DNA from: Candidatus Pacearchaeota archaeon
Lineage (GTDB): Archaea; Nanobdellota; Nanobdellia; Pacearchaeales; GW2011-AR1
Reading direction: 5' to 3'
NCBI GenBank assembly: GCA_018221305.1
Contig: JAAOYK010000051.1
Coordinates: 20,085 to 84,084 of the forward strand
DNA length: 64,000 nucleotides
Shown piece after piece: positions 1 to 64,000 of this stretch. Under the pieces are notes generated by a model, which ran no database searches, had not been told where the DNA came from, and worked only from the letters and a program-made list of their open reading frames with translations. Both the position numbers and the translations under genes were made by a program. The first letter of the stretch is position 1, and every line of letters starts with the position of its first letter.

Positions 1-371
1 ACATAATTAGAAATCGGCCGTGTAATTTTCATACGTTCTGCTATACGTTTTGGATCACAGTTAGATAATGACCTAGTATTTGTAGTTGTATCAATCCCAA
101 CATAAAATTTTGCATTTTTTACAGTATGCATCCGCAAATCTGGAAATTTCTTTAACTGCTTATCACTTGCGTGTTTATAATAAAAATCAGTCATACCCGG
201 CAAAGTTATATTTACAAGAGGATAAGCCCCTTGTAATATAACTTGCTTGTATAATTCAAGAATAAATTCTTGCGCTTCTATTCCCCCAGAGATCATGACA
301 TTTGTGTCTGGTAAAACTTTTAAAGAATATTTCAATATTAGTTGTGCTAACTTCCTAGTTCTGGGATCCAT
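1..371 (-). CDS. Aminopeptidase, M29 (AmpS/PepS-like) family, N-terminal part; gene runs off the window edge
   Basis: Hand translation of minus strand from ATG (complement of 369-371): MDPRTRKLAQLILKYSLKVLPDTNVMISGGIEAQEFILELYKQVILQGAYPLVNI... It stays open to position 1 and is absent from the ORF track because no stop lies in the window. The N-terminal pattern resembles M29 aminopeptidases. Confidence 0.5.
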   Translation of the reverse strand, partial: MDPRTRKLAQLILKYSLKVLPDTNVMISGGIEAQEFILELYKQVILQGAYPLVNITLPGMTDFYYKHASDKQLKKFPDLRMHTVKNAKFYVGIDTTTNTRSLSNCDPKRIAERMKITRPISNY

Positions 372-556
372 TTTTTTCGTCTTATAATCGTACCCTTTTC
401 CCCAAATCTCCTAGGTGGTTTATTTAACCAATATGCAAACAATTATTAGTACTTTTAAAGTTTATTATACTCAAAGAATTAATAATCCTAAACATACATA
501 TAAGAATATAGACAAATTTAGATCAATAATCATACAATCTCAAAAGAATATAGACA

Positions 557-1216
557 TTAAATTGGTGCAAAACCTTTTTTTATTCTTTCTTTCCAATTCA
601 TAGTTTTATGCTTTGCTTTTCCAATAAACATTACAATCAATGTAATCATACTACCAAAAGTTGCCAAAAACATATCCTTAGAAGCATCCCAAATGTCCCC
701 CTGAGTACCCAAAAAAACCAAATTTTTCGCAGGACCAACCAAAAACTCAGTAAGCCATTCCCCAACCTCATAAAATGCTGAAAAACTAACAATAATACTA
801 AACGGTAAGTAATAAGACCAAATTCCTTTTGCTTTTGCGATTTTTAAAAAAAACTCGCGTATTGGAACAATCATTAAAAGTCCAAACGAAAAATGAACCA
901 ACCGATCATAATGATTTCTTGCCAATCCAAAATAATCCTGAATCCAAGAACCGAATGGAACATTTGAGTATGTATAATGTGCCCCAAGGGTATGAAGCAT
1001 CATAAAAATGAAAATGCAAAAATAAGCAACATTTGAGAATCTAAATTTATAATAAGTCCAGATAAATAAAGGAACTGCAAAAAAAGCTAAAACATTTTCA
1101 AGAAGCCAAACAGTCCGATCCCTAGGATTAATTGCCAAAAGAATCCAAAATGCTAAATAACAAATTAAAAGGACTAATGGAAAACTAACCTTACCGATCT
1201 TTTTTTTATTCATCAT
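557..1216 (-). CDS. Polytopic membrane protein, DUF2238/YjdF-like
   Basis: 219-aa ORF with several hydrophobic helices. Motifs NHYDRLVHFSFGLL and GTQGDIWDASKDM resemble the YjdF family. Confidence 0.55.
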   Translation of the reverse strand: MMNKKKIGKVSFPLVLLICYLAFWILLAINPRDRTVWLLENVLAFFAVPLFIWTYYKFRFSNVAYFCIFIFMMLHTLGAHYTYSNVPFGSWIQDYFGLARNHYDRLVHFSFGLLMIVPIREFFLKIAKAKGIWSYYLPFSIIVSFSAFYEVGEWLTEFLVGPAKNLVFLGTQGDIWDASKDMFLATFGSMITLIVMFIGKAKHKTMNWKERIKKGFAPI

Positions 1217-1229
1217 AATATTAAACTGA

Positions 1230-3200
1230 TCATTTTTTTAAAAGTTTTGGCACAATTCCCTTTGATTTAATAACTTCAAAAATCCAAAGCAGAATCAAAA
1301 AAATATAAAATAAAACAAAAAAAAGCAATACAACAAAAATTAACCTCAAATACCAATAGGGTTTTTTTGAAACATAATTCTTATTAATATATTGCTTATA
1401 TCTGGAACAAAGATGTTTCTCAAAAAATTTCTCATAAGTTATGCCCTCTTCAAACAAGATAGGGCTAACTTCTAGAGGATCAGAAGTTAAGTCATAAGTA
1501 GTTACACTTTTATCTTCTAAAGAATAAACAGATTTAATATTGTTTTTAATTGATCCTACTTTTAATTCCCCAAAAGGTTGCACAGCCATTGCGCAATCCT
1601 CATAATCTTCTTCTTCAAAACCATCCTTTAAGTTAAAAATAAAAGAATTCGGCAAAGTTTGATTATTTAACAAACTAAACAATGTAGCTCTAAAATCCAA
1701 TTGCGAATGACGCCTTAGATTAACAGAACCAACCTTATACTCATGTTCAACATTTTTTGGAGGAATAAACAAAACAGGAATCAAAATGTTATCATCATAC
1801 AGACCCAAAGTATTATACTGATCAGGCTCTTCAAAAATAGGATAACTATGATCTCCAGTAATTATTAATAACGTATTATTATCACTATATTCATCAAAAA
1901 GTTTCATAAAAATATCTAAGTAATAATCTTGCCATGCAAGCGAATTTAAATAATGTTCATACACTTCTTCAGCATTTTTTATTGGAGGATCAAATTTTTT
2001 ATCATCTTCATAAGATTCAAACGGAAAATGATGAGCACTGATTTCAATGTAAGTAAAAATTTGATCGGGATTTTTATAATTATTATTCAGGTAATCAAAA
2101 ACACGCTCAAAAAATATTTCATCATAATATCCCCAATCAGCTTTTGCATCATCTTCTTGCATAATATCGCTTTGATGAATCTCATCAAATCCAACAGTTT
2201 CTATAAAATTTTCAAAATTAGTAAACTCCAAGGTATCTTCCCTAAAGAAAAGTGACCTATACCCAGATTTTCTTAACTGTACTGGGAGGCAGTCCTTATT
2301 TAGTTCATCAAGCCTAAAAGCAAAAGCACGGTTCATATTCAAAAAAACCCCACAAAACATATTTGCTTGAGCTCGAATCGTCCGCACACTATTTCCAATA
2401 TATTTCGGGAAAAAAATGCCCCGAGAAGCATATTTCCAGAGATTTGGTGTGAAAGAAGAGTTATAGTATTCACGTTCAACAGAAAAATTCCCTAAAACTC
2501 CAAAAGAATTTACAGACTCTAATTGCAAGACAATAACATTCATATCAGAATCAGTCTGATAATTAGAATCATCATACAATTGCTTAAAATAATTATTATC
2601 TATATCATATCTTTCATAAGTTTTGCGAACATAATTCATAAATCCAGAATCTGCTGCGCCCTGAACAAAAAGAATAGCTAAAAAAAGAAAAAATAATGGA
2701 ACCACGAGATATAAAGCATAATTTTTATGATTAATATCAATTTCCCATAAAGTCTTTTTTAAAATTCTAAAGATAATATAAATAATAAAAAGAATACCAA
2801 GAGCAATCAAAGTGACTATAAAAAGTCCATTAAATTTAATTGAAGCTATAAATACAGATTTAAGACCTGTAAAAAAGACAACCATATAACTAAAATCTCC
2901 ACCATTAAACAAATTTAAGGCAACCCCAACATAACATAAAAAATATATTGTAGAAAAAGTAATAATAAAAAATTTCTTTAAAAAAATACTTTTTTTCCCA
3001 TTATTAAGCCAGGCCACAAGCATAATTTGGATTAAGTAAAACAAAGCAAGAGACACCACAAAAAAAAAGGAAGTAAGAAGACTATCCCTGAATAAAATAG
3101 CATATAGTAAAAGTGGTAAAGAAAAAATAAACGCAACAATCGAAAAATAAAACGTATTTAAACCTAGTTTTCTTTTCAAAATATTACCTACTCTTTTCAT
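1230..3200 (-). CDS. LtaS-like sulfatase / phosphoglycerol-transferase family membrane protein (alkaline-phosphatase superfamily)
   Basis: 656 aa. N-terminal ~180 aa is multi-TM, followed by an extracytoplasmic domain with VIVLQLESVNSF and IITGDHS motifs typical of LTA-synthase/sulfatase enzymes. There is an extra C-terminal TM. Confidence 0.65.
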   Translation of the reverse strand: MKRVGNILKRKLGLNTFYFSIVAFIFSLPLLLYAILFRDSLLTSFFFVVSLALFYLIQIMLVAWLNNGKKSIFLKKFFIITFSTIYFLCYVGVALNLFNGGDFSYMVVFFTGLKSVFIASIKFNGLFIVTLIALGILFIIYIIFRILKKTLWEIDINHKNYALYLVVPLFFLFLAILFVQGAADSGFMNYVRKTYERYDIDNNYFKQLYDDSNYQTDSDMNVIVLQLESVNSFGVLGNFSVEREYYNSSFTPNLWKYASRGIFFPKYIGNSVRTIRAQANMFCGVFLNMNRAFAFRLDELNKDCLPVQLRKSGYRSLFFREDTLEFTNFENFIETVGFDEIHQSDIMQEDDAKADWGYYDEIFFERVFDYLNNNYKNPDQIFTYIEISAHHFPFESYEDDKKFDPPIKNAEEVYEHYLNSLAWQDYYLDIFMKLFDEYSDNNTLLIITGDHSYPIFEEPDQYNTLGLYDDNILIPVLFIPPKNVEHEYKVGSVNLRRHSQLDFRATLFSLLNNQTLPNSFIFNLKDGFEEEDYEDCAMAVQPFGELKVGSIKNNIKSVYSLEDKSVTTYDLTSDPLEVSPILFEEGITYEKFFEKHLCSRYKQYINKNYVSKKPYWYLRLIFVVLLFFVLFYIFLILLWIFEVIKSKGIVPKLLKK

Positions 3201-3385
3201 TTTACAATCATATGTTTAATAGTCACTATAAATAGTTTTCTACCAAAAATAAAGTCATAAAGTCATAAAAATGAGTAAATAGACCTAATTTTTGACAAAA
3301 TCCATAATAGCAAGCCATCTACAGGCTTACAAAATAACAATTAGCATGCAACAACGTTTATAACAAAGTAAAATTTTTCAAAAAA

Positions 3386-4531
3386 ATGCAAAAAAGAAGG
3401 ATTTTAATTGCTATGCTAGAAATCGGTGACGGGCACAAATCTCCTGCAAATGCTCTAAAAAAATCAATAGAAAAATTATACCCAAAAAAGTACGAAATAA
3501 CAATTCTAGACCTTGCGCAAGAGCTAGGCTCAAAAATATTTTTCAATGCATACCATACATGTTGGACAAAAATAGGCCTAAATCTTCCAGAATCAATGCA
3601 CATAATATATACGCTTACAAATAACAAAATAGCTCAAAGAGCTGAAAGGATTTTGTTACTAAATTTAATAAACAAAACAAAAAAATATCTTATCAAACAA
3701 AAACCAGACCTGCTAATTAGCACACACTATTCAATGACTCACGTATTATCAAGAGCCAGAAGAAAACTAAAGATTCCTCTTATTTCAATAAACACAGATC
3801 CTTTTGATAGTCATCAACTTTGGGCAAGAAAAGATGTTGACAAAGTAATAACTTTTTCTAACCGCGCACATACTCAATTACTGCGAAAAGGAGTTAAAGA
3901 AAACAAATTAAAAATCATCAAAAACTCCTACATTTTAGATCACAAACATTCTTTGCCAACCCAAAACAAACAAAAATTAAGAAAAAAATTGCAACTTACC
4001 AACCAACCAACTATTTTAATGTCTGCAGGAGCAGAGGGAGTAAGCAACTTAAAACTTTTCGTAAAAAAAATCATTCAAAACAATTTAGACTATCAAATAA
4101 TCTTCATATGCGCAAGGAACAAAAAGCTAAAAAAAGAGATCGAAAGAATATCAACAAAAAAATCAAAAACAAACCTTTTAGTTTTAGGTTATGTTGAGAA
4201 TATGCATGAACTTATAGCAGCTTCAGACCTAGTACTTGGAAAACCTGGAGCTTCGCAAACCTTTGAAGTTCTTTCAAAAAATAAACCAATAATTTATACA
4301 TCTTGTATGATCAACGAGTTTCCAACGTTAAAATTTGTTACAAAAAATAAAATTGGATGGTACACTCCAACCACTAAAAAATTTCTACAACTTTTAAACA
4401 AAATAGGGGGAAATCCCGAAATCTTAATAAAAATACAAGAACAAATAAAAAACTTCAAGTTTAGATCTTGCACTCCAGATTTAGCAAAATATATAATAAA
4501 AACATTTCTAAAACCTACTCAAGAGTTTTAG
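3386..4531 (+). CDS. MGDG-synthase / UgtP-like glycolipid glycosyltransferase (GT28)
   Basis: 381 aa. N-terminal ILIAMLEIGDGHKSPANALKKSI matches the (S/G)GGH motif of MGDG-synthase-domain enzymes. The C-terminal half is GT-B like (LGKPGASQTFE). A TTTATAA box at 3357-3363 sits 26 nt before the ATG. Confidence 0.65.
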   Translation: MQKRRILIAMLEIGDGHKSPANALKKSIEKLYPKKYEITILDLAQELGSKIFFNAYHTCWTKIGLNLPESMHIIYTLTNNKIAQRAERILLLNLINKTKKYLIKQKPDLLISTHYSMTHVLSRARRKLKIPLISINTDPFDSHQLWARKDVDKVITFSNRAHTQLLRKGVKENKLKIIKNSYILDHKHSLPTQNKQKLRKKLQLTNQPTILMSAGAEGVSNLKLFVKKIIQNNLDYQIIFICARNKKLKKEIERISTKKSKTNLLVLGYVENMHELIAASDLVLGKPGASQTFEVLSKNKPIIYTSCMINEFPTLKFVTKNKIGWYTPTTKKFLQLLNKIGGNPEILIKIQEQIKNFKFRSCTPDLAKYIIKTFLKPTQEF

Positions 4532-5603
4532 CCAAATTTAGTGCAGCTTCAACAGCCTTATCCATATTTAAATACCGATACTCTGCAAGACGTCCGATAA
4601 AATATACATTTTTTTTATTGTTTGCTTCTTGCAAATATTTTTTTGCCAAAGTCAAATTATTTTCATCCATTAAAGGATAACTTGGCTCCCCATCCCATGT
4701 AAAAAATTCCTTACAAATAACAGTCTCGTTACTATCAAGATTATAAAATTTCTTAAACTCAGTTACACGCGCAAAATCCTTATTGATATCAGGATGATTA
4801 ATTACAGAATTTACCTGAAAACTAGGGATTGAATGTTTTTCAAAAACAAAATTTATCCCACGATATTTTAAAGGACCATATTTATGATTAAAAAATCGAT
4901 CAATAGGACCAGTATAAATAATTTTAGAAGTCTTTAAACGACTTACAACATCAAAAAAGTCAGTATTCAAAGCAATCTTTATATTTTTATGATTCAACAA
5001 ATTTGTAAACAAATTTGTAAACCCCTTACTGGGCATACCTTGAAATTCATCATTAAAATAATTTGGGTTTCTATCATAACGTATCGGTAATCTTTCCAAA
5101 ACCATACGATGCAATTCTTGTGGATACCGATCCCATTGTTTTTTTGTGTAATGTTTTACAAACGCTTCATATAACTCATTTCCAAATTTTGAAACAACAA
5201 CATCTCTTGAGTTTTTTATGTCACTTATTTTTTCTCGAATACTCTCTAAAAAAATTTTTAACTCGTTAGGAGAATTTAAATTTAAGTTGTAATACTTATT
5301 TACAGTATCGAGATTAATAGGTATTGGATAATGTTCTCCTTGATAATCTGCCAGAACCTTGTGTTGATAATCATTCCACTTAGTAAATTTTGACAGATAA
5401 TCAAAAACTTGCTTATTGTCTGTATGAAAAATATGAGGCCCATATTTTTGAATCAAAATATTTCCGTGATTATAATCATAACAATTCCCGCCAATATGAT
5501 CCCTTTTATCCAAAATTAACACAGATTTGCCCGTACTTGCAAGTTGCTCTGCAATAACAGAACCTGCAAATCCGCTACCAACCACAACAACATCATATGC
5601 CAT
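4515..5603 (-). CDS. glf: UDP-galactopyranose mutase
   Basis: 362 aa. N-terminal FAD fold YDVVVVGSGFAGSVIAEQLA...ILDKRDHIGGNCYD and overall length are typical of Glf. Confidence 0.9.
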   Translation of the reverse strand: MAYDVVVVGSGFAGSVIAEQLASTGKSVLILDKRDHIGGNCYDYNHGNILIQKYGPHIFHTDNKQVFDYLSKFTKWNDYQHKVLADYQGEHYPIPINLDTVNKYYNLNLNSPNELKIFLESIREKISDIKNSRDVVVSKFGNELYEAFVKHYTKKQWDRYPQELHRMVLERLPIRYDRNPNYFNDEFQGMPSKGFTNLFTNLLNHKNIKIALNTDFFDVVSRLKTSKIIYTGPIDRFFNHKYGPLKYRGINFVFEKHSIPSFQVNSVINHPDINKDFARVTEFKKFYNLDSNETVICKEFFTWDGEPSYPLMDENNLTLAKKYLQEANNKKNVYFIGRLAEYRYLNMDKAVEAALNLAKTLE

Positions 5604-5611
5604 AAAAGAAA

Positions 5612-5644
5612 ACCAAAAACCAAATTTATAAACTCTTCTTTGCT
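5612..5644 (-). promoter_or_regulatory. 33-nt promoter element (copy 1) containing TATA box TTTATAAA (5625-5632) about 26 nt upstream of the glf ATG
   Basis: ACCAAAAACCAAATTTATAAACTCTTcTTTGCT. Identical except 1 nt to 12006-12038. TATA-to-ATG spacing implies a leaderless transcript. Confidence 0.6.
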
Positions 5645-5752
5645 GTAAAAAAGATAATGCAATACCTAGAATCTCTTTAATTTAATTAATCAAATTTTAG
5701 TATATATTAAGGTACAATTAATTTTATAATAGGACTGATACATAATAAATTT

Positions 5753-6259
5753 ATGCAAAAAAAAGGAAGACTAGTTTGGATCACTGGCCTTGCTGGATCT
5801 GGAAAAACAACCCTAGCAAAAAGGCTTCAAGAGGAAATGGACTACAAACCAGTTCATCTTGACGGCGATAACATCAGAGAAATTTTAGATGAAACCACAA
5901 CACACGGCATTGATGGAAGGCAAAGAACTGCAAAAATTTATTCAAAACTATGCAGTTATCTAACTAATCAAGGTCATGACGTAATCATGAGCACAATCTC
6001 ATTATTTCACGATATTCATGACTACAACAAAGAACATAATAAAAATTACTATGAAGTCTTGCTTCAGGTAGATCCTGATATTTTAAGACAAAGAGATAAA
6101 AAAGATTTATACACAACAGCAGACGGAAATGTTATGGGACTCCACCAAACCCCAGAATTTCCAAAAAATCCTACACTTGTACTTACAAACAATAATGAAG
6201 AAGAGATTGACCAAAACGTTCAAGCAATAATAAAGGTGTTAAACAATGGAAAAGCATAA
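5753..6259 (+). CDS. APS-kinase-fold nucleotide 3'-kinase (Cj1415-like; predicted cytidine diphosphoramidate kinase)
   Basis: 168 aa. P-loop VWITGLAGSGKTTLAKRL, LDGDNIR and a QRDKKDLY region match the adenylylsulfate kinase fold. No ATP sulfurylase is present in the window. A TATA-like TTTATAAT box (5723-5730) is centred about 26 nt upstream of the ATG. Confidence 0.75.
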   Translation: MQKKGRLVWITGLAGSGKTTLAKRLQEEMDYKPVHLDGDNIREILDETTTHGIDGRQRTAKIYSKLCSYLTNQGHDVIMSTISLFHDIHDYNKEHNKNYYEVLLQVDPDILRQRDKKDLYTTADGNVMGLHQTPEFPKNPTLVLTNNNEEEIDQNVQAIIKVLNNGKA

Positions 6260-7025
6260 AGCATCAGATTATACAGGCAAAGGAGAAAATTATCGCAAAT
6301 ACCGGTCTGGATATTCAGATACTGTACTAAACCTTATTCTTGCCCATACAGGCTTAGCTTACAGCGAGCAAAGCAAAACAGTCGCAGACATCGGAGCAGG
6401 AACAGGAATATTTTCAAGGCAGCTAGCAGATAAAGGCCTCAATGTTATTTCAGTAGAACCAAATGATGATATGAGAGCTAATGGGGAAGAATATACCAAA
6501 GATTACCGAAATGTCTCCTGGAGAAAAGGAGATGGAGAAAATACAGGTCTTGCAAATAAATCAGTTAACTTGGTCACAATGGCTTCAGCCTTTCACTGGA
6601 CAGACCCAAACAAATCATTACCAGAATTTTATAGAATATTAAAAGATAAAGGATATGTCACACTTTTATGGAACCCGCTTGTCAAACAAGGAGACCCAAT
6701 CCAAGAACAGGTTGAACAAATCATACAGACCAACATCCCAAACCTGTCCCGTGGTTTCAGAAGCGGAGAAAACTCAAAAGAACTTTTAATGTCAAGCGGA
6801 TATTTTACAGACGTTTTAGAGATGCGTCACGTACACAAAAGCACACAATCAAAAGATCACTACATCAGTGCCTGGAAGGCCGCAAATCATGTAAGAACAA
6901 GTGCTGAAGAAATTGGTCCAAAAGTCTTTGACAACATCATAAACAGTATCACTGACCTTTTGAAAGATAAAGAAACAATTGATGTTCCATACTTAACAAA
7001 GGCCTGGATTGCTCAAAAAAAATAA
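6246..7025 (+). CDS. Class I SAM-dependent methyltransferase (Cj1419/Cj1420-like)
   Basis: 259 aa with SAM motif I VADIGAGTGIFSRQLADKG. It overlaps the upstream gene by 14 nt. Confidence 0.8.
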   Translation: MEKHKASDYTGKGENYRKYRSGYSDTVLNLILAHTGLAYSEQSKTVADIGAGTGIFSRQLADKGLNVISVEPNDDMRANGEEYTKDYRNVSWRKGDGENTGLANKSVNLVTMASAFHWTDPNKSLPEFYRILKDKGYVTLLWNPLVKQGDPIQEQVEQIIQTNIPNLSRGFRSGENSKELLMSSGYFTDVLEMRHVHKSTQSKDHYISAWKAANHVRTSAEEIGPKVFDNIINSITDLLKDKETIDVPYLTKAWIAQKK

Positions 7026-7037
7026 AACTTCTTAAAA

Positions 7038-9407
7038 ATGGTGGATTTTATATTTGGAACTAAAGCAGAAACTTTAAAGAAGATCAAACCACTTGTAAAG
7101 GAAAGTCTTGTTCTTGATCATTTATCTTTTTCAGTAACTGACTGGATAAACAGCAAAGAAGAAATAATCAAAGAAATCATAAAGTTTTTTGACACAGATT
7201 TAATTGCTATAAGGAGTAGCTCATTAAACGAAGACACTCTTAATTCTTCACAAGCAGGAAATTATGAAACAATCTTAAACGTTCCAAAAAATGACATACA
7301 CTCAATAATTAAAGCCGTAGAAAAAGTTAAAGAAAGTTACACAAAAAAAGGACAACCAGACCCAAATGATCAAATTTTAGTTCAGCCAATGATAAAAAAT
7401 GTTATTTTGAGCGGCGTAGTATTTACGCGGTGCCATAATACAGGTGCACCATATCTAGTTATAAACTATGACGACATGTCCGGAAAAACTTATAGTGTCA
7501 CGGGTGGGTCTGGAAACTTAAAAACATTTACTTATCTCAAATCTTCAGAAAAACTTCCAACTAACCCTCACCTAAATAAAGTGATAAAACTCGTAAACGA
7601 GATTGAAACGATTACTAACAATGATAGTTTAGACATAGAATTTGCAATTAATGATATTGGGATCTTCCTATTACAAATACGCCCATTAACAACCTTAAAA
7701 CAAATAGACCCTTTTTTAGATGAAAATCTAAAATCCACAATTAAAAGAATTAAAGAGTTCATTCAGACAAACGATAAAAAGTTTCCAAACCTGCACGGCT
7801 ATAAAGCGATTTTCGGTTCCATGCCTGACTGGAACCCTGCAGAGATAATAGGCGAATCACCAAAACCTTTGGCATTTTCACTTTACAGAGAATTAATTAC
7901 TGATTCAATATGGCCGCTAAGCAGAAAAAAGATCGGATATAAAGATGTTGGCTATCATCCAGGAGTTGTATCTCTTGGCGGCAAACCTTATGTTGATGTG
8001 CGTCTAAGCTTTAACACATTTGTCCCGGCCTCACTTTCAGAAACTACTTCTGAAAAACTAGTTAATTTTTATATAGATAAACTAATAAATAATCCAAAAT
8101 GGCACGACAAAGTAGAATTCAAGATAGCTCATACTTGCTACAAGTTTGGTTTTGAAAAAGAAGAGCAAGAATTACAGCAAAACAACTTCTCCCCTTTACA
8201 GATAAAAGAAATAAAAGATTCATTAATTGAATTGACAAACAAAATTGTTAATAACCACCACACATCAATTGATCAAGAATTAGAGCTCAACTACTCTCTC
8301 GGCAACAGAAGAGAAAAAATAGTCAATTCAGATATCGAAGATGACGTCAAAATTTCTCAACTGATCCATGACTGTAAATATTATGGCACCTTACCATTCT
8401 CAAAACTAGCACGTTTTGCATTCATAGGAAACATTTTATTAACTTCATTAGTAGACAAAGGCGTAGTCACAACAGACGAAAAAGATTTATTTTTCAGATC
8501 TATCCGCTCTGTAGCAACTGAATTTTTAGAAACATTACAAGAATTTAAAAACAACCAAATAACTAAAGAAGATTTTTTAAAAAAATTTGGGCACTTAAGG
8601 CCAGGAACTTATGATCTTTGCTCAAAAACATACAATGAAAATTTTGATGAATATTTTATTATAACAAGTATAAAAGAGAAAAATGAACAACAAATCCAAT
8701 TTGATTTTAGTATTGAGAAAAAGACAATCATAGATAACGAGATTAAAAAAGAAGGCCTTGACTTCTCAGCAGACCAGTTTTTAGAGTTTACAAGAAAAGC
8801 ATTAATAGCCCGCGAAAGATCAAAATTTGAGTTTACAAAAAATCTTAGCCTGGTACTTGACTATTGCCACAAATTTATGTCAAAACACGGGTTTAGTAAA
8901 GAAGACGTAACTTTTTTAGAAATTAATGACATAATCTTATTTTCACACAAATCAAAATCAATAAACGAGATTGAAGAACTAAAAAATAAAATTAAAAAAA
9001 GTATGACCAACTATCAAATAACAAAAGCTCTTAGATTGCCACCATTAATATACTTAGACAGAAGCACAGAGTATTTTCATCAATTTGACAGTCAGCCAAA
9101 CTATATTACAAACAAATCCATTACTGGAAAGATCATAAATTTATCAGAACACAAAACAACAGAAGATATAAAAAACAAAATAGTCTTGATAACAAATGCT
9201 GATCCAGGGTATGACTGGATCTTTGGCCACAACATTAAAGGATTAATAACAAAATATGGTGGAGTAGCGTCTCACATGTCAATAAGATGTGCAGAATTCG
9301 GACTTCCAGCAGCAATCGGTTGTGGAGAAACAATCTTTGAACATATCCGCAAATTTGAAAATATTGAGCTTAATTGCGGAACAAACCAAATAAAAGGAAT
9401 ATCTTAA
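7038..9407 (+). CDS. PEP-utilising (PEP synthase/PPDK-family) phosphohistidine enzyme, Cj1418 L-glutamine-kinase-like
   Basis: 789 aa. N-terminal nucleotide-binding domain (IAIRSSSLNEDTLNSSQAGNYETILNV). C-terminal swivelling phospho-His domain (GGVASHMSIRCAEFGLPAAIGCG). Confidence 0.75.
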   Translation: MVDFIFGTKAETLKKIKPLVKESLVLDHLSFSVTDWINSKEEIIKEIIKFFDTDLIAIRSSSLNEDTLNSSQAGNYETILNVPKNDIHSIIKAVEKVKESYTKKGQPDPNDQILVQPMIKNVILSGVVFTRCHNTGAPYLVINYDDMSGKTYSVTGGSGNLKTFTYLKSSEKLPTNPHLNKVIKLVNEIETITNNDSLDIEFAINDIGIFLLQIRPLTTLKQIDPFLDENLKSTIKRIKEFIQTNDKKFPNLHGYKAIFGSMPDWNPAEIIGESPKPLAFSLYRELITDSIWPLSRKKIGYKDVGYHPGVVSLGGKPYVDVRLSFNTFVPASLSETTSEKLVNFYIDKLINNPKWHDKVEFKIAHTCYKFGFEKEEQELQQNNFSPLQIKEIKDSLIELTNKIVNNHHTSIDQELELNYSLGNRREKIVNSDIEDDVKISQLIHDCKYYGTLPFSKLARFAFIGNILLTSLVDKGVVTTDEKDLFFRSIRSVATEFLETLQEFKNNQITKEDFLKKFGHLRPGTYDLCSKTYNENFDEYFIITSIKEKNEQQIQFDFSIEKKTIIDNEIKKEGLDFSADQFLEFTRKALIARERSKFEFTKNLSLVLDYCHKFMSKHGFSKEDVTFLEINDIILFSHKSKSINEIEELKNKIKKSMTNYQITKALRLPPLIYLDRSTEYFHQFDSQPNYITNKSITGKIINLSEHKTTEDIKNKIVLITNADPGYDWIFGHNIKGLITKYGGVASHMSIRCAEFGLPAAIGCGETIFEHIRKFENIELNCGTNQIKGIS

Positions 9408-9408
9408 A

Positions 9409-10203
9409 ATGAAAGCAATAATTTGTGCAGCAGGTATGGGGACACGTCTTGGAAAATATACAGAAAATCTTCCAAAATGTATGCTAGAGTTTAACAACAA
9501 ACCCTTACTTGAACACCAAGTAGATACATTAAGATCCTCAGGAATAAATGACATAAGCATTGTCAGAGGTTACATGCCAGACAAGATAAACATCACTGGA
9601 ACCAAATATTATGAAAATCCAGACTTTGCTACAACAAACATGGTTGCTTCATTAATGACTGCAGAAAAAGAAATGTCCACAGATTCAGAGATCCTTATTT
9701 GTTATGCAGACATTCTTTATGAAAAACGTTTGATTGACAAAATCCAGAAAAGTAAATCACCTGTTTCCGTCCTTGTAGACGATGACTGGGCCCCTTACTG
9801 GATGGCAAGACTAGATGATTGGAGATCAGATATTGAGAGTTTAACCTATGATTCAGAAAGCAAAATTATAGACATTGGAAACCCACATTGCAAACTCGAA
9901 GATGCAATGTCAAGATATATTGGATTAATAAAATTCAATAATCAAGGCATCCAAGCATTTAAAGAAATTTTTCATGAAAATAAAAAGAAACATTGGAATT
10001 CAAGTGAGCCCTGGCTGCGCTCTAAATCATTTAAACAAGCCTACATGACATGCATGTTACAGGAAATGGTAAACAAGGGAATAGATGTACATGCCGTGCA
10101 TACAAAAAAAGGATGGCTTGAGTTTGACACATCCGAGGACATAGAAAAAGCAATACAATGGAACAAGACAGGAGAAATTAAAAAGTACATAAATCTTAAA
10201 TAA
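9409..10203 (+). CDS. Nucleotidyltransferase (NTP_transferase fold; Cj1416-like cytidylyltransferase)
   Basis: 264 aa. N-terminal MKAIICAAGMGTRLG signature. Starts 2 nt after the upstream stop. Confidence 0.8.
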   Translation: MKAIICAAGMGTRLGKYTENLPKCMLEFNNKPLLEHQVDTLRSSGINDISIVRGYMPDKINITGTKYYENPDFATTNMVASLMTAEKEMSTDSEILICYADILYEKRLIDKIQKSKSPVSVLVDDDWAPYWMARLDDWRSDIESLTYDSESKIIDIGNPHCKLEDAMSRYIGLIKFNNQGIQAFKEIFHENKKKHWNSSEPWLRSKSFKQAYMTCMLQEMVNKGIDVHAVHTKKGWLEFDTSEDIEKAIQWNKTGEIKKYINLK

Positions 10204-10205
10204 AA

Positions 10206-10898
10206 ATGTTAGCATTAATAACCCAACGAGATTTTGCAGACCCAAAACTTGGAAAGCTAGACGCATTAGAACAAAACTATGTTGATTACTATCATCAAGA
10301 CTGGGGCTTTACTCTGGTTCCAGTTTCAACACAAACCAAAGTTTTAGGATCATACTTTGATCTAGACCCTTCTTTAATAATCCTTTCAGGAGGCAATGAT
10401 ATTTCTCCAGACCTCTATAATGGAAAACCCTTTCCTAGCACATCAATATCTAAACAAAGGGACAGACTCGAGAGAAAAATAATATCAGCAGCCATAAACA
10501 GAAAAATTCCAATACTTGGTGAATGTCGTGGCATGCAACTTTTAAACACTTATTTTAAAGGAACCTTGCTACCAGACATTAAGCAATCTTACCAAGAAAA
10601 CCATACCGCAACAACACATCCAATCCAAATAATTCATGAAGATCTTGCAAAAACACTTGGCATAAAAAACGCTACAGTTAATTCATACCATAATCAAGGC
10701 ATTACAGAAAAAGAATTATCACCCCAGCTAAAGGCTTTCGCAAAAACAAAAAATGGAATTATTGAAGGCATATATCACCCAAACTTACCAATTCTTGGCA
10801 TAATGTGGCATCCAGAACGAGGAGACTGTACAAAACAAGTTAGTGAAAAAATAATCGACACTTTCTTAAGAGATAAAAACTATTTTACAAAGACTTAA
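10206..10898 (+). CDS. Class I glutamine amidotransferase / peptidase C26 (PuuD- and Cj1417-like gamma-glutamyl hydrolase)
   Basis: 230 aa. Nucleophile elbow ILGECRGMQLLN and His/Glu motif GIMWHPER. Confidence 0.85.
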   Translation: MLALITQRDFADPKLGKLDALEQNYVDYYHQDWGFTLVPVSTQTKVLGSYFDLDPSLIILSGGNDISPDLYNGKPFPSTSISKQRDRLERKIISAAINRKIPILGECRGMQLLNTYFKGTLLPDIKQSYQENHTATTHPIQIIHEDLAKTLGIKNATVNSYHNQGITEKELSPQLKAFAKTKNGIIEGIYHPNLPILGIMWHPERGDCTKQVSEKIIDTFLRDKNYFTKT

Positions 10899-11994
10899 TC
10901 TTTGACCTTATTTTTAAATCATCATGTGCTAGATGCAAAACTTCTTTTAAAATCCAAAACAGTTTAACTAATGGCCTACCAATCAATGGCACCATGTATA
11001 ATATTCTTAAACCTCTCAAACCAAAACTTCTTAATCCTTTATAATGACCATTTATCATAGATAATGACAAATTTCGTCTTGTAGCAAAATATTCAACCCA
11101 CAACGGTTCAAACATTTTACGCTTTTTATAATCAAACATTGTAAACATGTCTGAGAACATAAACTGTGTAAAATTAATCTCAGCAGTTGACATTTTATCT
11201 TCCCATTTTGGTTTAGCAAAAACAGGGTTTGGAACATCACTTAAAACACCAGTAATCGATGTTACTCTTTGCTTATTCATACCATAAAAAGGTAGTCCAA
11301 AAAAAGTTGCAGAATTTATTGTTTTATCTTTACTTATCTTTAACCAATCAACTAATACTTGTTTTATCTTTTCATAATCAGTATGCAATGTTTCATGCCG
11401 TATTACCAACATATCCATTTTTCTCTTTTTCTTTAACTTCTTATATAAATTTAATGTACTACGCAAAATCATAACTGCAGCAACTAAGGATTCAGTCTTT
11501 TTCCCTCCAAGAAAGCTCGACCTGGGGTCTCTAGCCAAAAATAACATTTTTTGTTTAGGAAAATGTCCTACCATCTCCAAGAAAACATCTGGCCAATGCG
11601 AATGTGCAAAAATATATTTTACTTTTTTCAAATCCTTTTTAAAATGTCGGGCATAGGCATAATGAACCCCAATAAAAACAGTTTTTGCACTTATCCCGAA
11701 TTCATCAATATACTCTTTAAAATATTTTCTAAATTCCTTTTTTGGAAATTTTTTTTCTAAATCATAATTTCCAATATACATATCAACACGCTCCTTCATA
11801 CGGTTATAATTCAAATCAACAAGATCTTCAAAGTTTTTACCTTTTACATCCTTTTCTCGCAAATAATAAAATATAATAGTTACAATTTCCGGATGTCCAT
11901 CAAAAAGCCCTTGCATAAAAACACTACTAGCCCTACCAAAAGGAATCATATTTATCAAGTTAATCTTGTCGGGGTGAAAATTATGAAAAATCAT
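10885..11994 (-). CDS. Sulfotransferase-fold protein (candidate PAPS-like-donor transferase)
   Basis: The track ORF extends to 12099, but that would overlap the divergent gene and its promoter. The ATG at 11994 (MIFHNFHPDK...) sits ~28 nt from the TATA box. PFGRASSVF (5'-PSB-like) and LARDPRSSFLG (3'-PB-like) motifs are present. Confidence 0.5.
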   Translation of the reverse strand: MIFHNFHPDKINLINMIPFGRASSVFMQGLFDGHPEIVTIIFYYLREKDVKGKNFEDLVDLNYNRMKERVDMYIGNYDLEKKFPKKEFRKYFKEYIDEFGISAKTVFIGVHYAYARHFKKDLKKVKYIFAHSHWPDVFLEMVGHFPKQKMLFLARDPRSSFLGGKKTESLVAAVMILRSTLNLYKKLKKKRKMDMLVIRHETLHTDYEKIKQVLVDWLKISKDKTINSATFFGLPFYGMNKQRVTSITGVLSDVPNPVFAKPKWEDKMSTAEINFTQFMFSDMFTMFDYKKRKMFEPLWVEYFATRRNLSLSMINGHYKGLRSFGLRGLRILYMVPLIGRPLVKLFWILKEVLHLAHDDLKIRSKIKSL

Positions 11995-12005
11995 CTTGGT
12001 TTTAT

Positions 12006-12038
12006 ACCAAAAACCAAATTTATAAACTCTTATTTGCT
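12006..12038. promoter_or_regulatory. 33-nt promoter element (copy 2); palindromic TATA TTTATAAA (12019-12026) is equidistant from divergent starts 11994(-) and 12048(+)
   Basis: ACCAAAAACCAAATTTATAAACTCTTaTTTGCT. The TATA centre lies 28.5 nt from the minus-strand ATG and 25.5 nt from the plus-strand ATG. Confidence 0.6.
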
Positions 12039-12047
12039 CAAAAAACA

Positions 12048-13310
12048 ATGATTGAATATATAATATTAGCCTTATTTTTAGGAATTTTAGCCGGAACATT
12101 TACAGGCCTAATACCAGGAATTCATATAAATTTAATAACAGTAATACTTTTAGGCCTTTCTGCAACATTACTTTCTATCACAACACCACTTATTTTAGTA
12201 ATCTTTATTGTATCAATGTCAATAACTCACACATTTATTGACTACATACCTTCAATATTTTTAGGAGCACCTGATGAAGATTCTTTTTTATCAATTCTTC
12301 CAGGTCATCAGTTATTACTTAAAGGCAGGGCGTATCCTGCAGTAATCCTTACATTATACGGAAGTTTAACAGCCTTACTAATCATCCTAATATTTACTCC
12401 ATTATTTTTATATATTCTTCCAAAAGTCTACCCATTTCTTAGCCAAATTATTTGGGTCATACTTCTCATAGTCTCTTTATACATAATTTTAGACGAAGGC
12501 GGGCTTTCAAAAAAAGGTTTTATATTAAACTATAACAAAAAATTATGGGCACTAATTATTTTCATTTTGGCAGGATTTTTAGGCATAACAACATTAAACT
12601 TAAACATCTCCCAACCCCTACTTCCACTACTCACAGGACTATTTGGAGCAAGCAGCATTATTTTAAGCATTAAGCATAAAACAAAAGTACCAAAACAGAA
12701 AATTATTCCATTAAAAGAAATAAGATTAAACAAAAAGTCAGCAATTAAAGCTACAATAGGATCTATTATTGCATCCCCATTTACTGCATTTCTTCCAGGC
12801 CTTGGAGCAAGTACTGCCGCAGTCATAGGCAAATCAGCAACAAGAATAAAAGATCAACGCGAATTCTTATTTTTACTTGGAGCAATTAATACAATTGTTA
12901 TGGGTCTCTCATTTATAACATTATACGCAGTAGGCAAAACACGAACAGGAGCTGCTATCGCAGTTTCACAGCTGATTCCAGAATTAACACACATAAATCT
13001 GATCTATATAATAGCAGTAATATTATTTTCAGGAATAATAGCCGCGGTTATAACAATTCTATTATCAAAACTTATTGCAAAAAATATACATCGTTTTAAT
13101 TATGCGAAAATCTCATTAGTTGTTCTAGGAATTTTATTTTTTCTGGTCTTCTTACTCTCAGACATGTTAAACCTGATTGGAGGATTAATTGGCTTAATAG
13201 TCTTTATAACAGCTACTGCTCTTGGCCTTTTTGCAATTCAATTAGGAATTAAAAGAATACATCTTATGGGTTGTTTAATAATCCCAATAATTTTGTTTTA
13301 TCTGCTTTAA
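12048..13310 (+). CDS. TctA-family (DUF112) membrane transporter subunit
   Basis: 420 aa, about 10-12 TM helices. Duplicated PG(I/L)G motifs (GTFTGLIPGIHINL; FLPGLGASTAAVIG). Confidence 0.6.
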   Translation: MIEYIILALFLGILAGTFTGLIPGIHINLITVILLGLSATLLSITTPLILVIFIVSMSITHTFIDYIPSIFLGAPDEDSFLSILPGHQLLLKGRAYPAVILTLYGSLTALLIILIFTPLFLYILPKVYPFLSQIIWVILLIVSLYIILDEGGLSKKGFILNYNKKLWALIIFILAGFLGITTLNLNISQPLLPLLTGLFGASSIILSIKHKTKVPKQKIIPLKEIRLNKKSAIKATIGSIIASPFTAFLPGLGASTAAVIGKSATRIKDQREFLFLLGAINTIVMGLSFITLYAVGKTRTGAAIAVSQLIPELTHINLIYIIAVILFSGIIAAVITILLSKLIAKNIHRFNYAKISLVVLGILFFLVFLLSDMLNLIGGLIGLIVFITATALGLFAIQLGIKRIHLMGCLIIPIILFYLL

Positions 13311-13342
13311 ATAATTACTAAAATAAAATTAAGAAAATGATT

Positions 13343-14674
13343 TTAATTTTCGCCCCAACAATCAAGACATAGTTCTTCTCTTGGCTTTTGTATAGCTTCT
13401 TCTAAATCTTCAATAGTTGCATAAAATAATCCATCCAAGCCCCGAGTTTCTCGGATCTGATCTAAACTCATCCTCTGAGCAATACAATCACTAGCTTTTT
13501 CAGTAGATTTTCCATAACTACATGCAGCCATCAAAGGTGGGCATGCAATCATTGCATAAACTGCTTTTGCACCCATTTCTTTTAATCTTTTAGTTTGTAT
13601 CTGCGTTTGAGTCCCTCTAACAATTGAATCATCCACAACAACAATACGTTTTCCTTCAATTATTTCCCTAACCGGAATTAACTTCTCCTCTGCAACTTCA
13701 TGCCTTTCAACATCAGTTCCTGGAGTAAAACTTCTTCCACAGTAATCAAATTTCTTAAAAACTTCTAAATAATCAGTACCCAGTTTCTTTGACAAAACAT
13801 TAGCTACACCTGTTGAATGGCATCTTCCAGAATTTGGAATAGGAGAAACAATATCAGCATCAATTTCATCTCCATACCTTTTAGCAAGCAAAGCGCCAAT
13901 AGCATTTCTTGCCAACTCAACACTTCTCCCATCAATGACTGATGCAGGATGTGCGGTATAAACCCATTCAAAAGTTCCATATTTAATAGGTTTCAAATCA
14001 AATTTCTTAACACTATGAATTCCTTCATTATCCAATAAAACAACTTCTCCAGGCTCAACATCACGCACAATTTCAAATCCTGGGTTAATAAATGAGACAC
14101 TTTCAGAAGAAACAGCATAAGATTTTTTTTCAATATGTTTTCCAAGTATCAATGGTTTTCTTCCCCAACCTCTTGCAGCATAAACGCCCTGAGGAGTTAA
14201 GGCAGTAACTGCAAAATCCCCTTGCATTTTATCAATCAAACTTTCAATTCCAGTCTCAAAATCTGGTTCTCTTGCAATAATTTTAGAGATTAAAACACTA
14301 TCACAAATTTCTTCAGGATTATGATACCCTGAAAAGCTACAATTATCTTTCAAAAGATCATTTTTAATCTCATCATAATTTAGTAGATTACCATCATAAC
14401 ATAACATCATTCCCCCAGAATTAGACAATTCTGAGACAGGTTCACGATTTCCAGAAACACTCCCAATAACATAGTTCCCTTGCATATGTCTTAATCTTTC
14501 TTTTGTAAAACTTTGCTTAATTAATCCTTTGTGAGTAGAATTTTTTAATTTATTATCATCATTTTTCCAAGCTAAACCAGAATATCCTTCAGAACGGTTT
14601 TGTAAATAAAAAGTACAAGTTAATGCATCTTTCATACAATCATCTTCAGACACTACACCTACAATACCACTCAT
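13343..14674 (-). CDS. purF: Amidophosphoribosyltransferase-like protein (PurF family) with Ser at the Ntn nucleophile position
   Basis: 443 aa. Intact PRTase motif VVVDDSIVRGTQT. The N-terminus reads MSGIVGV instead of MCGIVG. Cys-rich C-terminus (CPPLMAACSYG...CLDC). Confidence 0.75.
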   Translation of the reverse strand: MSGIVGVVSEDDCMKDALTCTFYLQNRSEGYSGLAWKNDDNKLKNSTHKGLIKQSFTKERLRHMQGNYVIGSVSGNREPVSELSNSGGMMLCYDGNLLNYDEIKNDLLKDNCSFSGYHNPEEICDSVLISKIIAREPDFETGIESLIDKMQGDFAVTALTPQGVYAARGWGRKPLILGKHIEKKSYAVSSESVSFINPGFEIVRDVEPGEVVLLDNEGIHSVKKFDLKPIKYGTFEWVYTAHPASVIDGRSVELARNAIGALLAKRYGDEIDADIVSPIPNSGRCHSTGVANVLSKKLGTDYLEVFKKFDYCGRSFTPGTDVERHEVAEEKLIPVREIIEGKRIVVVDDSIVRGTQTQIQTKRLKEMGAKAVYAMIACPPLMAACSYGKSTEKASDCIAQRMSLDQIRETRGLDGLFYATIEDLEEAIQKPREELCLDCWGEN

Positions 14675-14804
14675 TTTTTTTAAACACCTTTTCTCTACTT
14701 AAAAAAAATTTTTCCTTTTTAAATTCAATGGTACTTTAACCTATACTTTTGCCTATAACCCACAAAAATATACCACTCCACAATAAAACAAAAAAAATGT
14801 AAGA

Positions 14805-14812
14805 TTTATAAA
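14805..14812 (+). promoter_or_regulatory. TATA box TTTATAAA upstream of 14840 gene
   Basis: Same ATTTATAAACT core as the 33-nt element. Centre ~31 nt upstream of the ATG. Confidence 0.5.
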
Positions 14813-14839
14813 CTAGAATTAACACGTAATTGCATTCAG

Positions 14840-17086
14840 ATGGTAGAAAAAAACGAAGGTTCTAGCTCGTTAAAAGATCAAAATCTATGTTGCTTTTTAA
14901 GCAATTATCCCCCAAAAGAGTGTGGGATAGCAACGTTTGCTAAAGACCTACTTTTTGCAATGAACAAAAGATTTAATCCTAGATTAAAATCTCGTGTGAT
15001 CGCTTTAGATGATTCAACAAGCATATATAATTATGATAAAAATGTTATCATGCAGATTAATAAGGAAAGCATAGACAGTTATATTGAACATGCCAAAAAT
15101 GTCAATAATAACCCAGACATAAAACTAGTTTGCATACAGCACGAATTTGGGATTTTTGGAGGAGAATACGGGAAAAACTTGATTCCATTTTTAGAACATG
15201 TTGAAAAACCAGTAGTTATCACATTTCATAGTGTACTTCCAGATCCTGATGAAGAAAGGAGAGAAGTTGTTAAGAAAATTGTAGCCAAATCTTCTGCAAT
15301 AGTTGTCATGGCAGATATCGCAGTAGAGATATTAAATAGAGATTACGGGATTGATAAAAGCAAATTATATGTCATACGTCATGGCATCCCAAACGTACCT
15401 TTTTATCCAAGCACTTATTTTAAAAAACGCCTAAACTTAAAAAATCGCACCGTACTTTCAACATTTGGACTTTTAAGCAGAGGAAAAGGAATAGAAGATG
15501 CTATTGAATCATTAGTCCCTTTAGTTAAAAAGTATCCAAACATCCTTTACTTAATAATTGGTGAAACTCATCCAGCAATAAGAAAAAATGAAGGAGAAGT
15601 TTATCGTGAAGAATTAATCAAAAAGGTTGAAAGTTTAGGCCTGCAAAATAATGTCAAATTTTATAATAAATATTTATCCTTACAAGAAATCATCCAGTAT
15701 TTACTAGCAACAGACATTTATCTATGCACAAACTTAGAAAGAAACCAAATTGTAAGCGGAACTTTATCTTATGCATTAGGATGCGGACGTGCGGTTGTTT
15801 CAACACCAATAATATACGCAGAAGAAATTCTTGCGAACAATGCAGGATTATTAGCAGAATTCAAAAATCCAGAATCATTTTCAAATGCTATTGAACGCAT
15901 TTTATCAGATAAGACGCTACGTACAGACATTGAAAGAAATGCATACCAGAAAAGCAGATCAATGATTTGGTCAAATGTTGCAGCAAGATATCTAAGTACA
16001 TTTAACAGGGTCGTAAGGCTTAGAGAAGAAACAACAAAAAAGTATCCTCCAGTAAAAATGAATCACCTATACTCATTAACAGACAATCTTGGATGTATCC
16101 AATTTTCAAGAGATGCTGTGCCAGACAAGACCTCAGGTTACACAACAGATGATAATGCACGAGCATTTATCGCTGCTACAATACACCATAACCTAACCAA
16201 ATCAGCAAGATCATTAAAGGCTGCCAAGATTTATTTAGACTTTGTAGAACAAGCTCAAGAAAAAAATGGAAATTTTAAAAACAATTTTCAAAATGAAAAC
16301 GAAGTCCTAGACACTTATAGCCCAGATTCTTTTGGAAGAACAATGTGGGCACTAGGGTACGCTATAAACAAAAGTAAAGATAAAGACATAAAAATTAAAG
16401 CAAACAAATTATTTCTTAAAGCCCTACCACGCATAAAACAACTGGATGCTGCACGAGCAAAAGCATTTACAATAATTGGACTCACACATTATTACAAAAA
16501 ACGGGGAGGTAGCAAGATAAGGATATTAATTAAATGGCTTGCGAACTCACTTCTCAAACAATACAAACACGAATCAAGTGCAGACTGGCATTGGTTTGAA
16601 AAAAACTTAACCTATTCAAATTCAAAAATACCTGAAGCACTTTTCAGGGCATATGAGATAACAAAAAACAAAAAATATCGTGATGTTGCTGAAAGAACCT
16701 TACACTTCTTGTCAGACATATTATTTGTTAATGACGAAATGATGCCAATTGGACAAGATGGCTGGTTTAATAAAGACGGGAAAAGAGCATTATTTGATCA
16801 ACAACCAGTTGACGTGTCTTCCATGGTACAAACTTATCTCATAGCATCTAAAATAACAGGAGATAAACACTACCATGAAAAAGCAGTTCTAGCCTTTAAC
16901 TGGTTCTTAGGTAGAAATTATCTGAAACAAATGGTTTATAATGAAACAACCGGAGGATGTTTTGACGGATTATCAAAAGACAATGTTAATCTAAATCAAG
17001 GCGCAGAATCAACAATCTCTTACTTAATAGCACGTCTTTTACTTGAAGAGTTCAAGCAAAAAAGTAAGAAAAGAAAAAGGAAATAA
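14840..17086 (+). CDS. GT4-family glycosyltransferase fused to a C-terminal alpha/alpha-toroid-like domain
   Basis: 748 aa. N-terminal FLSNYPPKECGIATFAKDL and a GT-B core (~aa 1-390). C-terminal ~350 aa is helical-repeat rich (DDNARAFIAA, FGRTMWALGYA, GAESTISYLIA). Confidence 0.65.
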   Translation: MVEKNEGSSSLKDQNLCCFLSNYPPKECGIATFAKDLLFAMNKRFNPRLKSRVIALDDSTSIYNYDKNVIMQINKESIDSYIEHAKNVNNNPDIKLVCIQHEFGIFGGEYGKNLIPFLEHVEKPVVITFHSVLPDPDEERREVVKKIVAKSSAIVVMADIAVEILNRDYGIDKSKLYVIRHGIPNVPFYPSTYFKKRLNLKNRTVLSTFGLLSRGKGIEDAIESLVPLVKKYPNILYLIIGETHPAIRKNEGEVYREELIKKVESLGLQNNVKFYNKYLSLQEIIQYLLATDIYLCTNLERNQIVSGTLSYALGCGRAVVSTPIIYAEEILANNAGLLAEFKNPESFSNAIERILSDKTLRTDIERNAYQKSRSMIWSNVAARYLSTFNRVVRLREETTKKYPPVKMNHLYSLTDNLGCIQFSRDAVPDKTSGYTTDDNARAFIAATIHHNLTKSARSLKAAKIYLDFVEQAQEKNGNFKNNFQNENEVLDTYSPDSFGRTMWALGYAINKSKDKDIKIKANKLFLKALPRIKQLDAARAKAFTIIGLTHYYKKRGGSKIRILIKWLANSLLKQYKHESSADWHWFEKNLTYSNSKIPEALFRAYEITKNKKYRDVAERTLHFLSDILFVNDEMMPIGQDGWFNKDGKRALFDQQPVDVSSMVQTYLIASKITGDKHYHEKAVLAFNWFLGRNYLKQMVYNETTGGCFDGLSKDNVNLNQGAESTISYLIARLLLEEFKQKSKKRKRK

Positions 17087-17094
17087 TTTTATTC

Positions 17095-17964
17095 TTAAAC
17101 CCACGTCAAACCCTGGAAATCAAACTTAAAATCAATAACATGCTTTCCAAAATATTTTCTTATTTTACGCTTATCACCAAGAAATAAAATACATCCCCCA
17201 CCCCCAGAGCCACAAACCTTTGCTGCAACAGCCCCATTTCGCATGCCTTGCTTGATTAGTTTTTTTGTTTTAGATGGAACAATAGATTTATGCAATTTCT
17301 CCCTTTCCTTAGTTTCTTCATTCATTAATTCTGCAAACCTTCCTAAGTCATGCTTCAATAAGGCATCCTTCATCTCAATAGCAATATGTTTTATCCTCAA
17401 CAAATTTTTTGTGTTCTTTCCTTTTTTAAGATTTTCAATCATAGAGCCATTAGTATTTCCAGAAAAGTGCGGCTTGCCAGTATAAACCAAAACAAGTTTA
17501 TCCTCAAACTCTTTTATAAACTTCTTGCCCAACTTTAACGGCTTTACTTTTACCTTATCTCCTTTAAACTCAATAAAATTAATTCCACCAAAAGCTGCAG
17601 CATACTGATCCTGTTTTCCTCCAATCAAACCCATAGCTTGCTCTAAAGAATAAACAGTCTCTGCTAATTGCATTTTATTTTTAAAACTAACCCCGCCCTT
17701 CTTCCTCATCTTTATTTGACTAATCAAAGCAAGCCACACCAAATTCATAACTCCACTAGTACCAAGCCCGCTACTTGTAGGCGTATTTCCAGTATATTCC
17801 AAGTGGACATTCTCACTAGTCTTAATAATCTTACCAACAACATATCGATTAATCCCACAATTTAAAACTGCTCCACCATGCGTATGAGTAAACGGATGAA
17901 TATCAGTAGTTCCACCTCCAAAATCGATTCGTACTGGTGCTCGCACTTTTTTAGTTTTTATCAT
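17095..17964 (-). CDS. GHMP-family sugar kinase (HddA / fucokinase-like)
   Basis: 289 aa. RAPVRIDFGGGTTD N-terminus and GHMP motif PTSSGLGTSGV. Confidence 0.7.
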   Translation of the reverse strand: MIKTKKVRAPVRIDFGGGTTDIHPFTHTHGGAVLNCGINRYVVGKIIKTSENVHLEYTGNTPTSSGLGTSGVMNLVWLALISQIKMRKKGGVSFKNKMQLAETVYSLEQAMGLIGGKQDQYAAAFGGINFIEFKGDKVKVKPLKLGKKFIKEFEDKLVLVYTGKPHFSGNTNGSMIENLKKGKNTKNLLRIKHIAIEMKDALLKHDLGRFAELMNEETKEREKLHKSIVPSKTKKLIKQGMRNGAVAAKVCGSGGGGCILFLGDKRKIRKYFGKHVIDFKFDFQGLTWV

Positions 17965-17971
17965 TTTATGA

Positions 17972-18796
17972 TTAATTCCTGTTTCTTACAAGTAAGCTTG
18001 CCCCTAAACTACCAGGATGATCCAATCGGCTCCATACAATTTTAGTTTTTCTGGGGAGTTTTGAATACTCATACACTTTCTGCTGAATAGGCTTTAAAAG
18101 TTTTGATCCACATTCCCTAACACCCCCAGTCAAAACAACAAGTTCTGGATCAAAAACATTTACTAAAGATCCAACACCCTGACCAATATATGTTGCTAAG
18201 TAATCCAAAATAATCTTTGCATTAGGTCCGCCCTTTTTCAAAACTTCGCTTACATACATATCTTTTTTAAAATACTTTTTAATCAGTTTAGCTTTTTCTT
18301 GCCATAAAGTTTCTAAATCTTTGCCATTATGCAAAACAATATGTCCAAGCTCACCCCCATACCCCTGACCAAGATAAAGCTCATTGTTCATAATTACTCC
18401 ACCACCAACACCAGTGCCCAAGGTTATAACTATAATATTTCTTTTTCTAACACCCATTCGTGCCTCTGCCAAAGCAACACAATTAGCATCATTTTCAACC
18501 TCAACATGAATTTTAAATCTTTTTACTAAATATTTTTTAAGATCAAAATTTCTAATCGGCAGGTTTGGAGGATTTTTTATAATCCCATCTTGTAAAGGTC
18601 CAGGAGAAGAAACACCAATACCTATAACATCTTTATCCATTAAACTAGAAATCATCTCGCACATCTTTTCTAAAATTTCATTTTGAGTTTTTGGTGTCTT
18701 TTCTTTATGATACTCAACAATACAATTTTTTTCAACCAAAGATACACGCAAGTTAGTACCTCCAAGATCAATGGCAATAATTTTATCTACGCCCAT
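17972..18796 (-). CDS. ROK-family glucokinase/sugar kinase
   Basis: IAIDLGGTNLRVSLV and GGELGH motifs. Start moved to the ATG at 18796 (MGVDKII...), which has a GGAGGA Shine-Dalgarno 6-7 nt upstream. Confidence 0.8.
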   Translation of the reverse strand: MGVDKIIAIDLGGTNLRVSLVEKNCIVEYHKEKTPKTQNEILEKMCEMISSLMDKDVIGIGVSSPGPLQDGIIKNPPNLPIRNFDLKKYLVKRFKIHVEVENDANCVALAEARMGVRKRNIIVITLGTGVGGGVIMNNELYLGQGYGGELGHIVLHNGKDLETLWQEKAKLIKKYFKKDMYVSEVLKKGGPNAKIILDYLATYIGQGVGSLVNVFDPELVVLTGGVRECGSKLLKPIQQKVYEYSKLPRKTKIVWSRLDHPGSLGASLLVRNRN

Positions 18797-19118
18797 ATTT
18801 ATCCTCCAAACGAATTTCATCATTCTGATCAAAATGCCCTAAGCTTACTTCCAATACTTCAACCTTTTTCCCTTTAGAAAATATACGGTGCGCTTGCATT
18901 TTTTGAATCGTAATAGTATCACCTTTTTTCATTTTCTTTTCTCGCTTTCCTAACTGCACCCAACCGTCTGTTAAAAAATGCCAAACTTCTTTTCGCTTCC
19001 TATGTTTTTGTAAACTCAATATCTGAAAAGGTTTAACTATTAAAATCTTCACAGTAGACAATTCATTGTGTATGAAATGTTTTTCCCCACCCCAAGGTTT
19101 CTTAACAGACTTCACCAT
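18783..19118 (-). CDS. Cupin-domain protein, type II phosphomannose-isomerase-like
   Basis: 111 aa. KPWGGEKHF...LSLQKHRKRKEVWHF cupin motif. Confidence 0.65.
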   Translation of the reverse strand: MVKSVKKPWGGEKHFIHNELSTVKILIVKPFQILSLQKHRKRKEVWHFLTDGWVQLGKREKKMKKGDTITIQKMQAHRIFSKGKKVEVLEVSLGHFDQNDEIRLEDKYGRR

Positions 19119-19204
19119 CTTTTTCTTAATTAAATAAACTAAAAATCATTTAAATAGGTTTGGATTCAGGAAAGCTTTATTAATAAAATAAAACATTCTC
19201 AGAT

Positions 19205-19891
19205 ATGAAAATAAGAAATCTTAACAAAAAGATCATTGTAAGTATTACTGGTAGTACTGAAAAAGAATGGAAAGACAAATTAGAAGAGATTAAAAAACTG
19301 AAAGTAAAGAGATTTGCAGTTTTTTTATCACAGTACGGGCCCAGTCAAAGACAAAAGATCTATAAAGAACTGCTCAAAATAAAAACAAAAAAGATTAAAA
19401 TCCCCCTAATTCACCTCCGAGATGATATGAATTCAGAAGAGGTAGGATTTTTAGTCAAGAATTTTAAACCAAAATATTTAACCATCCATGAAGATCATTT
19501 TAAATTTTTAGACAAATGGAAAGAATGGAAAGACAAACTGCTTCTTGAAATGAACTATAACGATCAAGTCCCAAAAGAAGTCGCAGTTGAAAAAATTAAA
19601 GGTTTTTGTATTGATCTTTCTCATTTTAAAGCAAGCCAAAAAAGACAGACAAAAGACTTTGACTACATCATAAGCAAAAAAAAGAGCCGCAAATATTTCA
19701 AAGCTAATCATTTAAACGGATACAACAAACAAAAAGAAAAAGACATCCACAAAATTCAATCTTTAAGAAATTTTGATTACTTAACAAGCCTTCCAAATTT
19801 TTTGTTCGGCAAAGTAATTGCGCTTGAGACACAAAACCCAATCGCGCAACAAATCAAGTTTAAAGAACACATCATCTCGCTTTTATCTTAG
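19205..19891 (+). CDS. Hypothetical protein
   Basis: 228-aa Lys-rich ORF with no recognisable motif. Coding status inferred from length and intergenic placement. Confidence 0.45.
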   Translation: MKIRNLNKKIIVSITGSTEKEWKDKLEEIKKLKVKRFAVFLSQYGPSQRQKIYKELLKIKTKKIKIPLIHLRDDMNSEEVGFLVKNFKPKYLTIHEDHFKFLDKWKEWKDKLLLEMNYNDQVPKEVAVEKIKGFCIDLSHFKASQKRQTKDFDYIISKKKSRKYFKANHLNGYNKQKEKDIHKIQSLRNFDYLTSLPNFLFGKVIALETQNPIAQQIKFKEHIISLLS

Positions 19892-19946
19892 AAATATTTA
19901 TTAACTAACAGTTCATAAAATGATTAATTAAAATTAACTATAGTCA

Positions 19947-20522
19947 ATGACAAAAAAAGTTTTAGTGATCGTGGCCCATCCAGACGACGAAACAATTTGG
20001 ATGGGGGGAACACTTCTATCCAATCCCAAATGGAACGTTACAATCATCAGCCTGTGCCGTAAAACAGACACAGACCGCGCTCCGAAATTTAAAAAAGTCT
20101 GTCGAGTTTACAACGCAAAATCTTTTATCTCAGATTTAGAAGACGAAGATTTAAAAGATCTGGACCGCGAAGAATTTACAAAACGGATTTTAAAGTTCGC
20201 AGACAAAAGTTATGACTACATCTTCACGCACGGACGCAACGGAGAGTACGGACACAAACGCCACATAGAAACACACAACGCCGTGAAGTTTCTCGTCGAT
20301 AAAAAACAAATCTTGGCAAAAAAACTTTTTTTCTTTTCTTACCGCAAGTCTGGAGCGATCTGTAACGCGAGCGCGCGTTCGGATAAGTTTATAAACATCA
20401 AAGACGAAATTTATTTAGAGAAAAAAAAGATTATCACAAAAATTTATGGATTTCAAAGGGGAGGGTTTGAAGAGAAGTGCTCTAAAAAAATTGAAGGTTT
20501 TAAAATTAAAAAAATAAAATGA
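19947..20522 (+). CDS. PIG-L/LmbE-family N-acetylglucosaminyl deacetylase
   Basis: VLVIVAHPDDETIWMGG and HKRH motifs. Confidence 0.8.
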   Translation: MTKKVLVIVAHPDDETIWMGGTLLSNPKWNVTIISLCRKTDTDRAPKFKKVCRVYNAKSFISDLEDEDLKDLDREEFTKRILKFADKSYDYIFTHGRNGEYGHKRHIETHNAVKFLVDKKQILAKKLFFFSYRKSGAICNASARSDKFINIKDEIYLEKKKIITKIYGFQRGGFEEKCSKKIEGFKIKKIK

Positions 20523-21658
20523 AAAGTTTAGTTCTTTATGCATATCCTGCAGAACCTGATGGTCAAAGTTTGCAAGGAGACATGCTTTACCGCGGCATCT
20601 TAAACGCAAACGAAGAAGCAATACCTTGCCACTTTCAAGACAGCGTACAAAAAGAGTTTTACCTAAAACATGTCAAACCAGATGTTGCGTTTGGAATCGG
20701 ATTTTGGGGGAACGTTCCAGAGATTGTACAAACACCTCTGCGTTATAAGGTTACACCAATCCCTTGGTTTAATGCAGATGGATGGGTTGCCAATTATCAA
20801 GAAGAATTTGACAAATTGGATTTAATGTTTACCACAAGCGAGTGGGTAAGACAAATCTACAAAAGAGATGGAGTAAATGTTAACAAAATTATCCCAATGC
20901 ATATAGGCATTGATACAAACTTATTCAAACCAACAAATCGCCCAGACCTTAACAAAGCAATTAAAAAAATGTTTGGAGTAGATAGTCATGAAAAAATGAT
21001 TCTAACAGTTGGAGGAGACGTGACATCAAAAGGTGCTCAGGAAATGATGAGAGCATTAGCCTTAATTGATAAAGAATACAAGGATTGGAAATATATTTGT
21101 AAATCCTGGCCCAGTGATTGTTCTGATGATTGGCGAGAAAAAGAAATGATTTTAGCAGATAAGTTAGGGATCGGGGATAAAGTTGAATTTATTGACGATG
21201 AATTTAGCCAAGAGTTCATGGTTCACTTATTAAATGCTACAGACATTTATGCAGCCCCTTCACGTATTGAAGGATACGGAATGATTCAAGTAGAAGCAAT
21301 GAGCTGTGCTAAACCAATAATCTCAATAAATAAAATGGGCCCGTGTGAAACAATAATACACAACAAAACAGGCCTCTTAGCAGGAGTTGATGAAGAAATA
21401 AAGTTAGACAGAGAATGGGCTTTTGAACACATGGGCTTTAACAAAAAACATATTGTTGAATTTAAAGAACCAAAAACTTTCGGGTACAGAGCAAATATTG
21501 AAGATTTACGCAAACATACCTTAAATCTTTTAGAAGATGAGGAACTTGTAAAACAAATGGGTGAAAATGCTAGAAAACATGTTGTAAAAAATTTAGACTA
21601 CAGAAACATTTCGCAAAAAATGCTAGAAATCACTAAAAAAAAGTTAGGCTTGGATTAA
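20519..21658 (+). CDS. GT4-family glycosyltransferase
   Basis: 379 aa. EGYGMIQVEAMSCAKPII (EX7E region). ATGA overlap with the upstream gene. Confidence 0.8.
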   Translation: MKSLVLYAYPAEPDGQSLQGDMLYRGILNANEEAIPCHFQDSVQKEFYLKHVKPDVAFGIGFWGNVPEIVQTPLRYKVTPIPWFNADGWVANYQEEFDKLDLMFTTSEWVRQIYKRDGVNVNKIIPMHIGIDTNLFKPTNRPDLNKAIKKMFGVDSHEKMILTVGGDVTSKGAQEMMRALALIDKEYKDWKYICKSWPSDCSDDWREKEMILADKLGIGDKVEFIDDEFSQEFMVHLLNATDIYAAPSRIEGYGMIQVEAMSCAKPIISINKMGPCETIIHNKTGLLAGVDEEIKLDREWAFEHMGFNKKHIVEFKEPKTFGYRANIEDLRKHTLNLLEDEELVKQMGENARKHVVKNLDYRNISQKMLEITKKKLGLD

Positions 21659-21704
21659 TAAAAATTGCAAGGTTATACAAATACATATCAACGATAAAAA
21701 TGAT

Positions 21705-22835
21705 TTACAACAACACTTTCTTTTTCTTTAAAGAATTATATGCCCACATGTATGTTCCAGCGCTCCATGCCTGAAAAATTCCGTGCGTCTTCTTTGTTTT
21801 AGGATCAATCCATTCAGGATAACAGTTTCCCTTAATATTTGAATAAGCTAAGCTTTCAAGTGCTTGTCTTGCTTTTTTAAACATTTTTAACTTTATCAAT
21901 GCCAACACATAAAATCCCCCAATATATGTCCAAATCCCACCATTTAAATAATGAAACGGTTGTCCTGCTTCACAATCTTGATAATAATCTTTCCAGTCCT
22001 TATCTCCTTTTTTTATCGGAGGGAAAATTGCTTTCACAGGATAGGGCTTATCAATACGTTTAACTTCAATATGACGCAATATTTTTTTTGCTTGACTCTT
22101 ATTTGCCAATCCAAAAACAATTGCCATTAAATTTCCTAAAGAATCAAACCATTTACCAATTTCTAAATATTTATTATGATTTTTCCAACGATACGCCCAA
22201 TAATAATTCCCATTCCAAAGTCCTGCATCTTTATTCCAATTAACATTTCGAGTCAACATATTAAGGAGCCTTCGATGCCACGTAAGCTTCAAAGTATAAT
22301 AATAAAGAGCCTGAGTATTTAAGGTACGCCCATATTTATGAGGGAAAGCGTCTTGCCAATCAGTTGTTGGCAATTGTTCCAACATACCATCTTCACCCAT
22401 ATCCTGATAAGTAAGCCAAACAAAAGCTTTTTTTAATTGACGCTTATATTTTCTACAAAGTGATTTATCATTATACCTTTTTTTATAAATATGATTACCA
22501 ATAATCCACCAAAGAGTAGAATCAATAGACAAAAAATCAATAAGCGGTTTCTTTTTTTTATCTTCAAACCCATGAACTGCATTTGGGATCTGCCCTTTTT
22601 CGCTTTGAGCATTACCTAATGTAATAATACTTTTCTTAAATTGTTCTTGATAAATAGAATCTTTATCAGTACTTGCACCAATCAAAGTAATCATGCTGTC
22701 CCTAGACCAGACACCTTTATAACCATTCTTCCCTCCAGAAGCATAGAGCCCATGTTTAGTGTCACATCTATCCAAAGTTTCTTCAGCCTTTTTATATGCC
22801 TTATCTAATAACCTATCTCCAGTTAAATTCACCAT
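21705..22835 (-). CDS. GDE_C-like (alpha/alpha)6 glycoside hydrolase (amylo-alpha-1,6-glucosidase / neutral-invertase-like)
   Basis: GVWSRDSMITLIG and an aromatic-rich barrel. The track start is 22859, but the ATG at 22835 fits the TATA-like box at 22863-22871. Confidence 0.6.
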   Translation of the reverse strand: MVNLTGDRLLDKAYKKAEETLDRCDTKHGLYASGGKNGYKGVWSRDSMITLIGASTDKDSIYQEQFKKSIITLGNAQSEKGQIPNAVHGFEDKKKKPLIDFLSIDSTLWWIIGNHIYKKRYNDKSLCRKYKRQLKKAFVWLTYQDMGEDGMLEQLPTTDWQDAFPHKYGRTLNTQALYYYTLKLTWHRRLLNMLTRNVNWNKDAGLWNGNYYWAYRWKNHNKYLEIGKWFDSLGNLMAIVFGLANKSQAKKILRHIEVKRIDKPYPVKAIFPPIKKGDKDWKDYYQDCEAGQPFHYLNGGIWTYIGGFYVLALIKLKMFKKARQALESLAYSNIKGNCYPEWIDPKTKKTHGIFQAWSAGTYMWAYNSLKKKKVLL

Positions 22836-22930
22836 TTTTATACATACAAATAGACCCATTTTATTATAAAGGTTTCTCTAGAAATCTTTATTAATATACG
22901 ATAAATAATAATACTATAAAAGAGGAAAAA

Positions 22931-23881
22931 ATGCAAAAAATAATAAAAATAAATAGTCTGAACGAATTTCTTACAAACCTGATAAAAGATTATACAGTTA
23001 TTGCTCCTGTAAAAGAAAGAACAACAAAATTTAAAGCAATATTAGATCCAAAGCAAATTTATTTGGATAAAATAACAAAAATTCCATTAAAAAAATTCTT
23101 TTTACCAGAAGAAGAGTTACTTCTTGCATTTAAAGAAAATAAGATAACTGAAGTAAGACCAAAAACTAAACCTACAATTATCTTTGGTGCAAGAAAGTGT
23201 GACCTTAATGCGATTAATGTACTCGATAAAGTAATGAAAGACCCAAACTATATGCATAGAAGGAAAAACACAATACTAATTGGCATGTACTGCACTCATC
23301 CGGATAAGTACTGCTTTTGTGAATCAATGGAGTTAATCAATTTTTATGACCTTTTCTTTTATCCGTACAATGGCCATTATTACATATCAATAGGTTCAAA
23401 AAAAGGAGAAGCACTAGTCAAACATTTACCAAGTGCAAAAAAAGAAATAACACTCAAATTCAAGAATACTAAGAAAATCAAGAACAAAGATATAGCAGCA
23501 GACTATCAAAACACAATCTGGGAGACAGATGCAAACAAATGTTTAAGTTGTTCTGCATGTACTGTTGTATGCCCTACTTGTAATTGCTTTGATATAAAAG
23601 ACAAATCATTAATTAACAAAAAGCAAGGAAGAAGAACAAGATCTTCTGCATCATGTCAACTTAAATCATTTAGTCGTGTTGCAGGCGGAAAAGCATTTAG
23701 AGATAGCAGATTATCACGTTTCAAACATTTTGTATATCATAAAATTGTATATTTTAAAAATCGCCACAAAATTTATATGTGTGTTGGCTGCGGAAGATGT
23801 TTACGTGCCTGTCCAACCCATATTGATTGGACAAAAACAATTAATATATTAAGTAAAACAAAAAAAATTCAAAAAAAATAA
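22931..23881 (+). CDS. hydB: Sulfhydrogenase (group 3b NiFe) beta subunit, 4Fe-4S protein
   Basis: 316 aa. CLSCSACTVVCPTCNC and CVGCGRCLRACP ferredoxin motifs. First gene of a beta-gamma-delta-alpha order. Confidence 0.8.
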   Translation: MQKIIKINSLNEFLTNLIKDYTVIAPVKERTTKFKAILDPKQIYLDKITKIPLKKFFLPEEELLLAFKENKITEVRPKTKPTIIFGARKCDLNAINVLDKVMKDPNYMHRRKNTILIGMYCTHPDKYCFCESMELINFYDLFFYPYNGHYYISIGSKKGEALVKHLPSAKKEITLKFKNTKKIKNKDIAADYQNTIWETDANKCLSCSACTVVCPTCNCFDIKDKSLINKKQGRRTRSSASCQLKSFSRVAGGKAFRDSRLSRFKHFVYHKIVYFKNRHKIYMCVGCGRCLRACPTHIDWTKTINILSKTKKIQKK

Positions 23882-23883
23882 AA

Positions 23884-24699
23884 ATGGTATATCACCCACA
23901 ACCATACATAATAGACCACGTAAAAACAATTAATAAAGAAGTAAAACTATTTAGAATAAAGTCAGACTTAAACCCAAAACCAGGCCAATTCTTTGAAATA
24001 TCTATGCCAGGGATTGGCGAATGCCCATTAGCATCTTGTTCACATAACCCGCACCAAATAGACATGTTAACCCGCCTTGCAGGAAACGTAACAACTGCAT
24101 TTTTTCAATTAAAAAAAGGCGACATAGTCCACATCAGGGGACCATACGGTAAAGGATTTCCGTTAGGCAAACTAAAAAATAAAAACCTAATCCTAATAGC
24201 AGGAGGGACCGGCCTTGCCCCAATAACATCACTAATAAACTATATCGAACAAAATAGATCACATTTTGGAAATATTATAATTTATTTCGGTTTTAGAAAT
24301 CCAGAGTACATTCTTTTAAAAGATAAAATAAAGGAATGGAGAAAGAAATTTAAGGTAACAATTTGCCTTGACAAACTAGAAGGCGACAAACAATGTAAAG
24401 AAGGCTTTGTCCATGAGGTAATGAATAAAGCTCCACCCGACACAGCAGAAACTATTGCCCTTATGTGCGGCCCTGAAATTATGATGAAATCAGTAACACA
24501 AACTCTTAACAAGCTAGGATTAACTGACGACAAGATTTACTGGAGCATGGAACGCCGAATGGAATGTGCTTTTGGGAACTGTGGCCGATGCTTAATTCAG
24601 GATGTCTATGTTTGTCGTGATGGACCTGTTTTTCGTTATGATCATATTAAACCAAGGTTAGAAAACGAAGAAACATCAAACAAAATAAAAACACACTAA
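23884..24699 (+). CDS. hydG: Sulfhydrogenase gamma subunit (FAD/NAD(P)-binding, 2Fe-2S)
   Basis: 271 aa. GGTGLAP nucleotide motif and C-terminal CAFGNCGRCLI cluster. Confidence 0.8.
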   Translation: MVYHPQPYIIDHVKTINKEVKLFRIKSDLNPKPGQFFEISMPGIGECPLASCSHNPHQIDMLTRLAGNVTTAFFQLKKGDIVHIRGPYGKGFPLGKLKNKNLILIAGGTGLAPITSLINYIEQNRSHFGNIIIYFGFRNPEYILLKDKIKEWRKKFKVTICLDKLEGDKQCKEGFVHEVMNKAPPDTAETIALMCGPEIMMKSVTQTLNKLGLTDDKIYWSMERRMECAFGNCGRCLIQDVYVCRDGPVFRYDHIKPRLENEETSNKIKTH

Positions 24700-24701
24700 A
24701 G

Positions 24702-25493
24702 ATGAAACAAAAAAAAGAAAATACAACTGAAAAATTAAAAATAGGACTTTATGGGATTTCTGGATGCGCAGGATGTTTATTAACAGTAATCTATGAAGAT
24801 TGTTTTACAGAGATTAACGAATTAGTAGACATAAAAGCTTTTCCACTTATTAAAGAAGATAATTACAAAGGCCCACTAGATTATTGCTTTATTGAAGGAA
24901 CAGTTTGTTTTGATGAAGATATAATAACTTTAAAAAAATTAAGAAAACGCAGCAAATATATTGTAGCACTTGGGGCATGTTCTCATGTTGGAGGAGTTCC
25001 TTCAATGAAAAATTTTCTAAATAAAGATAAAGTTATGCGTTTTGTTTACCCAAAATATAATCATTTAAAGTCCACTAACCCAACTCCAATTAACAAACAT
25101 ATCAAAGTTGACTACTACCTCCCACAATGTCCACCATCAAAAAAAGAAATCTTAGAATTTGTGCAAGCCATTACCTCAAACAGACCGTTTCGGCTTACAG
25201 AAGACCCAGTATGCTTTGAATGTCGAAAAAAAGGAAACCCGTGCCTATTAAACCAAGGCCAACTTTGCCTTGGACCAATAACACGCGGGGGCTGTGATGC
25301 ATTATGTCCTACAAATGATACAATTTGTTATGGCTGCAGAGGACCGTGTCCTGATGCAAATATTCATGCTTTTAAAGAATTATTAAAAGAAAAAGGATAC
25401 ACACAAAAAGAGTTAGTTGCCAAGATGCAGACATTTGCAGGATTACAATTTAAAGAATTTGAAGAGGAAAAATCAACATGGTTAGAGAAATAA
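24702..25493 (+). CDS. hydD: NiFe hydrogenase small (delta) subunit
   Basis: 263 aa. SGCAGC at the N-terminus and multiple Cys clusters (CFECRKKGNPC, GGCDALCP, CYGCRGPC). Confidence 0.85.
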   Translation: MKQKKENTTEKLKIGLYGISGCAGCLLTVIYEDCFTEINELVDIKAFPLIKEDNYKGPLDYCFIEGTVCFDEDIITLKKLRKRSKYIVALGACSHVGGVPSMKNFLNKDKVMRFVYPKYNHLKSTNPTPINKHIKVDYYLPQCPPSKKEILEFVQAITSNRPFRLTEDPVCFECRKKGNPCLLNQGQLCLGPITRGGCDALCPTNDTICYGCRGPCPDANIHAFKELLKEKGYTQKELVAKMQTFAGLQFKEFEEEKSTWLEK

Positions 25494-26767
25494 ATTTAAA
25501 TCACATTTGTAAGATTGAAGGACATGCCCACCTTAATCTCAAAATTGAACATAACAAAGTAATACAGTGTCACTTAAAAGCAAGCGAAGGTGCGCGGTTT
25601 TTTGAAGCTTTAGTTCTTGGCAAGCAAGTAAAAGATGTTCAAGAGATAGTAAGCCGGATTTGTGGGATTTGTAGTAGTGCTCACACTGTAGCATCAATTC
25701 AAGCATTAGAAGAAGCATTGAACATAAAACCAACAAGACAACAAAAATTTATTAGAGAACTACTAATGATTGGTGAACGTATAAGAAGCCATGCAACACA
25801 CCTTTACTTTCTTGCACTTCCAGATTATTATAACAAAGCATCAGCCCTGCAGTTAGGCCCAGAACATAAAGAAAAAATTAATGATGCTATATCTCTAATA
25901 ACATTAGGTAACAAAATAGTAGAAGTTTTTGGAGGTCGCGAGATCCATCCATTCCTGGATATTAAAGAAGAATTACCACAAACAAGCCTTCAAGGAATAT
26001 TAAATCAGCTAAAACAATCAAAACCAAAAATAATTCAGACAATAAACCTTTTTGCAAATCTTCAATATAAAAAATTTGAACGAAAGACAGACTACCTTTG
26101 TTTAAAAGATGACAAAAATTATGCAAACATCTCTGGAAAGATAGTTACACTCTCTGGACTTATCAATGATAATAATTATAAGAGACATATTAAAGAGTCT
26201 GTAAAAGAATACGCCACATCAAAGTTTGCTCTTCAAAACAATAAACCATATTGTGTCGGCTCTATTGCCAGGATCAACAATAATCAAGCAACAATTGATA
26301 ATGAAACAAAAACAATCATGCAACAATTAAACATATCTCTCCCATTTACTAATCCGTTTCATAATAATATAGCTCAAGCACTTGAATTACTAATCCATAC
26401 AAACCAAGCAATAAAACTTATTGAAAATATGCCACAAAAAGAAAAGCTACACAGCACAGTTATTAAATCCGGTCACGGAATATCAGCAGTAGAAGCTCCG
26501 CGCGGGACACTATTTCATGAGTATAAAATAAATGAGCATGGAAAAGTAACATATTGTAACATAATAACACCAACCGTACAAAACCTAAACATGATGGAAT
26601 CTGATATCGCAGGCCTAGTAAATCAATTATTAGAAGAAAAAACATCACGAAAACAAATAGTATTAGAAGTTGAAAAACTAATACGCTCATATGATCCTTG
26701 TTTCTCATGTTCAACACATTTTTTAAAGGTAAATTGGTTAGAGGAGTATAATGAAAAAACACACTAA
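25478..26767 (+). CDS. hydA: NiFe hydrogenase large (alpha) subunit
   Basis: 429 aa. N-terminal RICGICSSAH and C-terminal DPCFSCSTH Ni-Fe ligand motifs. Confidence 0.9.
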   Translation: MVREINLNHICKIEGHAHLNLKIEHNKVIQCHLKASEGARFFEALVLGKQVKDVQEIVSRICGICSSAHTVASIQALEEALNIKPTRQQKFIRELLMIGERIRSHATHLYFLALPDYYNKASALQLGPEHKEKINDAISLITLGNKIVEVFGGREIHPFLDIKEELPQTSLQGILNQLKQSKPKIIQTINLFANLQYKKFERKTDYLCLKDDKNYANISGKIVTLSGLINDNNYKRHIKESVKEYATSKFALQNNKPYCVGSIARINNNQATIDNETKTIMQQLNISLPFTNPFHNNIAQALELLIHTNQAIKLIENMPQKEKLHSTVIKSGHGISAVEAPRGTLFHEYKINEHGKVTYCNIITPTVQNLNMMESDIAGLVNQLLEEKTSRKQIVLEVEKLIRSYDPCFSCSTHFLKVNWLEEYNEKTH

Positions 26768-27020
26768 ACACGGACTAATAACAGGAGTAATAGCTAGTGT
26801 TCTGTTTCTGTTATATAAAATATTTAAGCCAAGATTTAATGGGAAAATAACAGACCTAAATCAGGAATTATTTTCTCAAGGTTGGACATCAATTGCAACG
26901 ATTAAAGGCTTTTTTGAAATTATTGGCATGACCCTCTTAGTTTTAATAATCTTTTTTTTCATTGGATCCTGTATTTCTTATCTAATAAGTAAAATCAAGA
27001 AAAAACTTAAAAAGAAGTAA
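26751..27020 (+). CDS. Small two-TM membrane protein
   Basis: 89 aa with two hydrophobic helices and a Lys-rich tail. Overlaps the hydA stop by 17 nt. Confidence 0.4.
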   Translation: MKKHTKHGLITGVIASVLFLLYKIFKPRFNGKITDLNQELFSQGWTSIATIKGFFEIIGMTLLVLIIFFFIGSCISYLISKIKKKLKKK

Positions 27021-27378
27021 TTAACCCTTCAACAGACTTCCTAATTTTATTCATGTCTCCTTCGATAGGAATTCCAAGAATCTTTACCAGATCAGAATTA
27101 CCCAACAATTTCAAAACAAATCCAGCATCAAAGTCATGCGCAGAAAAAATACTATCCTGACGCAAATCATTAATATTTAGTAATTTAACTTCATTCAAAC
27201 CCGACACAACATCTAATACAAATATTTTTTCATCTTCACTGTTCTGCATCACTTCCATTAACTGAAAACTATCATTAATCATAAAAACATCAAACACCCC
27301 CCCAAGCGTCTCTCCTATTTTTTTGGCCAAACTGTCCTCTTTAATAAATTCATTGCCAAGACAAATTATTTTAGTCAT
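27007..27378 (-). CDS. Hydrogenase maturation endopeptidase (HycI/HoxW-like)
   Basis: 123 aa. MTKIICLGNEFIKEDSLA resembles the GxGNxxxxDDGxG N-terminus. Genomic context next to hydA. Confidence 0.65.
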   Translation of the reverse strand: MTKIICLGNEFIKEDSLAKKIGETLGGVFDVFMINDSFQLMEVMQNSEDEKIFVLDVVSGLNEVKLLNINDLRQDSIFSAHDFDAGFVLKLLGNSDLVKILGIPIEGDMNKIRKSVEGLITSF

Positions 27379-27428
27379 ATAACAAATTAATAAGAAATAT
27401 ATAAAAACATTCGCAATTTGAGATTATC

Positions 27429-28349
27429 ATGAAAAAGAGTCGAAATTCTAAAAATCTAAGAGAAATCAGGGGAACATTATTAATTTTACTAACAGCATTC
27501 ATCTCTGGAATGAATATAGTTATCAACAAATTCTTTGTTGTAAAAATAGATCCACTAGTGTTTACTGCTTCAAGAGCTTTATTAATAGGAATAGTATTTT
27601 TTCTAATTTCACTTTACGTATCAAAAAGCACAAAAAAGCATTTTAAGAAAACTTCATGGACAAAATTAATTCTAATAGGAATCATTGGCGGAAGTTTTGC
27701 ATTTTGGTTATTTTTCGAAGGACTAAAACTTACCACTGCAGGCCGGGCAGCATTCATACACAAAACATTACCAATATATGCAGTAATATTTGCTTTCGTA
27801 TTTTTAAAAGAAAAAATATCAAAAAAATATTTGATAGCTTTGACGATAATGCTTTTAGGGCTTTTATTAATAGAACTCTCAAAACTGTCTCTAAATGTAA
27901 GAATAGGAGACCTCTTGGTTTTAAGTGCTACAATTTTATGGGCCATTGAAAATACTCTTGCAAAAAAAGTAATGACCAAAAAAGAATCAAACTGGATTGT
28001 AACATTTAGCAGAATGTTTTTTGGATCTCTTATTTTATTTGCCATAATCTTTTTAGTTGGAAAAACAAACATTTTACTAAGTCTAAATATACAACAAATA
28101 TCGTACATAGCAATATCAGCAACACTACTTTTATTGTACGTCCTAACATGGTACTGGGGTTTAAAATATATTAACCTGTCAAAAGCTTCAACAATCCTAT
28201 TATTATCACCCGTAATTTCATTAATATTAGGAATGATCTGGTTAAGTGAAACAGTTCTCATACCTCAATTGATAGGGTCTATACTAATCTTAATCGGGGC
28301 TTATGTGGTTACGAAAACAAAAAGTGAAAGCAGAATTTTAGGAATTTAA
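27429..28349 (+). CDS. EamA/DMT-family transporter
   Basis: 306 aa, 10 predicted TM helices, duplicated EamA halves. Confidence 0.85.
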   Translation: MKKSRNSKNLREIRGTLLILLTAFISGMNIVINKFFVVKIDPLVFTASRALLIGIVFFLISLYVSKSTKKHFKKTSWTKLILIGIIGGSFAFWLFFEGLKLTTAGRAAFIHKTLPIYAVIFAFVFLKEKISKKYLIALTIMLLGLLLIELSKLSLNVRIGDLLVLSATILWAIENTLAKKVMTKKESNWIVTFSRMFFGSLILFAIIFLVGKTNILLSLNIQQISYIAISATLLLLYVLTWYWGLKYINLSKASTILLLSPVISLILGMIWLSETVLIPQLIGSILILIGAYVVTKTKSESRILGI

Positions 28350-28384
28350 ATCTTTTTTTAAACATTACTAAATACCTATAACAG

Positions 28385-28861
28385 TCATATTTTCTTGACA
28401 GCAGCATGATTATGACACCGAATTTTATCCCCAACATTTGCCGTTGCAAAATATTTTCCAATAGCAATACCCTTACCATCACTATATTCAACTTCATAAA
28501 CCGCAACATCATCCATATAACGAACATTGGTTACAATACCATCACGAACCTTACACATTTCGCACTGCTCATCACTTAATTTTATATAATTCCCCTCGCG
28601 ATCATCAATTAGCTTATTATGTCGCTTAACAAAATATTCATCAACAGCCTCACTGGTTTTTTCACCAATTCTTTTCACAGCTTCACTAAAAACTTGTTCA
28701 AGAACATCACGTGAAGGAACTATGCCTGATTTAGCCATTAAAATTAATTCATCTCTTTGGTCTGGTGTAACCTTTTTTAAATGTACTAAATTTTCTACAC
28801 AAGTTATGCCATATCTAAAAAGTTCTTCTTCATAAGTTGCCATTATTTTCTCTTCAAGCAT
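28385..28861 (-). CDS. Hypothetical protein, translationally coupled to hypC
   Basis: 158 aa. Its start overlaps the hypC stop by 8 nt. No recognised motif. Confidence 0.5.
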   Translation of the reverse strand: MLEEKIMATYEEELFRYGITCVENLVHLKKVTPDQRDELILMAKSGIVPSRDVLEQVFSEAVKRIGEKTSEAVDEYFVKRHNKLIDDREGNYIKLSDEQCEMCKVRDGIVTNVRYMDDVAVYEVEYSDGKGIAIGKYFATANVGDKIRCHNHAAVKKI

Positions 28862-29054
28862 TTTGCATTAATTCTATGCATTTTCTAGCTTTTTCTGAAT
28901 TTATCTTATCAATAACAAAACCACAACTAACAATAACATATTCGCCTAGACTAACATCAAAGAGTTTCTTAACATTTCTTTTCTCACACCCATAATCTAC
29001 AATAACATCATCTCCATTAATTTCTATAATTTTTCCAGGTATTGCTAAACACAT
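28854..29054 (-). CDS. hypC: Hydrogenase assembly chaperone HypC/HupF
   Basis: 66 aa starting MCLAIPGKIIEI. Confidence 0.85.
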   Translation of the reverse strand: MCLAIPGKIIEINGDDVIVDYGCEKRNVKKLFDVSLGEYVIVSCGFVIDKINSEKARKCIELMQNA

Positions 29055-29066
29055 TTTTTTTATATT

Positions 29067-29390
29067 TTAATCACCATATACTACTTTAATAATTTTTATA
29101 TCCTCGCCTTGTATAATCTCAGGAAAACTTTCACATTTCGGACAACAATAAACAACCAGATCATGAAGTCTTTGTCTAATTTTAGCCCTTCCTTCATATC
29201 CACAAGCACATTTAACTTTACTTGTCCGTTCTACAACATCAACCTTCCAAGGCATTTCTTCTTCTAAATGTTCTTTTAAATGCTCTGCTTTAATTCCGGC
29301 AAGTTCACCAACTTCTAAAGTAATCTCAACCACATTATCTTTATTTTCAATATTACTAATTATTGCTTGTATAAAAGAATGTTCATGCAT
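29067..29390 (-). CDS. hypA: Hydrogenase nickel-insertion protein HypA
   Basis: 107 aa. N-terminal MHEHS, CxC...CPKC zinc motif. Confidence 0.85.
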   Translation of the reverse strand: MHEHSFIQAIISNIENKDNVVEITLEVGELAGIKAEHLKEHLEEEMPWKVDVVERTSKVKCACGYEGRAKIRQRLHDLVVYCCPKCESFPEIIQGEDIKIIKVVYGD

Positions 29391-29402
29391 ATTGCTTCTT
29401 CC

Positions 29403-30035
29403 TTATTTTTTACCTAGTAATTTCTTTAAAGCAAACCCAGGGTTTTTCGCTTTTGTTATTGCAGAACTAACAGCAATACCTCGTGCCCCTAACTTCATTG
29501 CAATCTTGATATCATCATTAGTTTTCACGCCAGCACCAACAAGAAAAGGTCGCTTTAATTTTTTTGCAATTTTTTCAATCAGCTCTGGCTTTTCAGTGGA
29601 TACAGATTTGTTCCCAGCCACAAGTTCAGGAGGCTCAATAGCAAGATAGTCTGGTTTTAATTTTTTTAACTTTTTGGCGTCTTTTAAGCTTTTTGCAAAG
29701 ATTAATACTTTTAATCCTACTTCCCTGCATCGCTTAACTGTTTTTTTAATAATTCTAAAAGATAATTGATGCTCACTATGATTTAAGAAAACTCCTTTAG
29801 CGCCATCACGTTTTACAGCTTCAGGCATTATGTATCCAGTATTTCTGCCTAATTCTTGATAATCCACATGTTGTGCAAAAACTTTCAATTTACTTGCCCT
29901 ATGCACCTCATAAATATCACTTGCTTGCACCCCAATAATAACACCCCTATCAACACGCTCAATAGCTTTAGCTAGCCTAATAACATCACGTCCTTGCTTA
30001 TATGTTTTAAGATTAATCACAACAATAGCTTTCAT
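29403..30035 (-). CDS. tpiA: Triosephosphate isomerase, short archaeal type
   Basis: 210 aa. INLKTY, NHSEH and GAGV motifs. Length typical of archaeal TIM. Confidence 0.85.
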   Translation of the reverse strand: MKAIVVINLKTYKQGRDVIRLAKAIERVDRGVIIGVQASDIYEVHRASKLKVFAQHVDYQELGRNTGYIMPEAVKRDGAKGVFLNHSEHQLSFRIIKKTVKRCREVGLKVLIFAKSLKDAKKLKKLKPDYLAIEPPELVAGNKSVSTEKPELIEKIAKKLKRPFLVGAGVKTNDDIKIAMKLGARGIAVSSAITKAKNPGFALKKLLGKK

Positions 30036-30041
30036 TTTGTC

Positions 30042-30785
30042 TTATCCTCTTAGGACAATTTTCTTAAGTTTCTTTGAAAATTGTTTTGGTTTTTCATTTT
30101 GCCACACATTACGCCCTATTGCAAAACCAATACATCCAACATCCATTGCATCTTTAAGTTGTTTTAATAGTTTTTCTTCACTTGCTTTTTTCCCACCAGC
30201 TATAACCACCTTAGCTCTCCCAGCAGCCTTAACAGCCCAAGCTAAATCTTTTAGATTACTACTCCAATGAAGTTTCACAATATCTGCTCCAATTTCAAGA
30301 CCTACACGTGCAGCATATGCCAAAAGTTCTCCTTTAGATTTGCCTTTTATTGATTTTCCTCTAGGATAGATCCAAGCAATGACAGGTAACCCACGTTTAT
30401 GTGCTTCCCTTTGAACAACTTCAAATTCATTCAACATCTCATGCTCGTGCATACTTCCAATATAAATTGTATATCCTACAGCAACAGCGCCAAGTGAAAC
30501 AGCCTCCTCCACAGTACATAACTGCGTTGACATAGGATCTCCTTCAACCAGTTTAGTTCTACCATTAAGTTTTACAATCAAAGGAATTTTTGCTGCTTTA
30601 ATTTGCGCATGATATTTCTCAGCAATACCTTTTTGAAAAATTAAGGCACTAAATTCACCCTTTTTTGCAATATCGATTATATATTCAGGATCAACATTTT
30701 TGTCATTAAAATCTGTTGGACCATGTTCTAATCCTTGATCATATGCTAAGAACATTGCACGCCCTTTTTTTAATATTTTATACAT
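30042..30785 (-). CDS. Class I fructose-bisphosphate aldolase (archaeal DhnA/FbaB type)
   Basis: MFLAYDQGLEHGP and GADIVKLHW (Schiff-base Lys region). The track start at 30806 is GTG. The ATG at 30785 lies ~28 nt from the centre of TTTATAAA (30810-30817). Confidence 0.8.
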   Translation of the reverse strand: MYKILKKGRAMFLAYDQGLEHGPTDFNDKNVDPEYIIDIAKKGEFSALIFQKGIAEKYHAQIKAAKIPLIVKLNGRTKLVEGDPMSTQLCTVEEAVSLGAVAVGYTIYIGSMHEHEMLNEFEVVQREAHKRGLPVIAWIYPRGKSIKGKSKGELLAYAARVGLEIGADIVKLHWSSNLKDLAWAVKAAGRAKVVIAGGKKASEEKLLKQLKDAMDVGCIGFAIGRNVWQNEKPKQFSKKLKKIVLRG

Positions 30786-30850
30786 ACGAATTATCATCAC
30801 ATTCACCTTTTTATAAAGATTACAAGAATTATATGGTTAAAAATCTATGC

Positions 30851-31936
30851 CTAACCAGAGTGATGAGTCATAGAATTAAGTATGTGTTTGATTGACATTC
30901 TTCTTACACTAATAATACTATCAGCCCCACCACTATAAATTAAAAGATCCTTATCATTTAAATCTCTAACAATTCCTGTAGGAAAAACCACATTATTAAT
31001 AAATCCTTTACGCTCATATTTTTTCCCAGGTTTCATTAAAGGCTCTGTTTTTGGGGTTCGTGCAAGAATTTTTTCAGGATTTTTCAGATCCATTAAAAAA
31101 GCTCCAGCACTATACACTCCACGCTCTCCACGACCGCCAATGCCATGATAAATTTCTAACCAACCCTCATTAGTTTTTATTGGAGGACAACCAGACCCAA
31201 TACGCCTTTCATCCCACGAATTTCTTCTAGGATGAACAATACTTTTATCCTCCCCCCAAAAAGTTAAATCCTTAGAATACGAAATCCAAATTGATGGTTT
31301 AGAAAAACTAAAAAAACCTTCCGGACGATGCAAGGCAACATACATTCCATTAATTTTTTCAGGAAAAATTACAACATCTTTATTTTGTTCTCTAAAAATA
31401 ATTCCTTCACGTTTCCAGGACTTTAAATTTTTTGAGATCGCCAAAGCAGTAGACGCACCTTCGTAACTAGAAACAGCTACATAAGTCATCAAATATTTCC
31501 GCCCAATCTTAGTCAGGCGTGGATCTTCCACCCCCAAATTTCCATCATGAGGCATACCTGTAAAAAATGGTTTTTGATAAATCTTTTTTATATTAAACCC
31601 ATTTTTATCCAAAATAACTTTTCTAAGATGTGACAAATTAAGTAATCTACAAACTCCATCACGCAGGTATAAAACATTTCCTTTTTTCTCTAAAATCTCT
31701 CGTTTCAAACGTCTATTTAATCTATACTTATAATGAGACTGATCTTTTGACACAATCATAGGACTTCCAAGATGTTTTCGTTTTATAGGACCTTCAGCAA
31801 CCCGTACATACAACATAATATCCCCATTAGGTAAACGTATCGCTGCAGGATTAAATACTCCCTCAACTTCCATACCTCGCAGCGAAGATTCGAAATCTTC
31901 TGGTTTTAGTAAAAGTTTATCGCTTAATTTACCCAT
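30851..31936 (-). CDS. GH130-family glycoside phosphorylase/hydrolase (beta-mannoside type)
   Basis: 361 aa. GVFNPAAI, VEDPRLTKIG and five-bladed propeller-like repeats. Confidence 0.75.
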   Translation of the reverse strand: MGKLSDKLLLKPEDFESSLRGMEVEGVFNPAAIRLPNGDIMLYVRVAEGPIKRKHLGSPMIVSKDQSHYKYRLNRRLKREILEKKGNVLYLRDGVCRLLNLSHLRKVILDKNGFNIKKIYQKPFFTGMPHDGNLGVEDPRLTKIGRKYLMTYVAVSSYEGASTALAISKNLKSWKREGIIFREQNKDVVIFPEKINGMYVALHRPEGFFSFSKPSIWISYSKDLTFWGEDKSIVHPRRNSWDERRIGSGCPPIKTNEGWLEIYHGIGGRGERGVYSAGAFLMDLKNPEKILARTPKTEPLMKPGKKYERKGFINNVVFPTGIVRDLNDKDLLIYSGGADSIISVRRMSIKHILNSMTHHSG

Positions 31937-31950
31937 TTTTTATCACCATA

Positions 31951-32853
31951 TTATTTAAGTTTCATTGTCAAAAGTTTATTTTTTGCTCCAATATATCTTA
32001 AAACGGACTCACCTTCTTTTAATCCAAATTTTAAGCACTTATCAATAGACCACCCAAGAATCATTCCAGCAACAAATCCAGAAGCAAATGCATCTCCTGC
32101 CCCAGTACGCTCGACAACTCGAACCTTATTCGGTTTTAAAAAATATTTCCGCTTTCCATCAAAAGCTTGGATCGGATTATCCTTATCAGTGATTACAACA
32201 ACATCTGGTCCAAGTTTATGCAAATCAGCTAGTAGATCTTTAGATTTTTTACCTATAAGAAGCACTGCTTCCTCCTTATTTAAAACAAGAACTGTGGCCA
32301 TTTTTAATAAAGGTTTTAAATTTTTTTGAGTTATTAGATATTCACTCGGATTTATTGCAAGCTTTACTCCTTTTTTTGTTAAGATTTTTGCCAATTGAAC
32401 TTGAGTCCCAAAACTTTGCCCAAGCATAGAAGAATAATAAAGCCACTTAGTCTTAACTTTTTTTAATTGAATATCTTTCAAATCAATATGATCATTAATT
32501 CCCTTATAAGTCAAAATTGTTCGACTTTTCTCTTTACTATCCAACACCACAGAATACCCACTCGGCCCATCATTAGAACGAGACCCTAAAAATTTAATCT
32601 TTTCTTTTTTTAATAAATTTAAAATTCGATCCCCATTTGAATCAAATCCAACTTCACCAATATAACCAGTCTTCAATCCCAACCTAGAAAAAGCAACAGC
32701 AGTGTTAGTTCCACCACCACCAACATCAAACCTCAGGTTCTTAATTAATATTTTCGACCCTACAGGATATGATATAAATTTCTTTTTTTCACTAACATCA
32801 GTATCTACAAAAGTATCTACAACTGCAGACCCAAAAGTTATAACGTCAAACAT
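31951..32853 (-). CDS. PfkB-family carbohydrate kinase
   Basis: 300 aa. GGGGTN and TGAGDAF motifs. Confidence 0.8.
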   Translation of the reverse strand: MFDVITFGSAVVDTFVDTDVSEKKKFISYPVGSKILIKNLRFDVGGGGTNTAVAFSRLGLKTGYIGEVGFDSNGDRILNLLKKEKIKFLGSRSNDGPSGYSVVLDSKEKSRTILTYKGINDHIDLKDIQLKKVKTKWLYYSSMLGQSFGTQVQLAKILTKKGVKLAINPSEYLITQKNLKPLLKMATVLVLNKEEAVLLIGKKSKDLLADLHKLGPDVVVITDKDNPIQAFDGKRKYFLKPNKVRVVERTGAGDAFASGFVAGMILGWSIDKCLKFGLKEGESVLRYIGAKNKLLTMKLK

Positions 32854-32969
32854 TTACTTTTTTATAACCTCTTTTTATACCATCACAAGGTTTACTTCTC
32901 TTAAAAACCTTACCATCCAAACTCTCCTAACCAATAAAAATAATTACTAAAATAAAAAAAAAAGCTAAA

Positions 32970-33164
32970 TTATGGTACTAAAAAATACCAAGCCGCGCCA
33001 AGTATTCCTAAAACCACAATTGCAATTATTACCCACATCCACCACGTCATCTTCTTACCACCTTCAACAGGTGCTGCTCCTGGTTGTGCTGGTGCACCCC
33101 CTACAGGTTTTACAACGGGCTTTGCTACAGGTTTTACAATTGGTTTTTGTGCAGTTACTGCCAT
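32970..33164 (-). CDS. Small single-TM protein with KPV(A/V) repeats
   Basis: 64 aa: MAVTAQKPIVKPVAKPVVKPVGGAPAQPGAAP...WWMWVIIAIVVLGILGAAWYFLVP. GGAGGT Shine-Dalgarno (33173-33178) lies 8 nt upstream of the ATG. The mirror + strand ORF has neither. Confidence 0.55.
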   Translation of the reverse strand: MAVTAQKPIVKPVAKPVVKPVGGAPAQPGAAPVEGGKKMTWWMWVIIAIVVLGILGAAWYFLVP

Positions 33165-33241
33165 AAATTTTTACCTCCTTTTCTTTTCTATTACTATGAT
33201 TAATAAAGCAAATTTTGATTAATAAACGTTTTGATTCCGAA

Positions 33242-34360
33242 TTATCTTAACGCATCAAGCCCTGGAAGCCTTTCTCCGGCAATAAATCTAAGAAGCGCTC
33301 CACCAGACAAACTAATATGAGAAAATCCTTGTCGACTAATCTTTGAAGCTTCCATTGCGTCGCTAAGATGCCCGCCCCCGATTAAACTAAAAGCAGAACT
33401 TTTTGCAATCGCCCTCAAAATAGCAAAAGTACCTTTACAAAACTTTTTTTCAGCACAAAATCCAGCAGGCCCTTTCATATAAATAGCCTTAGCCTTTTTT
33501 ATTTCATTTTCAAATAAAGCAATTGTTTTTTCACCAATATCAAAAATTTCATACTTACTTGGAAACTCACTTAGATCAAGTTCATAACGTTTAGCATCTT
33601 TAAGCACTGCAAAATCTTTAGGCAAAGTAACATTTTTCAGTCTTTTTCTTAATTTCTTTGCAAGATATAACTCACTTTTTAAATAATCATTCTGAGCGCC
33701 AAGATTCTTTCCTTTAGAAATCAGACACAACTGCCCAAAAAGCCCACATGCCAATACCTTATTTTTTCCTAACAAAATTATATTTTCTTCAGGCTTAGCA
33801 CCCCCTAAGATGTACAAACAATTTTTGACTTGTATTTTTTTCAATGCATTAACTTCTCTTTCCAAAATCCGGCCCATACAACTAGGGAAATATTTTGGAA
33901 AACTAACAATACTAGTTTGTCTTCGGTGACAAACAGAAAAAGCATCATTTACATAAATATCCACTATCCCCATAAAAAATTTAACTAGATCATTTTTTCC
34001 AGGTTTAAACTCTTCTTCTAAAAATCGGACATTTTCAAGCAGGATAGCTTCCCCATTTTTCATTTTACCAATTTCTTCTCTTGCACGATCTCCAATTATA
34101 TCCTTAACAAACTTAACCTTAGTATACTTACAAAGATATTTCACATGTTGTTCTAAACTAACATAATCATCTTTACCTTTTCGTCCCTGATGAGCTAATA
34201 TTATAACTTTAGCCCCCTTCTTCTTCAACTCTTTAATAGTTTTTACAGACTCTTTAATACGCATACTTAAAAGCACTCTTCCGTTAACAACGTCACTATT
34301 TAAATCACTTCGAAGAAGCACAGTTTTACCCAAAAAATCAAAATCATTTAATGTTTTCAT
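33242..34360 (-). CDS. pgk: Phosphoglycerate kinase (archaeal type)
   Basis: 372 aa. LRSDLNS, ILAHQGRKG, GGGHLSDA motifs. Confidence 0.9.
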   Translation of the reverse strand: MKTLNDFDFLGKTVLLRSDLNSDVVNGRVLLSMRIKESVKTIKELKKKGAKVIILAHQGRKGKDDYVSLEQHVKYLCKYTKVKFVKDIIGDRAREEIGKMKNGEAILLENVRFLEEEFKPGKNDLVKFFMGIVDIYVNDAFSVCHRRQTSIVSFPKYFPSCMGRILEREVNALKKIQVKNCLYILGGAKPEENIILLGKNKVLACGLFGQLCLISKGKNLGAQNDYLKSELYLAKKLRKRLKNVTLPKDFAVLKDAKRYELDLSEFPSKYEIFDIGEKTIALFENEIKKAKAIYMKGPAGFCAEKKFCKGTFAILRAIAKSSAFSLIGGGHLSDAMEASKISRQGFSHISLSGGALLRFIAGERLPGLDALR

Positions 34361-34372
34361 TCTAATTAATTC

Positions 34373-35377
34373 TCACTTTTTACTTAATTTTTTAATTAGA
34401 TCAACTAGCCTGCAGCTATATCCCCATTCATTATCATACCATGCAAGAATTTTTACCATTGTACCTTTATCGCGCTTGTCATTTAACACCTGAGTCGACA
34501 AACCATCAATAATTGATGAGTGCGTATTTTTAATAATATCATTTGATACAATTTCATCTTCAGTATATTGTAAAATTCCTCGAAGACGCCCAATGCTTGC
34601 CCTCTCCAAAGTCTTATTCACCTCATTAATAGTAACAGGTTTTTTTAATTCGCACACAAAGTCTACAATACTACCACACGCAACAGGAACACGTAAAGAA
34701 AGGCCATCCATTTTACCTTTTAATTGAGGAATAACTACTCCAACAGCACTTGTTGCCCCACTACTTGTTGGAATAATATTTTGTGCAGCAGCACGTGCTC
34801 GTCTTAATTTTTTATGCGGAACATCCAAAATCTTTTGATCATTAGTATATGCATGAACAGTAGTCATAAATCCTCTTTTTATTCCATATTTATCGTTTAA
34901 AACCTTAGCAACAGGTGCCAAACAATTAGTAGTACATGAGGCCATTGAAATTATTTTATGCTTTTTCTTCAACTCCTTATCATTAACCCCTAAGACAAGC
35001 ATTACATCAGGATCAGAACTTGGTGCAGATATTACAACGCGTCTAGCTCCAGCCTTAATATGCATACTAGCTTTCCCATGATCCTTAAAAATACCAGTTG
35101 ATTCAATAACAACATCAACCTTCAAATCATTCCATGGAAGATTTAATGGATCTTTTTGCTTAAAAACTTTTATGCGTCGACCATCAATAGAAATATAATC
35201 ATCACCATACTCAACACGTTTATCATACACACCAAACACACTATCATACTTAAGAAGATATGCCAAAGTTTTTGTATCAGTTAAATCATTAATCCCTACA
35301 AAATTTATCCCTCGATCAAGCCCAATTTTTAAGACAGCCCGACCGATACGCCCAAAACCATTAATTGCTACCCTCAT
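34373..35377 (-). CDS. gap: Glyceraldehyde-3-phosphate dehydrogenase, type I (bacterial/eukaryal class)
   Basis: 334 aa. INGFGRIGR and active-site SCTTNCLAP. Confidence 0.9.
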   Translation of the reverse strand: MRVAINGFGRIGRAVLKIGLDRGINFVGINDLTDTKTLAYLLKYDSVFGVYDKRVEYGDDYISIDGRRIKVFKQKDPLNLPWNDLKVDVVIESTGIFKDHGKASMHIKAGARRVVISAPSSDPDVMLVLGVNDKELKKKHKIISMASCTTNCLAPVAKVLNDKYGIKRGFMTTVHAYTNDQKILDVPHKKLRRARAAAQNIIPTSSGATSAVGVVIPQLKGKMDGLSLRVPVACGSIVDFVCELKKPVTINEVNKTLERASIGRLRGILQYTEDEIVSNDIIKNTHSSIIDGLSTQVLNDKRDKGTMVKILAWYDNEWGYSCRLVDLIKKLSKK

Positions 35378-35423
35378 TTTTTTAAGTCCTCTTATACAAT
35401 ATGAGAAAGTTCTTTTTTTTATA

Positions 35424-35447
35424 AAGCTTTGTTTTCAAACAAAGCTT
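35424..35447. promoter_or_regulatory. Perfect 24-bp palindrome AAGCTTTGTTT-TC-AAACAAAGCTT upstream of the gap promoter
   Basis: 11-nt arms read directly from the sequence. It abuts the A/T box CTTTATAAAAA (minus strand) about 45 nt upstream of the gap ATG. Confidence 0.5.
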
Positions 35448-35622
35448 ACCTCTTCAAGCCCTGATAATTGCTCCACCAATTAGAAACATTATATCCACAT
35501 CGTGCCCTAGCTTCATACTGATAAAGATTTAATGCTCCCTTAATAGAATCTGGCTGCTCAATAGTTTCAACAGGTGTATCTTGTGCTTTTGCTTCTAATT
35601 TTTTCTTTTTAGCTTTACTCAT
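35446..35622 (-). CDS. Possible small ORF (58 aa)
   Basis: Hand translation: MSKAKKKKLEAKAQDTPVETIEQPDSIKGALNLYQYEARARCGYNVSNWWSNYQGLKR. Below the track length cutoff, with no recognisable family. Confidence 0.2.
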   Translation of the reverse strand: MSKAKKKKLEAKAQDTPVETIEQPDSIKGALNLYQYEARARCGYNVSNWWSNYQGLKR

Positions 35623-35673
35623 AGGATAAACATCAAAACAAACATTATAAACACTTATATAACAATAAAAAGA

Positions 35674-36657
35674 TTAAAGATACCCAGACTCAATCAAATT
35701 CTCTTTAATCCTTCCTTTAACATTCCCAATAGTATAATCAAATTCCTTTCCAGTAATCATCTCATAAAGCTGGATATATCTCTTGCTTAGTTCAACAACC
35801 AATTCTTCAGGCGCTTCAGGCAATATTTCATCATTATAAGGATCACAATTTTTATCAAACCATAATCTTAAAAATTCTTTATCAATATTTTCAGGTTCTT
35901 CCCCTCTTTTAAATCTCTCCATATAGCTTTCCTTAATCCACCATCTAGAAGAATCCGGAGTAAATACCTCATCAATTAAATAAATCCCTCCATCCTTATC
36001 ATATCCAAATTCTTTTTTTGTATCAGCTAAAATCAATCCATTCTTTTCTGCAATCTCCTGCCCTCTTTTAAATAATTTTCTTACCTTGCCTGAAACATAA
36101 TCCCATTGATCTTTTGTCATCAAGCCTCTTTTAATAATTTCTTCAGCAGAAATCTTTTCATCATGTTCAGTGCTTTTTGTCGTCGGTGTTATTATTGGTT
36201 TTTCAAACTTCTGATTTTTCCTCAAACCTTCTGGCAAAACATTACCGCAAAAATTCCTCTCACCCCTAGAATAATTAACCCATGCAGAAGTATCAGTAAC
36301 TCCTGTTATGTATCCCCGTATAACAAACTCAACAGGAAACACATTTAACTTCTTGCATACAACAACATTTGGATCTGGAACATCCAAGACATGATTTTGA
36401 ATAATATCTTTTGTTTCATTAAACCAATAAGCAGAAGTCTGAGTCAGCACCTGACCTTTAAATGGAATATTTGCCAAATTTCTATCAAATGCAGATTGCC
36501 TATCTGTAGATATCAAAAAAACTTTATCATCCTTTACATAGACATCTCTTACTTTCCCCTTATATTTTGTACCTAACCCTGGAAAATTAGTTTCTTTTAA
36601 AGTATACTGCATCTGCAGTTTTATATCTTCAGTCCTTTTTTCTAAATCATGCACCAT
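35674..36657 (-). CDS. purC: SAICAR synthetase (long form)
   Basis: 327 aa. GKVRDVY, LISTDRQSAFD, ADTKKEFG motifs. Confidence 0.85.
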   Translation of the reverse strand: MVHDLEKRTEDIKLQMQYTLKETNFPGLGTKYKGKVRDVYVKDDKVFLISTDRQSAFDRNLANIPFKGQVLTQTSAYWFNETKDIIQNHVLDVPDPNVVVCKKLNVFPVEFVIRGYITGVTDTSAWVNYSRGERNFCGNVLPEGLRKNQKFEKPIITPTTKSTEHDEKISAEEIIKRGLMTKDQWDYVSGKVRKLFKRGQEIAEKNGLILADTKKEFGYDKDGGIYLIDEVFTPDSSRWWIKESYMERFKRGEEPENIDKEFLRLWFDKNCDPYNDEILPEAPEELVVELSKRYIQLYEMITGKEFDYTIGNVKGRIKENLIESGYL

Positions 36658-36736
36658 TTTTCACAGCATAAAAAAGAAAAATGCCTTTTTGAATATTTAT
36701 ATGATTAATTAATATCATTAAAATAATGAACATCCC

Positions 36737-37774
36737 CTACTTCCGTTTCAAATGCACATCACGTTGAGGAAAAGGAATATCTATTTTATGCTTACCTAAG
36801 ATATTATAAATTCGAGTGTTTGCTTCATCAATTGTCCCAAACCGGTTTTCAAAACTATCAACATAATAATATGCTTTAAAATTAAGTGATGAGTCTGCCA
36901 TTTCAACAAACCGAACAACAGGCACAGGATCTGGCAAGACATGATCAATAGTTTTTATCTGGTCAAAAATAAGTTTTTTAACCTTATTGATATCGCTCCC
37001 ATAGGCAACACTAAAAGGCACAACAGCCCGTGTTTTAGGCTCAGGCAATGCAACATTTTGAATAGTACTATCAGCAAGCTTACTATTAGGCACAATGATT
37101 AATTCATTATCAAAAGTCACTATACGAGTACTTCTAAGCCCAATCTTTTTAATCTTACCTTTAGTTGATGCATCTAAATATACCAAATCCCCTACTCGAA
37201 CAGATTTATCCATAATCATAGCAACACCAGAAAAAATATTAGATAAGGTCGGCTGTAATGCTAATGCAACTGCCAAACCTGCCAATCCAAGGCCTGCCAA
37301 AAGTGGTGCAATCTCAACACCCCATAAATCAAGAATATACAAAAATATCAGGAAGATTACGACAACCTTTAAAATACCATGGATTAAAGAGGCCAGACTT
37401 TCACTAGCACCAATCTTTGCTTTACGTGCAACCTTTGTCCATGCACGAAAGACAATAACATCAACAATTGCATAAATCAAGATCCCAACAGCTATAACAA
37501 TACCTGAATAAATAAACGAATTAATATTTTTAGATAAGCTACCTGCTAAACCTAACTCTTTGATTGCAATATTAAGGCTTATAAAAAACATTAAAAGAGT
37601 AACTGGAAAAGAAGACTTTTCAAGCAAAATATCATCCAAATCAGTCTTAGTTTTTCTCACCATTCGCAAGATAACTCTCTCAACAATTGCAGCAAAAATT
37701 TTTAATAAAAAAAGCAATCCTACAAAGATTACTCCTGCCCTTACATAATTGTTTGCAAAATATTGTTCCAACAT
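36737..37774 (-). CDS. MscS-family mechanosensitive channel
   Basis: 345 aa. N-terminal TM helices, pore-lining GLAGLAVALALQ, then a beta-domain (VRVGDLV...GKIKKIGLRST). Confidence 0.85.
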   Translation of the reverse strand: MLEQYFANNYVRAGVIFVGLLFLLKIFAAIVERVILRMVRKTKTDLDDILLEKSSFPVTLLMFFISLNIAIKELGLAGSLSKNINSFIYSGIVIAVGILIYAIVDVIVFRAWTKVARKAKIGASESLASLIHGILKVVVIFLIFLYILDLWGVEIAPLLAGLGLAGLAVALALQPTLSNIFSGVAMIMDKSVRVGDLVYLDASTKGKIKKIGLRSTRIVTFDNELIIVPNSKLADSTIQNVALPEPKTRAVVPFSVAYGSDINKVKKLIFDQIKTIDHVLPDPVPVVRFVEMADSSLNFKAYYYVDSFENRFGTIDEANTRIYNILGKHKIDIPFPQRDVHLKRK

Positions 37775-37811
37775 TGTCTACTTCAAAACTTATAATAATT
37801 AGTTAATAAAA

Positions 37812-38786
37812 TTAACCCTTAACAGCCCCAAAAACAATTGATCCATTACAGGTTCCTGCAACGTCGAGTGGTACATACATTCTCCAATAAGTATTGTTTG
37901 ATGCAAAACTTTCAGTATCATTAACCCTATAAGCTAAATTAAAACCAGTTTGCAGAACAGGTGATGAGGTAAGGTTAGTATAAAAACTTCCAAAGTTTGA
38001 TAATGTAAGACCTCCAGCAGTAGAAGCTGTTATGTTAAACCTTTCATGCCCTATAGGAATATTTCCAACATCGCCTAAAGTACAATTCATTGATAGATTA
38101 TCCCCAGAACTAATCCCATAACCATCCAGATTAACATCAAGCCTTACATTTCCAAGATTTGTAACCTCAGCAGTTTGTTCTGCCGAAACATAAGTTGAAT
38201 TAACAGTCCCATAATTTATAGAGTTGGGCAGCCCAATAGCCAACAATTCGCTTACATTTTGTGTGGCATTTTCTGTATCTTGTTGCGAAGTATTATCAGT
38301 AACCACAACAGTACATGTCCAACTTGTTGGATTTGCATAATATTCTATAGTAAAATTACATGTAGCCCTTAAAGTATAATTAGTGCCATAACTAAGATTT
38401 AAAGTACAATTATTATCTCTGTAATGATCATTTTTGTCAGCGCCTCCTTCATAACTAGAATTTTTATCATCATACAGCCTTCCAGTAACATTTTCAACAT
38501 CAGATTCATTATCCCAATCCTGAATAATAGCAATACAAGTAACATTTACAGTAGAATTTGCACTCAATACAATATTAGAATTATTATTTAACGTCACATT
38601 CATGATCTCTGGTGCAACACGTGCAACAACTAAACTGGCAATCACAGTAGCATTTGGTTCACCAGTAATCCCGTTAACACTTGGACTAAAAATCAAAAAA
38701 CCAAAAACAAACAAACAAATTTCAATTAAAGCAAAGGCTAAAATTATCGTTTCAAGTTTTATTTTATTAAATTTTATACGTGTCAT
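37812..38786 (-). CDS. Secreted/anchored beta-rich protein, N-glycosylation-sequon rich
   Basis: 324 aa with an N-terminal hydrophobic segment and many NxS/T sequons. Starts 2 nt after the upstream stop (operon with 38789-39523). Confidence 0.6.
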   Translation of the reverse strand: MTRIKFNKIKLETIILAFALIEICLFVFGFLIFSPSVNGITGEPNATVIASLVVARVAPEIMNVTLNNNSNIVLSANSTVNVTCIAIIQDWDNESDVENVTGRLYDDKNSSYEGGADKNDHYRDNNCTLNLSYGTNYTLRATCNFTIEYYANPTSWTCTVVVTDNTSQQDTENATQNVSELLAIGLPNSINYGTVNSTYVSAEQTAEVTNLGNVRLDVNLDGYGISSGDNLSMNCTLGDVGNIPIGHERFNITASTAGGLTLSNFGSFYTNLTSSPVLQTGFNLAYRVNDTESFASNNTYWRMYVPLDVAGTCNGSIVFGAVKG

Positions 38787-38788
38787 GT

Positions 38789-39523
38789 CTATGTTCCAAT
38801 CTCTACATATAAGTAATAAGAGGTTGAGCTAGTAAAGTTCGGGGCACCATTTTCAGGAACAAGTAATTGAAAGTCGTATCCAGCTCCATCATAACCTGTT
38901 GCATTATCTTCTAAAATAGTTGCATAAACATGATTATATCCATCATAAAGTGCTGTCTCATGAAAGTCTGCAAACTGTACAACACCATTAACATAAGTTT
39001 TAACAGTAGGACACGTGTTCGCTAAAATAAATGTTGATCCTACCCAAAAAGAGTTATGAGTCCTATTTTCAAAAGTTTTAGTAATATTATCATCATTACT
39101 TGTATGATCCATATTACTATTTTCAGTTTCTAAATAAGTAATATTAGAACAATTTATAGATGACCACGCAACACTAGTTGAATTACGTGTGGCATAAACA
39201 CGCCCAGTAATAGTAGCCAACGACCAATCATAGATTGTTGACCCCCCTGAATCATCCAAAGTAAAACTACCACTAACCCATCCAACAAACGCTTTCCAGC
39301 GCGGGTTCTGAATTGTTGCACTGATATTCATAGTAGCAATATATCCGCCAGAAATATTAATTTTTAAACCACCAGTACCAGTACCTTTAGTTTCATTTGC
39401 TGTTACATTAATACTATCTGGAGCAGTTGGATCAGCAGCATAAACCCCCATAATAAAAATGAGAACCAGCATACTAAAAAGTATAACTAATACAACTTCT
39501 CTTCCTTGTTTATTATACTTCAT
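38789..39523 (-). CDS. Secreted protein consisting of the 'YVEL-end' domain (paralog of 39710-40528 and of the C-terminus of the 2348-aa protein)
   Basis: 244 aa. Signal peptide ...IMGVYA/ADP. Shared motifs WxxxxGxVSG, YDW(S/T)LA, DDxxxxTF, YDFQLLVPENG, YYLYVEI. Confidence 0.65.
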   Translation of the reverse strand: MKYNKQGREVVLVILFSMLVLIFIMGVYAADPTAPDSINVTANETKGTGTGGLKINISGGYIATMNISATIQNPRWKAFVGWVSGSFTLDDSGGSTIYDWSLATITGRVYATRNSTSVAWSSINCSNITYLETENSNMDHTSNDDNITKTFENRTHNSFWVGSTFILANTCPTVKTYVNGVVQFADFHETALYDGYNHVYATILEDNATGYDGAGYDFQLLVPENGAPNFTSSTSYYLYVEIGT

Positions 39524-39686
39524 GATTTCTTTTTTCCCTCACAAGGCCTTCTTTCTTTACAAGACCGTTTTTTCCCTCATAAAATTCTTTTCTTTTTATG
39601 AGTTTTTTTTAAACTTATTTCTCTCTTATCTAACCTTCTTGTTTTCACAACTACCTTATCCTATTACTGTCCTGAGTAAAAGATAT

Positions 39687-39709
39687 AAAAAAATAAAAAA
39701 TAAAAAATC
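39687..39709 (-). terminator. Oligo-T archaeal-type termination signal after the 39710-40528 gene
   Basis: Minus strand reads GATTTTTTATTTTTTATTTTTTT immediately after the TAA stop. Confidence 0.5.
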
Positions 39710-40528
39710 TTACTCAAGCTCTACGTAAAAGTAATAGGGTGTTATTTGCAAATCTGTTCCTTTACCATTCTCAGGTACAATCATTTGGAAATCATGGTAT
39801 TTACCATCAAATCCAGTAGTGTCTACCTCTTCAAGTAAAGATACAAAGATTGGCGTATCTGTAACCGGATCATATAGTAAAACTTCTTCGAAAAAGTTAT
39901 CCTCACTTCGATTATTTCTCCGGACATTTGTACTCAAACATTCTCCGTCTTCAAACTCTAGACTGTTAACATAAAACAAATCATGAGTCCCATTGGTTCC
40001 TTCTAAAGATCCATTTAAATCAAAAGTCTCATTAATACCATCAACATCGTCTGTTGTGATGTTATAGAAAGTTTCGATTTCACTTAAGTTCATACCATAC
40101 TGACTAGTATTACCTTTTGTAGCATTCTCATCTCCAGCAGGCTTAGATCCCGTCGCTGAAAAATTAAAGCACTGAACATACAACCAACTTAAACTATCAT
40201 TAGTTGCTGCAAAAACTTCACCTTCTGGGCTTGCTAAGGTCCAATTATACATGATGTTATCATCACTATCTGCTAACTGAACAGTACCTGAAACATTACC
40301 ATAATAGCCTTGCCACGCCGTAGTCGTAGAAAAACCAACTATTGTAATTTCAGTTACGTTTCCAGCCCAAGCACCATGAGTTTGAGCAGTATCAGGTGAT
40401 GAAGAATCTTCACTAACCTCACTTGGTGTCGCACCATAAGGCATTGCACCAAGAATAAAACTCAAGCTACTAAAACATACTATACTAATCAAGAATGTTA
40501 TTATAAACAACCTCTTAACTGACTTCAT
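39710..40528 (-). CDS. Secreted protein consisting of the 'YVEL-end' domain
   Basis: 272 aa with a signal peptide and AGGAGG SD upstream. Motifs AWQGYYGNVSG, MYNWTLA, DDVDGINETF, YHDFQMIVPENG, YYFYVELE. Confidence 0.65.
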   Translation of the reverse strand: MKSVKRLFIITFLISIVCFSSLSFILGAMPYGATPSEVSEDSSSPDTAQTHGAWAGNVTEITIVGFSTTTAWQGYYGNVSGTVQLADSDDNIMYNWTLASPEGEVFAATNDSLSWLYVQCFNFSATGSKPAGDENATKGNTSQYGMNLSEIETFYNITTDDVDGINETFDLNGSLEGTNGTHDLFYVNSLEFEDGECLSTNVRRNNRSEDNFFEEVLLYDPVTDTPIFVSLLEEVDTTGFDGKYHDFQMIVPENGKGTDLQITPYYFYVELE

Positions 40529-40622
40529 ATCCTCTTTTTTCCTCCTTTCACCACTTTCTTTACTTCAAAGTTATACAAACTTTACTATAATAGTGTGTTT
40601 TTCACTTATAAATGTTTCCATT

Positions 40623-40709
40623 TTTCATTTTTGAAGTGAATTTTCATTTTTGAAAAGATCTTTCACTTTTGAAGCTGGATTTCCATTTTTGAAGTGAATT
40701 TTCATAATT
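40623..40709. repeat. Four to five tandem TTTCAyTTTTGAAg iterons at 19-20 bp spacing in a divergent promoter region
   Basis: Copies at 40623-40636, 40642-40655, 40661-40674 and 40681-40694, plus partial copies at 40615 and 40699. Each contains a TTC-N6-GAA inverted half-site. Confidence 0.65.
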
Positions 40710-40809
40710 ACACAAATTCATCATAAATGAAACCATATTATCACAATTGAAAAAATTTATAAACTTTGTTTTCCACTTAATTCTGATGAAAACCAGTTTA
40801 TAAAAAAAA

Positions 40810-41334
40810 ATGGAAGTTTTAAAAGATCTATTTGATGAAAAAATATTAGAAATTATAAACCTATTTATGGAAAATCCTGAAAAAAGATATTTCTTAAGTG
40901 ACGTTGCAAATATTACTAAGATCAATGTAACCACAACATTTAGAATTTTAAACAAGTTAGTTTCTAAAGGTTTCTTGCGCGCAACAATTGTAGGGAAAGT
41001 AAGAATATACCAATTAGAAAAAAATGAGAAAACGCGCGAACTAATAAAAATTCTAAAAAAAGAAGGATCAGCACTAGACCGTTTCGTGACAGAAGTTTCA
41101 ACCCATCCAAGAATTAAAAAAATAATACTAGAATCTAAAGATAAAAATCATGCAAAGCTAATCCTCGTCGGTGATTTCCTCCCACAATCAAAAATTAACA
41201 AAACAATCGAGGACATAAAGAGCAAAGAAAATTTTGTAATAACTTTTGTTGAAATAAACGAAAACCAATATGAGGGTCTTAGAAGTTTTAAAAATTATAA
41301 TTTAGAAAAAAAGGTTATCTGGCAAAGAAAATAA
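40810..41334 (+). CDS. Winged-helix transcription regulator with C-terminal domain of unknown function
   Basis: 174 aa. N-terminal wHTH pattern (YFLSDVANITKINVTTTFRILNKLVSKGFLRATIVGKVRIYQL). AAATTTATAAACT box at 40753-40765. Confidence 0.6.
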   Translation: MEVLKDLFDEKILEIINLFMENPEKRYFLSDVANITKINVTTTFRILNKLVSKGFLRATIVGKVRIYQLEKNEKTRELIKILKKEGSALDRFVTEVSTHPRIKKIILESKDKNHAKLILVGDFLPQSKINKTIEDIKSKENFVITFVEINENQYEGLRSFKNYNLEKKVIWQRK

Positions 41335-41336
41335 TT

Positions 41337-44300
41337 TTAAAATAATTCCACATAATAAAGAACACTTTGACTATCAGTATTATTATATTCTCGAAGTTTT
41401 GCAGGAACACGTAATTCATAATCATAAGTACCGTAAGCACCAACAGAATCTGGATTAATTCTTGCAAAAAAAATCAAATCCTCTTTGTCTATAACACTAT
41501 ACTCCCCATCACTATCATCATCACTATCCCATAAAATTCCAGTCAAAAAGTTCGAACTATTTATGGATATTGCAACAGGAATATTATAAATCCACCTTCC
41601 AAAAAGAAGCATATCAGAGGTATTTTCTCCACCCAGAAAGGTAGTATTAACAGAGTCATCCATAAAACTCATGTTAAGCAGTGTATCAATATTAAGAAAA
41701 TCATTTGTAGTTGCAGCAGATTCATTATCCCTACCAATTGCTAAAAGAGACGTCCAAGATATTTGCGATTCTTGATCTGCAACCAAAAGAGACCCATTTA
41801 CAAAATAATCAGCACTCCAATTCAGCACCCTATAAGAATCATTATTAAGGAGCTGATACTCACTCCCACTATCTATCGACCCATAAAGATACTGCCAGCT
41901 TCCCACAGTAACATTAAGACTTGCCTTATTATTACTTTCATTACTTTCATCAAAGCTCCCATTAGTAGCTAATGGCGGATCAATTATAACAAAAAGCTCA
42001 TTTGTCCCAATAGTTGCACTCCAAACAACATTTGTAACATTAAATCCTCCTGCAGTTATATCTATTGATTTATCCCCATTGATCTGCACACCACCAGAAG
42101 CAGGGTCCCCATTATAAAACCTAACCACTAGCCCAGTAGAATCTGCTGCATCTAAATTGTAAACTGTAGCATTAATTAAAACAGTATCATTTTCCCTAGG
42201 AGAAGACGTGTTTACACTAATAAGACTACTATTAATCATAAAATCAGGATAACTAAGATTAAAGCCCCAAGTTTCACTAGTATTAACATTAGTTACAAAA
42301 TCATGGTCCCAGCAAGTAACATTCCAAAAATGTTCCCCAGTACCAATATCACCCACTGGCACAGGCTCAGTATGTGGAACACCACTAGTAACCCATATGC
42401 CTGGAACTTCAACACCGCCATCTACTGTCAAGTCACACTGTATAATATTGTCCAAGGCATCTGTTGCAGTCCAACGAAATATAACATTTCCATCATTATA
42501 ATCTAAAGAGGCCTTATCTCCTGGCAATACCAAATCAATATTTGGCCCTGAAACATCTGAATAAAATATCTGAGCAGTAGGCCGGTACGAATTATAATCA
42601 CTATCATTACAGTCAACAGTCCAATTATGAGCACCCTCAGACACAACAACACCTGCAAAACTGTTTTGCACATTTTTCACAGGCGCAGATTCATTATCAA
42701 CATAAATGTCATCAATATATAATTCACACTTCCTTATATCAATCGGATCATAAGGCGTATACAAAAAATTAAGAGTGGTTAAATTTATTCTCACCCCAGG
42801 CGTTGGATAATCCAAAGTAATATTTGGTGGTGCTTCGACAGTAAAATTTGCAGTATCTGACCGGTACCAATTTCCAGCAAGGTCTGTGCACTCAACAAAC
42901 CACGAATAATTCTCATCACCTAAAGGAAGCAAGGGATTCATTAAAGTATTACTTCCATTACTAATATTAAAATTTTCATACTCATTAAATCCATCAATAG
43001 TTAAATTACAATAAATCAAAGGGTCTGCTAAATTATCCATTCCAGTAAAATTAAACGTAAAATTATTATTATCAACAACTGCTCCTTGCCAAGGATAATT
43101 AAGGGTAATATTTGGATCTTGTGTATCAATATAAAACGTTAAAGGCCCGTCGCTGCCAACCAAATTTTCAATATCAGTTACATTTACAACCCAATTATAA
43201 AGTCCATCTTGCAAGTTAGTCAAACTAAAATTATTTATTTGATTATTAGTTACAAAACTAGAATTTGTTTGATTTAAAGCTCCGTTTAATATTAAAGTAG
43301 AATTTGCAATATCACCATTACCATCACTAACATTATAATAAAGTGTAACATTATTTATCTTAAACCACTGCGCATCACTGGGACTAGTTAAATTAACAAC
43401 AGGGGGTAAATATAATGTGAAGTTTCGAGTCTCACTAGAGTTTCTATTTCCAGCATCATCAATACAAGATACATTCCAAAACTTTAATCCACCAACCAAA
43501 AATGTTCGCGGGATGATAGTATCATTACCGTCCTGAGCATAAGTCCAGTTAACATCAGTACCATCAACAGTTAAATTACACATTATAGCACTATCCAAGT
43601 CATCGCTAGCAGTGTAATTAAAATTTACAAAAGTATCATAAACATTATCACCAGGTTCTGGATAATTCAAATCAATTGAGGGTTTTGCCAGATCAACAAC
43701 AAAAGTCTGGTTACCGCTACTACTGCTTAAACCAATAGTATCATTACATGATACATTCCATACATAAACCCCACTACTAAGATTAAGGTTAAATAAATTA
43801 CTTCCCCCATTTGTTATAGCAGTTTGGTTTGACTGATTATAAGAGCCGTCAATATAAAGATCACAACGCGCTAGATCACTATTATCATCTGGTTGATAAA
43901 GTAAATCAACAGAAGTTGTATTAAATGCTGCCCAATCTCCAGTAATCTGAGTTACAGTAGGATATTCAGTAACATTAACCATCCAGGTACTACTTGTATT
44001 AGTATTCCCTGCAGTATCCCAACAAGTAACATTCCAATATTTTTCACCATCAGTTAAGCTATTAATTAACCGATTAGTTAAACTCCCATTATTTCCTGCA
44101 AATCCAGGATCAACAACATTATTAACAGTCAGATTACAAGTCAGCGTCCCTAAATTTTCAGTGGCTGTAAAATTAAAGTTTATATCAGAATCTAAAGATA
44201 CATTATTGTTGCCAGGAGCATTTAAAAAAAGTTGTGGAAAAGTAGTATCAACATAAAAGTCTCGAGGAGTATCCTGATCAGTGTAGTTTGATGTATCAGT

Positions 44301-47300
44301 ACAATTAACAGTCCAGTTATACAGACCATCTGGCAAGTTGTTTACAGAAAAATTATTGATTTCACCATTAACAATAGTTGTAGCATTACTTTGATTATAT
44401 TGTCCATTAACATATAAAGAACAATTAATCAAATCATTATTGTCTGCAGGAGTGTATTGTAGCTCAACATCACTTACATTAAACCAAGTAGGATCCGGTG
44501 TAAATAAACTAACACTAGGGGGAAGATCCTGAATCGTAAAATTCCAAGTCTCACTTGTGTTAATATTATTTGCATCATCCCAACAAGTAACATTCCAGAA
44601 ATGAGTTGCAATAGATAATCCAAACACGGTTTTATTTGGATAAGTAGCATTAGATGCACTAAAATCATCAGCCCTCACCTGTCCATCAACAACTAGGTCA
44701 CAGGTTAACGGATCATCCATATTATCCCACACAGAAAAATTAAAATTAACACTGCTCGAGTTTACATTACCACCCCCCGGAGGAAAAGTTAAATTAATTT
44801 GTGGATACCCAGTATCAATATAAAAATTACGTACAGCAGAATTACCCTCTAAAGCAGTGGCATCACTACAATTAACACTCCAGTTATACAGCCCATTCTG
44901 CAAATTACTTAAAGTAAAATTATTAATTTGATTATTAACCAAAGCACTCTGATTTGTTTGATTAAAAAGACCATTAACATACAAAGAACAGTTTGCTAAC
45001 TGGTTAAGATCATCACTAACATTATAAGAAACATTTATTGTTGAAGTGTTAAGCCAGTCATTATTATCAGGATAAGTTGGAAAAACCTCTGGGGCATTGT
45101 TTCCAGAGCTAACAGTAACCTGAGTTGTTGTAGTACCATTATAATCTGAATAAACAGAGGTTGCAATACATCTAAGATTATTTATCGACGCTAAATTTCC
45201 TTGAACAGTGAAATTTGTTGACTGAGTAGTAGTTGACACGTTCCCTAAATTATGCGGATTCGTTTCCGCACCTGCCAAAATAAGATTCCCACCAGCACCA
45301 ACATTTGCCCAAGTAGTCGCAGACGTGTTGTACTGAAGATAAACATTAGTATTTAAACATAACCCAATATCGCATACAGCACTACAAGTCACATTTAAAT
45401 TCTCCCCAGTATTAATAACCTGATCAAGAACAGGCGCAGTCAAATCAACACTTAGATCTCCAAGCGAGGAAAGATTTGCAAACTCAACATAAGATAATCT
45501 GCCACTATCCCAATAATGAGTAACAGTAACATCATTACTAGCATAAATATTAATTACTAATTTTATACGATCAGTAGGAGATAAATAACGCCCAACAGAG
45601 TTAGTACAACTCCCAGTCCAAGTACCACTTACAGTACTAATTCTAGTACCAGTAGTATCATCACTTCCACTTTGACAAAGCAAAAGATCACCACTAGAAT
45701 TTGTAATATACACTTTCCAAGTCACATAACCATAGTTTTTAGTAGTCGCATCAATCTCTGCACTAAAAGACACAGTACCCCCATTCATAAATGCACCATT
45801 ATTCCCAATAAAAGGAGAAACTGCTTCGACAATAGTCTCAAAAGTTCCAGAAGAAATAGTATTTACAACATTATTTTCAGCACCATCCGCGGGATTAAAA
45901 AGATAAATATACGCAGTATCAGTCGCACTAGAGGTAAATGTTTCATACCATCTCCGAAGCCAAGTCGTATCCGGAATAGAGACATTAATTATTCGACTGC
46001 CACTAGCATTTTCATTTCCAGACGCATCAGTACAGTTAACACTCCAGTTATGAATGCCATTTTGAAGAGATGTTGAAAAATATTGAGTAACATCCTTAGC
46101 AATAGTATCATCAGTATCAAACACACCCCCATCAATTATTAAAGAACAATTTGACACGACAGACACATCACTCACATTATAAGTAAAATTTATTCCAAAA
46201 ACAGAAGTACTCACATTATTATTTAAAGGATCCATTAAATAGATAGCAGGCGCAGAAGTATCAATTGAAAAAGTTCTATTAAAAAATGCAAAAGTACATC
46301 CATTTGCATCATCACAACAGTAGACATTCCACAAATAACTACCATCTGCACTGTAACTACGATTAATAAAATTACCAGTCCCATTAATAATAGGGCTTTG
46401 ATTCACAGCACGATAAACAAACGATCCAGAAGCATTGTCATACAAGCTACAATTAATAAAATTGTCAGTAGTTGAAGGCGTATAATTAAACGTAACATTT
46501 AAACTACCAAGCCCACCGTCATCTTCAGGAGAATTTAGTGTGACACTCAAAGCACCCAAAGTCTCATAACTCACATTTAAATAAATATAATCTATTGACA
46601 AAGAAATTGCAGAACCTTGGCCAGAATTTTTAATTGCAGTCAGGTTAACTTGCATATTTTCAAGCTCACTTTCATCATGACTACTCATATCATAACTATG
46701 AACAGATTCAGTCTGATCCCCCCTACAATCTGAATCCAAACTAGACCATGACGTGCCCCCATCAACAGAATAATCAATAATACATAAACTCATTCCAGAT
46801 TCCACCATATACTCAATATACAAAGTAGCATCACTTATAATCGCACCACCTGGGACCAAACTACTATTAGCCAAATCAATTACACCTTTTGCCAAATTCC
46901 CACTCTTTGTAGTAAGACCGCCAGGATCAGATAAATAGTTATCATCACTACTAGTAACATCAGAACACGGACAAGTCGAATCCTTATTATTATCAATACA
47001 AATAGGAATATCAGTACAAGTACCAATAGCGTCAGGATCTACTGCTACAAACCAAGGACGCGCTTCACTAAAACCATTTACTTGCATTGGACCTAGTTGA
47101 TACAAATAAGGCCAGATTAGTGGAGGATAATATGAATATGAAAAGTTATCATTATCAACATCTACATCCCACTCCAAAATCTTAAACTCAACCATATCAA
47201 TAATTTTAGCATCAGTATTAAAAATTTCAAAGACTCCAGGAACATATTCACGAACATGTAAAGTTTCTTCCCCATTTAAAGCTTCAACAAAAATATTAAC

Positions 47301-48383
47301 ATCAAAAGATTCATCTTTTAATGGATCTATAACACTTTTAGTATTTCTTATAATCTCATAATCATAATTACTAGACACTAAAAAGTAACTATTAAATTCC
47401 AAATTACGATTATTAACAACAGTTTTCACACTAACACTATAATTACCATTCATTAATCCAGAAAAGCTAGCATGATACAACCCGCATTCATCACCAGTAT
47501 AAATTTCTTCAACCAAATAAATTTCATCATCAAGCTCTAATTCAAGAGAAATAGGTGCATTACAAACCCCACGACCATTTTGATCTAGTACAACGATCTC
47601 AAACTCTGCCACATCACCAATCTGATAAATACTTTTTTTTGTATTAAAACTAATTAGTCCCCAAGCAAACTCTTTTTCATAGCTTTCAGTCCAACTATCA
47701 ACCCTTAAAATATAAAACCCAGGAGAAATTTGTATATTTTTCCGCACATTAACACCAATCCCATCAGATCCCTCGCTAAGATCAATATTTACATCCACAA
47801 GCGACCCCTTACTATCATAAAGTTTTGCATCCATTTCTGGCTCAATCAAACTAACAACTTTCTTTGCAAAAGATTTTTTATCTCTTTCAATCTCAAGACT
47901 TATACTCTTCAAAGGAAGTGAGTCCTTAACATTTTCAAAGTCATCAATTTCTAATACCTTAGCCTTACCTTTAAATCCAAGATCAGGATTTACAGGCCTT
48001 GCAGTATCATTTTCCACAAAATCATCAACAAGATCATCATCATCAGAACTTGCATCAACTAAAACCAAGTTAACTACTTCAAATTCAAAAACTTCACTAA
48101 TCTCACCATAATACACCTCAATGCGATACTTACCAACCACATCAGGAACAAAAATAATATCCCCATGACCTTGCTTAATAAAAGTGTCCAAAGGCGTTAC
48201 AATCTTCATTTTGTAGCTTATTTCATCACCAAGTGCTATTTTAATTTTCTCACCAAGGTTATAACTCCCCTGAGTATCAAAAGCAGAAGTAAATAATGGA
48301 GTCAAAAGCATACAAAGGGCAACTAAAACAACTACTCCAAAAACACTTATTGCACCAATCTTAGCCATAGCATTTTCATTCAT
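41337..48383 (-). CDS. Giant (2348 aa) secreted surface protein: N-terminal beta-sandwich domains, 10+ Ig-like repeats, CARDB domain, C-terminal 'YVEL-end' domain
   Basis: Uninterrupted 7-kb ORF with an N-terminal signal/TM segment (AISVFGVVVLVALCMLLTPLFTSA). Alternating repeats span aa ~1096-2044. CARDB hallmark ESNESNNKA at aa ~2146-2154. Ends ...YDYELRVPAKL...VLYYVELF. Confidence 0.9.
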   Translation of the reverse strand: MNENAMAKIGAISVFGVVVLVALCMLLTPLFTSAFDTQGSYNLGEKIKIALGDEISYKMKIVTPLDTFIKQGHGDIIFVPDVVGKYRIEVYYGEISEVFEFEVVNLVLVDASSDDDDLVDDFVENDTARPVNPDLGFKGKAKVLEIDDFENVKDSLPLKSISLEIERDKKSFAKKVVSLIEPEMDAKLYDSKGSLVDVNIDLSEGSDGIGVNVRKNIQISPGFYILRVDSWTESYEKEFAWGLISFNTKKSIYQIGDVAEFEIVVLDQNGRGVCNAPISLELELDDEIYLVEEIYTGDECGLYHASFSGLMNGNYSVSVKTVVNNRNLEFNSYFLVSSNYDYEIIRNTKSVIDPLKDESFDVNIFVEALNGEETLHVREYVPGVFEIFNTDAKIIDMVEFKILEWDVDVDNDNFSYSYYPPLIWPYLYQLGPMQVNGFSEARPWFVAVDPDAIGTCTDIPICIDNNKDSTCPCSDVTSSDDNYLSDPGGLTTKSGNLAKGVIDLANSSLVPGGAIISDATLYIEYMVESGMSLCIIDYSVDGGTSWSSLDSDCRGDQTESVHSYDMSSHDESELENMQVNLTAIKNSGQGSAISLSIDYIYLNVSYETLGALSVTLNSPEDDGGLGSLNVTFNYTPSTTDNFINCSLYDNASGSFVYRAVNQSPIINGTGNFINRSYSADGSYLWNVYCCDDANGCTFAFFNRTFSIDTSAPAIYLMDPLNNNVSTSVFGINFTYNVSDVSVVSNCSLIIDGGVFDTDDTIAKDVTQYFSTSLQNGIHNWSVNCTDASGNENASGSRIINVSIPDTTWLRRWYETFTSSATDTAYIYLFNPADGAENNVVNTISSGTFETIVEAVSPFIGNNGAFMNGGTVSFSAEIDATTKNYGYVTWKVYITNSSGDLLLCQSGSDDTTGTRISTVSGTWTGSCTNSVGRYLSPTDRIKLVINIYASNDVTVTHYWDSGRLSYVEFANLSSLGDLSVDLTAPVLDQVINTGENLNVTCSAVCDIGLCLNTNVYLQYNTSATTWANVGAGGNLILAGAETNPHNLGNVSTTTQSTNFTVQGNLASINNLRCIATSVYSDYNGTTTTQVTVSSGNNAPEVFPTYPDNNDWLNTSTINVSYNVSDDLNQLANCSLYVNGLFNQTNQSALVNNQINNFTLSNLQNGLYNWSVNCSDATALEGNSAVRNFYIDTGYPQINLTFPPGGGNVNSSSVNFNFSVWDNMDDPLTCDLVVDGQVRADDFSASNATYPNKTVFGLSIATHFWNVTCWDDANNINTSETWNFTIQDLPPSVSLFTPDPTWFNVSDVELQYTPADNNDLINCSLYVNGQYNQSNATTIVNGEINNFSVNNLPDGLYNWTVNCTDTSNYTDQDTPRDFYVDTTFPQLFLNAPGNNNVSLDSDINFNFTATENLGTLTCNLTVNNVVDPGFAGNNGSLTNRLINSLTDGEKYWNVTCWDTAGNTNTSSTWMVNVTEYPTVTQITGDWAAFNTTSVDLLYQPDDNSDLARCDLYIDGSYNQSNQTAITNGGSNLFNLNLSSGVYVWNVSCNDTIGLSSSSGNQTFVVDLAKPSIDLNYPEPGDNVYDTFVNFNYTASDDLDSAIMCNLTVDGTDVNWTYAQDGNDTIIPRTFLVGGLKFWNVSCIDDAGNRNSSETRNFTLYLPPVVNLTSPSDAQWFKINNVTLYYNVSDGNGDIANSTLILNGALNQTNSSFVTNNQINNFSLTNLQDGLYNWVVNVTDIENLVGSDGPLTFYIDTQDPNITLNYPWQGAVVDNNNFTFNFTGMDNLADPLIYCNLTIDGFNEYENFNISNGSNTLMNPLLPLGDENYSWFVECTDLAGNWYRSDTANFTVEAPPNITLDYPTPGVRINLTTLNFLYTPYDPIDIRKCELYIDDIYVDNESAPVKNVQNSFAGVVVSEGAHNWTVDCNDSDYNSYRPTAQIFYSDVSGPNIDLVLPGDKASLDYNDGNVIFRWTATDALDNIIQCDLTVDGGVEVPGIWVTSGVPHTEPVPVGDIGTGEHFWNVTCWDHDFVTNVNTSETWGFNLSYPDFMINSSLISVNTSSPRENDTVLINATVYNLDAADSTGLVVRFYNGDPASGGVQINGDKSIDITAGGFNVTNVVWSATIGTNELFVIIDPPLATNGSFDESNESNNKASLNVTVGSWQYLYGSIDSGSEYQLLNNDSYRVLNWSADYFVNGSLLVADQESQISWTSLLAIGRDNESAATTNDFLNIDTLLNMSFMDDSVNTTFLGGENTSDMLLFGRWIYNIPVAISINSSNFLTGILWDSDDDSDGEYSVIDKEDLIFFARINPDSVGAYGTYDYELRVPAKLREYNNTDSQSVLYYVELF
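42252..45098 (-). repeat. Five tandem A/B pairs (10 domains of ~95 aa) of Ig-like repeats inside the giant gene
   Basis: A type: ...NCSLYVNGxxNQTN...NNFxxxNLxDGLYNWxVNCxD...FYIDT. B type: ...VNFNFTxxDN...CNLTVDG...WNVTCWDxAGNxNTSxTW. Confidence 0.8.
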
Positions 48384-48546
48384 TTTTTGCCCCCTTAGAA
48401 GTTTTATTTTCTAATTCCTGCTCTCCAAGACATTTTATGGCATCCTCTACAACATGAGATTTATTACGGTATTTACCTTTTTCAATAAGCTCGTTAATAA
48501 TCTCTATAGTTTCTTTATCAAATGTAAAACTGGCTCGCTCTTTCAT
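48376..48546 (-). CDS. Ribbon-helix-helix (CopG/Arc-like) DNA-binding protein, 56 aa, not in ORF track
   Basis: Hand translation, codon by codon: MKERASFTFDKETIEIINELIEKGKYRNKSHVVEDAIKCLGEQELENKTSKGAKNE. It has a beta-strand/helix/helix RHH pattern and a GAGG SD upstream. Its TGA overlaps the start of the 2348-aa ORF (AATGAATGA). Confidence 0.65.
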   Translation of the reverse strand: MKERASFTFDKETIEIINELIEKGKYRNKSHVVEDAIKCLGEQELENKTSKGAKNE

Positions 48547-48586
48547 GTTTTCCTCTTTTTCATTATAAATAATACATCATTTAAAA

Positions 48587-48623
48587 ATATTACTGAGTAT
48601 TACTAAATATTACAAAGTATTAC
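48587..48623. promoter_or_regulatory. Four RTATTAC boxes at exact 10-bp phasing upstream of the RHH gene
   Basis: ATATTAC-tga-GTATTAC-taa-ATATTAC-aaa-GTATTAC. TATTAC cores at 48588, 48598, 48608 and 48618, which is 42-78 nt upstream of the RHH ATG. Confidence 0.55.
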
Positions 48624-48747
48624 GATTTTTAAACCTACCGATTAAAAAAGTGACGCACGACTCAAATCAACAAAGCAAGGTTCAAAAACACGCACAAAGC
48701 CTTAACCAAAATTTACAAGATAAAATAAAATCCCCTAACTTTCAGGG

Positions 48748-51700
48748 TCAAAGTTTCTCAGCAGCAGGAATAATAGATTTTTGATGATACATTGAAGGTT
48801 TTAGACCTAATGGAAGATTTCCGTGTAAACGTTTTTCTTTTCGTCTCTTCAAAACCTTATTAAGATAAAAAATAACAAAAACAATCCCTGCAACCACTAA
48901 AAGCCCCAAAAGTACAAATAAAATTATCTTAAACCAACCAGCAGATAAACTAAAAAATCCACCACCCCCAATCCTAAATTTTGCCTGAGCATTAGCAGGC
49001 TCTTTTTGCCCATTATATTTTAAATCCACAAACAAAGTATATTCACCATTACCTAAAAAGGACAGATCAATCTTTTTTATAAATTCTAATTGTGTTTCAA
49101 CAGGAACTATTTCTTTTTCCTCATACACCATAGATCCAGTAGAATCAAAAGCCCTATAGGTGATGTTACCAAGGACACGACCAGGAATTCCGAAATTAAT
49201 TAAGGAGACCTTTGCCATTAAAGTCTCTTCAATTGATTCATCTAAAATTTCCAAACCAATATCAAACAAAGTATTTCTAGATTTTTTAGAGATCTTTACC
49301 TTAGTAATCTTACACGACCTACTAATATCAGGACGTGATCCAGAACACTCAGGGGTTATTTTTTCACAATCCCTACCTTGTTTTCCATCAACACACCCTC
49401 CCCATGAATCACAATCCCATTTTGCCTTACATGTGGCAGTACCACCACCGCCACCAGAATTTCCCCCACTATCACTAATTGCGTTTAAAAGCATTAACAA
49501 AGATCGACTCTCAGACATATTAAAAGTTCGTGACAAGGCATGATAATTAGCCTTAGTAGTAGTTAGGGTATAATTATAGTAAGTCTTATTAGCAGCTCCA
49601 GAACCATTTTGAGAATAATATGGTAATCGAAGCTTTCTTAAAATCCCAGAAGAGCCAGTAAGCAAAGAAAAGGCCTCAACAGCCCTATGATTTCTAACAT
49701 TAATCGCAGCGTTTAATAAAGGAGAATTTCCAGATTTAACAGTTAAATCAAGATAGTTATAATAATTCAAAAGACCTTCTCCCTGGGTTTGCCAACTAAC
49801 ACCAGTTAAGGTCGTATTTGTAAAGTTCCAAAATCCCCCTGTAAACGGTCCAAAAATCGAATCATCTAAACCATAAATTGAAAATAAATCATTAGACCCA
49901 TTCTTAGAGAGAAAAGAATCTTCAACACTTAGGTTAAAAACTCCAAAATAAATTTCAACAGGATACGATCCAGTCCCAACAGTGCTTGAAGTACATTTTG
50001 AAATATTAATATCATTGCCTCCATATTCAAAGAAAAATGCCGAAGAATAAGGCCCTAAGGATGACACAGTAATATTAAAAAGATCAATAGAATAAACATC
50101 ATGCATCAATAAACCATATCCATAATCCCCAGTAGTTGAAAAAGTACCATCTCGGATATCTAAATCAGAAACATCACTATCAGCAAAAAGTGCATAAGCA
50201 TCTGCCCCATGAGTAATAACATCAAGACGATCTAACAAAGTTCCCACCACATCCTCATTAATAAAAAGCCCATAAGCATAATCCGCGTTTGTAGTTATAT
50301 CATTACTAATTATTTCAGAATCATTACTTAAAATATTAAACCCATAAGCATCCTCACCACTTGTTGTAATAGTATTATTTAAAATTATTACATCCACAGA
50401 ATTCAAATTAATACCATGTGCAAAATCAGCCTCAGTTACAAGATTATTATGAGCAATATTAGAATTAGAGCTAGAAATAATGTTAATACCATAAGCGTCA
50501 CTCGACGAAGTAAACACATCATTAGAACTAACATTACTAAAGGGAGAATCAAAAAGATGCACACCAGATGCATCATTGTTCAAAGTTTCAATATCATTAT
50601 TTATAACATTATTATTCAGACTAGAATTAAGATAAATCCCAGAACTTTGATGTCCTGCAGTATTAATAAAATTATTTGAAAAATTATTATAAGACCCATC
50701 GCTAAGCGAGATCCCAAGACAAGAAATACCATTAGGCATAATTCTGTTCAAAGAAATTAAAGAATTATCAACATTACGCAAAAAAATACCCATCCCATAA
50801 TTCCCAAAAATAGTGATATTATTAGATTGTAAAATAGAATTCTGTGAATCTTTCAAATAAATTGCAGGAGAATAAAGATTACTTGTATTTGTTTTTGAAA
50901 AATTACAATTCAAAATTTTTGTTTCATTATACTCGCTATAAACACCATACGAGCTGCCAGCACTTGCTCCAAAATTAATAGTATTTCCTTGACAATCTAA
51001 AGTAACATTATTAGCACCAAAAATAAAACAAGTATCAGAGGACGAAACACTTGAATTCAAAAGATAGACCCCATCTTCAAAATTTAAACCAGCACACCCA
51101 GAAACTCCCGGATCTATAGCAGCATGAAAATCTTCTTCAATAATCTCTAAATCAAAAGCGTTTTCCTGAGTATTAGGGATTTCAAAGCTAACTTTTATTG
51201 CAAAAGAAAAGCTCGTATCAATATTAACATCATCCAGACTAATTTCAAACTTATCAGGTTTTTTACTTTTCCAGGAAAAAGTTTCAAGTGTTTTGTTTTC
51301 GCTTTCATTAATAACTTCCGGCAAATCATCCAAAGAATCTTCAAGAGTATCATTTACAGTTTCTCCCTGGTCATCCCTAGAACTCTGGTTTACTATTCCT
51401 TGAGAATCATTAATAGTAACATTAATATCAACAAGATCTAAAGAATCATTTATAATCTCACCAGTAAAATCACCTTCGACATCCAAGGTTTCTTCAGCAA
51501 TTATGATTTCAATTTCCTGATTTATTTTTTCATCAAGTTTTTCTTCAATCTTTTTATCTAAAATATCCCCTAACTTTTCATCAATCTTTTCATCAATCTT
51601 TTCTTCAATAATACGATCCAAGGATTCTTCAAAAGTCTTATCAATAGCCTCATCCAAAAGATCCCCCTCAGGATCAGAAGCACCAGAGTCCAAAGCAACA

Positions 51701-52416
51701 GAAAATCCAGTTATAAGATTTGTTTCAGAATCATCCAAATCAAGATATACAAAATTATAATAATCTTTTCGCTTAAACTTAGTTTCATCACTTAGATAAA
51801 TAACTTCATCAGCCCCTGCAGAGTTACTCTGCCTCCCAGAATCACGATTTCTCAGCGACCCGCGGTTGAACTCCTTAACAGAAGCCGCACCAAATTCAGA
51901 CAAACTTTCCTCAGCACTAGGAATCGGCGGTGCAGGAAGAGTCTCAAAATAACCTTGTTCAAAGGTCTCTTCAACAATTTCAAAAGTTTGTGAGTAACTA
52001 ATTTCCAAATTCCTAACAGAACTTCCATCTTCAAAATATAAATTAACTAAAGGATTTTGCAACTCACGCTTCACCTCAGCACTATTACTAACTTCAAAAA
52101 TTGCCTCACAAATCTTATAACCATCATCGATTCTACTAGGTTTCCAGGAGCAATGAATTTCTTCGGGGGAGGAGAGGATAATGTTTCCAATATTTGAAAA
52201 CTTAAAGCCACCGACGTTTACTTCCCCCCCCGTCTTGATCTCAGGATTTAAGAGAGTATCATCATCTAGATCTTTAATAACATTTGATGTCAATCCATTA
52301 TTAACAGTAAAATAAGAAAAAAATACCAAAAGAAGAATCACAACAGCCAAACAAAAGATAAACATCTTTCTTTGATCAATTCTAAAAAAATCAGGCCTCA
52401 TTTCCCTCACCCCCAT
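48748..52416 (-). CDS. 1222-aa surface protein: N-terminal TM, acidic coiled region, parallel beta-helix (PbH1) repeats, Cys-rich module, Ig-like domain, C-terminal TM anchor
   Basis: Beta-helix repeats at aa ~440-860 (NNxIxxxGxxGIxLxxSxNNxIxNN pattern). SGGNSGGGGG linker followed by CKAKWDCDSWGGCVDGKQGRDC. C-terminal WFKIILFVLLGLLVVAGIVFVIFYL followed by KRRKEKR. The true start may be the ATG at 52401 or 52365. Confidence 0.85.
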   Translation of the reverse strand: MGVREMRPDFFRIDQRKMFIFCLAVVILLLVFFSYFTVNNGLTSNVIKDLDDDTLLNPEIKTGGEVNVGGFKFSNIGNIILSSPEEIHCSWKPSRIDDGYKICEAIFEVSNSAEVKRELQNPLVNLYFEDGSSVRNLEISYSQTFEIVEETFEQGYFETLPAPPIPSAEESLSEFGAASVKEFNRGSLRNRDSGRQSNSAGADEVIYLSDETKFKRKDYYNFVYLDLDDSETNLITGFSVALDSGASDPEGDLLDEAIDKTFEESLDRIIEEKIDEKIDEKLGDILDKKIEEKLDEKINQEIEIIIAEETLDVEGDFTGEIINDSLDLVDINVTINDSQGIVNQSSRDDQGETVNDTLEDSLDDLPEVINESENKTLETFSWKSKKPDKFEISLDDVNIDTSFSFAIKVSFEIPNTQENAFDLEIIEEDFHAAIDPGVSGCAGLNFEDGVYLLNSSVSSSDTCFIFGANNVTLDCQGNTINFGASAGSSYGVYSEYNETKILNCNFSKTNTSNLYSPAIYLKDSQNSILQSNNITIFGNYGMGIFLRNVDNSLISLNRIMPNGISCLGISLSDGSYNNFSNNFINTAGHQSSGIYLNSSLNNNVINNDIETLNNDASGVHLFDSPFSNVSSNDVFTSSSDAYGINIISSSNSNIAHNNLVTEADFAHGINLNSVDVIILNNTITTSGEDAYGFNILSNDSEIISNDITTNADYAYGLFINEDVVGTLLDRLDVITHGADAYALFADSDVSDLDIRDGTFSTTGDYGYGLLMHDVYSIDLFNITVSSLGPYSSAFFFEYGGNDINISKCTSSTVGTGSYPVEIYFGVFNLSVEDSFLSKNGSNDLFSIYGLDDSIFGPFTGGFWNFTNTTLTGVSWQTQGEGLLNYYNYLDLTVKSGNSPLLNAAINVRNHRAVEAFSLLTGSSGILRKLRLPYYSQNGSGAANKTYYNYTLTTTKANYHALSRTFNMSESRSLLMLLNAISDSGGNSGGGGGTATCKAKWDCDSWGGCVDGKQGRDCEKITPECSGSRPDISRSCKITKVKISKKSRNTLFDIGLEILDESIEETLMAKVSLINFGIPGRVLGNITYRAFDSTGSMVYEEKEIVPVETQLEFIKKIDLSFLGNGEYTLFVDLKYNGQKEPANAQAKFRIGGGGFFSLSAGWFKIILFVLLGLLVVAGIVFVIFYLNKVLKRRKEKRLHGNLPLGLKPSMYHQKSIIPAAEKL

Positions 52417-52627
52417 GCACTAACAAATACATTTTAGCCATCCCAACATTCCGATGCTTCACTTTTCTTGCACCCTCAAGCTTTGCCAAAAGAATTCGTA
52501 TCTGATTACGCGGTATTTTTAATTTATTAGAAAGCTCAGTAATACTAAATCCAAAATCCTCTTTTTTTAACAACTTTAAAATCTCTTTCTCCTGCATCTC
52601 ATCTCTTAACCTCTTTTTAATATTCAC
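52391..52627 (-). CDS. Small winged-helix DNA-binding protein, translationally coupled to the 1222-aa gene
   Basis: 78 aa (GTG start in the track; alternative ATG at 52597). FSITELSNKLKIPRNQIRILLAKLEGARKV HTH pattern. Its stop overlaps the downstream ORF start. Confidence 0.55.
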   Translation of the reverse strand: MNIKKRLRDEMQEKEILKLLKKEDFGFSITELSNKLKIPRNQIRILLAKLEGARKVKHRNVGMAKMYLLVHGGEGNEA

Positions 52628-52636
52628 AAGCTTTGT

Positions 52637-52678
52637 TCAATATTATTCACAGCATTGCACTCAATATTATTCACAGCA
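52637..52678. promoter_or_regulatory. Two perfect 18-nt direct repeats TCAATATTATTCACAGCA (24-nt period) between TATA-like box and the wHTH gene start
   Basis: Copies at 52637-52654 and 52661-52678. A degenerate third copy (AATATTCACA) overlaps the GTG start. TATA-like ATATAAA at 52688-52694. Confidence 0.5.
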
Positions 52679-52877
52679 GATTTAACGATATAAAGGCTCG
52701 GTTGAAAAAAACAACAAAAATAGACGATCTAGTTTAAAAAAGTAACAAAACCTAAGGGCAGAACAAAAAGTTTATAAAACCAGTTTCATTCTGAAAGGGT
52801 GTAAAAAGAGTGTGCAACAAAATGAAACCAATGAAAATTTGTAATTTTCAAAATTTAATTTTAACCAAAACAACAAA

Positions 52878-53444
52878 ATGAAGTTAACTAAAAACGAGAA
52901 GAAAACATTAAAACTATTACTCGAGAACGCAAAAATTTCTGATTCAGCAATAGCAAAAAAGCTAAAAATTTCAAGCCAAGCAGTAGGAAAGATTAGAAAA
53001 AAACTAGAAACAACAGTTATTGAATCATATACAGTTAACCTCAATTATTCAAAACTAGGGATCAATGTTTTTGCAATAGCTCTTGCACGCCTAACCCCAG
53101 ACGGACTTGATAAAGGAGAGCTAGAAGTCGAACAAAAGCTCCTTAATCAAGCAAACATCATCCAAATCCATAGACTTCCAAATCAAAGCACAACTCACAT
53201 TATTCTTTACGGTTTCAAAGATTTAAACGAGCTTGACAACTTTTTTCATTCGACAAAAAAGAAAAATGAGCTCCACAGATTCATTGAAAACAAAGATCTG
53301 TTCACATTTTCTAATCATAGCCTAATAAAAAACAGCCCAATACAACTTTTCAATCAAACAATAGAAGAAATAGGGACTCAGAGCAATAACAACAAGAATG
53401 GTTTTACTGAGATTGAACATTTTAAAAGGCGCTTAAAAAAATAG
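52878..53444 (+). CDS. Lrp/AsnC-family transcription regulator (extended C-terminus)
   Basis: 188 aa. HTH KTLKLLLENAKISDSAIAKKLKISSQAVGKIRKKLE, then a RAM-like domain (SYTVNLNYSKLGINVFAIALARL). Confidence 0.7.
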   Translation: MKLTKNEKKTLKLLLENAKISDSAIAKKLKISSQAVGKIRKKLETTVIESYTVNLNYSKLGINVFAIALARLTPDGLDKGELEVEQKLLNQANIIQIHRLPNQSTTHIILYGFKDLNELDNFFHSTKKKNELHRFIENKDLFTFSNHSLIKNSPIQLFNQTIEEIGTQSNNNKNGFTEIEHFKRRLKK

Positions 53445-53477
53445 ATTCCAGAAAAACTAAGTCAGAAAAGAGGTAAA

Positions 53478-56400
53478 ATGAAAAAGAGAAGAGTTGGAAC
53501 AAAAAAAAAATCTAAAGGCTTAATCACAGATAATGAATTCTTAGCAGGATTAATTCAATCAAGCAATCAAGCATTTGCAGCAGGATTACCTGACGGAACA
53601 CTATTCACAGTAAACCAATCATTTTGTGAATTAACAGGATATTCTGAAAAAGAATTATTAGAAAAAAAAGATATTTGGAGTAAAAAAATAACTCCAAAAA
53701 AATGGAGAGATTTTGAAAATAAAAAGATTCAACAAGCAATAGAAACAAAAAAACCTACAAGGTATGAAAAAGAATATATAACTAAATCTGGAAAAATAAT
53801 TCCAGTAGAAGTTTTTGTTCAACCCACCTTTGACAAAAATAAGAATTTAAAATACATATACGGATTTATAACAAACATCACAAAAAAACAACAACAACAA
53901 AAAGAACTAGAAAATATATTCAATCTTTCTCCAGACATGTTTTGTATCTGCAGCCCTAAGGGAAAATTTCTCAAGGTCAATCCTGCTTGCTCAAAAACCC
54001 TAGGATACACAACAAACGAAATCCTTAAACTAGGCTGGGCAAAATTAGTTCATCCAGAAGATATAAAGCGCACAGATAAAGAAGTAAAAAAACAATTAAA
54101 AGGCAGCCCTGTAGCAAATTTCACCAATAGGTTTAAATGTAAAAATGGTTCCTACAAAACACTTTCGTGGCAGGCAACCGCTGCAATAAATGGGGTTGTT
54201 TATGCTACTGCCAGAGATATATCTGAAAAAAAACAGATCCAAGAAAAAATACAATTTTTAAGTGAAATTTCCAGGCAAACATCAGATTCAGTCATTACTA
54301 CTGATTTAGATTTTAAAATCAATTGGGTAAATTCAGCCTTTGAAAAATTATTTGGATATTCTAAAAAAGAAGTCCTAGGCAAAACTCCCGACATTCTAAA
54401 TGCAGAACCACTTTCAAAAGAAATTCAAAGCAATATTTACAAAACAATATCTTCTAAAAAAATTTGGACTGGAGAAATTTTAAACAAAAAAAAGAATGGA
54501 GATAAGTTCATATGTTCTATAAAAATATTTCCAATACTGGGAGGGGATGGAAAAATAATTGCATATGCCTCACATCAGGAAGACACAACAGAAAAAAAGA
54601 AAATAAAAGAAAATATTCAAAACACAAATGAAAAACTAGAATGGCATTTACAAAATACACCTATTGGCTATATTGAATGGGACTTAGATTTCAAAGTAAA
54701 AGAATGGAACAATGCAGCAAAAGAAATATTTGGCTACACTAAAAAAGAAGCCTTAGGAAGGCATGCCGCAGGATTATTAATTCCAGAATCTGCAAGAAAA
54801 ATAGTAGATAAAATTTGGTCAGACCTTTTAAAAAATAAAGGTGGGGCTCGAAGCACAAATAAAAATTTTACAAAAAATAAAAAATCAATCGTATGTGATT
54901 GGTTTAACACCCCATTAATTAATAAAAAAGGCCAGGTCTTTGGAGTAGCTTCACTTATCCAAGATATAACCGAAGAAAAAAATAAAGAAAAAAAAATAAA
55001 AGAAAACGAGGAGAAATTCAAAAACCTATTAGAAAGCACTTCAGATTTCATATGGGAAGTAGATAAAAATGGAAAATATGTTTTTGCATCAGACAGTGTT
55101 GAGAAGATTTTAGGTTACAGACCAGAAGAAATTATGGGAAAAACTCCATTTGATTTCATGGAAAAACAAGAAGCAGAAAAAATATCCAAAAAATTTATAG
55201 AAATTGTATCAAAAAAACAGCCAATAAAAGATCTTGAAAACCTGAACATAACTAAAGATAATAAAAAAGTTTACTTATTAACAAACGGGGTACCTTTATT
55301 AGATAAAAACAAAAACATAATTGGATACCGGGGGGTTGATAAAGATATAACAGAGAAAAAACAAATTGAACAAAAACTATCCACTCAAGCATCACTCCTT
55401 CAACAAGTTCACAACGCAATCATAACAATAAATTTTGATAATGAAATACTCTCCTGGAACAACTATGCAGAAAAGCTTTACCAATGGAAAAGTGAAGAGG
55501 CAATAGGAAAAAACATTATTGAATTATTATCCCCCGAAGAAATGAAAAATAAAGTTAAAGAGAATTTTAAAGACCTCAATAGAGAGGGGTATTGGGAAGG
55601 AGATTTCAATGTAAAAAGAAAAGATGGTTCAACAGTCCTTGCCCACATAATTAATACTTATTTAAAAGATAATCAAGGGGAAAATATCGGATTTATTGGA
55701 ATAAGCACAGATATCACTGAGAAAAGAAAGCGGGAAGAGGCCCTAAAAGAAAGTGAAGAAAGATTAAAAAAATATATTGAAGAAATGCCTGAATCAATTT
55801 TAATTTCAGATCTAAAGGGTAAGACAAAATTTGCAAATAAAAAATTCTATGACACATTCAAATTTTCAGAAAAAGAAATAATCGGAAAGCTTCCTACCTG
55901 CATGATTCCAAAACAAGACATTCCAAAGATAATGGCTAATTTGAAACAAATAAGTCAGAGGGGTAGCAGTCCAGAATTCGAGCTTCAAGCAATAACAAAA
56001 AACAAACAAGATCGAGTGATTAAATGCCGCGGAACATTAATAAAAAACAACAAAAATCAACCAAAAGAAATTATAGTGATAATCAGAGACGTTACAGAAA
56101 AAATAAAACAAAACAAACAAATAAAAGATTCAGAACAAAAACTTAAAACAATTATTGAACATAGTAATGAAGTTTTTTATATTCATGATACAAACCATAA
56201 AATAATATATATAAGTCCTCAATGCAAACAAATTTTTGGATTCACGCCTCAAGAAATGAAAGTTAAGTGGACCACCCTTACCACGAATAATCCGATAAAT
56301 GATCAAGGTTTTAAATTAACAACAACAGCCATTAAAACGGGTCAAAAACAACCAAATTACGTACTAGAAATATTGCGAAAAGATAAATCAAAAAGAATGA

Positions 56401-57764
56401 TTCAAATCGACGAATCTCCAATTATAAATTCTAAAGGAAAAGTTATTGGAATGAGCGGGGCTATTAGTGACGTAACTAAAAAAAGATTACAAGACCAGAT
56501 AGTTAAAGAATCAGAATTAAAATACCATTCATTGTTTGATAATATGATAAATGCATTTGCATTACACGAAATTGTTTTAGACAAAAATAAAAATCCAATT
56601 GATTATATTTTCTTAGAAACAAATAATGCATTTACAAATCTCACAGGATTAAAAAAAGATATAATTGGAAAAAAAGTAACTCAGATCATTCCAGACATAA
56701 GAAAGCAAAAACCAGATTTAGTAAAAATTTACGGAGAAGTAGCTATTACAGGAAAACAAAAGAAATTTGAAATCTATTTCCCCCCATTAAAAAAATGGTT
56801 TGCAATCACAGCATTTAGTCCAAAAAAGAATCAATTTGCAGTAATCTTCGATGATATAACAGAAAAAAAGAAACAACAAGAAAAATTAAACCAGCAAAAT
56901 AAATTTCTCCAAAATATCTTAGATTCCTTAGATCATCCATTTTATGTAGTCGATGTAAAAACCCACAAAATAGAAATTGCAAATAAAAAAATGGGAAAAC
57001 TCCCAAAAAACGTTACCTGTCACAGATTAACCCACCATAATGATCTACCTTGCAAACCTCCAAAAGCTCCCTGCCCACTAGAAGTTATGAAAAAAACAAA
57101 AAGACCAGTTACTGTAAATCATATTCACTATGATAACAACAATAAACAAAAACATGTGGAAGTGCATGCATATCCGATTTTAGATGAAAAAGGCAATTTA
57201 ATCAAGATGATAGAGTATTCTCTTGATGTAACTGAAAAACAAAAAGTAGAACAAAAAATAAAACAAACAGCAGAAGAGTGGGAATCAACTTTCAATTCAA
57301 TACCAGATCTAATTTCAATTCATGATGAAAATTCTACAATAACCAGAGTAAACAAAGCATTCCTAAAAAAATTTAATTTACCTGAAGAAAAAATAATAGG
57401 GCAAAAATGTTACAGATTAATTCACAATAAAAATTCTCCAATAGATAAGTGTCCTGCAAAAGAAGCAATGCAAACTAAAAAACCTGTAACAGTAGAGTAT
57501 TTTGAACCCAAACTTAATGCACACCTTGAAGTAACTGCAAATCCAATTATTGATTCAAATAGAAAAATCAAAGGAATTGTCCATATTGTAAGAGACATAT
57601 CTGAAAAAAAGAAAGCAGAAAAAGAATTTTTACAAACAACAGAGAACCTAAACAAATTTAATAAGTTTGCAGTAGGCAGAGAACTTCAAATGGTTAATTT
57701 AAAAAAAGAAATAAATAACCTACTAAAAATGCAAGGAAGACCAACCAAGTATAATGCTGAATGA
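53478..57764 (+). CDS. Multi-PAS (about 11 PAS/PAC modules) cytoplasmic sensor protein lacking any canonical output domain
   Basis: 1428 aa. Recurrent PAS S-box patterns (e.g. WNNAAKEIFGYTKKEALG, ASDSVEKILGYRPEEIMGK). Ends in the coiled-coil peptide NKFAVGRELQMVNLKKEINNLL. No H-box or ATPase motifs. Confidence 0.85.
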   Translation: MKKRRVGTKKKSKGLITDNEFLAGLIQSSNQAFAAGLPDGTLFTVNQSFCELTGYSEKELLEKKDIWSKKITPKKWRDFENKKIQQAIETKKPTRYEKEYITKSGKIIPVEVFVQPTFDKNKNLKYIYGFITNITKKQQQQKELENIFNLSPDMFCICSPKGKFLKVNPACSKTLGYTTNEILKLGWAKLVHPEDIKRTDKEVKKQLKGSPVANFTNRFKCKNGSYKTLSWQATAAINGVVYATARDISEKKQIQEKIQFLSEISRQTSDSVITTDLDFKINWVNSAFEKLFGYSKKEVLGKTPDILNAEPLSKEIQSNIYKTISSKKIWTGEILNKKKNGDKFICSIKIFPILGGDGKIIAYASHQEDTTEKKKIKENIQNTNEKLEWHLQNTPIGYIEWDLDFKVKEWNNAAKEIFGYTKKEALGRHAAGLLIPESARKIVDKIWSDLLKNKGGARSTNKNFTKNKKSIVCDWFNTPLINKKGQVFGVASLIQDITEEKNKEKKIKENEEKFKNLLESTSDFIWEVDKNGKYVFASDSVEKILGYRPEEIMGKTPFDFMEKQEAEKISKKFIEIVSKKQPIKDLENLNITKDNKKVYLLTNGVPLLDKNKNIIGYRGVDKDITEKKQIEQKLSTQASLLQQVHNAIITINFDNEILSWNNYAEKLYQWKSEEAIGKNIIELLSPEEMKNKVKENFKDLNREGYWEGDFNVKRKDGSTVLAHIINTYLKDNQGENIGFIGISTDITEKRKREEALKESEERLKKYIEEMPESILISDLKGKTKFANKKFYDTFKFSEKEIIGKLPTCMIPKQDIPKIMANLKQISQRGSSPEFELQAITKNKQDRVIKCRGTLIKNNKNQPKEIIVIIRDVTEKIKQNKQIKDSEQKLKTIIEHSNEVFYIHDTNHKIIYISPQCKQIFGFTPQEMKVKWTTLTTNNPINDQGFKLTTTAIKTGQKQPNYVLEILRKDKSKRMIQIDESPIINSKGKVIGMSGAISDVTKKRLQDQIVKESELKYHSLFDNMINAFALHEIVLDKNKNPIDYIFLETNNAFTNLTGLKKDIIGKKVTQIIPDIRKQKPDLVKIYGEVAITGKQKKFEIYFPPLKKWFAITAFSPKKNQFAVIFDDITEKKKQQEKLNQQNKFLQNILDSLDHPFYVVDVKTHKIEIANKKMGKLPKNVTCHRLTHHNDLPCKPPKAPCPLEVMKKTKRPVTVNHIHYDNNNKQKHVEVHAYPILDEKGNLIKMIEYSLDVTEKQKVEQKIKQTAEEWESTFNSIPDLISIHDENSTITRVNKAFLKKFNLPEEKIIGQKCYRLIHNKNSPIDKCPAKEAMQTKKPVTVEYFEPKLNAHLEVTANPIIDSNRKIKGIVHIVRDISEKKKAEKEFLQTTENLNKFNKFAVGRELQMVNLKKEINNLLKMQGRPTKYNAE

Positions 57765-57789
57765 AAGGAGGTAAATAAAATAAATAATG
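57761..57789 (+). promoter_or_regulatory. Conserved translation-initiation leader with AGGAGGT Shine-Dalgarno (copy 1)
   Basis: ATGAAAGGAGGTAAATAAAATAAATAATG. 28 of 29 nt identical to 59807-59835. Confidence 0.6.
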
Positions 57790-58854
57790 GAAGAAAATAT
57801 ACAGACAAAAAAGAAAGTCAAGCTAATAGTAATTATCCCAATTGCCGTAGTTTTAATTATAATAATTATAGCAATGGTTTATTTGTTAATACCAAAAGAA
57901 ACTCAAATAGATACTGCAACAGAAACACCAGCAGCCACAGAAACAAATGCAAATTATGCAGGCAAAAAAATCCTTCATGTAGATTCGTATCATTCTGGAT
58001 ATGAATGGAGTGACGGAATAGCAAAAGGTATAGAAGATATTTTAAAAGATACTGGAATAACTTTAGAAAGAATAGAAATGGATACAAAGAGAAACAGCAA
58101 AGAAGAGTTCAAAAAAAATGCAGCAATAATTGTAAAACAAAAAATTGAATCAATGAGCCCTAATGTTGTAATTGTTAGTGATGATAATGCATTTAAATAT
58201 GTTGTTCAGGAGTATTACAAAGATGCAGACTTGCCAGTCGTATTCTGCGGATTAAACTGGGATGCAAATGTATATGGTGCACCCTACACCAATACTGCAG
58301 GCATGGTTGAAGTTGCTCTAACAAATCAGATAATTGAATATTTAAAACAATATTCAAATGAAGAAAAAATAGGATATTTATCAGCAAATACAACCACAGA
58401 AAAAAAGAATTTAGAAAACTATGAAAATTTATTAGATCTATCTTTTGAGAAGACCTACTTTGTAAATACAATGCAAGAATGGAAAAATGCATTTACTGCA
58501 CTTCAAACAGAAGTAGATTTAGTTATTTTTGAAAATAGTGCAGGGATTTCTGATTGGGATGAAACCGAGGCAGAATCATTTGCAGTAAAAAATACAAAAA
58601 TACCAATTGGAACAACCAATACATGGACAATGCAATCTTCCTTACTAGGATTAACAAAAGTTCCAGAAGAGCAAGGAGTTTGGTCAGCTAATGCAGCCCT
58701 TGAAATTTTAAATGGAAAAACACCTTTAGAAATAGGAACAACAAAAAACAAGCAAGGAAAACTAATCTTAAATTTAGAAATTGCAGAAAAACTAGAAGTG
58801 GTCTTTACGCCTTCAATGCTAAAAAATGCAGAAATAATTGGGGTTGAAAATTAA
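57787..58854 (+). CDS. Periplasmic binding protein, ABC_sub_bind (COG2984)-like, N-terminally anchored
   Basis: 355 aa with an N-terminal TM. KKILHVDSYHSGYEWSDGIAKG pattern. No ABC permease or ATPase nearby. Confidence 0.65.
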   Translation: MEENIQTKKKVKLIVIIPIAVVLIIIIIAMVYLLIPKETQIDTATETPAATETNANYAGKKILHVDSYHSGYEWSDGIAKGIEDILKDTGITLERIEMDTKRNSKEEFKKNAAIIVKQKIESMSPNVVIVSDDNAFKYVVQEYYKDADLPVVFCGLNWDANVYGAPYTNTAGMVEVALTNQIIEYLKQYSNEEKIGYLSANTTTEKKNLENYENLLDLSFEKTYFVNTMQEWKNAFTALQTEVDLVIFENSAGISDWDETEAESFAVKNTKIPIGTTNTWTMQSSLLGLTKVPEEQGVWSANAALEILNGKTPLEIGTTKNKQGKLILNLEIAEKLEVVFTPSMLKNAEIIGVEN

Positions 58855-58860
58855 GTAAAA

Positions 58861-59796
58861 ATGGTAAAACTAAACATTAGAAATAAAATCCTAATTGGAT
58901 TTGGAATTATACTAGGAATAGCTTTAATCTCGATGATTACAGTTTACACTGCAACTACAAACCTAAACAAACTATCCCAAGAATTGGCCCCCCTATCAAA
59001 GGATATAGGAATTTTAGAAAAACAAATAAAAACAAATCAACAAATAGAAAAACAACTAGAATTATTTATTCTTGTAAAAAGTCCTGAAAATAAAGAATTA
59101 TTACTTCAAAAAGTAGAAGAATCTCAAGACTACCTCGAGGAATCAGTTAATAGAAACCAAAAAAACAAAAATATCCTAGAATTTAAAGATTTACATGAAA
59201 AAGGGCATGAACAAATTTTACATTTAATTGAAGAAATAGAATCAAAAGTCTCAACAGCCCACATAAATCTCAAAGTAATTGAATCCTATAATTTAATAGA
59301 ACAGATAACAAATCTCGGTGAACAAATATCTCAAGAAAAAAGTAATCAATATGAGGCAATAATAATAAAACAAAAAAAAATCATTAAAAATTTACAAACT
59401 AATCTCTTAATCTCGGCCCTAATATTAATAATTTCAGGATCATTTTTATCAATTAAAATTTCGAAAACATTAACAAATCCAATAATCAAATTAAAAGATA
59501 CTGCAGAAAAGATAGGAAGGGGAAATCTAAATATTTTAGCAGAAATAAAAACCAATGATGAAATAGGTGAATTAGCAAACACTATTAATTTAATGACTAA
59601 TAAATTAAAGGCCTCAAGGAAACAACTACAAGATGCAAACAAAAACCTAGAGAAAAAGATAAAAAAAAGGATTCAAGATTCTGAATTAAAATCAAAAGAA
59701 TACGAGAGAATGAACAAATTCATGCTTGGAAGAGAAAATGTGATGGTTAAATTAAAAAGTGAGATAAAGGAATTAAAAGAACAATTGAAAAAATAA
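58861..59796 (+). CDS. TM sensor - HAMP - coiled-coil protein without output domain (HAMP-only, copy 1)
   Basis: 311 aa. TM1, ~160-aa helical extracytoplasmic region, TM2, HAMP (NDEIGELANTINLMTNKL). Ends EYERMNKFMLGRENVMVKLKSEIKELKEQLKK. Confidence 0.75.
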   Translation: MVKLNIRNKILIGFGIILGIALISMITVYTATTNLNKLSQELAPLSKDIGILEKQIKTNQQIEKQLELFILVKSPENKELLLQKVEESQDYLEESVNRNQKNKNILEFKDLHEKGHEQILHLIEEIESKVSTAHINLKVIESYNLIEQITNLGEQISQEKSNQYEAIIIKQKKIIKNLQTNLLISALILIISGSFLSIKISKTLTNPIIKLKDTAEKIGRGNLNILAEIKTNDEIGELANTINLMTNKLKASRKQLQDANKNLEKKIKKRIQDSELKSKEYERMNKFMLGRENVMVKLKSEIKELKEQLKK

Positions 59797-59806
59797 TAAA
59801 ATTTAA

Positions 59807-59835
59807 ATGAAAGGAGGTAAATAAAACAAATAATG
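59807..59835 (+). promoter_or_regulatory. Conserved translation-initiation leader with AGGAGGT Shine-Dalgarno (copy 2)
   Basis: ATGAAAGGAGGTAAATAAAACAAATAATG. Confidence 0.6.
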
Positions 59836-60717
59836 GAAATAAAAACATCAGATAACCAAAAAAATTTAAAAAAAGGACTTTTAATTATAGCCATAGTGAT
59901 TTTTATAGTTATAAGTTTGGTCCTCATTAGTTATAATCTATTTTCAAATAAAGAAGCAAAATTAGATCAAAATCAAGAAACAGAGTCTCAAGAAATTAAG
60001 GACATAAAATTAGAAACCAATAAAATAATTATTGCAAGTGGTGAATGGTCTCCATATGTCTCGGAAAATTTGCTTCAGGAGGGGGTAGTTTCTCGTATTG
60101 TAAGAGAATCATTTGAATTAAAAGGATTTGAAGTAGAATATGTATATCTTCCATGGGCAAGAAGCATGGAAGAAGCAAAAATTGGAAAATATCATGGGAC
60201 CTTTCCATGGATTAAAACTACTGAAAGAGAAGAATCCTTTTACTATTCAGTTCCAATTGCATATCAAAAAAATGTTTTTTTCCATAGAAAAGACACTGAT
60301 TTTAATTGGGCCACCTTGCAAGACTTAAAAAATTTAACAATTGGTGCAAATTCAGATTATTCCTATGGAGAAGAGGTCACTCAAGAAATTAACAATGGGA
60401 CTCTTACTGTGGAATACATAGTTGACGACAAGGCAAATATAAAAAAGTTACTTGCAAAAAGGGTCGATATCGTAATAGCAGATTTAGATGCAACTTCTGC
60501 TATTATTAAAAAATTAACCGAACAGGAACAAGAACAAATAACTTACCATCCAAGAGACATAACTCAGGACCCGCTATATCTCTTGTTAACCAAATCAATT
60601 ACTGAAAATAAAGAAACTATGGAAATTTTTAATTCTGGATTTAAACGTTTGCAAGAAAGCGGAAAAATAGAGCAATACTGGAACGAATCTAGAAACGGAG
60701 AATACACTCAAAAATAA
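59833..60717 (+). CDS. Periplasmic binding protein, family 3 (polar amino-acid type), N-terminally anchored
   Basis: 294 aa with an N-terminal TM. IIIASGEWSPYVSE...YLPWARSMEE pattern typical of SBP_bac_3. Confidence 0.65.
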   Translation: MEIKTSDNQKNLKKGLLIIAIVIFIVISLVLISYNLFSNKEAKLDQNQETESQEIKDIKLETNKIIIASGEWSPYVSENLLQEGVVSRIVRESFELKGFEVEYVYLPWARSMEEAKIGKYHGTFPWIKTTEREESFYYSVPIAYQKNVFFHRKDTDFNWATLQDLKNLTIGANSDYSYGEEVTQEINNGTLTVEYIVDDKANIKKLLAKRVDIVIADLDATSAIIKKLTEQEQEQITYHPRDITQDPLYLLLTKSITENKETMEIFNSGFKRLQESGKIEQYWNESRNGEYTQK

Positions 60718-60718
60718 C

Positions 60719-61573
60719 ATGATAAGAAAAAGTTTAATGGTTAAATTAAGTATAATTATCCTAATTATATCAACACTAGCATTTGCCTTACTTGGTTCTT
60801 TTGAATATAAATATGATTCAAAAGAGCTAAAAAAAGATTTAATAAATAGACTAGAATCAACATCAAAAAGACTATCAATAAGCTTAGATACGCCCTTGTA
60901 CACCTTTCAAGACCAAGGAATAAGAGACATCATACTCTCTGAAATAAGTGATCCTGAAATAATCGGGATATTTGTAATAGAAAATTCAAAAATTAATTCA
61001 AGTTATGGATATGCAAAATTAGAAGATAAAATAATAGAATCAAAAACATTTCCTGAGAAATCTAATAATATCTTGCAAATCAAGAACACAATTTCACATA
61101 AAGAAGAAAGTTTGGGAGAGGTTTATGTTTTTATTACAACAAATGTCTTAAAACAAAAATTAAAATCAGAATTAATAACTCATGCCATCCAAATAATTAT
61201 TATTAACATATCAATAACAATCCTATTAATCGCGCTACTTAAAATAATGATTATAAGCCCCCTAAATACTTTGCAAAAAGCAACATCTCAAATATCAAAA
61301 GGAAACTTAAATCAAAACATACAAATAAAATCAAAGGATGAAATAGGTGATCTTGCAAATACATTTCAAGAAATGACTAATAAATTAAAGATCTCAAGAA
61401 AGCAACTCCAAGATGCAAATAAAAATCTTGAATTAAAAATAAAACAAAGAACCTCAGAATTACAAAACAAAAATAAAGAATACGAACGGATGAACAAGTT
61501 CATGCTTGGAAGAGAAAATGAAATGGTTAAATTAAAAGAACAAATAAAAAAACTAAAAGAAAATAAAAAATGA
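60719..61573 (+). CDS. TM sensor - HAMP - coiled-coil protein without output domain (HAMP-only, copy 2)
   Basis: 284 aa. HAMP KDEIGDLANTFQEMTNKL. Ends EYERMNKFMLGRENEMVKLKEQIKKLKENKK. ATGA overlap with the kinase gene. Confidence 0.75.
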   Translation: MIRKSLMVKLSIIILIISTLAFALLGSFEYKYDSKELKKDLINRLESTSKRLSISLDTPLYTFQDQGIRDIILSEISDPEIIGIFVIENSKINSSYGYAKLEDKIIESKTFPEKSNNILQIKNTISHKEESLGEVYVFITTNVLKQKLKSELITHAIQIIIINISITILLIALLKIMIISPLNTLQKATSQISKGNLNQNIQIKSKDEIGDLANTFQEMTNKLKISRKQLQDANKNLELKIKQRTSELQNKNKEYERMNKFMLGRENEMVKLKEQIKKLKENKK

Positions 61574-63624
61574 AAATAAAAATTCAAACAAAAATTATTT
61601 CGGGATTCATTATAATAATCCTAATTGCAACTATTTTCTTTTACATATCAATCAATTCAAACAAAAAAAGTTTAGAAGAATCAATAGGACTACAGTCCTT
61701 GTTTCTAGCTCAAGAATCCCTCCAAAAAGCTGAAAGAGAAATTTATAGTAAAATCGAAATTTTTCAAGAGTATTCCCATGATACGGCCCTCCAAGAAGCA
61801 GTTTTGGCATCAAACAAAGAATTCAAAAATTTAACAAATATCTCTGAATATATCAATCAAAAAGACTCTGAATGGATTTCAGCACAAGAATCAAGAATAA
61901 CAGAATTTATGCAAAAGATATTAGAAAATGAACTATCCCTAGAATTAAAAGAAAAAACAAATTTCTGGGAAGAAGAATACAAGTATCCCATTTATGCAGA
62001 AGTATTTGTAACAAATAAATATGGAGCAAATATAGCTCAAACCGGAAAGACCTCTGATTATTATCAGGCAGACGAAATATGGTGGCAAAAAGCAAAAGAA
62101 CAAGAGTTATACATTGGAGAGCTTGAATATGATACGAGCGCAAAAGCTTTCTCTCTCCCAATTGCAATAAAAATTCATGATGAAAATAATAATTTCATAG
62201 GAACCATAAAAGTTGTTTTAGATATTAGAAATACAATAAATCTTTTAAAAGAGATAGAAATTACCCGGAAAATAGATTATCCTCTGCATCTTAAACTGTT
62301 AACTAACGATAAAAAATTAATCTATGCTACTGGAAAATACACAATCTTAAAAAATATGTCCAAAAGTGAGCTCTACGACAGAGTTAAAGGAAATCAAGGC
62401 TCTTTCATCATAATTGAAAAATATGAATCTGAAACAAAAAAAGAATTAATCGCATATGTTATTTCCAAAAAATCTCCAGATTTAAAATCCCTTGGATGGA
62501 CCCTATTTTTAGAACACGAATTAATCCAAATATTTGAACCCATAAACATTATGAAAAGAAATCTAATAATACTCGTAATAATTTTATCACTCACCGGCGC
62601 CATAATAACAATACTTATTTCATATTCTATTTCAAAGCCAGTATCCAAATTAAAAAAAGCCAGCTTTGAAATTGCTAAAGGAAACTTAAATCATGAAATA
62701 AATATTAAAAGTAGTGATGAAATTGGAGATTTAGCAAAATCCTTTACTGAAATGACTAAAAATTTAAAATTATATCAACAAAAACTAATTCAATCAGAAA
62801 AACAAAAAGGCAAGGGCCTTGAAATAGAAGTTGTAAAAAAAACTAAACAATTAAATGAACAACTTCAGGACTTAAACAATACAAAAACAGCAATATTAAA
62901 TATCATGGAAGATATGTCTCATGCAAATGAGGATTTAAAGGCATTAGACAAAGCAAAATCAAATTTCTTAAACATGATATCTCACGAACTAAAAACCCCA
63001 TTAACAGCATTAATTGCACACTTAGAAGTAATTGATGATATGAAAAGCGAGCTTCCAAAAGCAGAATTAAAAAGCCTTGAAGCAATAAGACGTAATGCAA
63101 ATAACCTACAAATGCTAATTGTTAACATATTAGAAATTGCAAGAATGGAATCAGGCAAATTTGAACTAACAAAAGGTGAAGTAAATATTCAAAATTCAAT
63201 TAACAATTTAATTAGTAGGCTAGAAATTTTAGCAAAACAAAAAAATCTACCAATAATCCCAAAAGTAGGAAAACTACCATTAATAAATGCAGACGAAAAC
63301 AGAATAAATGAGATACTTAACAATCTTACGACCAATGCAATTAAATTTACTGAAAAAGGCACCATCACAATTTCAGCAATAAAAAAAGGTAATTTTATTG
63401 AAATCTCTGTTAAAGACACAGGTGTTGGAATCCCAAAAGATAAAATTAAAAATTTATTTCGTAAATTTTATCAGGTTGATGCATCATTATCAAGAAGATA
63501 CGGAGGAACAGGATTAGGGTTATCAATTACACGCCAACTAATAGAATCACACGGGGGAAAGATCTGGGTAAAAAGTGATAAAGGCAAAGGTGCAACTTTC
63601 ACATTCACCTTACCAATTAAATAA
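61570..63624 (+). CDS. Sensor histidine kinase (TM - Cache-like periplasmic domain - TM - HAMP - HisKA - HATPase_c)
   Basis: 684 aa. H-box FLNMISHELKTPL, N-box NNLTTNAIKFT, G1 DTGVGIP, G2 GGTGLGLSI. Confidence 0.9.
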   Translation: MKIKIQTKIISGFIIIILIATIFFYISINSNKKSLEESIGLQSLFLAQESLQKAEREIYSKIEIFQEYSHDTALQEAVLASNKEFKNLTNISEYINQKDSEWISAQESRITEFMQKILENELSLELKEKTNFWEEEYKYPIYAEVFVTNKYGANIAQTGKTSDYYQADEIWWQKAKEQELYIGELEYDTSAKAFSLPIAIKIHDENNNFIGTIKVVLDIRNTINLLKEIEITRKIDYPLHLKLLTNDKKLIYATGKYTILKNMSKSELYDRVKGNQGSFIIIEKYESETKKELIAYVISKKSPDLKSLGWTLFLEHELIQIFEPINIMKRNLIILVIILSLTGAIITILISYSISKPVSKLKKASFEIAKGNLNHEINIKSSDEIGDLAKSFTEMTKNLKLYQQKLIQSEKQKGKGLEIEVVKKTKQLNEQLQDLNNTKTAILNIMEDMSHANEDLKALDKAKSNFLNMISHELKTPLTALIAHLEVIDDMKSELPKAELKSLEAIRRNANNLQMLIVNILEIARMESGKFELTKGEVNIQNSINNLISRLEILAKQKNLPIIPKVGKLPLINADENRINEILNNLTTNAIKFTEKGTITISAIKKGNFIEISVKDTGVGIPKDKIKNLFRKFYQVDASLSRRYGGTGLGLSITRQLIESHGGKIWVKSDKGKGATFTFTLPIK

Positions 63625-63670
63625 ACAATAAAAATATAAACATATGACACTTTGAAAGGGGGTTAAAAAA

Positions 63671-64000
63671 ATGACAAAAATACTTTACATTGAAGACAAT
63701 CAAGATACTGCTGAGGCAGTGAAAATAATCTTAACTAATGCAGGTTTCATCATAGAAACTGCAAACTCTGGGAAAAAAGGAACAGCACTAGCAAAAAAAG
63801 GGTTTGACATTTTCTTGCTTGATATAATGTTGCCTGACATGTCTGGATGGGACATTTTCGCAACACTTAAAAAAGAAGGCACAAAAGCAAAATTTGCGTT
63901 TTTATCTGCAATCCCAGTTTCTGGTGAACGAATGAATGAGCTAAAAAAAGCAGGAGTTTCAGATTACATCACAAAACCGTTTACAAAAGAGGACCTAGTA
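63671..64000 (+). CDS. Response regulator receiver domain (partial, runs off window)
   Basis: Hand translation: MTKILYIEDNQDTAEAVKIILTNAGFIIETANSGKKG...FDIFLLDIMLPDMSGWDIF...DYITKPFTKEDLV. AGGGGG SD upstream. Confidence 0.85.
   Translation, partial: MTKILYIEDNQDTAEAVKIILTNAGFIIETANSGKKGTALAKKGFDIFLLDIMLPDMSGWDIFATLKKEGTKAKFAFLSAIPVSGERMNELKKAGVSDYITKPFTKEDLV

Follow-up and report, generated by a model that had tools for sequence, protein, structure and literature searches.

A probable phosphoramidate-transfer module with Campylobacter-type enzyme families in a DPANN-type archaeon

Organization of the locus

The window, i.e. the whole 64-kb stretch of DNA analysed, carries five co-directional, packed genes at 5753-10898, exactly where an earlier note had placed them in proposing a Campylobacter-type O-methyl-phosphoramidate (MeOPN) cassette. 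They encode an APS-kinase-fold kinase (K3), a methyltransferase (MT), a member of the L-glutamine kinase family (GlnK), a nucleotidyltransferase (CT) and a hydrolase (C26) (Table 1). The K3 and MT reading frames overlap by 14 nt, and the gaps that follow measure 12 nt (MT to GlnK), 1 nt (GlnK to CT) and 2 nt (CT to C26). The UDP-galactopyranose mutase gene glf is divergent from the cassette, and a gene for a sulfotransferase-fold protein (STL) is convergent with C26, overlapping it by 14 nt. The cassette had been described as bracketed by glf; however, there is a single glf, on the left flank, and the right flank is formed by STL. The position of glf next to the cassette is not kept in other archaeal loci, and the Anaerotruncus-type loci L096 and L097 contain a glf; it is neighbouring context and no conserved member of the module. 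A GHMP kinase at 17095-17964, described earlier as HddA-like, reaches 131 bits on the HddA model against a cutoff of 600 and can, from its sequence, be called HddA-like at family level only. The surface proteins encoded in the window are rich in sequons (116 versus 47 expected); the earlier idea that the cassette decorates them is not supported.

A repeat search of the window detected a direct repeat (family D1) of 53 nt, with 85% identity between its copies and a spacing of 6394, and the cassette and STL lie between the two copies. Its 25-nt core has exactly two occurrences in the 64 kb, where none is expected by chance. The left copy lies 9 nt away from the ATG of glf and precedes that of K3 by 89-141 nt. 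The right copy is 12 nt from the STL ATG, and its TATA-like box precedes the ATG of a TctA-family gene at 12048 by 22 nt. The closest relative (L016) has an analogous repeat of 63 nt (76% identity, spacing 6395) around the same six genes. The STL start at 11994 is backed by a database gene call (P0121) and by the promoter-like repeat.

Table 1. Features of the cassette region, with positions in the window
Feature	Position	Strand	Basis
glf, UDP-galactopyranose mutase	4515-5603	-	TIGR00031 341.7 bits (cutoff 303.75); Pfam GLF E=1.6e-66
Direct repeat (53 nt), left copy	5612-5664		palindromic TATA-like box TTTATAAA inside
K3, 168-aa APS-kinase-fold kinase	5753-6259	+	NF004041 146.8 bits (cutoff 127)
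MT, 259-aa class I SAM-dependent methyltransferase	6246-7025	+	Pfam Methyltransf_11 E=7.8e-17
GlnK, 789-aa L-glutamine kinase family	7038-9407	+	NF004508 918.2 bits (cutoff 501)
CT, 264-aa LicC-like nucleotidyltransferase	9409-10203	+	Pfam NTP_transf_3 E=6e-15
C26, 230-aa class I glutamine-amidotransferase-type hydrolase	10206-10898	+	Pfam Peptidase_C26 E=2.3e-36
STL, 369-aa sulfotransferase-fold protein	10885-11994	-	fold, both nucleotide-binding motifs
Direct repeat (53 nt), right copy	12006-12058		repeat search and alignment

Enzyme families of the cassette

Pfam and NCBIfam searches upheld the family assignments proposed earlier for all five cassette genes. GlnK covers positions 7-787 of the 789 in NCBIfam model NF004508, i.e. 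its full length, and it has three domains: ATP-binding PPDK_N at the N-terminus, a central one specific to the family and a phospho-His swivel at the C-terminus; His746, in the motif GGVASHM, is invariant across 14 diverse sequences. We take NF004508 to represent the Cj1418 family and NF004041 the Cj1415 family, partly on the basis of the naming at JGI, where GlnK homologues of 41-47% identity are labelled 'glutamine kinase'. The full-length match and the conserved phospho-His bear out the earlier Cj1418-like reading. A PEP synthase, pyruvate phosphate dikinase or rifampin phosphotransferase (Rph)-type enzyme in a coincidental cluster is suggested by Pfam, which finds PPDK_N and PEP-utilizers domains only, by the NCBI names of the homologues ('PEP/pyruvate-binding domain-containing protein' or 'PEP-utilizing enzyme') and by PDB sequence matches to PEP synthases and Rph, which run via the swivel domain only. 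However, against 918 bits over the full length of NF004508, the protein reaches at best 62.8 bits on PEP synthase and 36 bits on Rph NCBIfam models, the PEP/pyruvate-binding TIM-barrel domain is absent from it, and the conserved five-gene synteny, including fusions, speaks against a coincidental neighbourhood. Profile scores and synteny thus effectively refute this reading, to which we assign next to no probability.

K3 has the P-loop GLAGSGKTT and does not reach the cutoffs of the genuine APS-kinase models TIGR00455 apsK (87.9 versus 138.7 bits), NF003013 and NF002059. The cassette-linked kinases tested (that of the window and 8-9 others, one of them bacterial) all pass NF004041 and all fail these models. 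Neither the window nor any of the archaeal or K3-containing loci examined yielded an ATP sulfurylase, the sole cysDN seen lying beside a K3-less Vibrio plasmid cassette. Checked in this way, K3 does not look like an orthodox CysC, and it is probably a cytidine diphosphoramidate 3'-kinase of the Cj1415 type, as first proposed. MT carries the SAM motif VADIGAGTG, in agreement with its earlier description as a SAM methyltransferase. Wherever the flank is long enough, the archaeal loci keep it in synteny, L015 being the exception, and it is present in 26 of 32 K3-containing loci versus 2 of 12 loci without K3. Superfamily and context make it the probable O-methylase of the phosphoramidate, in a role like that of Cj1419/Cj1420.

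Among solved structures, CT comes closest to the CTP:phosphocholine cytidylyltransferase LicC (1jyk, E=1.3e-16), and superfamily and context suggest that CT is probably a CTP:phosphoglutamine cytidylyltransferase of the Cj1416 type. The catalytic residues Cys107, His202 and Glu204 of C26 form a triad that is invariant in nine sequences. Its best NCBIfam model is NF045546 (gamma-glutamyl-CDP-amidate hydrolase; 91.4 bits, under the cutoff of 250), which is likewise best for six other cassette-linked orthologues (80-122 bits) and for the L097 orthologue (110 bits). C26 is probably this Cj1417-type hydrolase, though its score does not reach the curated cutoff set for the Cj1417 model. For these two proteins the earlier families stand, whereas the enzyme names, phosphoramidate cytidylyltransferase and gamma-glutamyl-phosphoramidate hydrolase, followed a superseded order of steps. 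The accepted order runs from glutamine phosphate via CDP-L-glutamine to CDP-amidate, and the name of the NF045546 model agrees with this order.

Conservation and distribution

The genome context of the cassette is archaeal, as claimed before, with relatives in Nanoarchaeota/Woesearchaeota. A synteny check of related genomes found the five families together in the archaeal loci examined, with MT absent at L015; these comprise nine distinct loci with several gene orders. The five families also recur together in dozens of metagenome loci, and fusions join several of them: locus L003 encodes both a K3+MT fusion (435-aa product) and a CT+C26 fusion, a C26+CT+GlnK triple fusion was also found, and many bacterial proteins of about 1000 aa are CT+GlnK fusions. 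Because of this synteny, metagenome recurrence and fusion, the co-location of the five families is not due to chance. The cassette is surrounded, in the window and its relatives, by glf, GT4/GT2/GT28 glycosyltransferases, Wzx-type flippases and sugar-nucleotide enzymes. No bisphosphate nucleotidase gene was found in the 64-kb window. Archaeal relatives have CysQ-like genes (best match TIGR01331) inside or beside the cassette, and the best match of an Anaerotruncus PHP protein is a 3',5'-nucleoside bisphosphate phosphatase. Loci that lack K3 have a TagF-like CDP-glycerol-type phosphotransferase in place, which fits a donor with or without a 3'-phosphate.

The sulfotransferase-fold protein

STL has a 5'-phosphosulfate-loop-like motif (G20-R21-A-S23-S24), a 3'-phosphate-binding-like motif (R155-D-P-R158...S163), the invariant residues H200 and E201, and a C-terminal part formed by a long helix. 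Pfam and NCBIfam gave no match for the window's protein; its orthologues match Pfam Sulfotransfer_1 or Sulfotransfer_3. In Foldseek searches with an AlphaFold model of moderate quality (pLDDT 66; TM 0.4-0.5), the top PDB matches were all PAPS sulfotransferases, namely TPST1/2 and the CurM/OLS ST domains (E=2e-6, probability 1.0), and a profile of the STL family aligned with TPST1 (E=1.1e-8) across both nucleotide-binding motifs. PAPS sulfotransferases are the only matches in both kinds of search. The earlier note had left STL unassigned and missed its likely transferase role.

In each of the nine distinct archaeal loci examined, STL is a neighbour of the cassette. Among 80 metagenome loci, of which those where GlnK is flanked by 5 kb or more on each side were counted, ST-like genes occurred only where K3 was present (17 of 23 versus 0 of 9), six of the 23 well-flanked K3-containing loci having none; the distribution (K3+/STL+ 17, K3+/STL- 6, K3-/STL+ 0, K3-/STL- 9) gives a Fisher p of 1.8e-4 for loci that are phylogenetically non-independent. 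On balance, the fold model and motifs favour STL being a phosphoramidyl (MeOPN) transferase that would use 3'-phospho-CDP-amidate, a PAPS analogue. No experimental precedent for such a transfer by an STL-type enzyme was found.

Proposed pathway and alternative readings

The six-gene module likely uses L-glutamine to make an activated phosphoramidate, which it would attach in O-methylated form to a surface-glycan hydroxyl in a DPANN-type archaeon. GlnK, as L-glutamine kinase, would provide L-glutamine phosphate, which CT would join with CTP to give CDP-L-glutamine; C26 would then remove glutamate by hydrolysis (Cys107/His202/Glu204), leaving cytidine diphosphoramidate, and K3 would phosphorylate its 3'-OH to yield 3'-phospho-CDP-amidate, a structural analogue of PAPS. 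The chemistry of these four steps is very likely that of the characterised C. jejuni enzymes, from which it is carried over; observed here are the family membership of GlnK and K3, the catalytic residues, the fold and motifs of STL, synteny, fusions and co-occurrence. On the cytoplasmic side, STL would move the phosphoramidyl group onto a sugar acceptor, with release of cytidine 3',5'-bisphosphate, a by-product that a cassette-encoded CysQ-like or PHP-type 3',5'-bisphosphate nucleotidase would remove in relatives. MT would O-methylate the phosphoramidate. Because of the divergent glf, a galactofuranose-containing glycan is a possible acceptor.

The families of K3, STL and the CysQ-like proteins of relatives are exactly those of the PAPS toolkit (APS_kinase, Sulfotransfer, CysQ-type), and NCBI labels the bacterial counterparts 'adenylyl-sulfate kinase' and 'sulfotransferase'. 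These genes could thus be an ordinary kit for glycan sulfation that merely accompanies a GlnK/CT/C26 trio, whose product, CDP-amidate or a different CDP-linked compound, would serve another purpose. We consider such a mixed system very unlikely, given that all cassette-linked kinases belong to NF004041 and fall under every genuine APS-kinase threshold, that the window and the archaeal or K3-containing loci lack ATP sulfurylase, that K3 is fused to MT, an enzyme needless for sulfation, and that every locus in which K3 and ST-like genes were observed also has GlnK, with the gene order varying. The homologous C. jejuni kinase is also reported to act on CDP-amidate. An unlikely reading is that the donor is made and the product is something other than a MeOPN surface glycan (unmethylated phosphoramidate, a lipid or protein modification, or a natural product), with MT acting elsewhere. 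Sulfotransferase-fold enzymes serve many acceptor classes, e.g. protein tyrosine and polyketides, and some Campylobacter strains with cj1416-1418 give no MeOPN signal; the phosphoramidate of Xanthomonas and Shewanella LPS is unmethylated. However, glycan-assembly genes consistently surround the cassette in the window and its relatives, and MT both co-occurs with K3 and is fused to it.

Comparison with known systems

The core of the proposed Campylobacter-type MeOPN cassette in an archaeon holds, resting on NF004508, NF004041, strict synteny and archaeal context, whereas the glf bracket, HddA identity and Campylobacter exclusivity are not supported. P-N glycan groups had been considered essentially limited to Campylobacter, but the LPS of Xanthomonas and Shewanella reportedly carries unmethylated phosphoramidate, and the glutamine-kinase family comprises more than 4,000 clusters at 90% identity from bacteria and archaea; the module is widespread in both and is no Campylobacter peculiarity. 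An archaeal version, which the earlier note held would be new biology, has a precedent in a preprint that proposes the pathway, in silico, for archaeal Borgs. With ordinary PAPS sulfation the module and its relatives have a signature in common, namely a sulfotransferase fold, an APS-kinase-like gene and CysQ.

Gene content and host of the cassette

The cassette consists of five plus-strand genes, spaced in the ORF map by a 14-nt overlap and then by gaps of 12, 1 and 2 nt, and one convergent minus-strand gene. The ORF map reproduced exactly the gene coordinates of the earlier note, which had proposed a Campylobacter-type O-methyl-phosphoramidate (MeOPN) cassette in an archaeon, bracketed by glf. 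The bracketing has to be given up: the right-flank ORF, considered as a second glf, carries no GLF signal and has a sulfotransferase fold. The left-flank glf is divergently transcribed from the cassette, and the other archaeal loci have no glf close to their cassettes. For the right-flank ORF, a 404-aa reading (start 12099), which would overlap the divergent TctA gene, was dropped for the start at 11994, which agrees with the gene call in the database and with the position of the promoter-like repeat.

Genes of the cassette and the flanking glf, with the handles used in the text
Gene	Position	Strand	Basis
glf, UDP-galactopyranose mutase	4515-5603	-	TIGR00031, 341.7 bits (cutoff 303.75)
K3, 168-aa kinase	5753-6259	+	Pfam APS_kinase
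MT, 259-aa methyltransferase	6246-7025	+	Pfam Methyltransf_11
GlnK, 789-aa glutamine-kinase-family protein	7038-9407	+	Pfam PPDK_N + PEP-utilizers
CT, 264-aa nucleotidyltransferase	9409-10203	+	Pfam NTP_transf_3
C26, 230-aa amidotransferase-type hydrolase	10206-10898	+	Pfam Peptidase_C26/GATase
STL, 369-aa sulfotransferase-fold protein, convergent with C26	10885-11994	-	Database gene call

The archaeal assignment of the host is borne out by the labels of the relatives and by genes for an archaeal-type triosephosphate isomerase (TIM), an archaeal-type aldolase and a NiFe hydrogenase. For each of the six proteins, the nearest relatives come from MAGs labelled Nanoarchaeota, Woesearchaeota or Pacearchaeota. 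The window TIM is of the archaeal-type short form (NF003302, 204 bits, cutoff 132), and its only PDB matches are four TIM chains (1hg3, 2h6r, 5csr and 1w0m), which we take to be archaeal structures; a class I aldolase of archaeal type is encoded in the window as well. The NiFe hydrogenase, group 3b and sulfhydrogenase-like, occupies 22931-26767 (+) with Fer4, NAD-binding, small and large subunits, and hypA lies nearby at 29067-29390 (-). No tRNA or Rfam match was found within the window, and a scan of it for sigma-70 promoters and intrinsic terminators gave background levels, as expected for an archaeon.

Just left of glf, positions 1230-4531 encode a 656-aa membrane-anchored sulfatase-family protein with an LtaS/phosphoglycerol-transferase-like architecture and an MGDG-synthase-like GT28 glycosyltransferase, a hint of glycolipid or teichoic-acid-like polymer synthesis beside the phosphoramidate module. 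Five consecutive, apparently secreted or surface ORFs rich in N-x-S/T occupy 37812-52416 (-), including a 1222-aa protein with a beta-helix and a 2348-aa protein with Ig-like domains (41337-48383); the latter has 116 N-x-S/T sites against 47 expected from composition, typical of heavily N-glycosylated archaeal surface proteins. These are the putative targets of the decoration in the reading of the earlier note. At 53478-63624 (+), a 1428-aa protein made up almost wholly of at least 10 PAS domains is encoded ahead of substrate-binding-protein-like, HAMP-domain and histidine-kinase genes; so elaborate a sensory block is unusual in an archaeon with a small genome.

Enzymes of donor synthesis

The C. 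jejuni set comprises the L-glutamine kinase Cj1418, the phosphoglutamine cytidylyltransferase Cj1416, the gamma-glutamyl-CDP-amidate hydrolase Cj1417 and the CDP-amidate 3'-kinase Cj1415, together with the methyltransferases Cj1419/1420 and the MeOPN transferases Cj1421/1422. GlnK matches NF004508 over model positions 7-787 of 789 with 918.2 bits (cutoff 501). This model (PRK05849) is an NCBIfam 'equivalog' still named hypothetical protein; we take it to be the family of Cj1418 (L-glutamine kinase, EC 2.7.3.13), partly from the JGI 'glutamine kinase' names carried by several homologues at 41-47% identity to the window protein. The next-best NCBIfam model, a PEP synthase, reaches 62.8 bits and rifamycin phosphotransferase (Rph) 36 bits, so that the match is full length, above the curated cutoff and well apart from both, which places GlnK in the L-glutamine kinase family. 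Clustering with PEP synthase or rifampin phosphotransferase, which the earlier note had named as fatal to its reading, is therefore ruled out on profile scores (918 versus at most 63 and 36 bits).

The three-part architecture of the family is present in GlnK, namely PPDK_N (12-136), a family-specific central domain with long invariant motifs in an alignment of 14 diverse homologues, and the PEP-utilizers swivel (713-780). His746 in the GGVASHM motif of the swivel domain is invariant in the same alignment and is the candidate phospho-His acceptor, a putative counterpart of that in Cj1418. On this evidence, GlnK is predicted to be an ATP-dependent L-glutamine N-phosphorylating enzyme. The PDB holds no solved structure for the glutamine-kinase family, no exact copy of the window GlnK was found on other contigs, and a literature search on PRK05849 and PRK05541 returned nothing.

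K3 has an intact P-loop and passes NF004041 (PRK05541; 146.8 bits, cutoff 127), presumably the Cj1415 family, while falling below cutoff on the genuine APS-kinase models TIGR00455 (87.9 versus 138.7), NF003013 (65.6 versus 163) and NF002059 (82.4 versus 244), a pattern that assigns it to the Cj1415-type subfamily. The same pass/fail pattern was obtained for nine more cassette-linked kinases from archaea and one Anaerotruncus-type locus. An orthodox CysC partnered with ATP sulfurylase, another reading that would have undone the proposal of the earlier note, was thus rejected: the kinase fails every APS-kinase threshold, and neither the 64-kb window nor any of the archaeal loci fetched contains an ATP sulfurylase. 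In all of these archaeal loci K3 is linked to GlnK, CT and C26.

The best model for C26 is NF045546, gamma-glutamyl-CDP-amidate hydrolase (Cj1417), at 91.4 bits and hence under the curated equivalog cutoff of 250; seven other cassette-linked hydrolases also have NF045546 as their best model, at 80-122 bits. Because the model scores best yet stays below its cutoff, C26 is described as probably working like a gamma-glutamyl-CDP-amidate hydrolase, not as a proven equivalog. Its Cys-His-Glu triad, Cys107 (CRG) with His202 and Glu204 (WHPER), is invariant in 9 cassette-linked sequences. The closest PDB chain to CT is the CTP:phosphocholine cytidylyltransferase LicC (1jyk), and relatives carry CT+GlnK, CT+C26 and C26+CT+GlnK fusions; its LicC-like fold and its linkage or fusion to the glutamine kinase and the hydrolase make it a putative CTP:phosphoglutamine cytidylyltransferase of the Cj1416 type. 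MT is a generic class I SAM enzyme.

A sulfotransferase-fold protein tied to the cassette

STL itself matches no Pfam or NCBIfam model, and its orthologues, found at the same position in related loci, match Pfam Sulfotransfer_1 or Sulfotransfer_3 weakly. Its AlphaFold model has a mean pLDDT of 66 (moderate confidence), rising to mostly 70-95 over the N-terminal 230 residues. The top 15 Foldseek matches in the PDB are all sulfotransferases (best E 2e-6, probability 1.0), and those to E≈0.01 are PAPS-dependent enzymes: TPST1/2, the CurM and OLS ST domains, Stf9 and NDST. Independently of the structure search, a 40-member profile of STL and its relatives (the ST-like family) matched TPST1 at E=1.1e-8, aligning 'lgRsSS..LLDgHpei' with the 5'-phosphosulfate-binding loop 'PRSGTTLMRAMLDAHPDI' and 'vRDpRasflS' with the 3'-phosphate-binding motif 'VRDGRASVHS'. 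Family residues R21, S23, R155-D-P-R158, S163 and H200-E201 are invariant or nearly so. At the level of fold, STL with its two phosphate-binding motifs thus belongs to the PAPS-dependent sulfotransferase superfamily. An exhaustive ST-like HMM search of 1.84 billion representatives placed 42 clusters below E=1e-30 and 958 below E=1e-3; searching with a profile of bacterial ST-like proteins gave only 7 proteins, none of them Campylobacter.

Membership in this superfamily would by itself fit sulfate transfer from PAPS. The genomic setting argues against that reading, because PAPS synthesis is absent from the window and the fetched archaeal loci and the link to the CDP-amidate pathway is obligate.

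Synteny and distribution

The five families are syntenic across related archaeal loci and recur in metagenome loci; a lack of synteny in related genomes had been named by the earlier note as a finding that would refute its reading. GlnK-centred loci in archaeal MAGs (a Nanoarchaeota archaeon, two labelled only 'archaeon', Ca. Anstonella and Ca. Burarchaeum) all contain the five genes and an ST-like gene, in several gene orders, and in one genome (L003) the kinase is fused to the methyltransferase and the nucleotidyltransferase to the hydrolase. A search of 185,579 species genomes with an ST-like alignment gave seven loci, all archaeal (Nanoarchaeota, Woesearchaeota, Micrarchaeia, unclassified archaea and a Methanoregula sp.), an outcome due to the narrow patterns of the 12-sequence alignment used, the 40-sequence one being too divergent. 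The ST-like gene adjoins the cassette in each of these seven loci that has enough flank. The Methanoregula sp. MAG (L015 4290-10879, JBAZQT010000004.1) carries CT, K3, GlnK (36% identical), C26 and a 297-aa ST-like gene, a divergent copy by which the module extends beyond DPANN within Archaea.

A metagenome scan with the GlnK alignment yielded at least 577 loci, 80 of which were kept. Among loci flanked by at least 5 kb on either side, local HMM scans found K3 and an ST-like gene together in 17, K3 alone in 6, an ST-like gene alone in 0 and neither in 9 (Fisher p=1.8e-4, the loci being phylogenetically non-independent). In the same non-independent material, a methyltransferase gene accompanies K3 in 26/32 loci against 2/12 without K3, and a CysQ-like gene in 12/32 against 0/12. 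Such inositol-monophosphatase-family genes lie within the cassette in Micrarchaeota and other archaea (L006 11868-12695, L007 11872-12693, L003 5879-6688, L004 11802-12599), and the best NCBIfam model for the cassette-linked proteins is CysQ (TIGR01331; 151-192 bits, below cutoff); the window has no CysQ-like or inositol-monophosphatase-family gene.

The GlnK family as a whole is much larger (more than 4,199 clusters in the homologue search) and occurs in DPANN and other archaea, Patescibacteria, Helicobacteraceae, Flavobacteria and Spirochaetes, and on plasmids of Vibrio, Azospirillum, Cupriavidus, Agrobacterium and Roseovarius. Two K3-type bacterial loci involve cultured organisms. L097 (7764-16970) encodes K3, two tandem ~560-aa ST-like proteins, MT, GlnK, C26, CT and a PHP-family protein, the last with 3',5'-nucleoside bisphosphate phosphatase as its best model (193 bits, below cutoff), and includes a protein identical to WP_055244878.1 of the cultured human-gut Firmicute Anaerotruncus colihominis. 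L096 is of the same type; both have glf, which in L097 is found upstream together with GT2 genes. The Azospirillum lipoferum 4B plasmid AZO_p6 (L102 4632-17236, NC_016588.1), from a cultured plant-associated bacterium, has the kinase domain at the C-terminus of an 846-aa protein and two NCBI 'sulfotransferase domain-containing' genes 3-7 kb downstream; ST-like HMMs detected nothing in the N-terminal 650 aa of this 846-aa 'adenylyl-sulfate kinase', and no fusion is claimed. In an IMG/VR giant-virus bin of putative viral origin (GVMAG-M-3300009496-9, L099 6663-10166), a ~1167-aa ORF is a C26+CT+GlnK fusion, with no kinase or ST-like gene nearby.

Direct repeats around the six genes

A 53-nt direct repeat at 5612-5664 and 12006-12058 (85% identity, first 26 nt identical, spacing 6394) encloses exactly the six genes, and its core is present at just these two places in the window, where chance would predict none. 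In the closest relative (L016, 74% GlnK identity), a 63-nt repeat of different sequence (76% identity, 8585-8647 and 14980-15042, spacing 6395) occupies the same two positions around the six genes. Each repeat copy in both genomes contains a palindromic TTTATAAA box, which in the window lies 22-32 nt upstream of the glf and STL ATGs; the right-copy box is 22 nt upstream of the TctA-family gene, and the left window copy contains an apparent decayed TctA start region. The arrangement suggests either that a six-gene unit was inserted with duplication of a promoter region, leaving a scar or att-like site, or that two co-regulated promoters have undergone concerted evolution.

Proposed mechanism and significance

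By homology, we infer that the four donor-synthesis steps are those of the C. jejuni pathway. Once the kinase has added its 3'-phosphate, the donor would be a cytidine analogue of PAPS, and the sulfotransferase-fold enzyme, with its conserved 5'- and 3'-phosphate-binding motifs, would then transfer the phosphoramidyl group. Cytidine 3',5'-bisphosphate might be removed by the CysQ-like enzyme in archaeal relatives or by the PHP-type enzyme in Anaerotruncus. Transfer would take place on the cytoplasmic face, since a nucleotide serves as donor. Genes for Wzx-type flippases are next to the ST-like gene in two relatives (L001 and L016) and close to the cassette in L004, as would fit a lipid-linked glycan that is decorated before its export. 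According to the literature, transfer still awaits reconstitution even for Campylobacter, and our literature search found no paper tying MeOPN transfer to sulfotransferases.

We give about an even chance to the whole of the following reading: that the cassette-tied sulfotransferase-fold proteins are the long-missing phosphoramidyl (MeOPN) transferases, a new reaction class; that the repeat-bracketed unit is horizontally mobile; and that phosphoramidate surface glycans are widespread. If it is correct, the sulfotransferase fold would gain P-N transfer from 3'-phospho-CDP-amidate, as exemplified by the 369-aa archaeal form and the ~560-aa tandem pair of A. colihominis, and a bisphosphate nucleotidase would serve specifically to recycle the by-product. 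The six-gene unit, direct-repeat-bracketed in two genomes, would pass between DPANN archaea, methanogens and bacteria, and phosphoramidate-decorated glycans would be a widespread, overlooked microbial surface trait, not a Campylobacter curiosity. The transferase hypothesis offers a concrete candidate for the sole unreconstituted pathway step and accounts for the 3'-phosphate of the donor, and the cultured carriers named here, such as A. colihominis, provide tractable organisms for it.

In the glycobiology literature, MeOPN is a hallmark of the Campylobacter capsule, where it is a phage receptor, serum-resistance factor and vaccine epitope. A 2022 review still termed glutamine kinase 'C. jejuni-specific'. 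The view of the earlier note that P-N glycan groups are essentially confined to Campylobacter is contradicted by the breadth of the GlnK family and by the unmethylated phosphoramidate reported in Xanthomonas and Shewanella LPS. DPANN archaea, a Methanoregula MAG, gut Firmicutes, Azospirillum and Vibrio plasmids and even a giant-virus bin encode the donor pathway in complete and closely conserved form, and P-N-bonded glycan decorations are therefore probably widespread. In DPANN archaea, which live attached to host cells, the chemistry of surface glycans bears directly on host recognition and on defence against viruses. The pathway itself is already known from C. jejuni, its archaeal occurrence was previously proposed in silico in Borgs, and homologues are automatically labelled glutamine kinase; the part that could be new is the sulfotransferase-fold transferase hypothesis.

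Comparison with known systems

The window module resembles the C. jejuni MeOPN pathway in clustering a glutamine kinase, cytidylyltransferase, C26 hydrolase, 3'-kinase and SAM methyltransferase among glycan-biosynthesis genes, with GlnK and K3 passing fitting NCBIfam models and the hydrolase's best model named for the Cj1417 reaction. It differs in its archaeal host, in having one methyltransferase instead of two, in lacking homopolymeric phase-variation tracts, in a hydrolase well under the Cj1417 equivalog cutoff and in the direct repeats that bracket its six genes. The transferase candidate here is the 369-aa sulfotransferase-fold protein; Cj1421 and Cj1422 are each ~600 aa. In the Anaerotruncus-type loci, the tandem ~560-aa ST-like genes beside K3, MT and GlnK form a layout reminiscent of cj1421-cj1422.

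PAPS sulfation (CysC, TPST1/2, the CurM ST domain, CysQ) shares with the module an APS-kinase-fold enzyme that makes a 3'-phosphorylated nucleotide donor, a sulfotransferase-fold transferase with 5'-PSB-like and 3'-PB-like motifs and, in the module's relatives, a CysQ-type nucleotidase. The module's proposed group, however, is phosphoramidyl instead of sulfuryl and its proposed nucleotide cytidine instead of adenosine; it lacks ATP sulfurylase, its kinase is under the APS-kinase equivalog thresholds, and the system is always linked to the trio of GlnK, CT and C26. A variant without K3, seen in a Helicobacteraceae MAG (L008 8001-13561) and on a Vibrio alfacsensis plasmid (L103 7455-13030, NZ_AP024168.1), has homologous syntenic GlnK, CT and C26 genes among glycosyltransferases, whereas GlnK carries a fused CT domain (~1000 aa) alongside C26 and CT, the 3'-kinase, the ST-like gene and usually the methyltransferase are missing, and a TagF-like gene of the CDP-glycerol glycerophosphotransferase family is present instead. 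The TagF-like gene suggests that this variant uses CDP-amidate directly for transfer.

The Borg elements of Methanoperedens carry a MeOPN-like cluster with Cj1416-1418 homologues, proposed in silico (bioRxiv 10.1101/2024.11.05.622173). Like the window module, it places glutamine kinase, cytidylyltransferase and hydrolase homologues in an archaeal setting near glycan genes; as described it has four genes, with 3'-kinase, methyltransferase and transferase unreported and phosphonate genes associated, whereas the window module is chromosomal, belongs to DPANN-type archaea and adds K3, MT and the ST-like gene.

Follow-up and report, generated by a model that had tools for sequence, protein, structure and literature searches.

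Three sensor proteins encoded by one signalling operon in the window (the whole 64-kb stretch of DNA analysed here) have no known output domain in Pfam, to which NCBIfam adds none, and all three end in a shared motif of ~30 residues, NKF..GRE..M..LK..I..L, preceded by an S-helix segment. In many phyla, genes for sensors with this tail were found directly upstream of genes for a histidine kinase and a receiver. It is reasonably likely, judging from sequence, that the tail sensors dock on the pre-DHp helix of the kinase, feeding several inputs into one kinase. The scheme of tail sensor plus kinase is apparently widespread and undescribed so far; no description of the tail was located in Pfam, NCBIfam, PDB or the literature.

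The operon comprises seven tightly packed same-strand genes (53478-64000), and their order, coordinates and spacers are exactly those of the preliminary description. The PAS gene is separated by 22 nt from SBP1, SBP1 by 6 nt from HAMP1, HAMP1 by 36 nt from SBP2 and SBP2 by 1 nt from HAMP2; HAMP2 and HK overlap at ATGA, and 46 nt lie between HK and RR. Upstream of the PAS gene, at a distance of 33 nt, lies a wHTH regulator gene that is probably the first of the operon, and its orthologue is kept at the same position in the syntenic Pacearchaeota locus L159.

52878..53444, + strand: wHTH (Lrp/AsnC/TrmB-like) regulator gene (Pfam HTH_24, HTH_AsnC)
53478..57764, + strand: 11-PAS sensor, cytoplasmic, 1428 aa (Pfam: 11 PAS stretches and nothing else)
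57660..57722, + strand: PAS-protein tail motif, NKFAVGRELQMVNLKKEINNL, with the LxxxG.P..Y variant ending after it
57787..58854, + strand: SBP1, membrane-anchored PF04392-type binding protein (Pfam ABC_sub_bind, E 8e-13)
58861..59796, + strand: HAMP1, with TM, all-helical extracytoplasmic domain, TM, HAMP, S-helix and tail (Pfam: HAMP only)
59713..59775, + strand: tail motif of HAMP1, NKFMLGRENVMVKLKSEIKEL
59833..60717, + strand: SBP2, membrane-anchored family-3 binding protein (Pfam PF00497 SBP_bac_3)
60719..61573, + strand: HAMP2, with TM, small extracytoplasmic domain, TM, HAMP, S-helix (QRT) and tail (Pfam: HAMP only)
61493..61555, + strand: tail motif of HAMP2, NKFMLGRENEMVKLKEQIKKL
61570..63624, + strand: HK, with TM, dCache-like sensor, TM, HAMP, S-helix, AILNIMEDM motif, HisKA and HATPase_c (Pfam; dCache weak)
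62890..62916, + strand: kinase motif AILNIMEDM (aa 441-449)
63671..64000, + strand: RR, single-domain receiver (REC; Pfam Response_reg), gene cut by the window end

At full length, RR is 119 aa and consists of REC only (P0186). HisKA and HATPase had been assigned to the last membrane protein alone, and HAMP1, HAMP2 and the PAS protein had been called output-less; the domain scans with Pfam and NCBIfam agree on both counts. The HAMP proteins had also been thought to stop right after a generic coiled coil, which needs correction, as their end is formed by the sharply conserved tail motif. In AlphaFold2 monomer models, residues 205-283 of HAMP2 form one unbroken helix to the C-terminus (pLDDT about 90), and HAMP1 is all-helical, with a single helix of residues 231-310 reaching the C-terminus at lower confidence (pLDDT about 60-85). 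Neither of these C-terminal helices contains a globular domain in the models. The proposed duplication of binding-protein and HAMP modules did not hold up either: HAMP1 and HAMP2 are 63% identical over 37% of the query, in the HAMP-to-tail part only, their sensor domains are mutually unrelated, and so are SBP1 and SBP2. The extracytoplasmic domain of HAMP2 is weakly YfiN- or 'HK near YfiR'-like (NCBIfam HK_near_YfiR_like, E 4e-12, below the cut-off).

In a six-frame search of the window, the tail motif, here in the form NKF(M/A)(L/V)GRE..MV.LK.EI..L, occurs only three times, once in each of the output-less proteins. The variant ending of the PAS protein is also present in L001, L059, L159 and P0043. 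A profile built from 18 tails matched 18,302 representative proteins (clusters) from bacteria and archaea at E<=1e-3 and 3,603 at E<=1e-10, nearly always at the extreme C-terminus. The consensus is N.ELERMNKLFVGRELRMVELKE.I.ELE, ~30 residues after the S-helix, with R, E and K invariant. Tail ORFs were taken from 78 loci (76 genome loci plus L001-L002); in nearly all of the 133 ORFs, 8-35 residues separated the end of the motif from the stop codon. A HisKA or HATPase match was obtained for 0/126 tail ORFs. The domains of 86 full-length members included PAS (75), GAF (12), HAMP (11), PocR (8), REC (6) and dCache (6), besides MASE3, CHASE, MEDS and fused binding domains, and no output domain was among their 25 commonest families. 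Some tail proteins have the form REC-(PAS)-tail. Tail genes often stand in tandem arrays, and some single proteins carry two tails in tandem.

A kinase gene lay downstream on the same strand of 74 of the 126 tail ORFs with at most three non-tail genes between, and with none between in 42; the commonest gene order was [SBP][tail]n, HK, REC. About a third of the tail genes had no kinase within the fetched flank. For the reverse search, 80 metagenome loci were picked by the kinase motif alone, of which 58 had an upstream gene on the contig. The tail gene was immediately upstream in 20 of these and within three genes in 17 more (37/58), and elsewhere in the locus in 5/58; 16/58 motif-kinases had no tail gene in the locus. 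Some of the adjacency could be due to chance, because tail genes are numerous in Geobacter-like genomes. Locus L159 retains the core of HTH, PAS-tail, motif-kinase and REC, and conservation of the three-gene core extends from DPANN archaea to Desulfobacterota and Patescibacteria. This comparative gene linkage strongly backs the general idea of the preliminary description, that sensors lacking a kinase domain supply signals to one kinase encoded with them. The conserved unit is the tail sensor plus kinase, and not the binding-protein plus HAMP pair that had been put forward; of these parts, the syntenic relative has only PAS-tail, HK and REC. Mutual information over 66 adjacent tail-kinase pairs revealed no significant covariation (observed maximum 0.33 versus a 95th-percentile permutation value of 0.32), with motif positions that are nearly invariant and leave the test little power.

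The kinase next to tail genes usually bears the acidic/polar motif A-L-x-N-I-V-E-D-L-N, on a helix that runs directly into the phospho-histidine helix. The N-I-V-E-D-L-type motif was found in 32/51 first downstream kinases versus 7/31 other kinases of the same loci (odds ratio 5.8, p = 6e-4), and in 4/821 non-kinase proteins; it was missing from about a third of the first downstream kinases. The E and D of the kinase motif are invariant and fall at b/c heptad positions, in a register assigned by hand. These positions fit lateral docking, a reading that is our own and was not computed.

The spacing of the tails is matched in the kinases. T(ERT) and G(GRE) are 19 residues apart in 119/138 tails; in HAMP2, the same distance separates the T of QRT from the G of GRE. 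In kinases, T(ERT) and N(NIVEDL) are 19 residues apart in 48 cases and 12 in 19 cases. The phospho-His follows this N by 35 residues in 71/72 kinases with a recognisable H-box; in the kinases of the window and of L159 the distance is 28. Both of these distances from N to phospho-His are whole heptads. In the window kinase, the T of KKT precedes N444 by 19 residues, and His472 follows N444 by four heptads; the orthologous L159 kinase is identical in motif and spacing. In hhalign comparisons, tails and kinases aligned through the PAS end and the S-helix (E 9e-10), and no further. Between residue 3 and the S-helix, protein P0003 and the window kinase share 38% identity; beyond the S-helix, P0003 has the tail in place of DHp-CA; at the level of sequence, a homologous sensor occurs either on a kinase core or on a tail.

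The binding proteins had been described as COG2984-type and family-3 proteins without an ABC partner. Pfam assigned them to ABC_sub_bind (PF04392) and SBP_bac_3 (PF00497), respectively, and the LSGGQ ABC-ATPase signature was found nowhere in the 64-kb window. An SBP1 orthologue adjoins a tail sensor in L001, and SBP2 is 26% identical (E 1e-16) to a binding protein in L058, whose partner there is a kinase with a HAMP2-like sensor. Periplasmic binding proteins made up about half of the other genes adjoining tail genes, and sampled adjoining genes were binding proteins in 10/10 cases. The 79 tail-gene neighbours included Phosphonate-bd (20), NMT1 (12), Peripla_BP_4 (7), ABC_sub_bind (7) and Peripla_BP_6 (3). 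Fused binding-domain-TM-PAS-tail proteins exist, and the same binding domains were found fused to tail proteins and to kinases.

We propose that the window locus is a DPANN member of a widespread, unannotated kind of multi-sensor two-component operon, in which S-helix and tail would be the output of sensors without a kinase, cyclase or MCP domain. We infer physical contact and an effect on kinase activity: each tail protein, presumably a dimer, would offer its basic, amphipathic terminal helix to the pre-DHp helix of the kinase, by lateral four-helix packing or in-register heterodimerisation. The conformational state of the sensor would bias the kinase/phosphatase balance of the single kinase, which would then signal to the single-domain receiver. 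The inputs in the window would be the orphan binding proteins SBP1 and SBP2, each through its own membrane HAMP-tail transducer, the cytoplasmic 11-PAS sensor, and the kinase's own Cache-like domain. If true, this would be a widespread way to plug extra sensors into one kinase.

The tail could instead be a pseudo-H-box, with GRELR mimicking SHE/DLR and Arg replacing His, that serves as a decoy or pseudosubstrate for an ATP-binding or receiver domain. By eye, ELERMNKLFV-GRELRM resembles ELDRLKSMFIASMSHELRT and ELEAFSYSVSHDLRA of kinases from the same loci, the tail's invariant R-E-L-[RK] corresponds to the H-E-L-R that is invariant in the H-box, and each such operon also encodes a single-domain receiver needing a docking partner. 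However, the match requires a 1- or 3-residue indel, the profile-profile comparison of tail core and DHp was not significant (E 0.14, 10 columns aligned), and the N-I-V-E-D-L motif at the tail-equivalent position of the kinase would be left unexplained, so that we regard a pseudo-H-box as quite unlikely. Somewhat less unlikely, though still improbable, is that the tail sensors do not act on the adjacent kinase, the tail being a homo-oligomerisation or stability element or having an unlinked partner, and adjacency reflecting co-regulation or sensor-gene expansion. In keeping with this, 31/126 tail ORFs had several downstream genes and no kinase in the same-strand run, 16/58 motif-kinases lacked a tail gene nearby, the low-powered test on 66 pairs detected no covariation, and tandem double tails could mean that tails pair together. 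The linkage is nevertheless strong whether the search starts from the tail or from the kinase motif, and among the kinases of the same loci it is specific to the subclass with the motif; the spacing is equivalent, the module swap falls exactly at the S-helix, and the three-gene core is kept across the archaeal and bacterial groups named above.

Collinearity with kinases as far as the S-helix would also suit a view of the HAMP-only and PAS-only genes as disrupted kinase fragments, pseudogenes or assembly artefacts. What follows the S-helix is not kinase sequence, but a distinct motif with invariant residues found in the 18,302 clusters shortly before the stop; the frames are intact and tightly spaced, and the same PAS-tail gene is present in the syntenic relative. 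The disrupted-fragment reading, which the preliminary description had raised as a possible refutation, was rejected as contradicted by the conserved, distinct tail and the intact frames, and its probability is negligible. SBP1 and SBP2 could be ordinary uptake components with permease and ATPase elsewhere, their adjacency to HAMP-tail genes being incidental: PF04392 and SBP_bac_3 are transporter-type folds, and the region downstream of the receiver gene is beyond the window. This is very unlikely given the lack of an ABC signature in 64 kb, the recurrence of orphan binding-protein genes of five families beside tail sensors and motif-kinases in many phyla, the fusions of the same binding domains, and the recurrence of an SBP2/HAMP2-like pair in L058. 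It is, moreover, established that neighbouring binding proteins can activate sensor kinases (PMC11113362).

Docking of tail sensors on a kinase would resemble MCP-CheW-CheA arrays, where kinase-less sensors with TM, sensor, TM, HAMP and a long coiled coil govern a histidine kinase encoded by another gene, many receptors converge on one kinase, and binding proteins can present ligand. Unlike in these arrays, the tail proteins have no MCPsignal domain (Pfam), CheW and CheA are both absent, the kinase is of the classical HisKA/HATPase_c membrane type, contact is proposed for a terminal helix of ~30 residues and not for a hairpin tip, and many tail proteins are soluble PAS/GAF/REC proteins. LuxP/LuxQ and TorT/TorS are binding-protein-dependent sensor kinases. 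The AgtS/AruS-type sensor kinases also depend on binding proteins (PMC11113362). In all of these an orphan binding-protein gene adjoins a membrane sensor gene and the loaded protein is the signal, as would be the case here, but their membrane partner is a kinase, whereas the partners of SBP1 and SBP2 lack DHp and CA and end in the tail, which would therefore require an extra relay step to a separate kinase. Sda, KipI and FixT are separate small polypeptides that bind a histidine kinase and alter its autophosphorylation. Unlike the tail proteins, to which Pfam and NCBIfam showed no sequence relationship, they are not sensor-domain fusions and form no family with a common terminal motif.

In RetS-GacS, a kinase is modulated by helix-helix contact at the dimerisation region and not by phosphotransfer (PMC8498467), and several sensors are integrated on one kinase in that multikinase network, as proposed here. 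RetS, however, is a full hybrid kinase binding via its own DHp, while the tail proteins have neither DHp nor CA and their proposed target is the helix N-terminal to DHp. Nearly always, the S-helix sits between two signalling domains (Anantharaman, Balaji and Aravind 2006, PMC1592074). Its LE..V.ERT.EL signature is present in the segment ahead of the tail core, which aligns with the S-helix of the kinases, but nothing comes after this segment except the terminal GRELRM..LK helix, a helix absent from that description. Archaeal REC-only and REC-PAS/GAF regulators are thought to act via protein-protein contacts (Galperin et al. 2018, PMC5847659), and the output of the window operon is likewise a stand-alone REC. 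REC-PAS-type proteins without a recognised output are common (PMC5847659), and the tail, a motif absent from the description in that census, may be the missing output for part of the REC-PAS/GAF class.

The gene order of the window's signalling operon is listed below with Pfam domain content, and includes the gene that lies immediately upstream. The open reading frames reproduced exactly the coordinates and spacers of the preliminary description.

Genes of the signalling operon and its upstream neighbor in the window
52878-53444, + strand: wHTH (Lrp/AsnC/TrmB-like) gene, 188 aa, 33 nt upstream of the PAS gene
53478-57764, + strand: PAS protein gene, 1428 aa, 11 PAS stretches and nothing else
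57787-58854, + strand: SBP1 gene, PF04392
58861-59796, + strand: HAMP1 gene, HAMP alone
59833-60717, + strand: SBP2 gene, SBP_bac_3
60719-61573, + strand: HAMP2 gene, HAMP alone
61570-63624, + strand: histidine kinase (HK) gene, ATGA overlap with HAMP2, weak dCache, HAMP, HisKA and HATPase_c
63671 to the window end, + strand: receiver (RR) gene, REC; the full protein is a 119-aa stand-alone REC

The HK was of the classical HisKA type (HisKA E 1e-13, HATPase_c E 5e-33, Pfam; SHELKTP at aa 471-477), and among the operon's sensors it alone carried HisKA and HATPase_c, as had been proposed for the last membrane protein. Neither HisKA/DHp nor HATPase_c was found in the PAS protein, HAMP1 or HAMP2 with Pfam and NCBIfam, in agreement with the claim that these three have no known output domain; what NCBIfam did match, and only in part, was the TM-HAMP region of kinases, MCPs and YfiN. 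MCPsignal (PF00015) was not found by Pfam in HAMP1 or HAMP2. In AlphaFold2 (AF2) monomer models the C-terminal 80 residues of both proteins formed one straight helix with no hairpin and no globular domain, and their extracytoplasmic domains were modelled at low confidence. Promoter and terminator scans of the window were uninformative in this AT-rich archaeal sequence.

Several other features of the window were recorded. In the 1428-aa protein, the two PAS domains nearest the C-terminus contain Cys/His-rich motifs, CHRLTHHNDLPCKPPKAPCP and CYRLIHNKNSPIDKCP (57018-57077 and 57408-57455), which may form a metal, Fe-S or redox cofactor site. Divergent from the operon and upstream of it are genes for a 2348-aa Ig-like (Big_13) protein (41337-48383, - strand) and a 1222-aa right-handed beta-helix protein (48748-52416, - strand). 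Elsewhere the window holds a NiFe-hydrogenase large-subunit-like gene, a phosphoglycerate kinase gene and a PEP-utilising enzyme gene (25478-26767, 33242-34360 and 7038-9407, respectively), and no tRNA gene was found in the 64 kb.

The PAS protein, HAMP1 and HAMP2 were found to end in a common sequence (NKFAVGRELQMVNLKKEINNL, NKFMLGRENVMVKLKSEIKEL and NKFMLGRENEMVKLKEQIKKL), a C-terminal helix motif of ~30 residues that we term the tail. The preliminary description had these proteins as output-less and stopping after the coiled coil; it was right that they have no known output domain but overlooked the tail common to all three C-termini, and its finding is real and more general than was first thought. 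A loose tail pattern matched just three times in all six frames of the window, in these three proteins. Each of them has the tail in the form of our working definition ([N]..[FM][VIL]G-R-E-x-[RK]-M-x-E-L-K..I..L, no more than ~35 residues from the stop, with no enzymatic output domain).

Full-length HAMP2 gave seven homologue matches in all, with only the HAMP-to-tail part in common; they included P0003, a dCache-HAMP-tail protein encoded in the JGI metagenome locus L001, and TM-HAMP-PAS-tail proteins of a deltaproteobacterium. A word-indexed protein search with the tail returned mainly short fragments, and an exhaustive search of representative proteins was needed. The tail profile, built from 18 tails (alignment A2) and searched against 1.84 billion representative proteins, matched 18,302 at E<=1e-3, of which 3,603 reached E<=1e-10; almost all of the best 150 had the matched stretch at their extreme C-terminus. 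A scan of one genome per GTDB species confirmed at least 209 tail sites. The 76 tail loci that were fetched came from Geobacter and other Desulfobacterota, Nitrospirota, Bacteroidota, Verrucomicrobiota, Planctomycetes, Treponema, Chloroflexi, Gammaproteobacteria and many Patescibacteria, and, among archaea, from Methanosarcinales, Methanobacteriota and Woesearchaeota.

The tail ended 8-35 residues before the stop in almost every one of 133 ORFs (36-1643 aa; the 76 loci with L001-L002). Column conservation, starting at the G of GRE, was G 97%, R 100%, E 100%, L 91%, R/K 96%, M 98%, E 92%, L 99% and K 100%, followed by I 84% and L 90%; upstream of the GRE, N (89%), F (76%) and V (88%) were conserved. 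The tail proteins contain an S-helix, a helix of ~40 residues with a central E-R-T, whose R (88%) and T (90%) precede the G of GRE by exactly 20 and 19 residues. In the window this signature reads QRT in HAMP2 and KRI in HAMP1, and the PAS protein has no ERT. The Pfam domains of 86 full-length tail proteins were PAS (75), GAF (12), HAMP (11), PocR (8), REC (6) and dCache (6), with MASE3, CHASE, MEDS, Phosphonate-bd and SBP_bac_3 as further input domains. MCPsignal was absent from the 25 commonest Pfam families of these 86 proteins, no Pfam family covered their tail region, and none of 126 tail ORFs matched a kinase core.

No model or structure for the tail was found in Pfam, NCBIfam or the PDB, where the matches of the tail profile were spurious coiled coils such as MITF. 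The best PDB matches, which were weak, were the coronavirus HR2-derived fusion-inhibitor peptide EK1 and spike S2 HR2, almost certainly a generic coiled-coil similarity. Neither the motif nor the architecture was found in the open-access literature by sequence string or by concept; an earlier description elsewhere is possible.

Variants of the tail were also seen. Four proteins (P0037, P0040, P0039 and P0043) have two tail motifs each, either as tandem tails after a membrane domain or as sensor-tail-linker-sensor-tail chains that resemble fused adjacent tail genes, and they bear on the question of whether tails pair with each other. In small REC-tail and REC-PAS-tail proteins the tail is the only "output" (L036 7485-8165, L060 560-1150, L004 10351-11400), which suggests phosphorylation-controlled feedback onto the kinase. 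A sub-variant with the extension ..EIN.LL...G.P.Y... occurs at window positions 57723-57761, in L001 (2-430), L059, L159 (5142-6425) and P0043; this ending sits on soluble multi-PAS proteins, the window's included, and the HAMP proteins have the plain ending.

Gene maps were drawn for 78 loci. The recurrent order was optional binding-protein genes, one to five tandem tail genes, a histidine kinase, a receiver of 120-140 aa and often a hybrid kinase; a deltaproteobacterial locus found independently had HAMP-PAS-tail, HK, REC and hybrid HK. A same-strand kinase lay downstream of 74/126 tail ORFs with no more than three non-tail genes between, and of 42/126 with none between; such a kinase was present in 49 of the 78 loci. 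The genes between or beside tail genes were largely periplasmic binding proteins (10/10 sampled). Pfam analysis of 79 non-redundant neighbors gave Phosphonate-bd 20, NMT1 12, Peripla_BP_4 7, ABC_sub_bind 7 and Peripla_BP_6 3, these five binding-protein families making up 49 Pfam matches, with some proteins matching two families. Among the other neighbors, FIST (4) and YfiR/HmsC-like periplasmic proteins (2) recurred, and the HAMP2 sensor matched weakly the NCBIfam model "HK near YfiR-like".

An orphan binding-protein gene adjoining a membrane sensor gene recurs across genomes, and the pairs in L001 and in the Desulfonema locus L058 match those of the window. In L058 the order is a dCache-HAMP-PAS-GAF-tail gene, an SBP_bac_3 gene whose product is 26% identical to SBP2, and a kinase that carries the kinase motif described below and whose extracytoplasmic part resembles that of HAMP2. 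Fusions of the binding domain-TM-PAS-tail type also occur (e.g. L012:5086-7056).

The first kinase downstream of tail genes usually has the sequence ERT.EL..K..EL..SQ.ALMNIVEDLN.KT.ELE.AN, running on into LDRLKSMFIASMSHELRTPL; patescibacterial kinases have a relaxed form, A..NVLEDL. The kinase motif was present in 32/51 first-downstream kinases compared with 7/31 other kinases of the same loci (odds ratio 5.8, p 6e-4), and in 4/821 non-kinase proteins. We defined a partner as a same-strand downstream kinase with A-[LI]-x-N-[ILV]-[VLM]-[ED]-D-[LM] whole heptads before the phospho-His, and the window kinase is of this form (TKTAILNIMEDMSHANEDL; motif AILNIMEDM, N444 to H472 = 28 residues). A minority of tail arrays lead to another kinase type with the H-box LLQQDKMASIGQLAAGVAHEINNP and no N-I-V-E-D-L motif (L003, L026, L053), which may be a second partner class.

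From the T of ERT to the N of the motif, 48 kinases had a distance of 19 residues and 19 kinases one of 12; the distance from N to the phospho-His was 35 residues in 71/72 kinases and 28 in the kinases of the window and L159; all of these are whole heptads. In the tails, the T of ERT is also 19 residues from the G of GRE, and this equal spacing places the tail core and the kinase motif at the same position on a common scaffold. In support of this, alignment of tails with kinases by hhalign ran through the PAS end and the S-helix (E 9e-10) and ended where both motifs start. P0003 and the window kinase were 38% identical from residue 3 to the S-helix, after which P0003 switches to the tail, a natural module swap.

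For a reverse test, 80 metagenome loci were picked by the kinase motif alone, and 58 had at least one upstream gene on the contig. A tail gene was immediately upstream in 20/58, within three genes upstream in 17 more (often as TAIL, ~300-aa binding protein, HK), elsewhere in the locus in 5/58 and absent in 16/58, in a sample biased to Desulfobacterota-type kinases since the first kinase-motif alignment (A4) was too diverse for DNA patterns and a narrower one (A5) was used. The association of tail and motif-kinase therefore holds both ways.

These counts bear on the possibility that tail proteins act independently of the neighboring kinase, which we regard as unlikely. Consistent with independence, a substantial minority of tail genes and motif-kinases were unpaired in the fetched DNA, and no covariation was detected in 66 adjacent tail-kinase pairs (mutual information with APC correction was barely at the 95th permutation percentile). 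The likeness of GRELR to SHELR makes it attractive by eye to read the tail as a pseudo-H-box decoy, but the alignment of the tail core with DHp was not significant (hhalign, E 0.14), and this reading has a low probability. That the PAS-only and HAMP-only genes are fragments of kinase genes is excluded because the tail motif is conserved; the same holds for the refuting case raised in the preliminary description, in which the HAMP-only genes were pieces of one disrupted kinase gene. A transport function of SBP1 and SBP2 is unlikely: their neighbors are signalling genes, and no LSGGQ signature of an ABC ATPase occurs in the 64 kb up to the window end, in keeping with the earlier claim that they have no ABC partner.

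Two syntenic Pacearchaeota loci, L159 and L160, share with the window the giant upstream genes for Ig-like and beta-helix surface proteins. Their gene set (HTH, a PAS-tail protein of 427 aa, a kinase of 1190 aa whose TKTAVLNMMEDM stands 28 residues before the His, a REC of 118 aa and a DUF835-like gene) indicates that the conserved core is HTH, PAS-tail, motif-kinase and REC. By comparison, the window has gained two modules of binding protein and HAMP-tail, placed after the PAS-tail gene and before the kinase gene. From HAMP to tail, HAMP1 and HAMP2 share 59% identity (alignment A7), and in both the HAMP domain is similar to the one in the window kinase. In L001 the order is a PAS-tail gene, a small PAS gene, P0003 and an SBP1 orthologue, and the PAS-tail protein ends in ...LGRPEKY, as does the window's PAS protein.

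The wHTH gene is directly 5' of the PAS-tail gene both in the window (52878-53444) and in L159 (4585-5142), and from this synteny it is probably part of the operon. The window ends within the receiver gene. Exact-sequence searches with the window HK, P0001 and P0187 matched no recorded entry, and the gene content past the receiver was read from L159, where the stand-alone REC is followed by a 175-aa DUF835/DUF7090-like (inactive KaiC-like) gene (10416-10943). Archaeal response regulators include REC-DUF835 fusions (PMC5847659). The downstream output is the stand-alone REC, for which the conserved HTH gene is a candidate target, as is the DUF835-like gene in L159. The wHTH protein is a candidate for the system's transcriptional output or regulator, given that the receiver has no DNA-binding domain, and the L159 DUF835-like protein may be the receiver's target.

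The data show the motif and its place at the C-terminus, architectures made of sensor domains only, linkage with a subclass of kinases, equal spacing, the module swap and an association with binding proteins. From these we consider it reasonably likely that the tail sensors act on the motif-kinase. The tail would be the output of these sensors, contacting the kinase helix that leads into DHp. By manual heptad assignment, the kinase stretch would form a leucine zipper, its Leu residues at d positions and the conserved N, E, D and N facing outward, and the tail would have a broad hydrophobic face with the invariant R, R/K and K. The basic tail helix could then pack laterally on an acidic patch of the kinase coiled coil, 4-5 heptads above the phospho-His; another geometry would be in-register heterodimerisation via the common HAMP and S-helix. 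In either geometry, each sensor could bias the kinase/phosphatase equilibrium. More tentatively, and with somewhat less than even confidence, we propose that a dedicated heteromeric docking code, made up of the GRELRM..LK tail and the ALxNIVEDLN helix, defines "split sensor kinases", in which any sensor module (PAS, GAF, HAMP with binding protein, REC) would plug non-covalently into a kinase via a helix of ~30 residues, 5 or 4 heptads above the phospho-His.

Many prokaryotic proteins consist of sensor domains only (PAS, GAF, HAMP, REC-PAS) with no recognised output. The locus yields a candidate output, a sharply conserved C-terminal helix in >18,000 protein clusters, and as its candidate target the conserved helix that lies a fixed number of heptads from the neighboring kinase's phospho-His. 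The contact, if real, would account for the integration of many inputs by a single kinase with no fusion of genes, and for the tandem sensor-gene arrays of Geobacter-like genomes; it would also give orphan binding proteins adjoining tail genes a role, and multi-input two-component sensors could be engineered with a docking peptide that is short and portable. The docking code, if true, would provide an output mechanism for tens of thousands of "sensor-only" proteins of bacteria, CPR bacteria and archaea that now have none, and a chemoreceptor-like many-to-one logic for ordinary two-component systems. The annotation "PAS domain S-box protein" conceals a definable tail family for which a model of its own could be made.

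The logic of the window system is similar to that of chemoreceptors with CheA, binding-protein-dependent kinases (PMC11113362), RetS-GacS helix-helix regulation (PMC8498467) and small anti-kinases. Membership in these systems is ruled out since the defining features that were tested fail (no MCPsignal, no DHp/CA, no homology). Chemoreceptors have the MCPsignal hairpin after HAMP, whereas HAMP1 and HAMP2 have the single straight helix of the AF2 models. In RetS-GacS both partners have DHp domains that form the heteromeric interface, in contrast to the tail proteins, which have no DHp, and small anti-kinases have no homology to tail proteins. The S-helix has been described as an element between two domains and not as the base of a terminal output helix (PMC1592074); in tail proteins nothing comes after it but the terminal helix of ~30 residues, and it is not flanked by two signalling domains. 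Two conserved elements define the class, a C-terminal helix on the kinase-less sensors and a helix motif on the kinase. The window contains an elaborated archaeal member of this class of split multi-sensor two-component systems, which is widespread and apparently unannotated; its kind, the auxiliary-sensor-regulated two-component system, is known, and the module on which it is built is undescribed.
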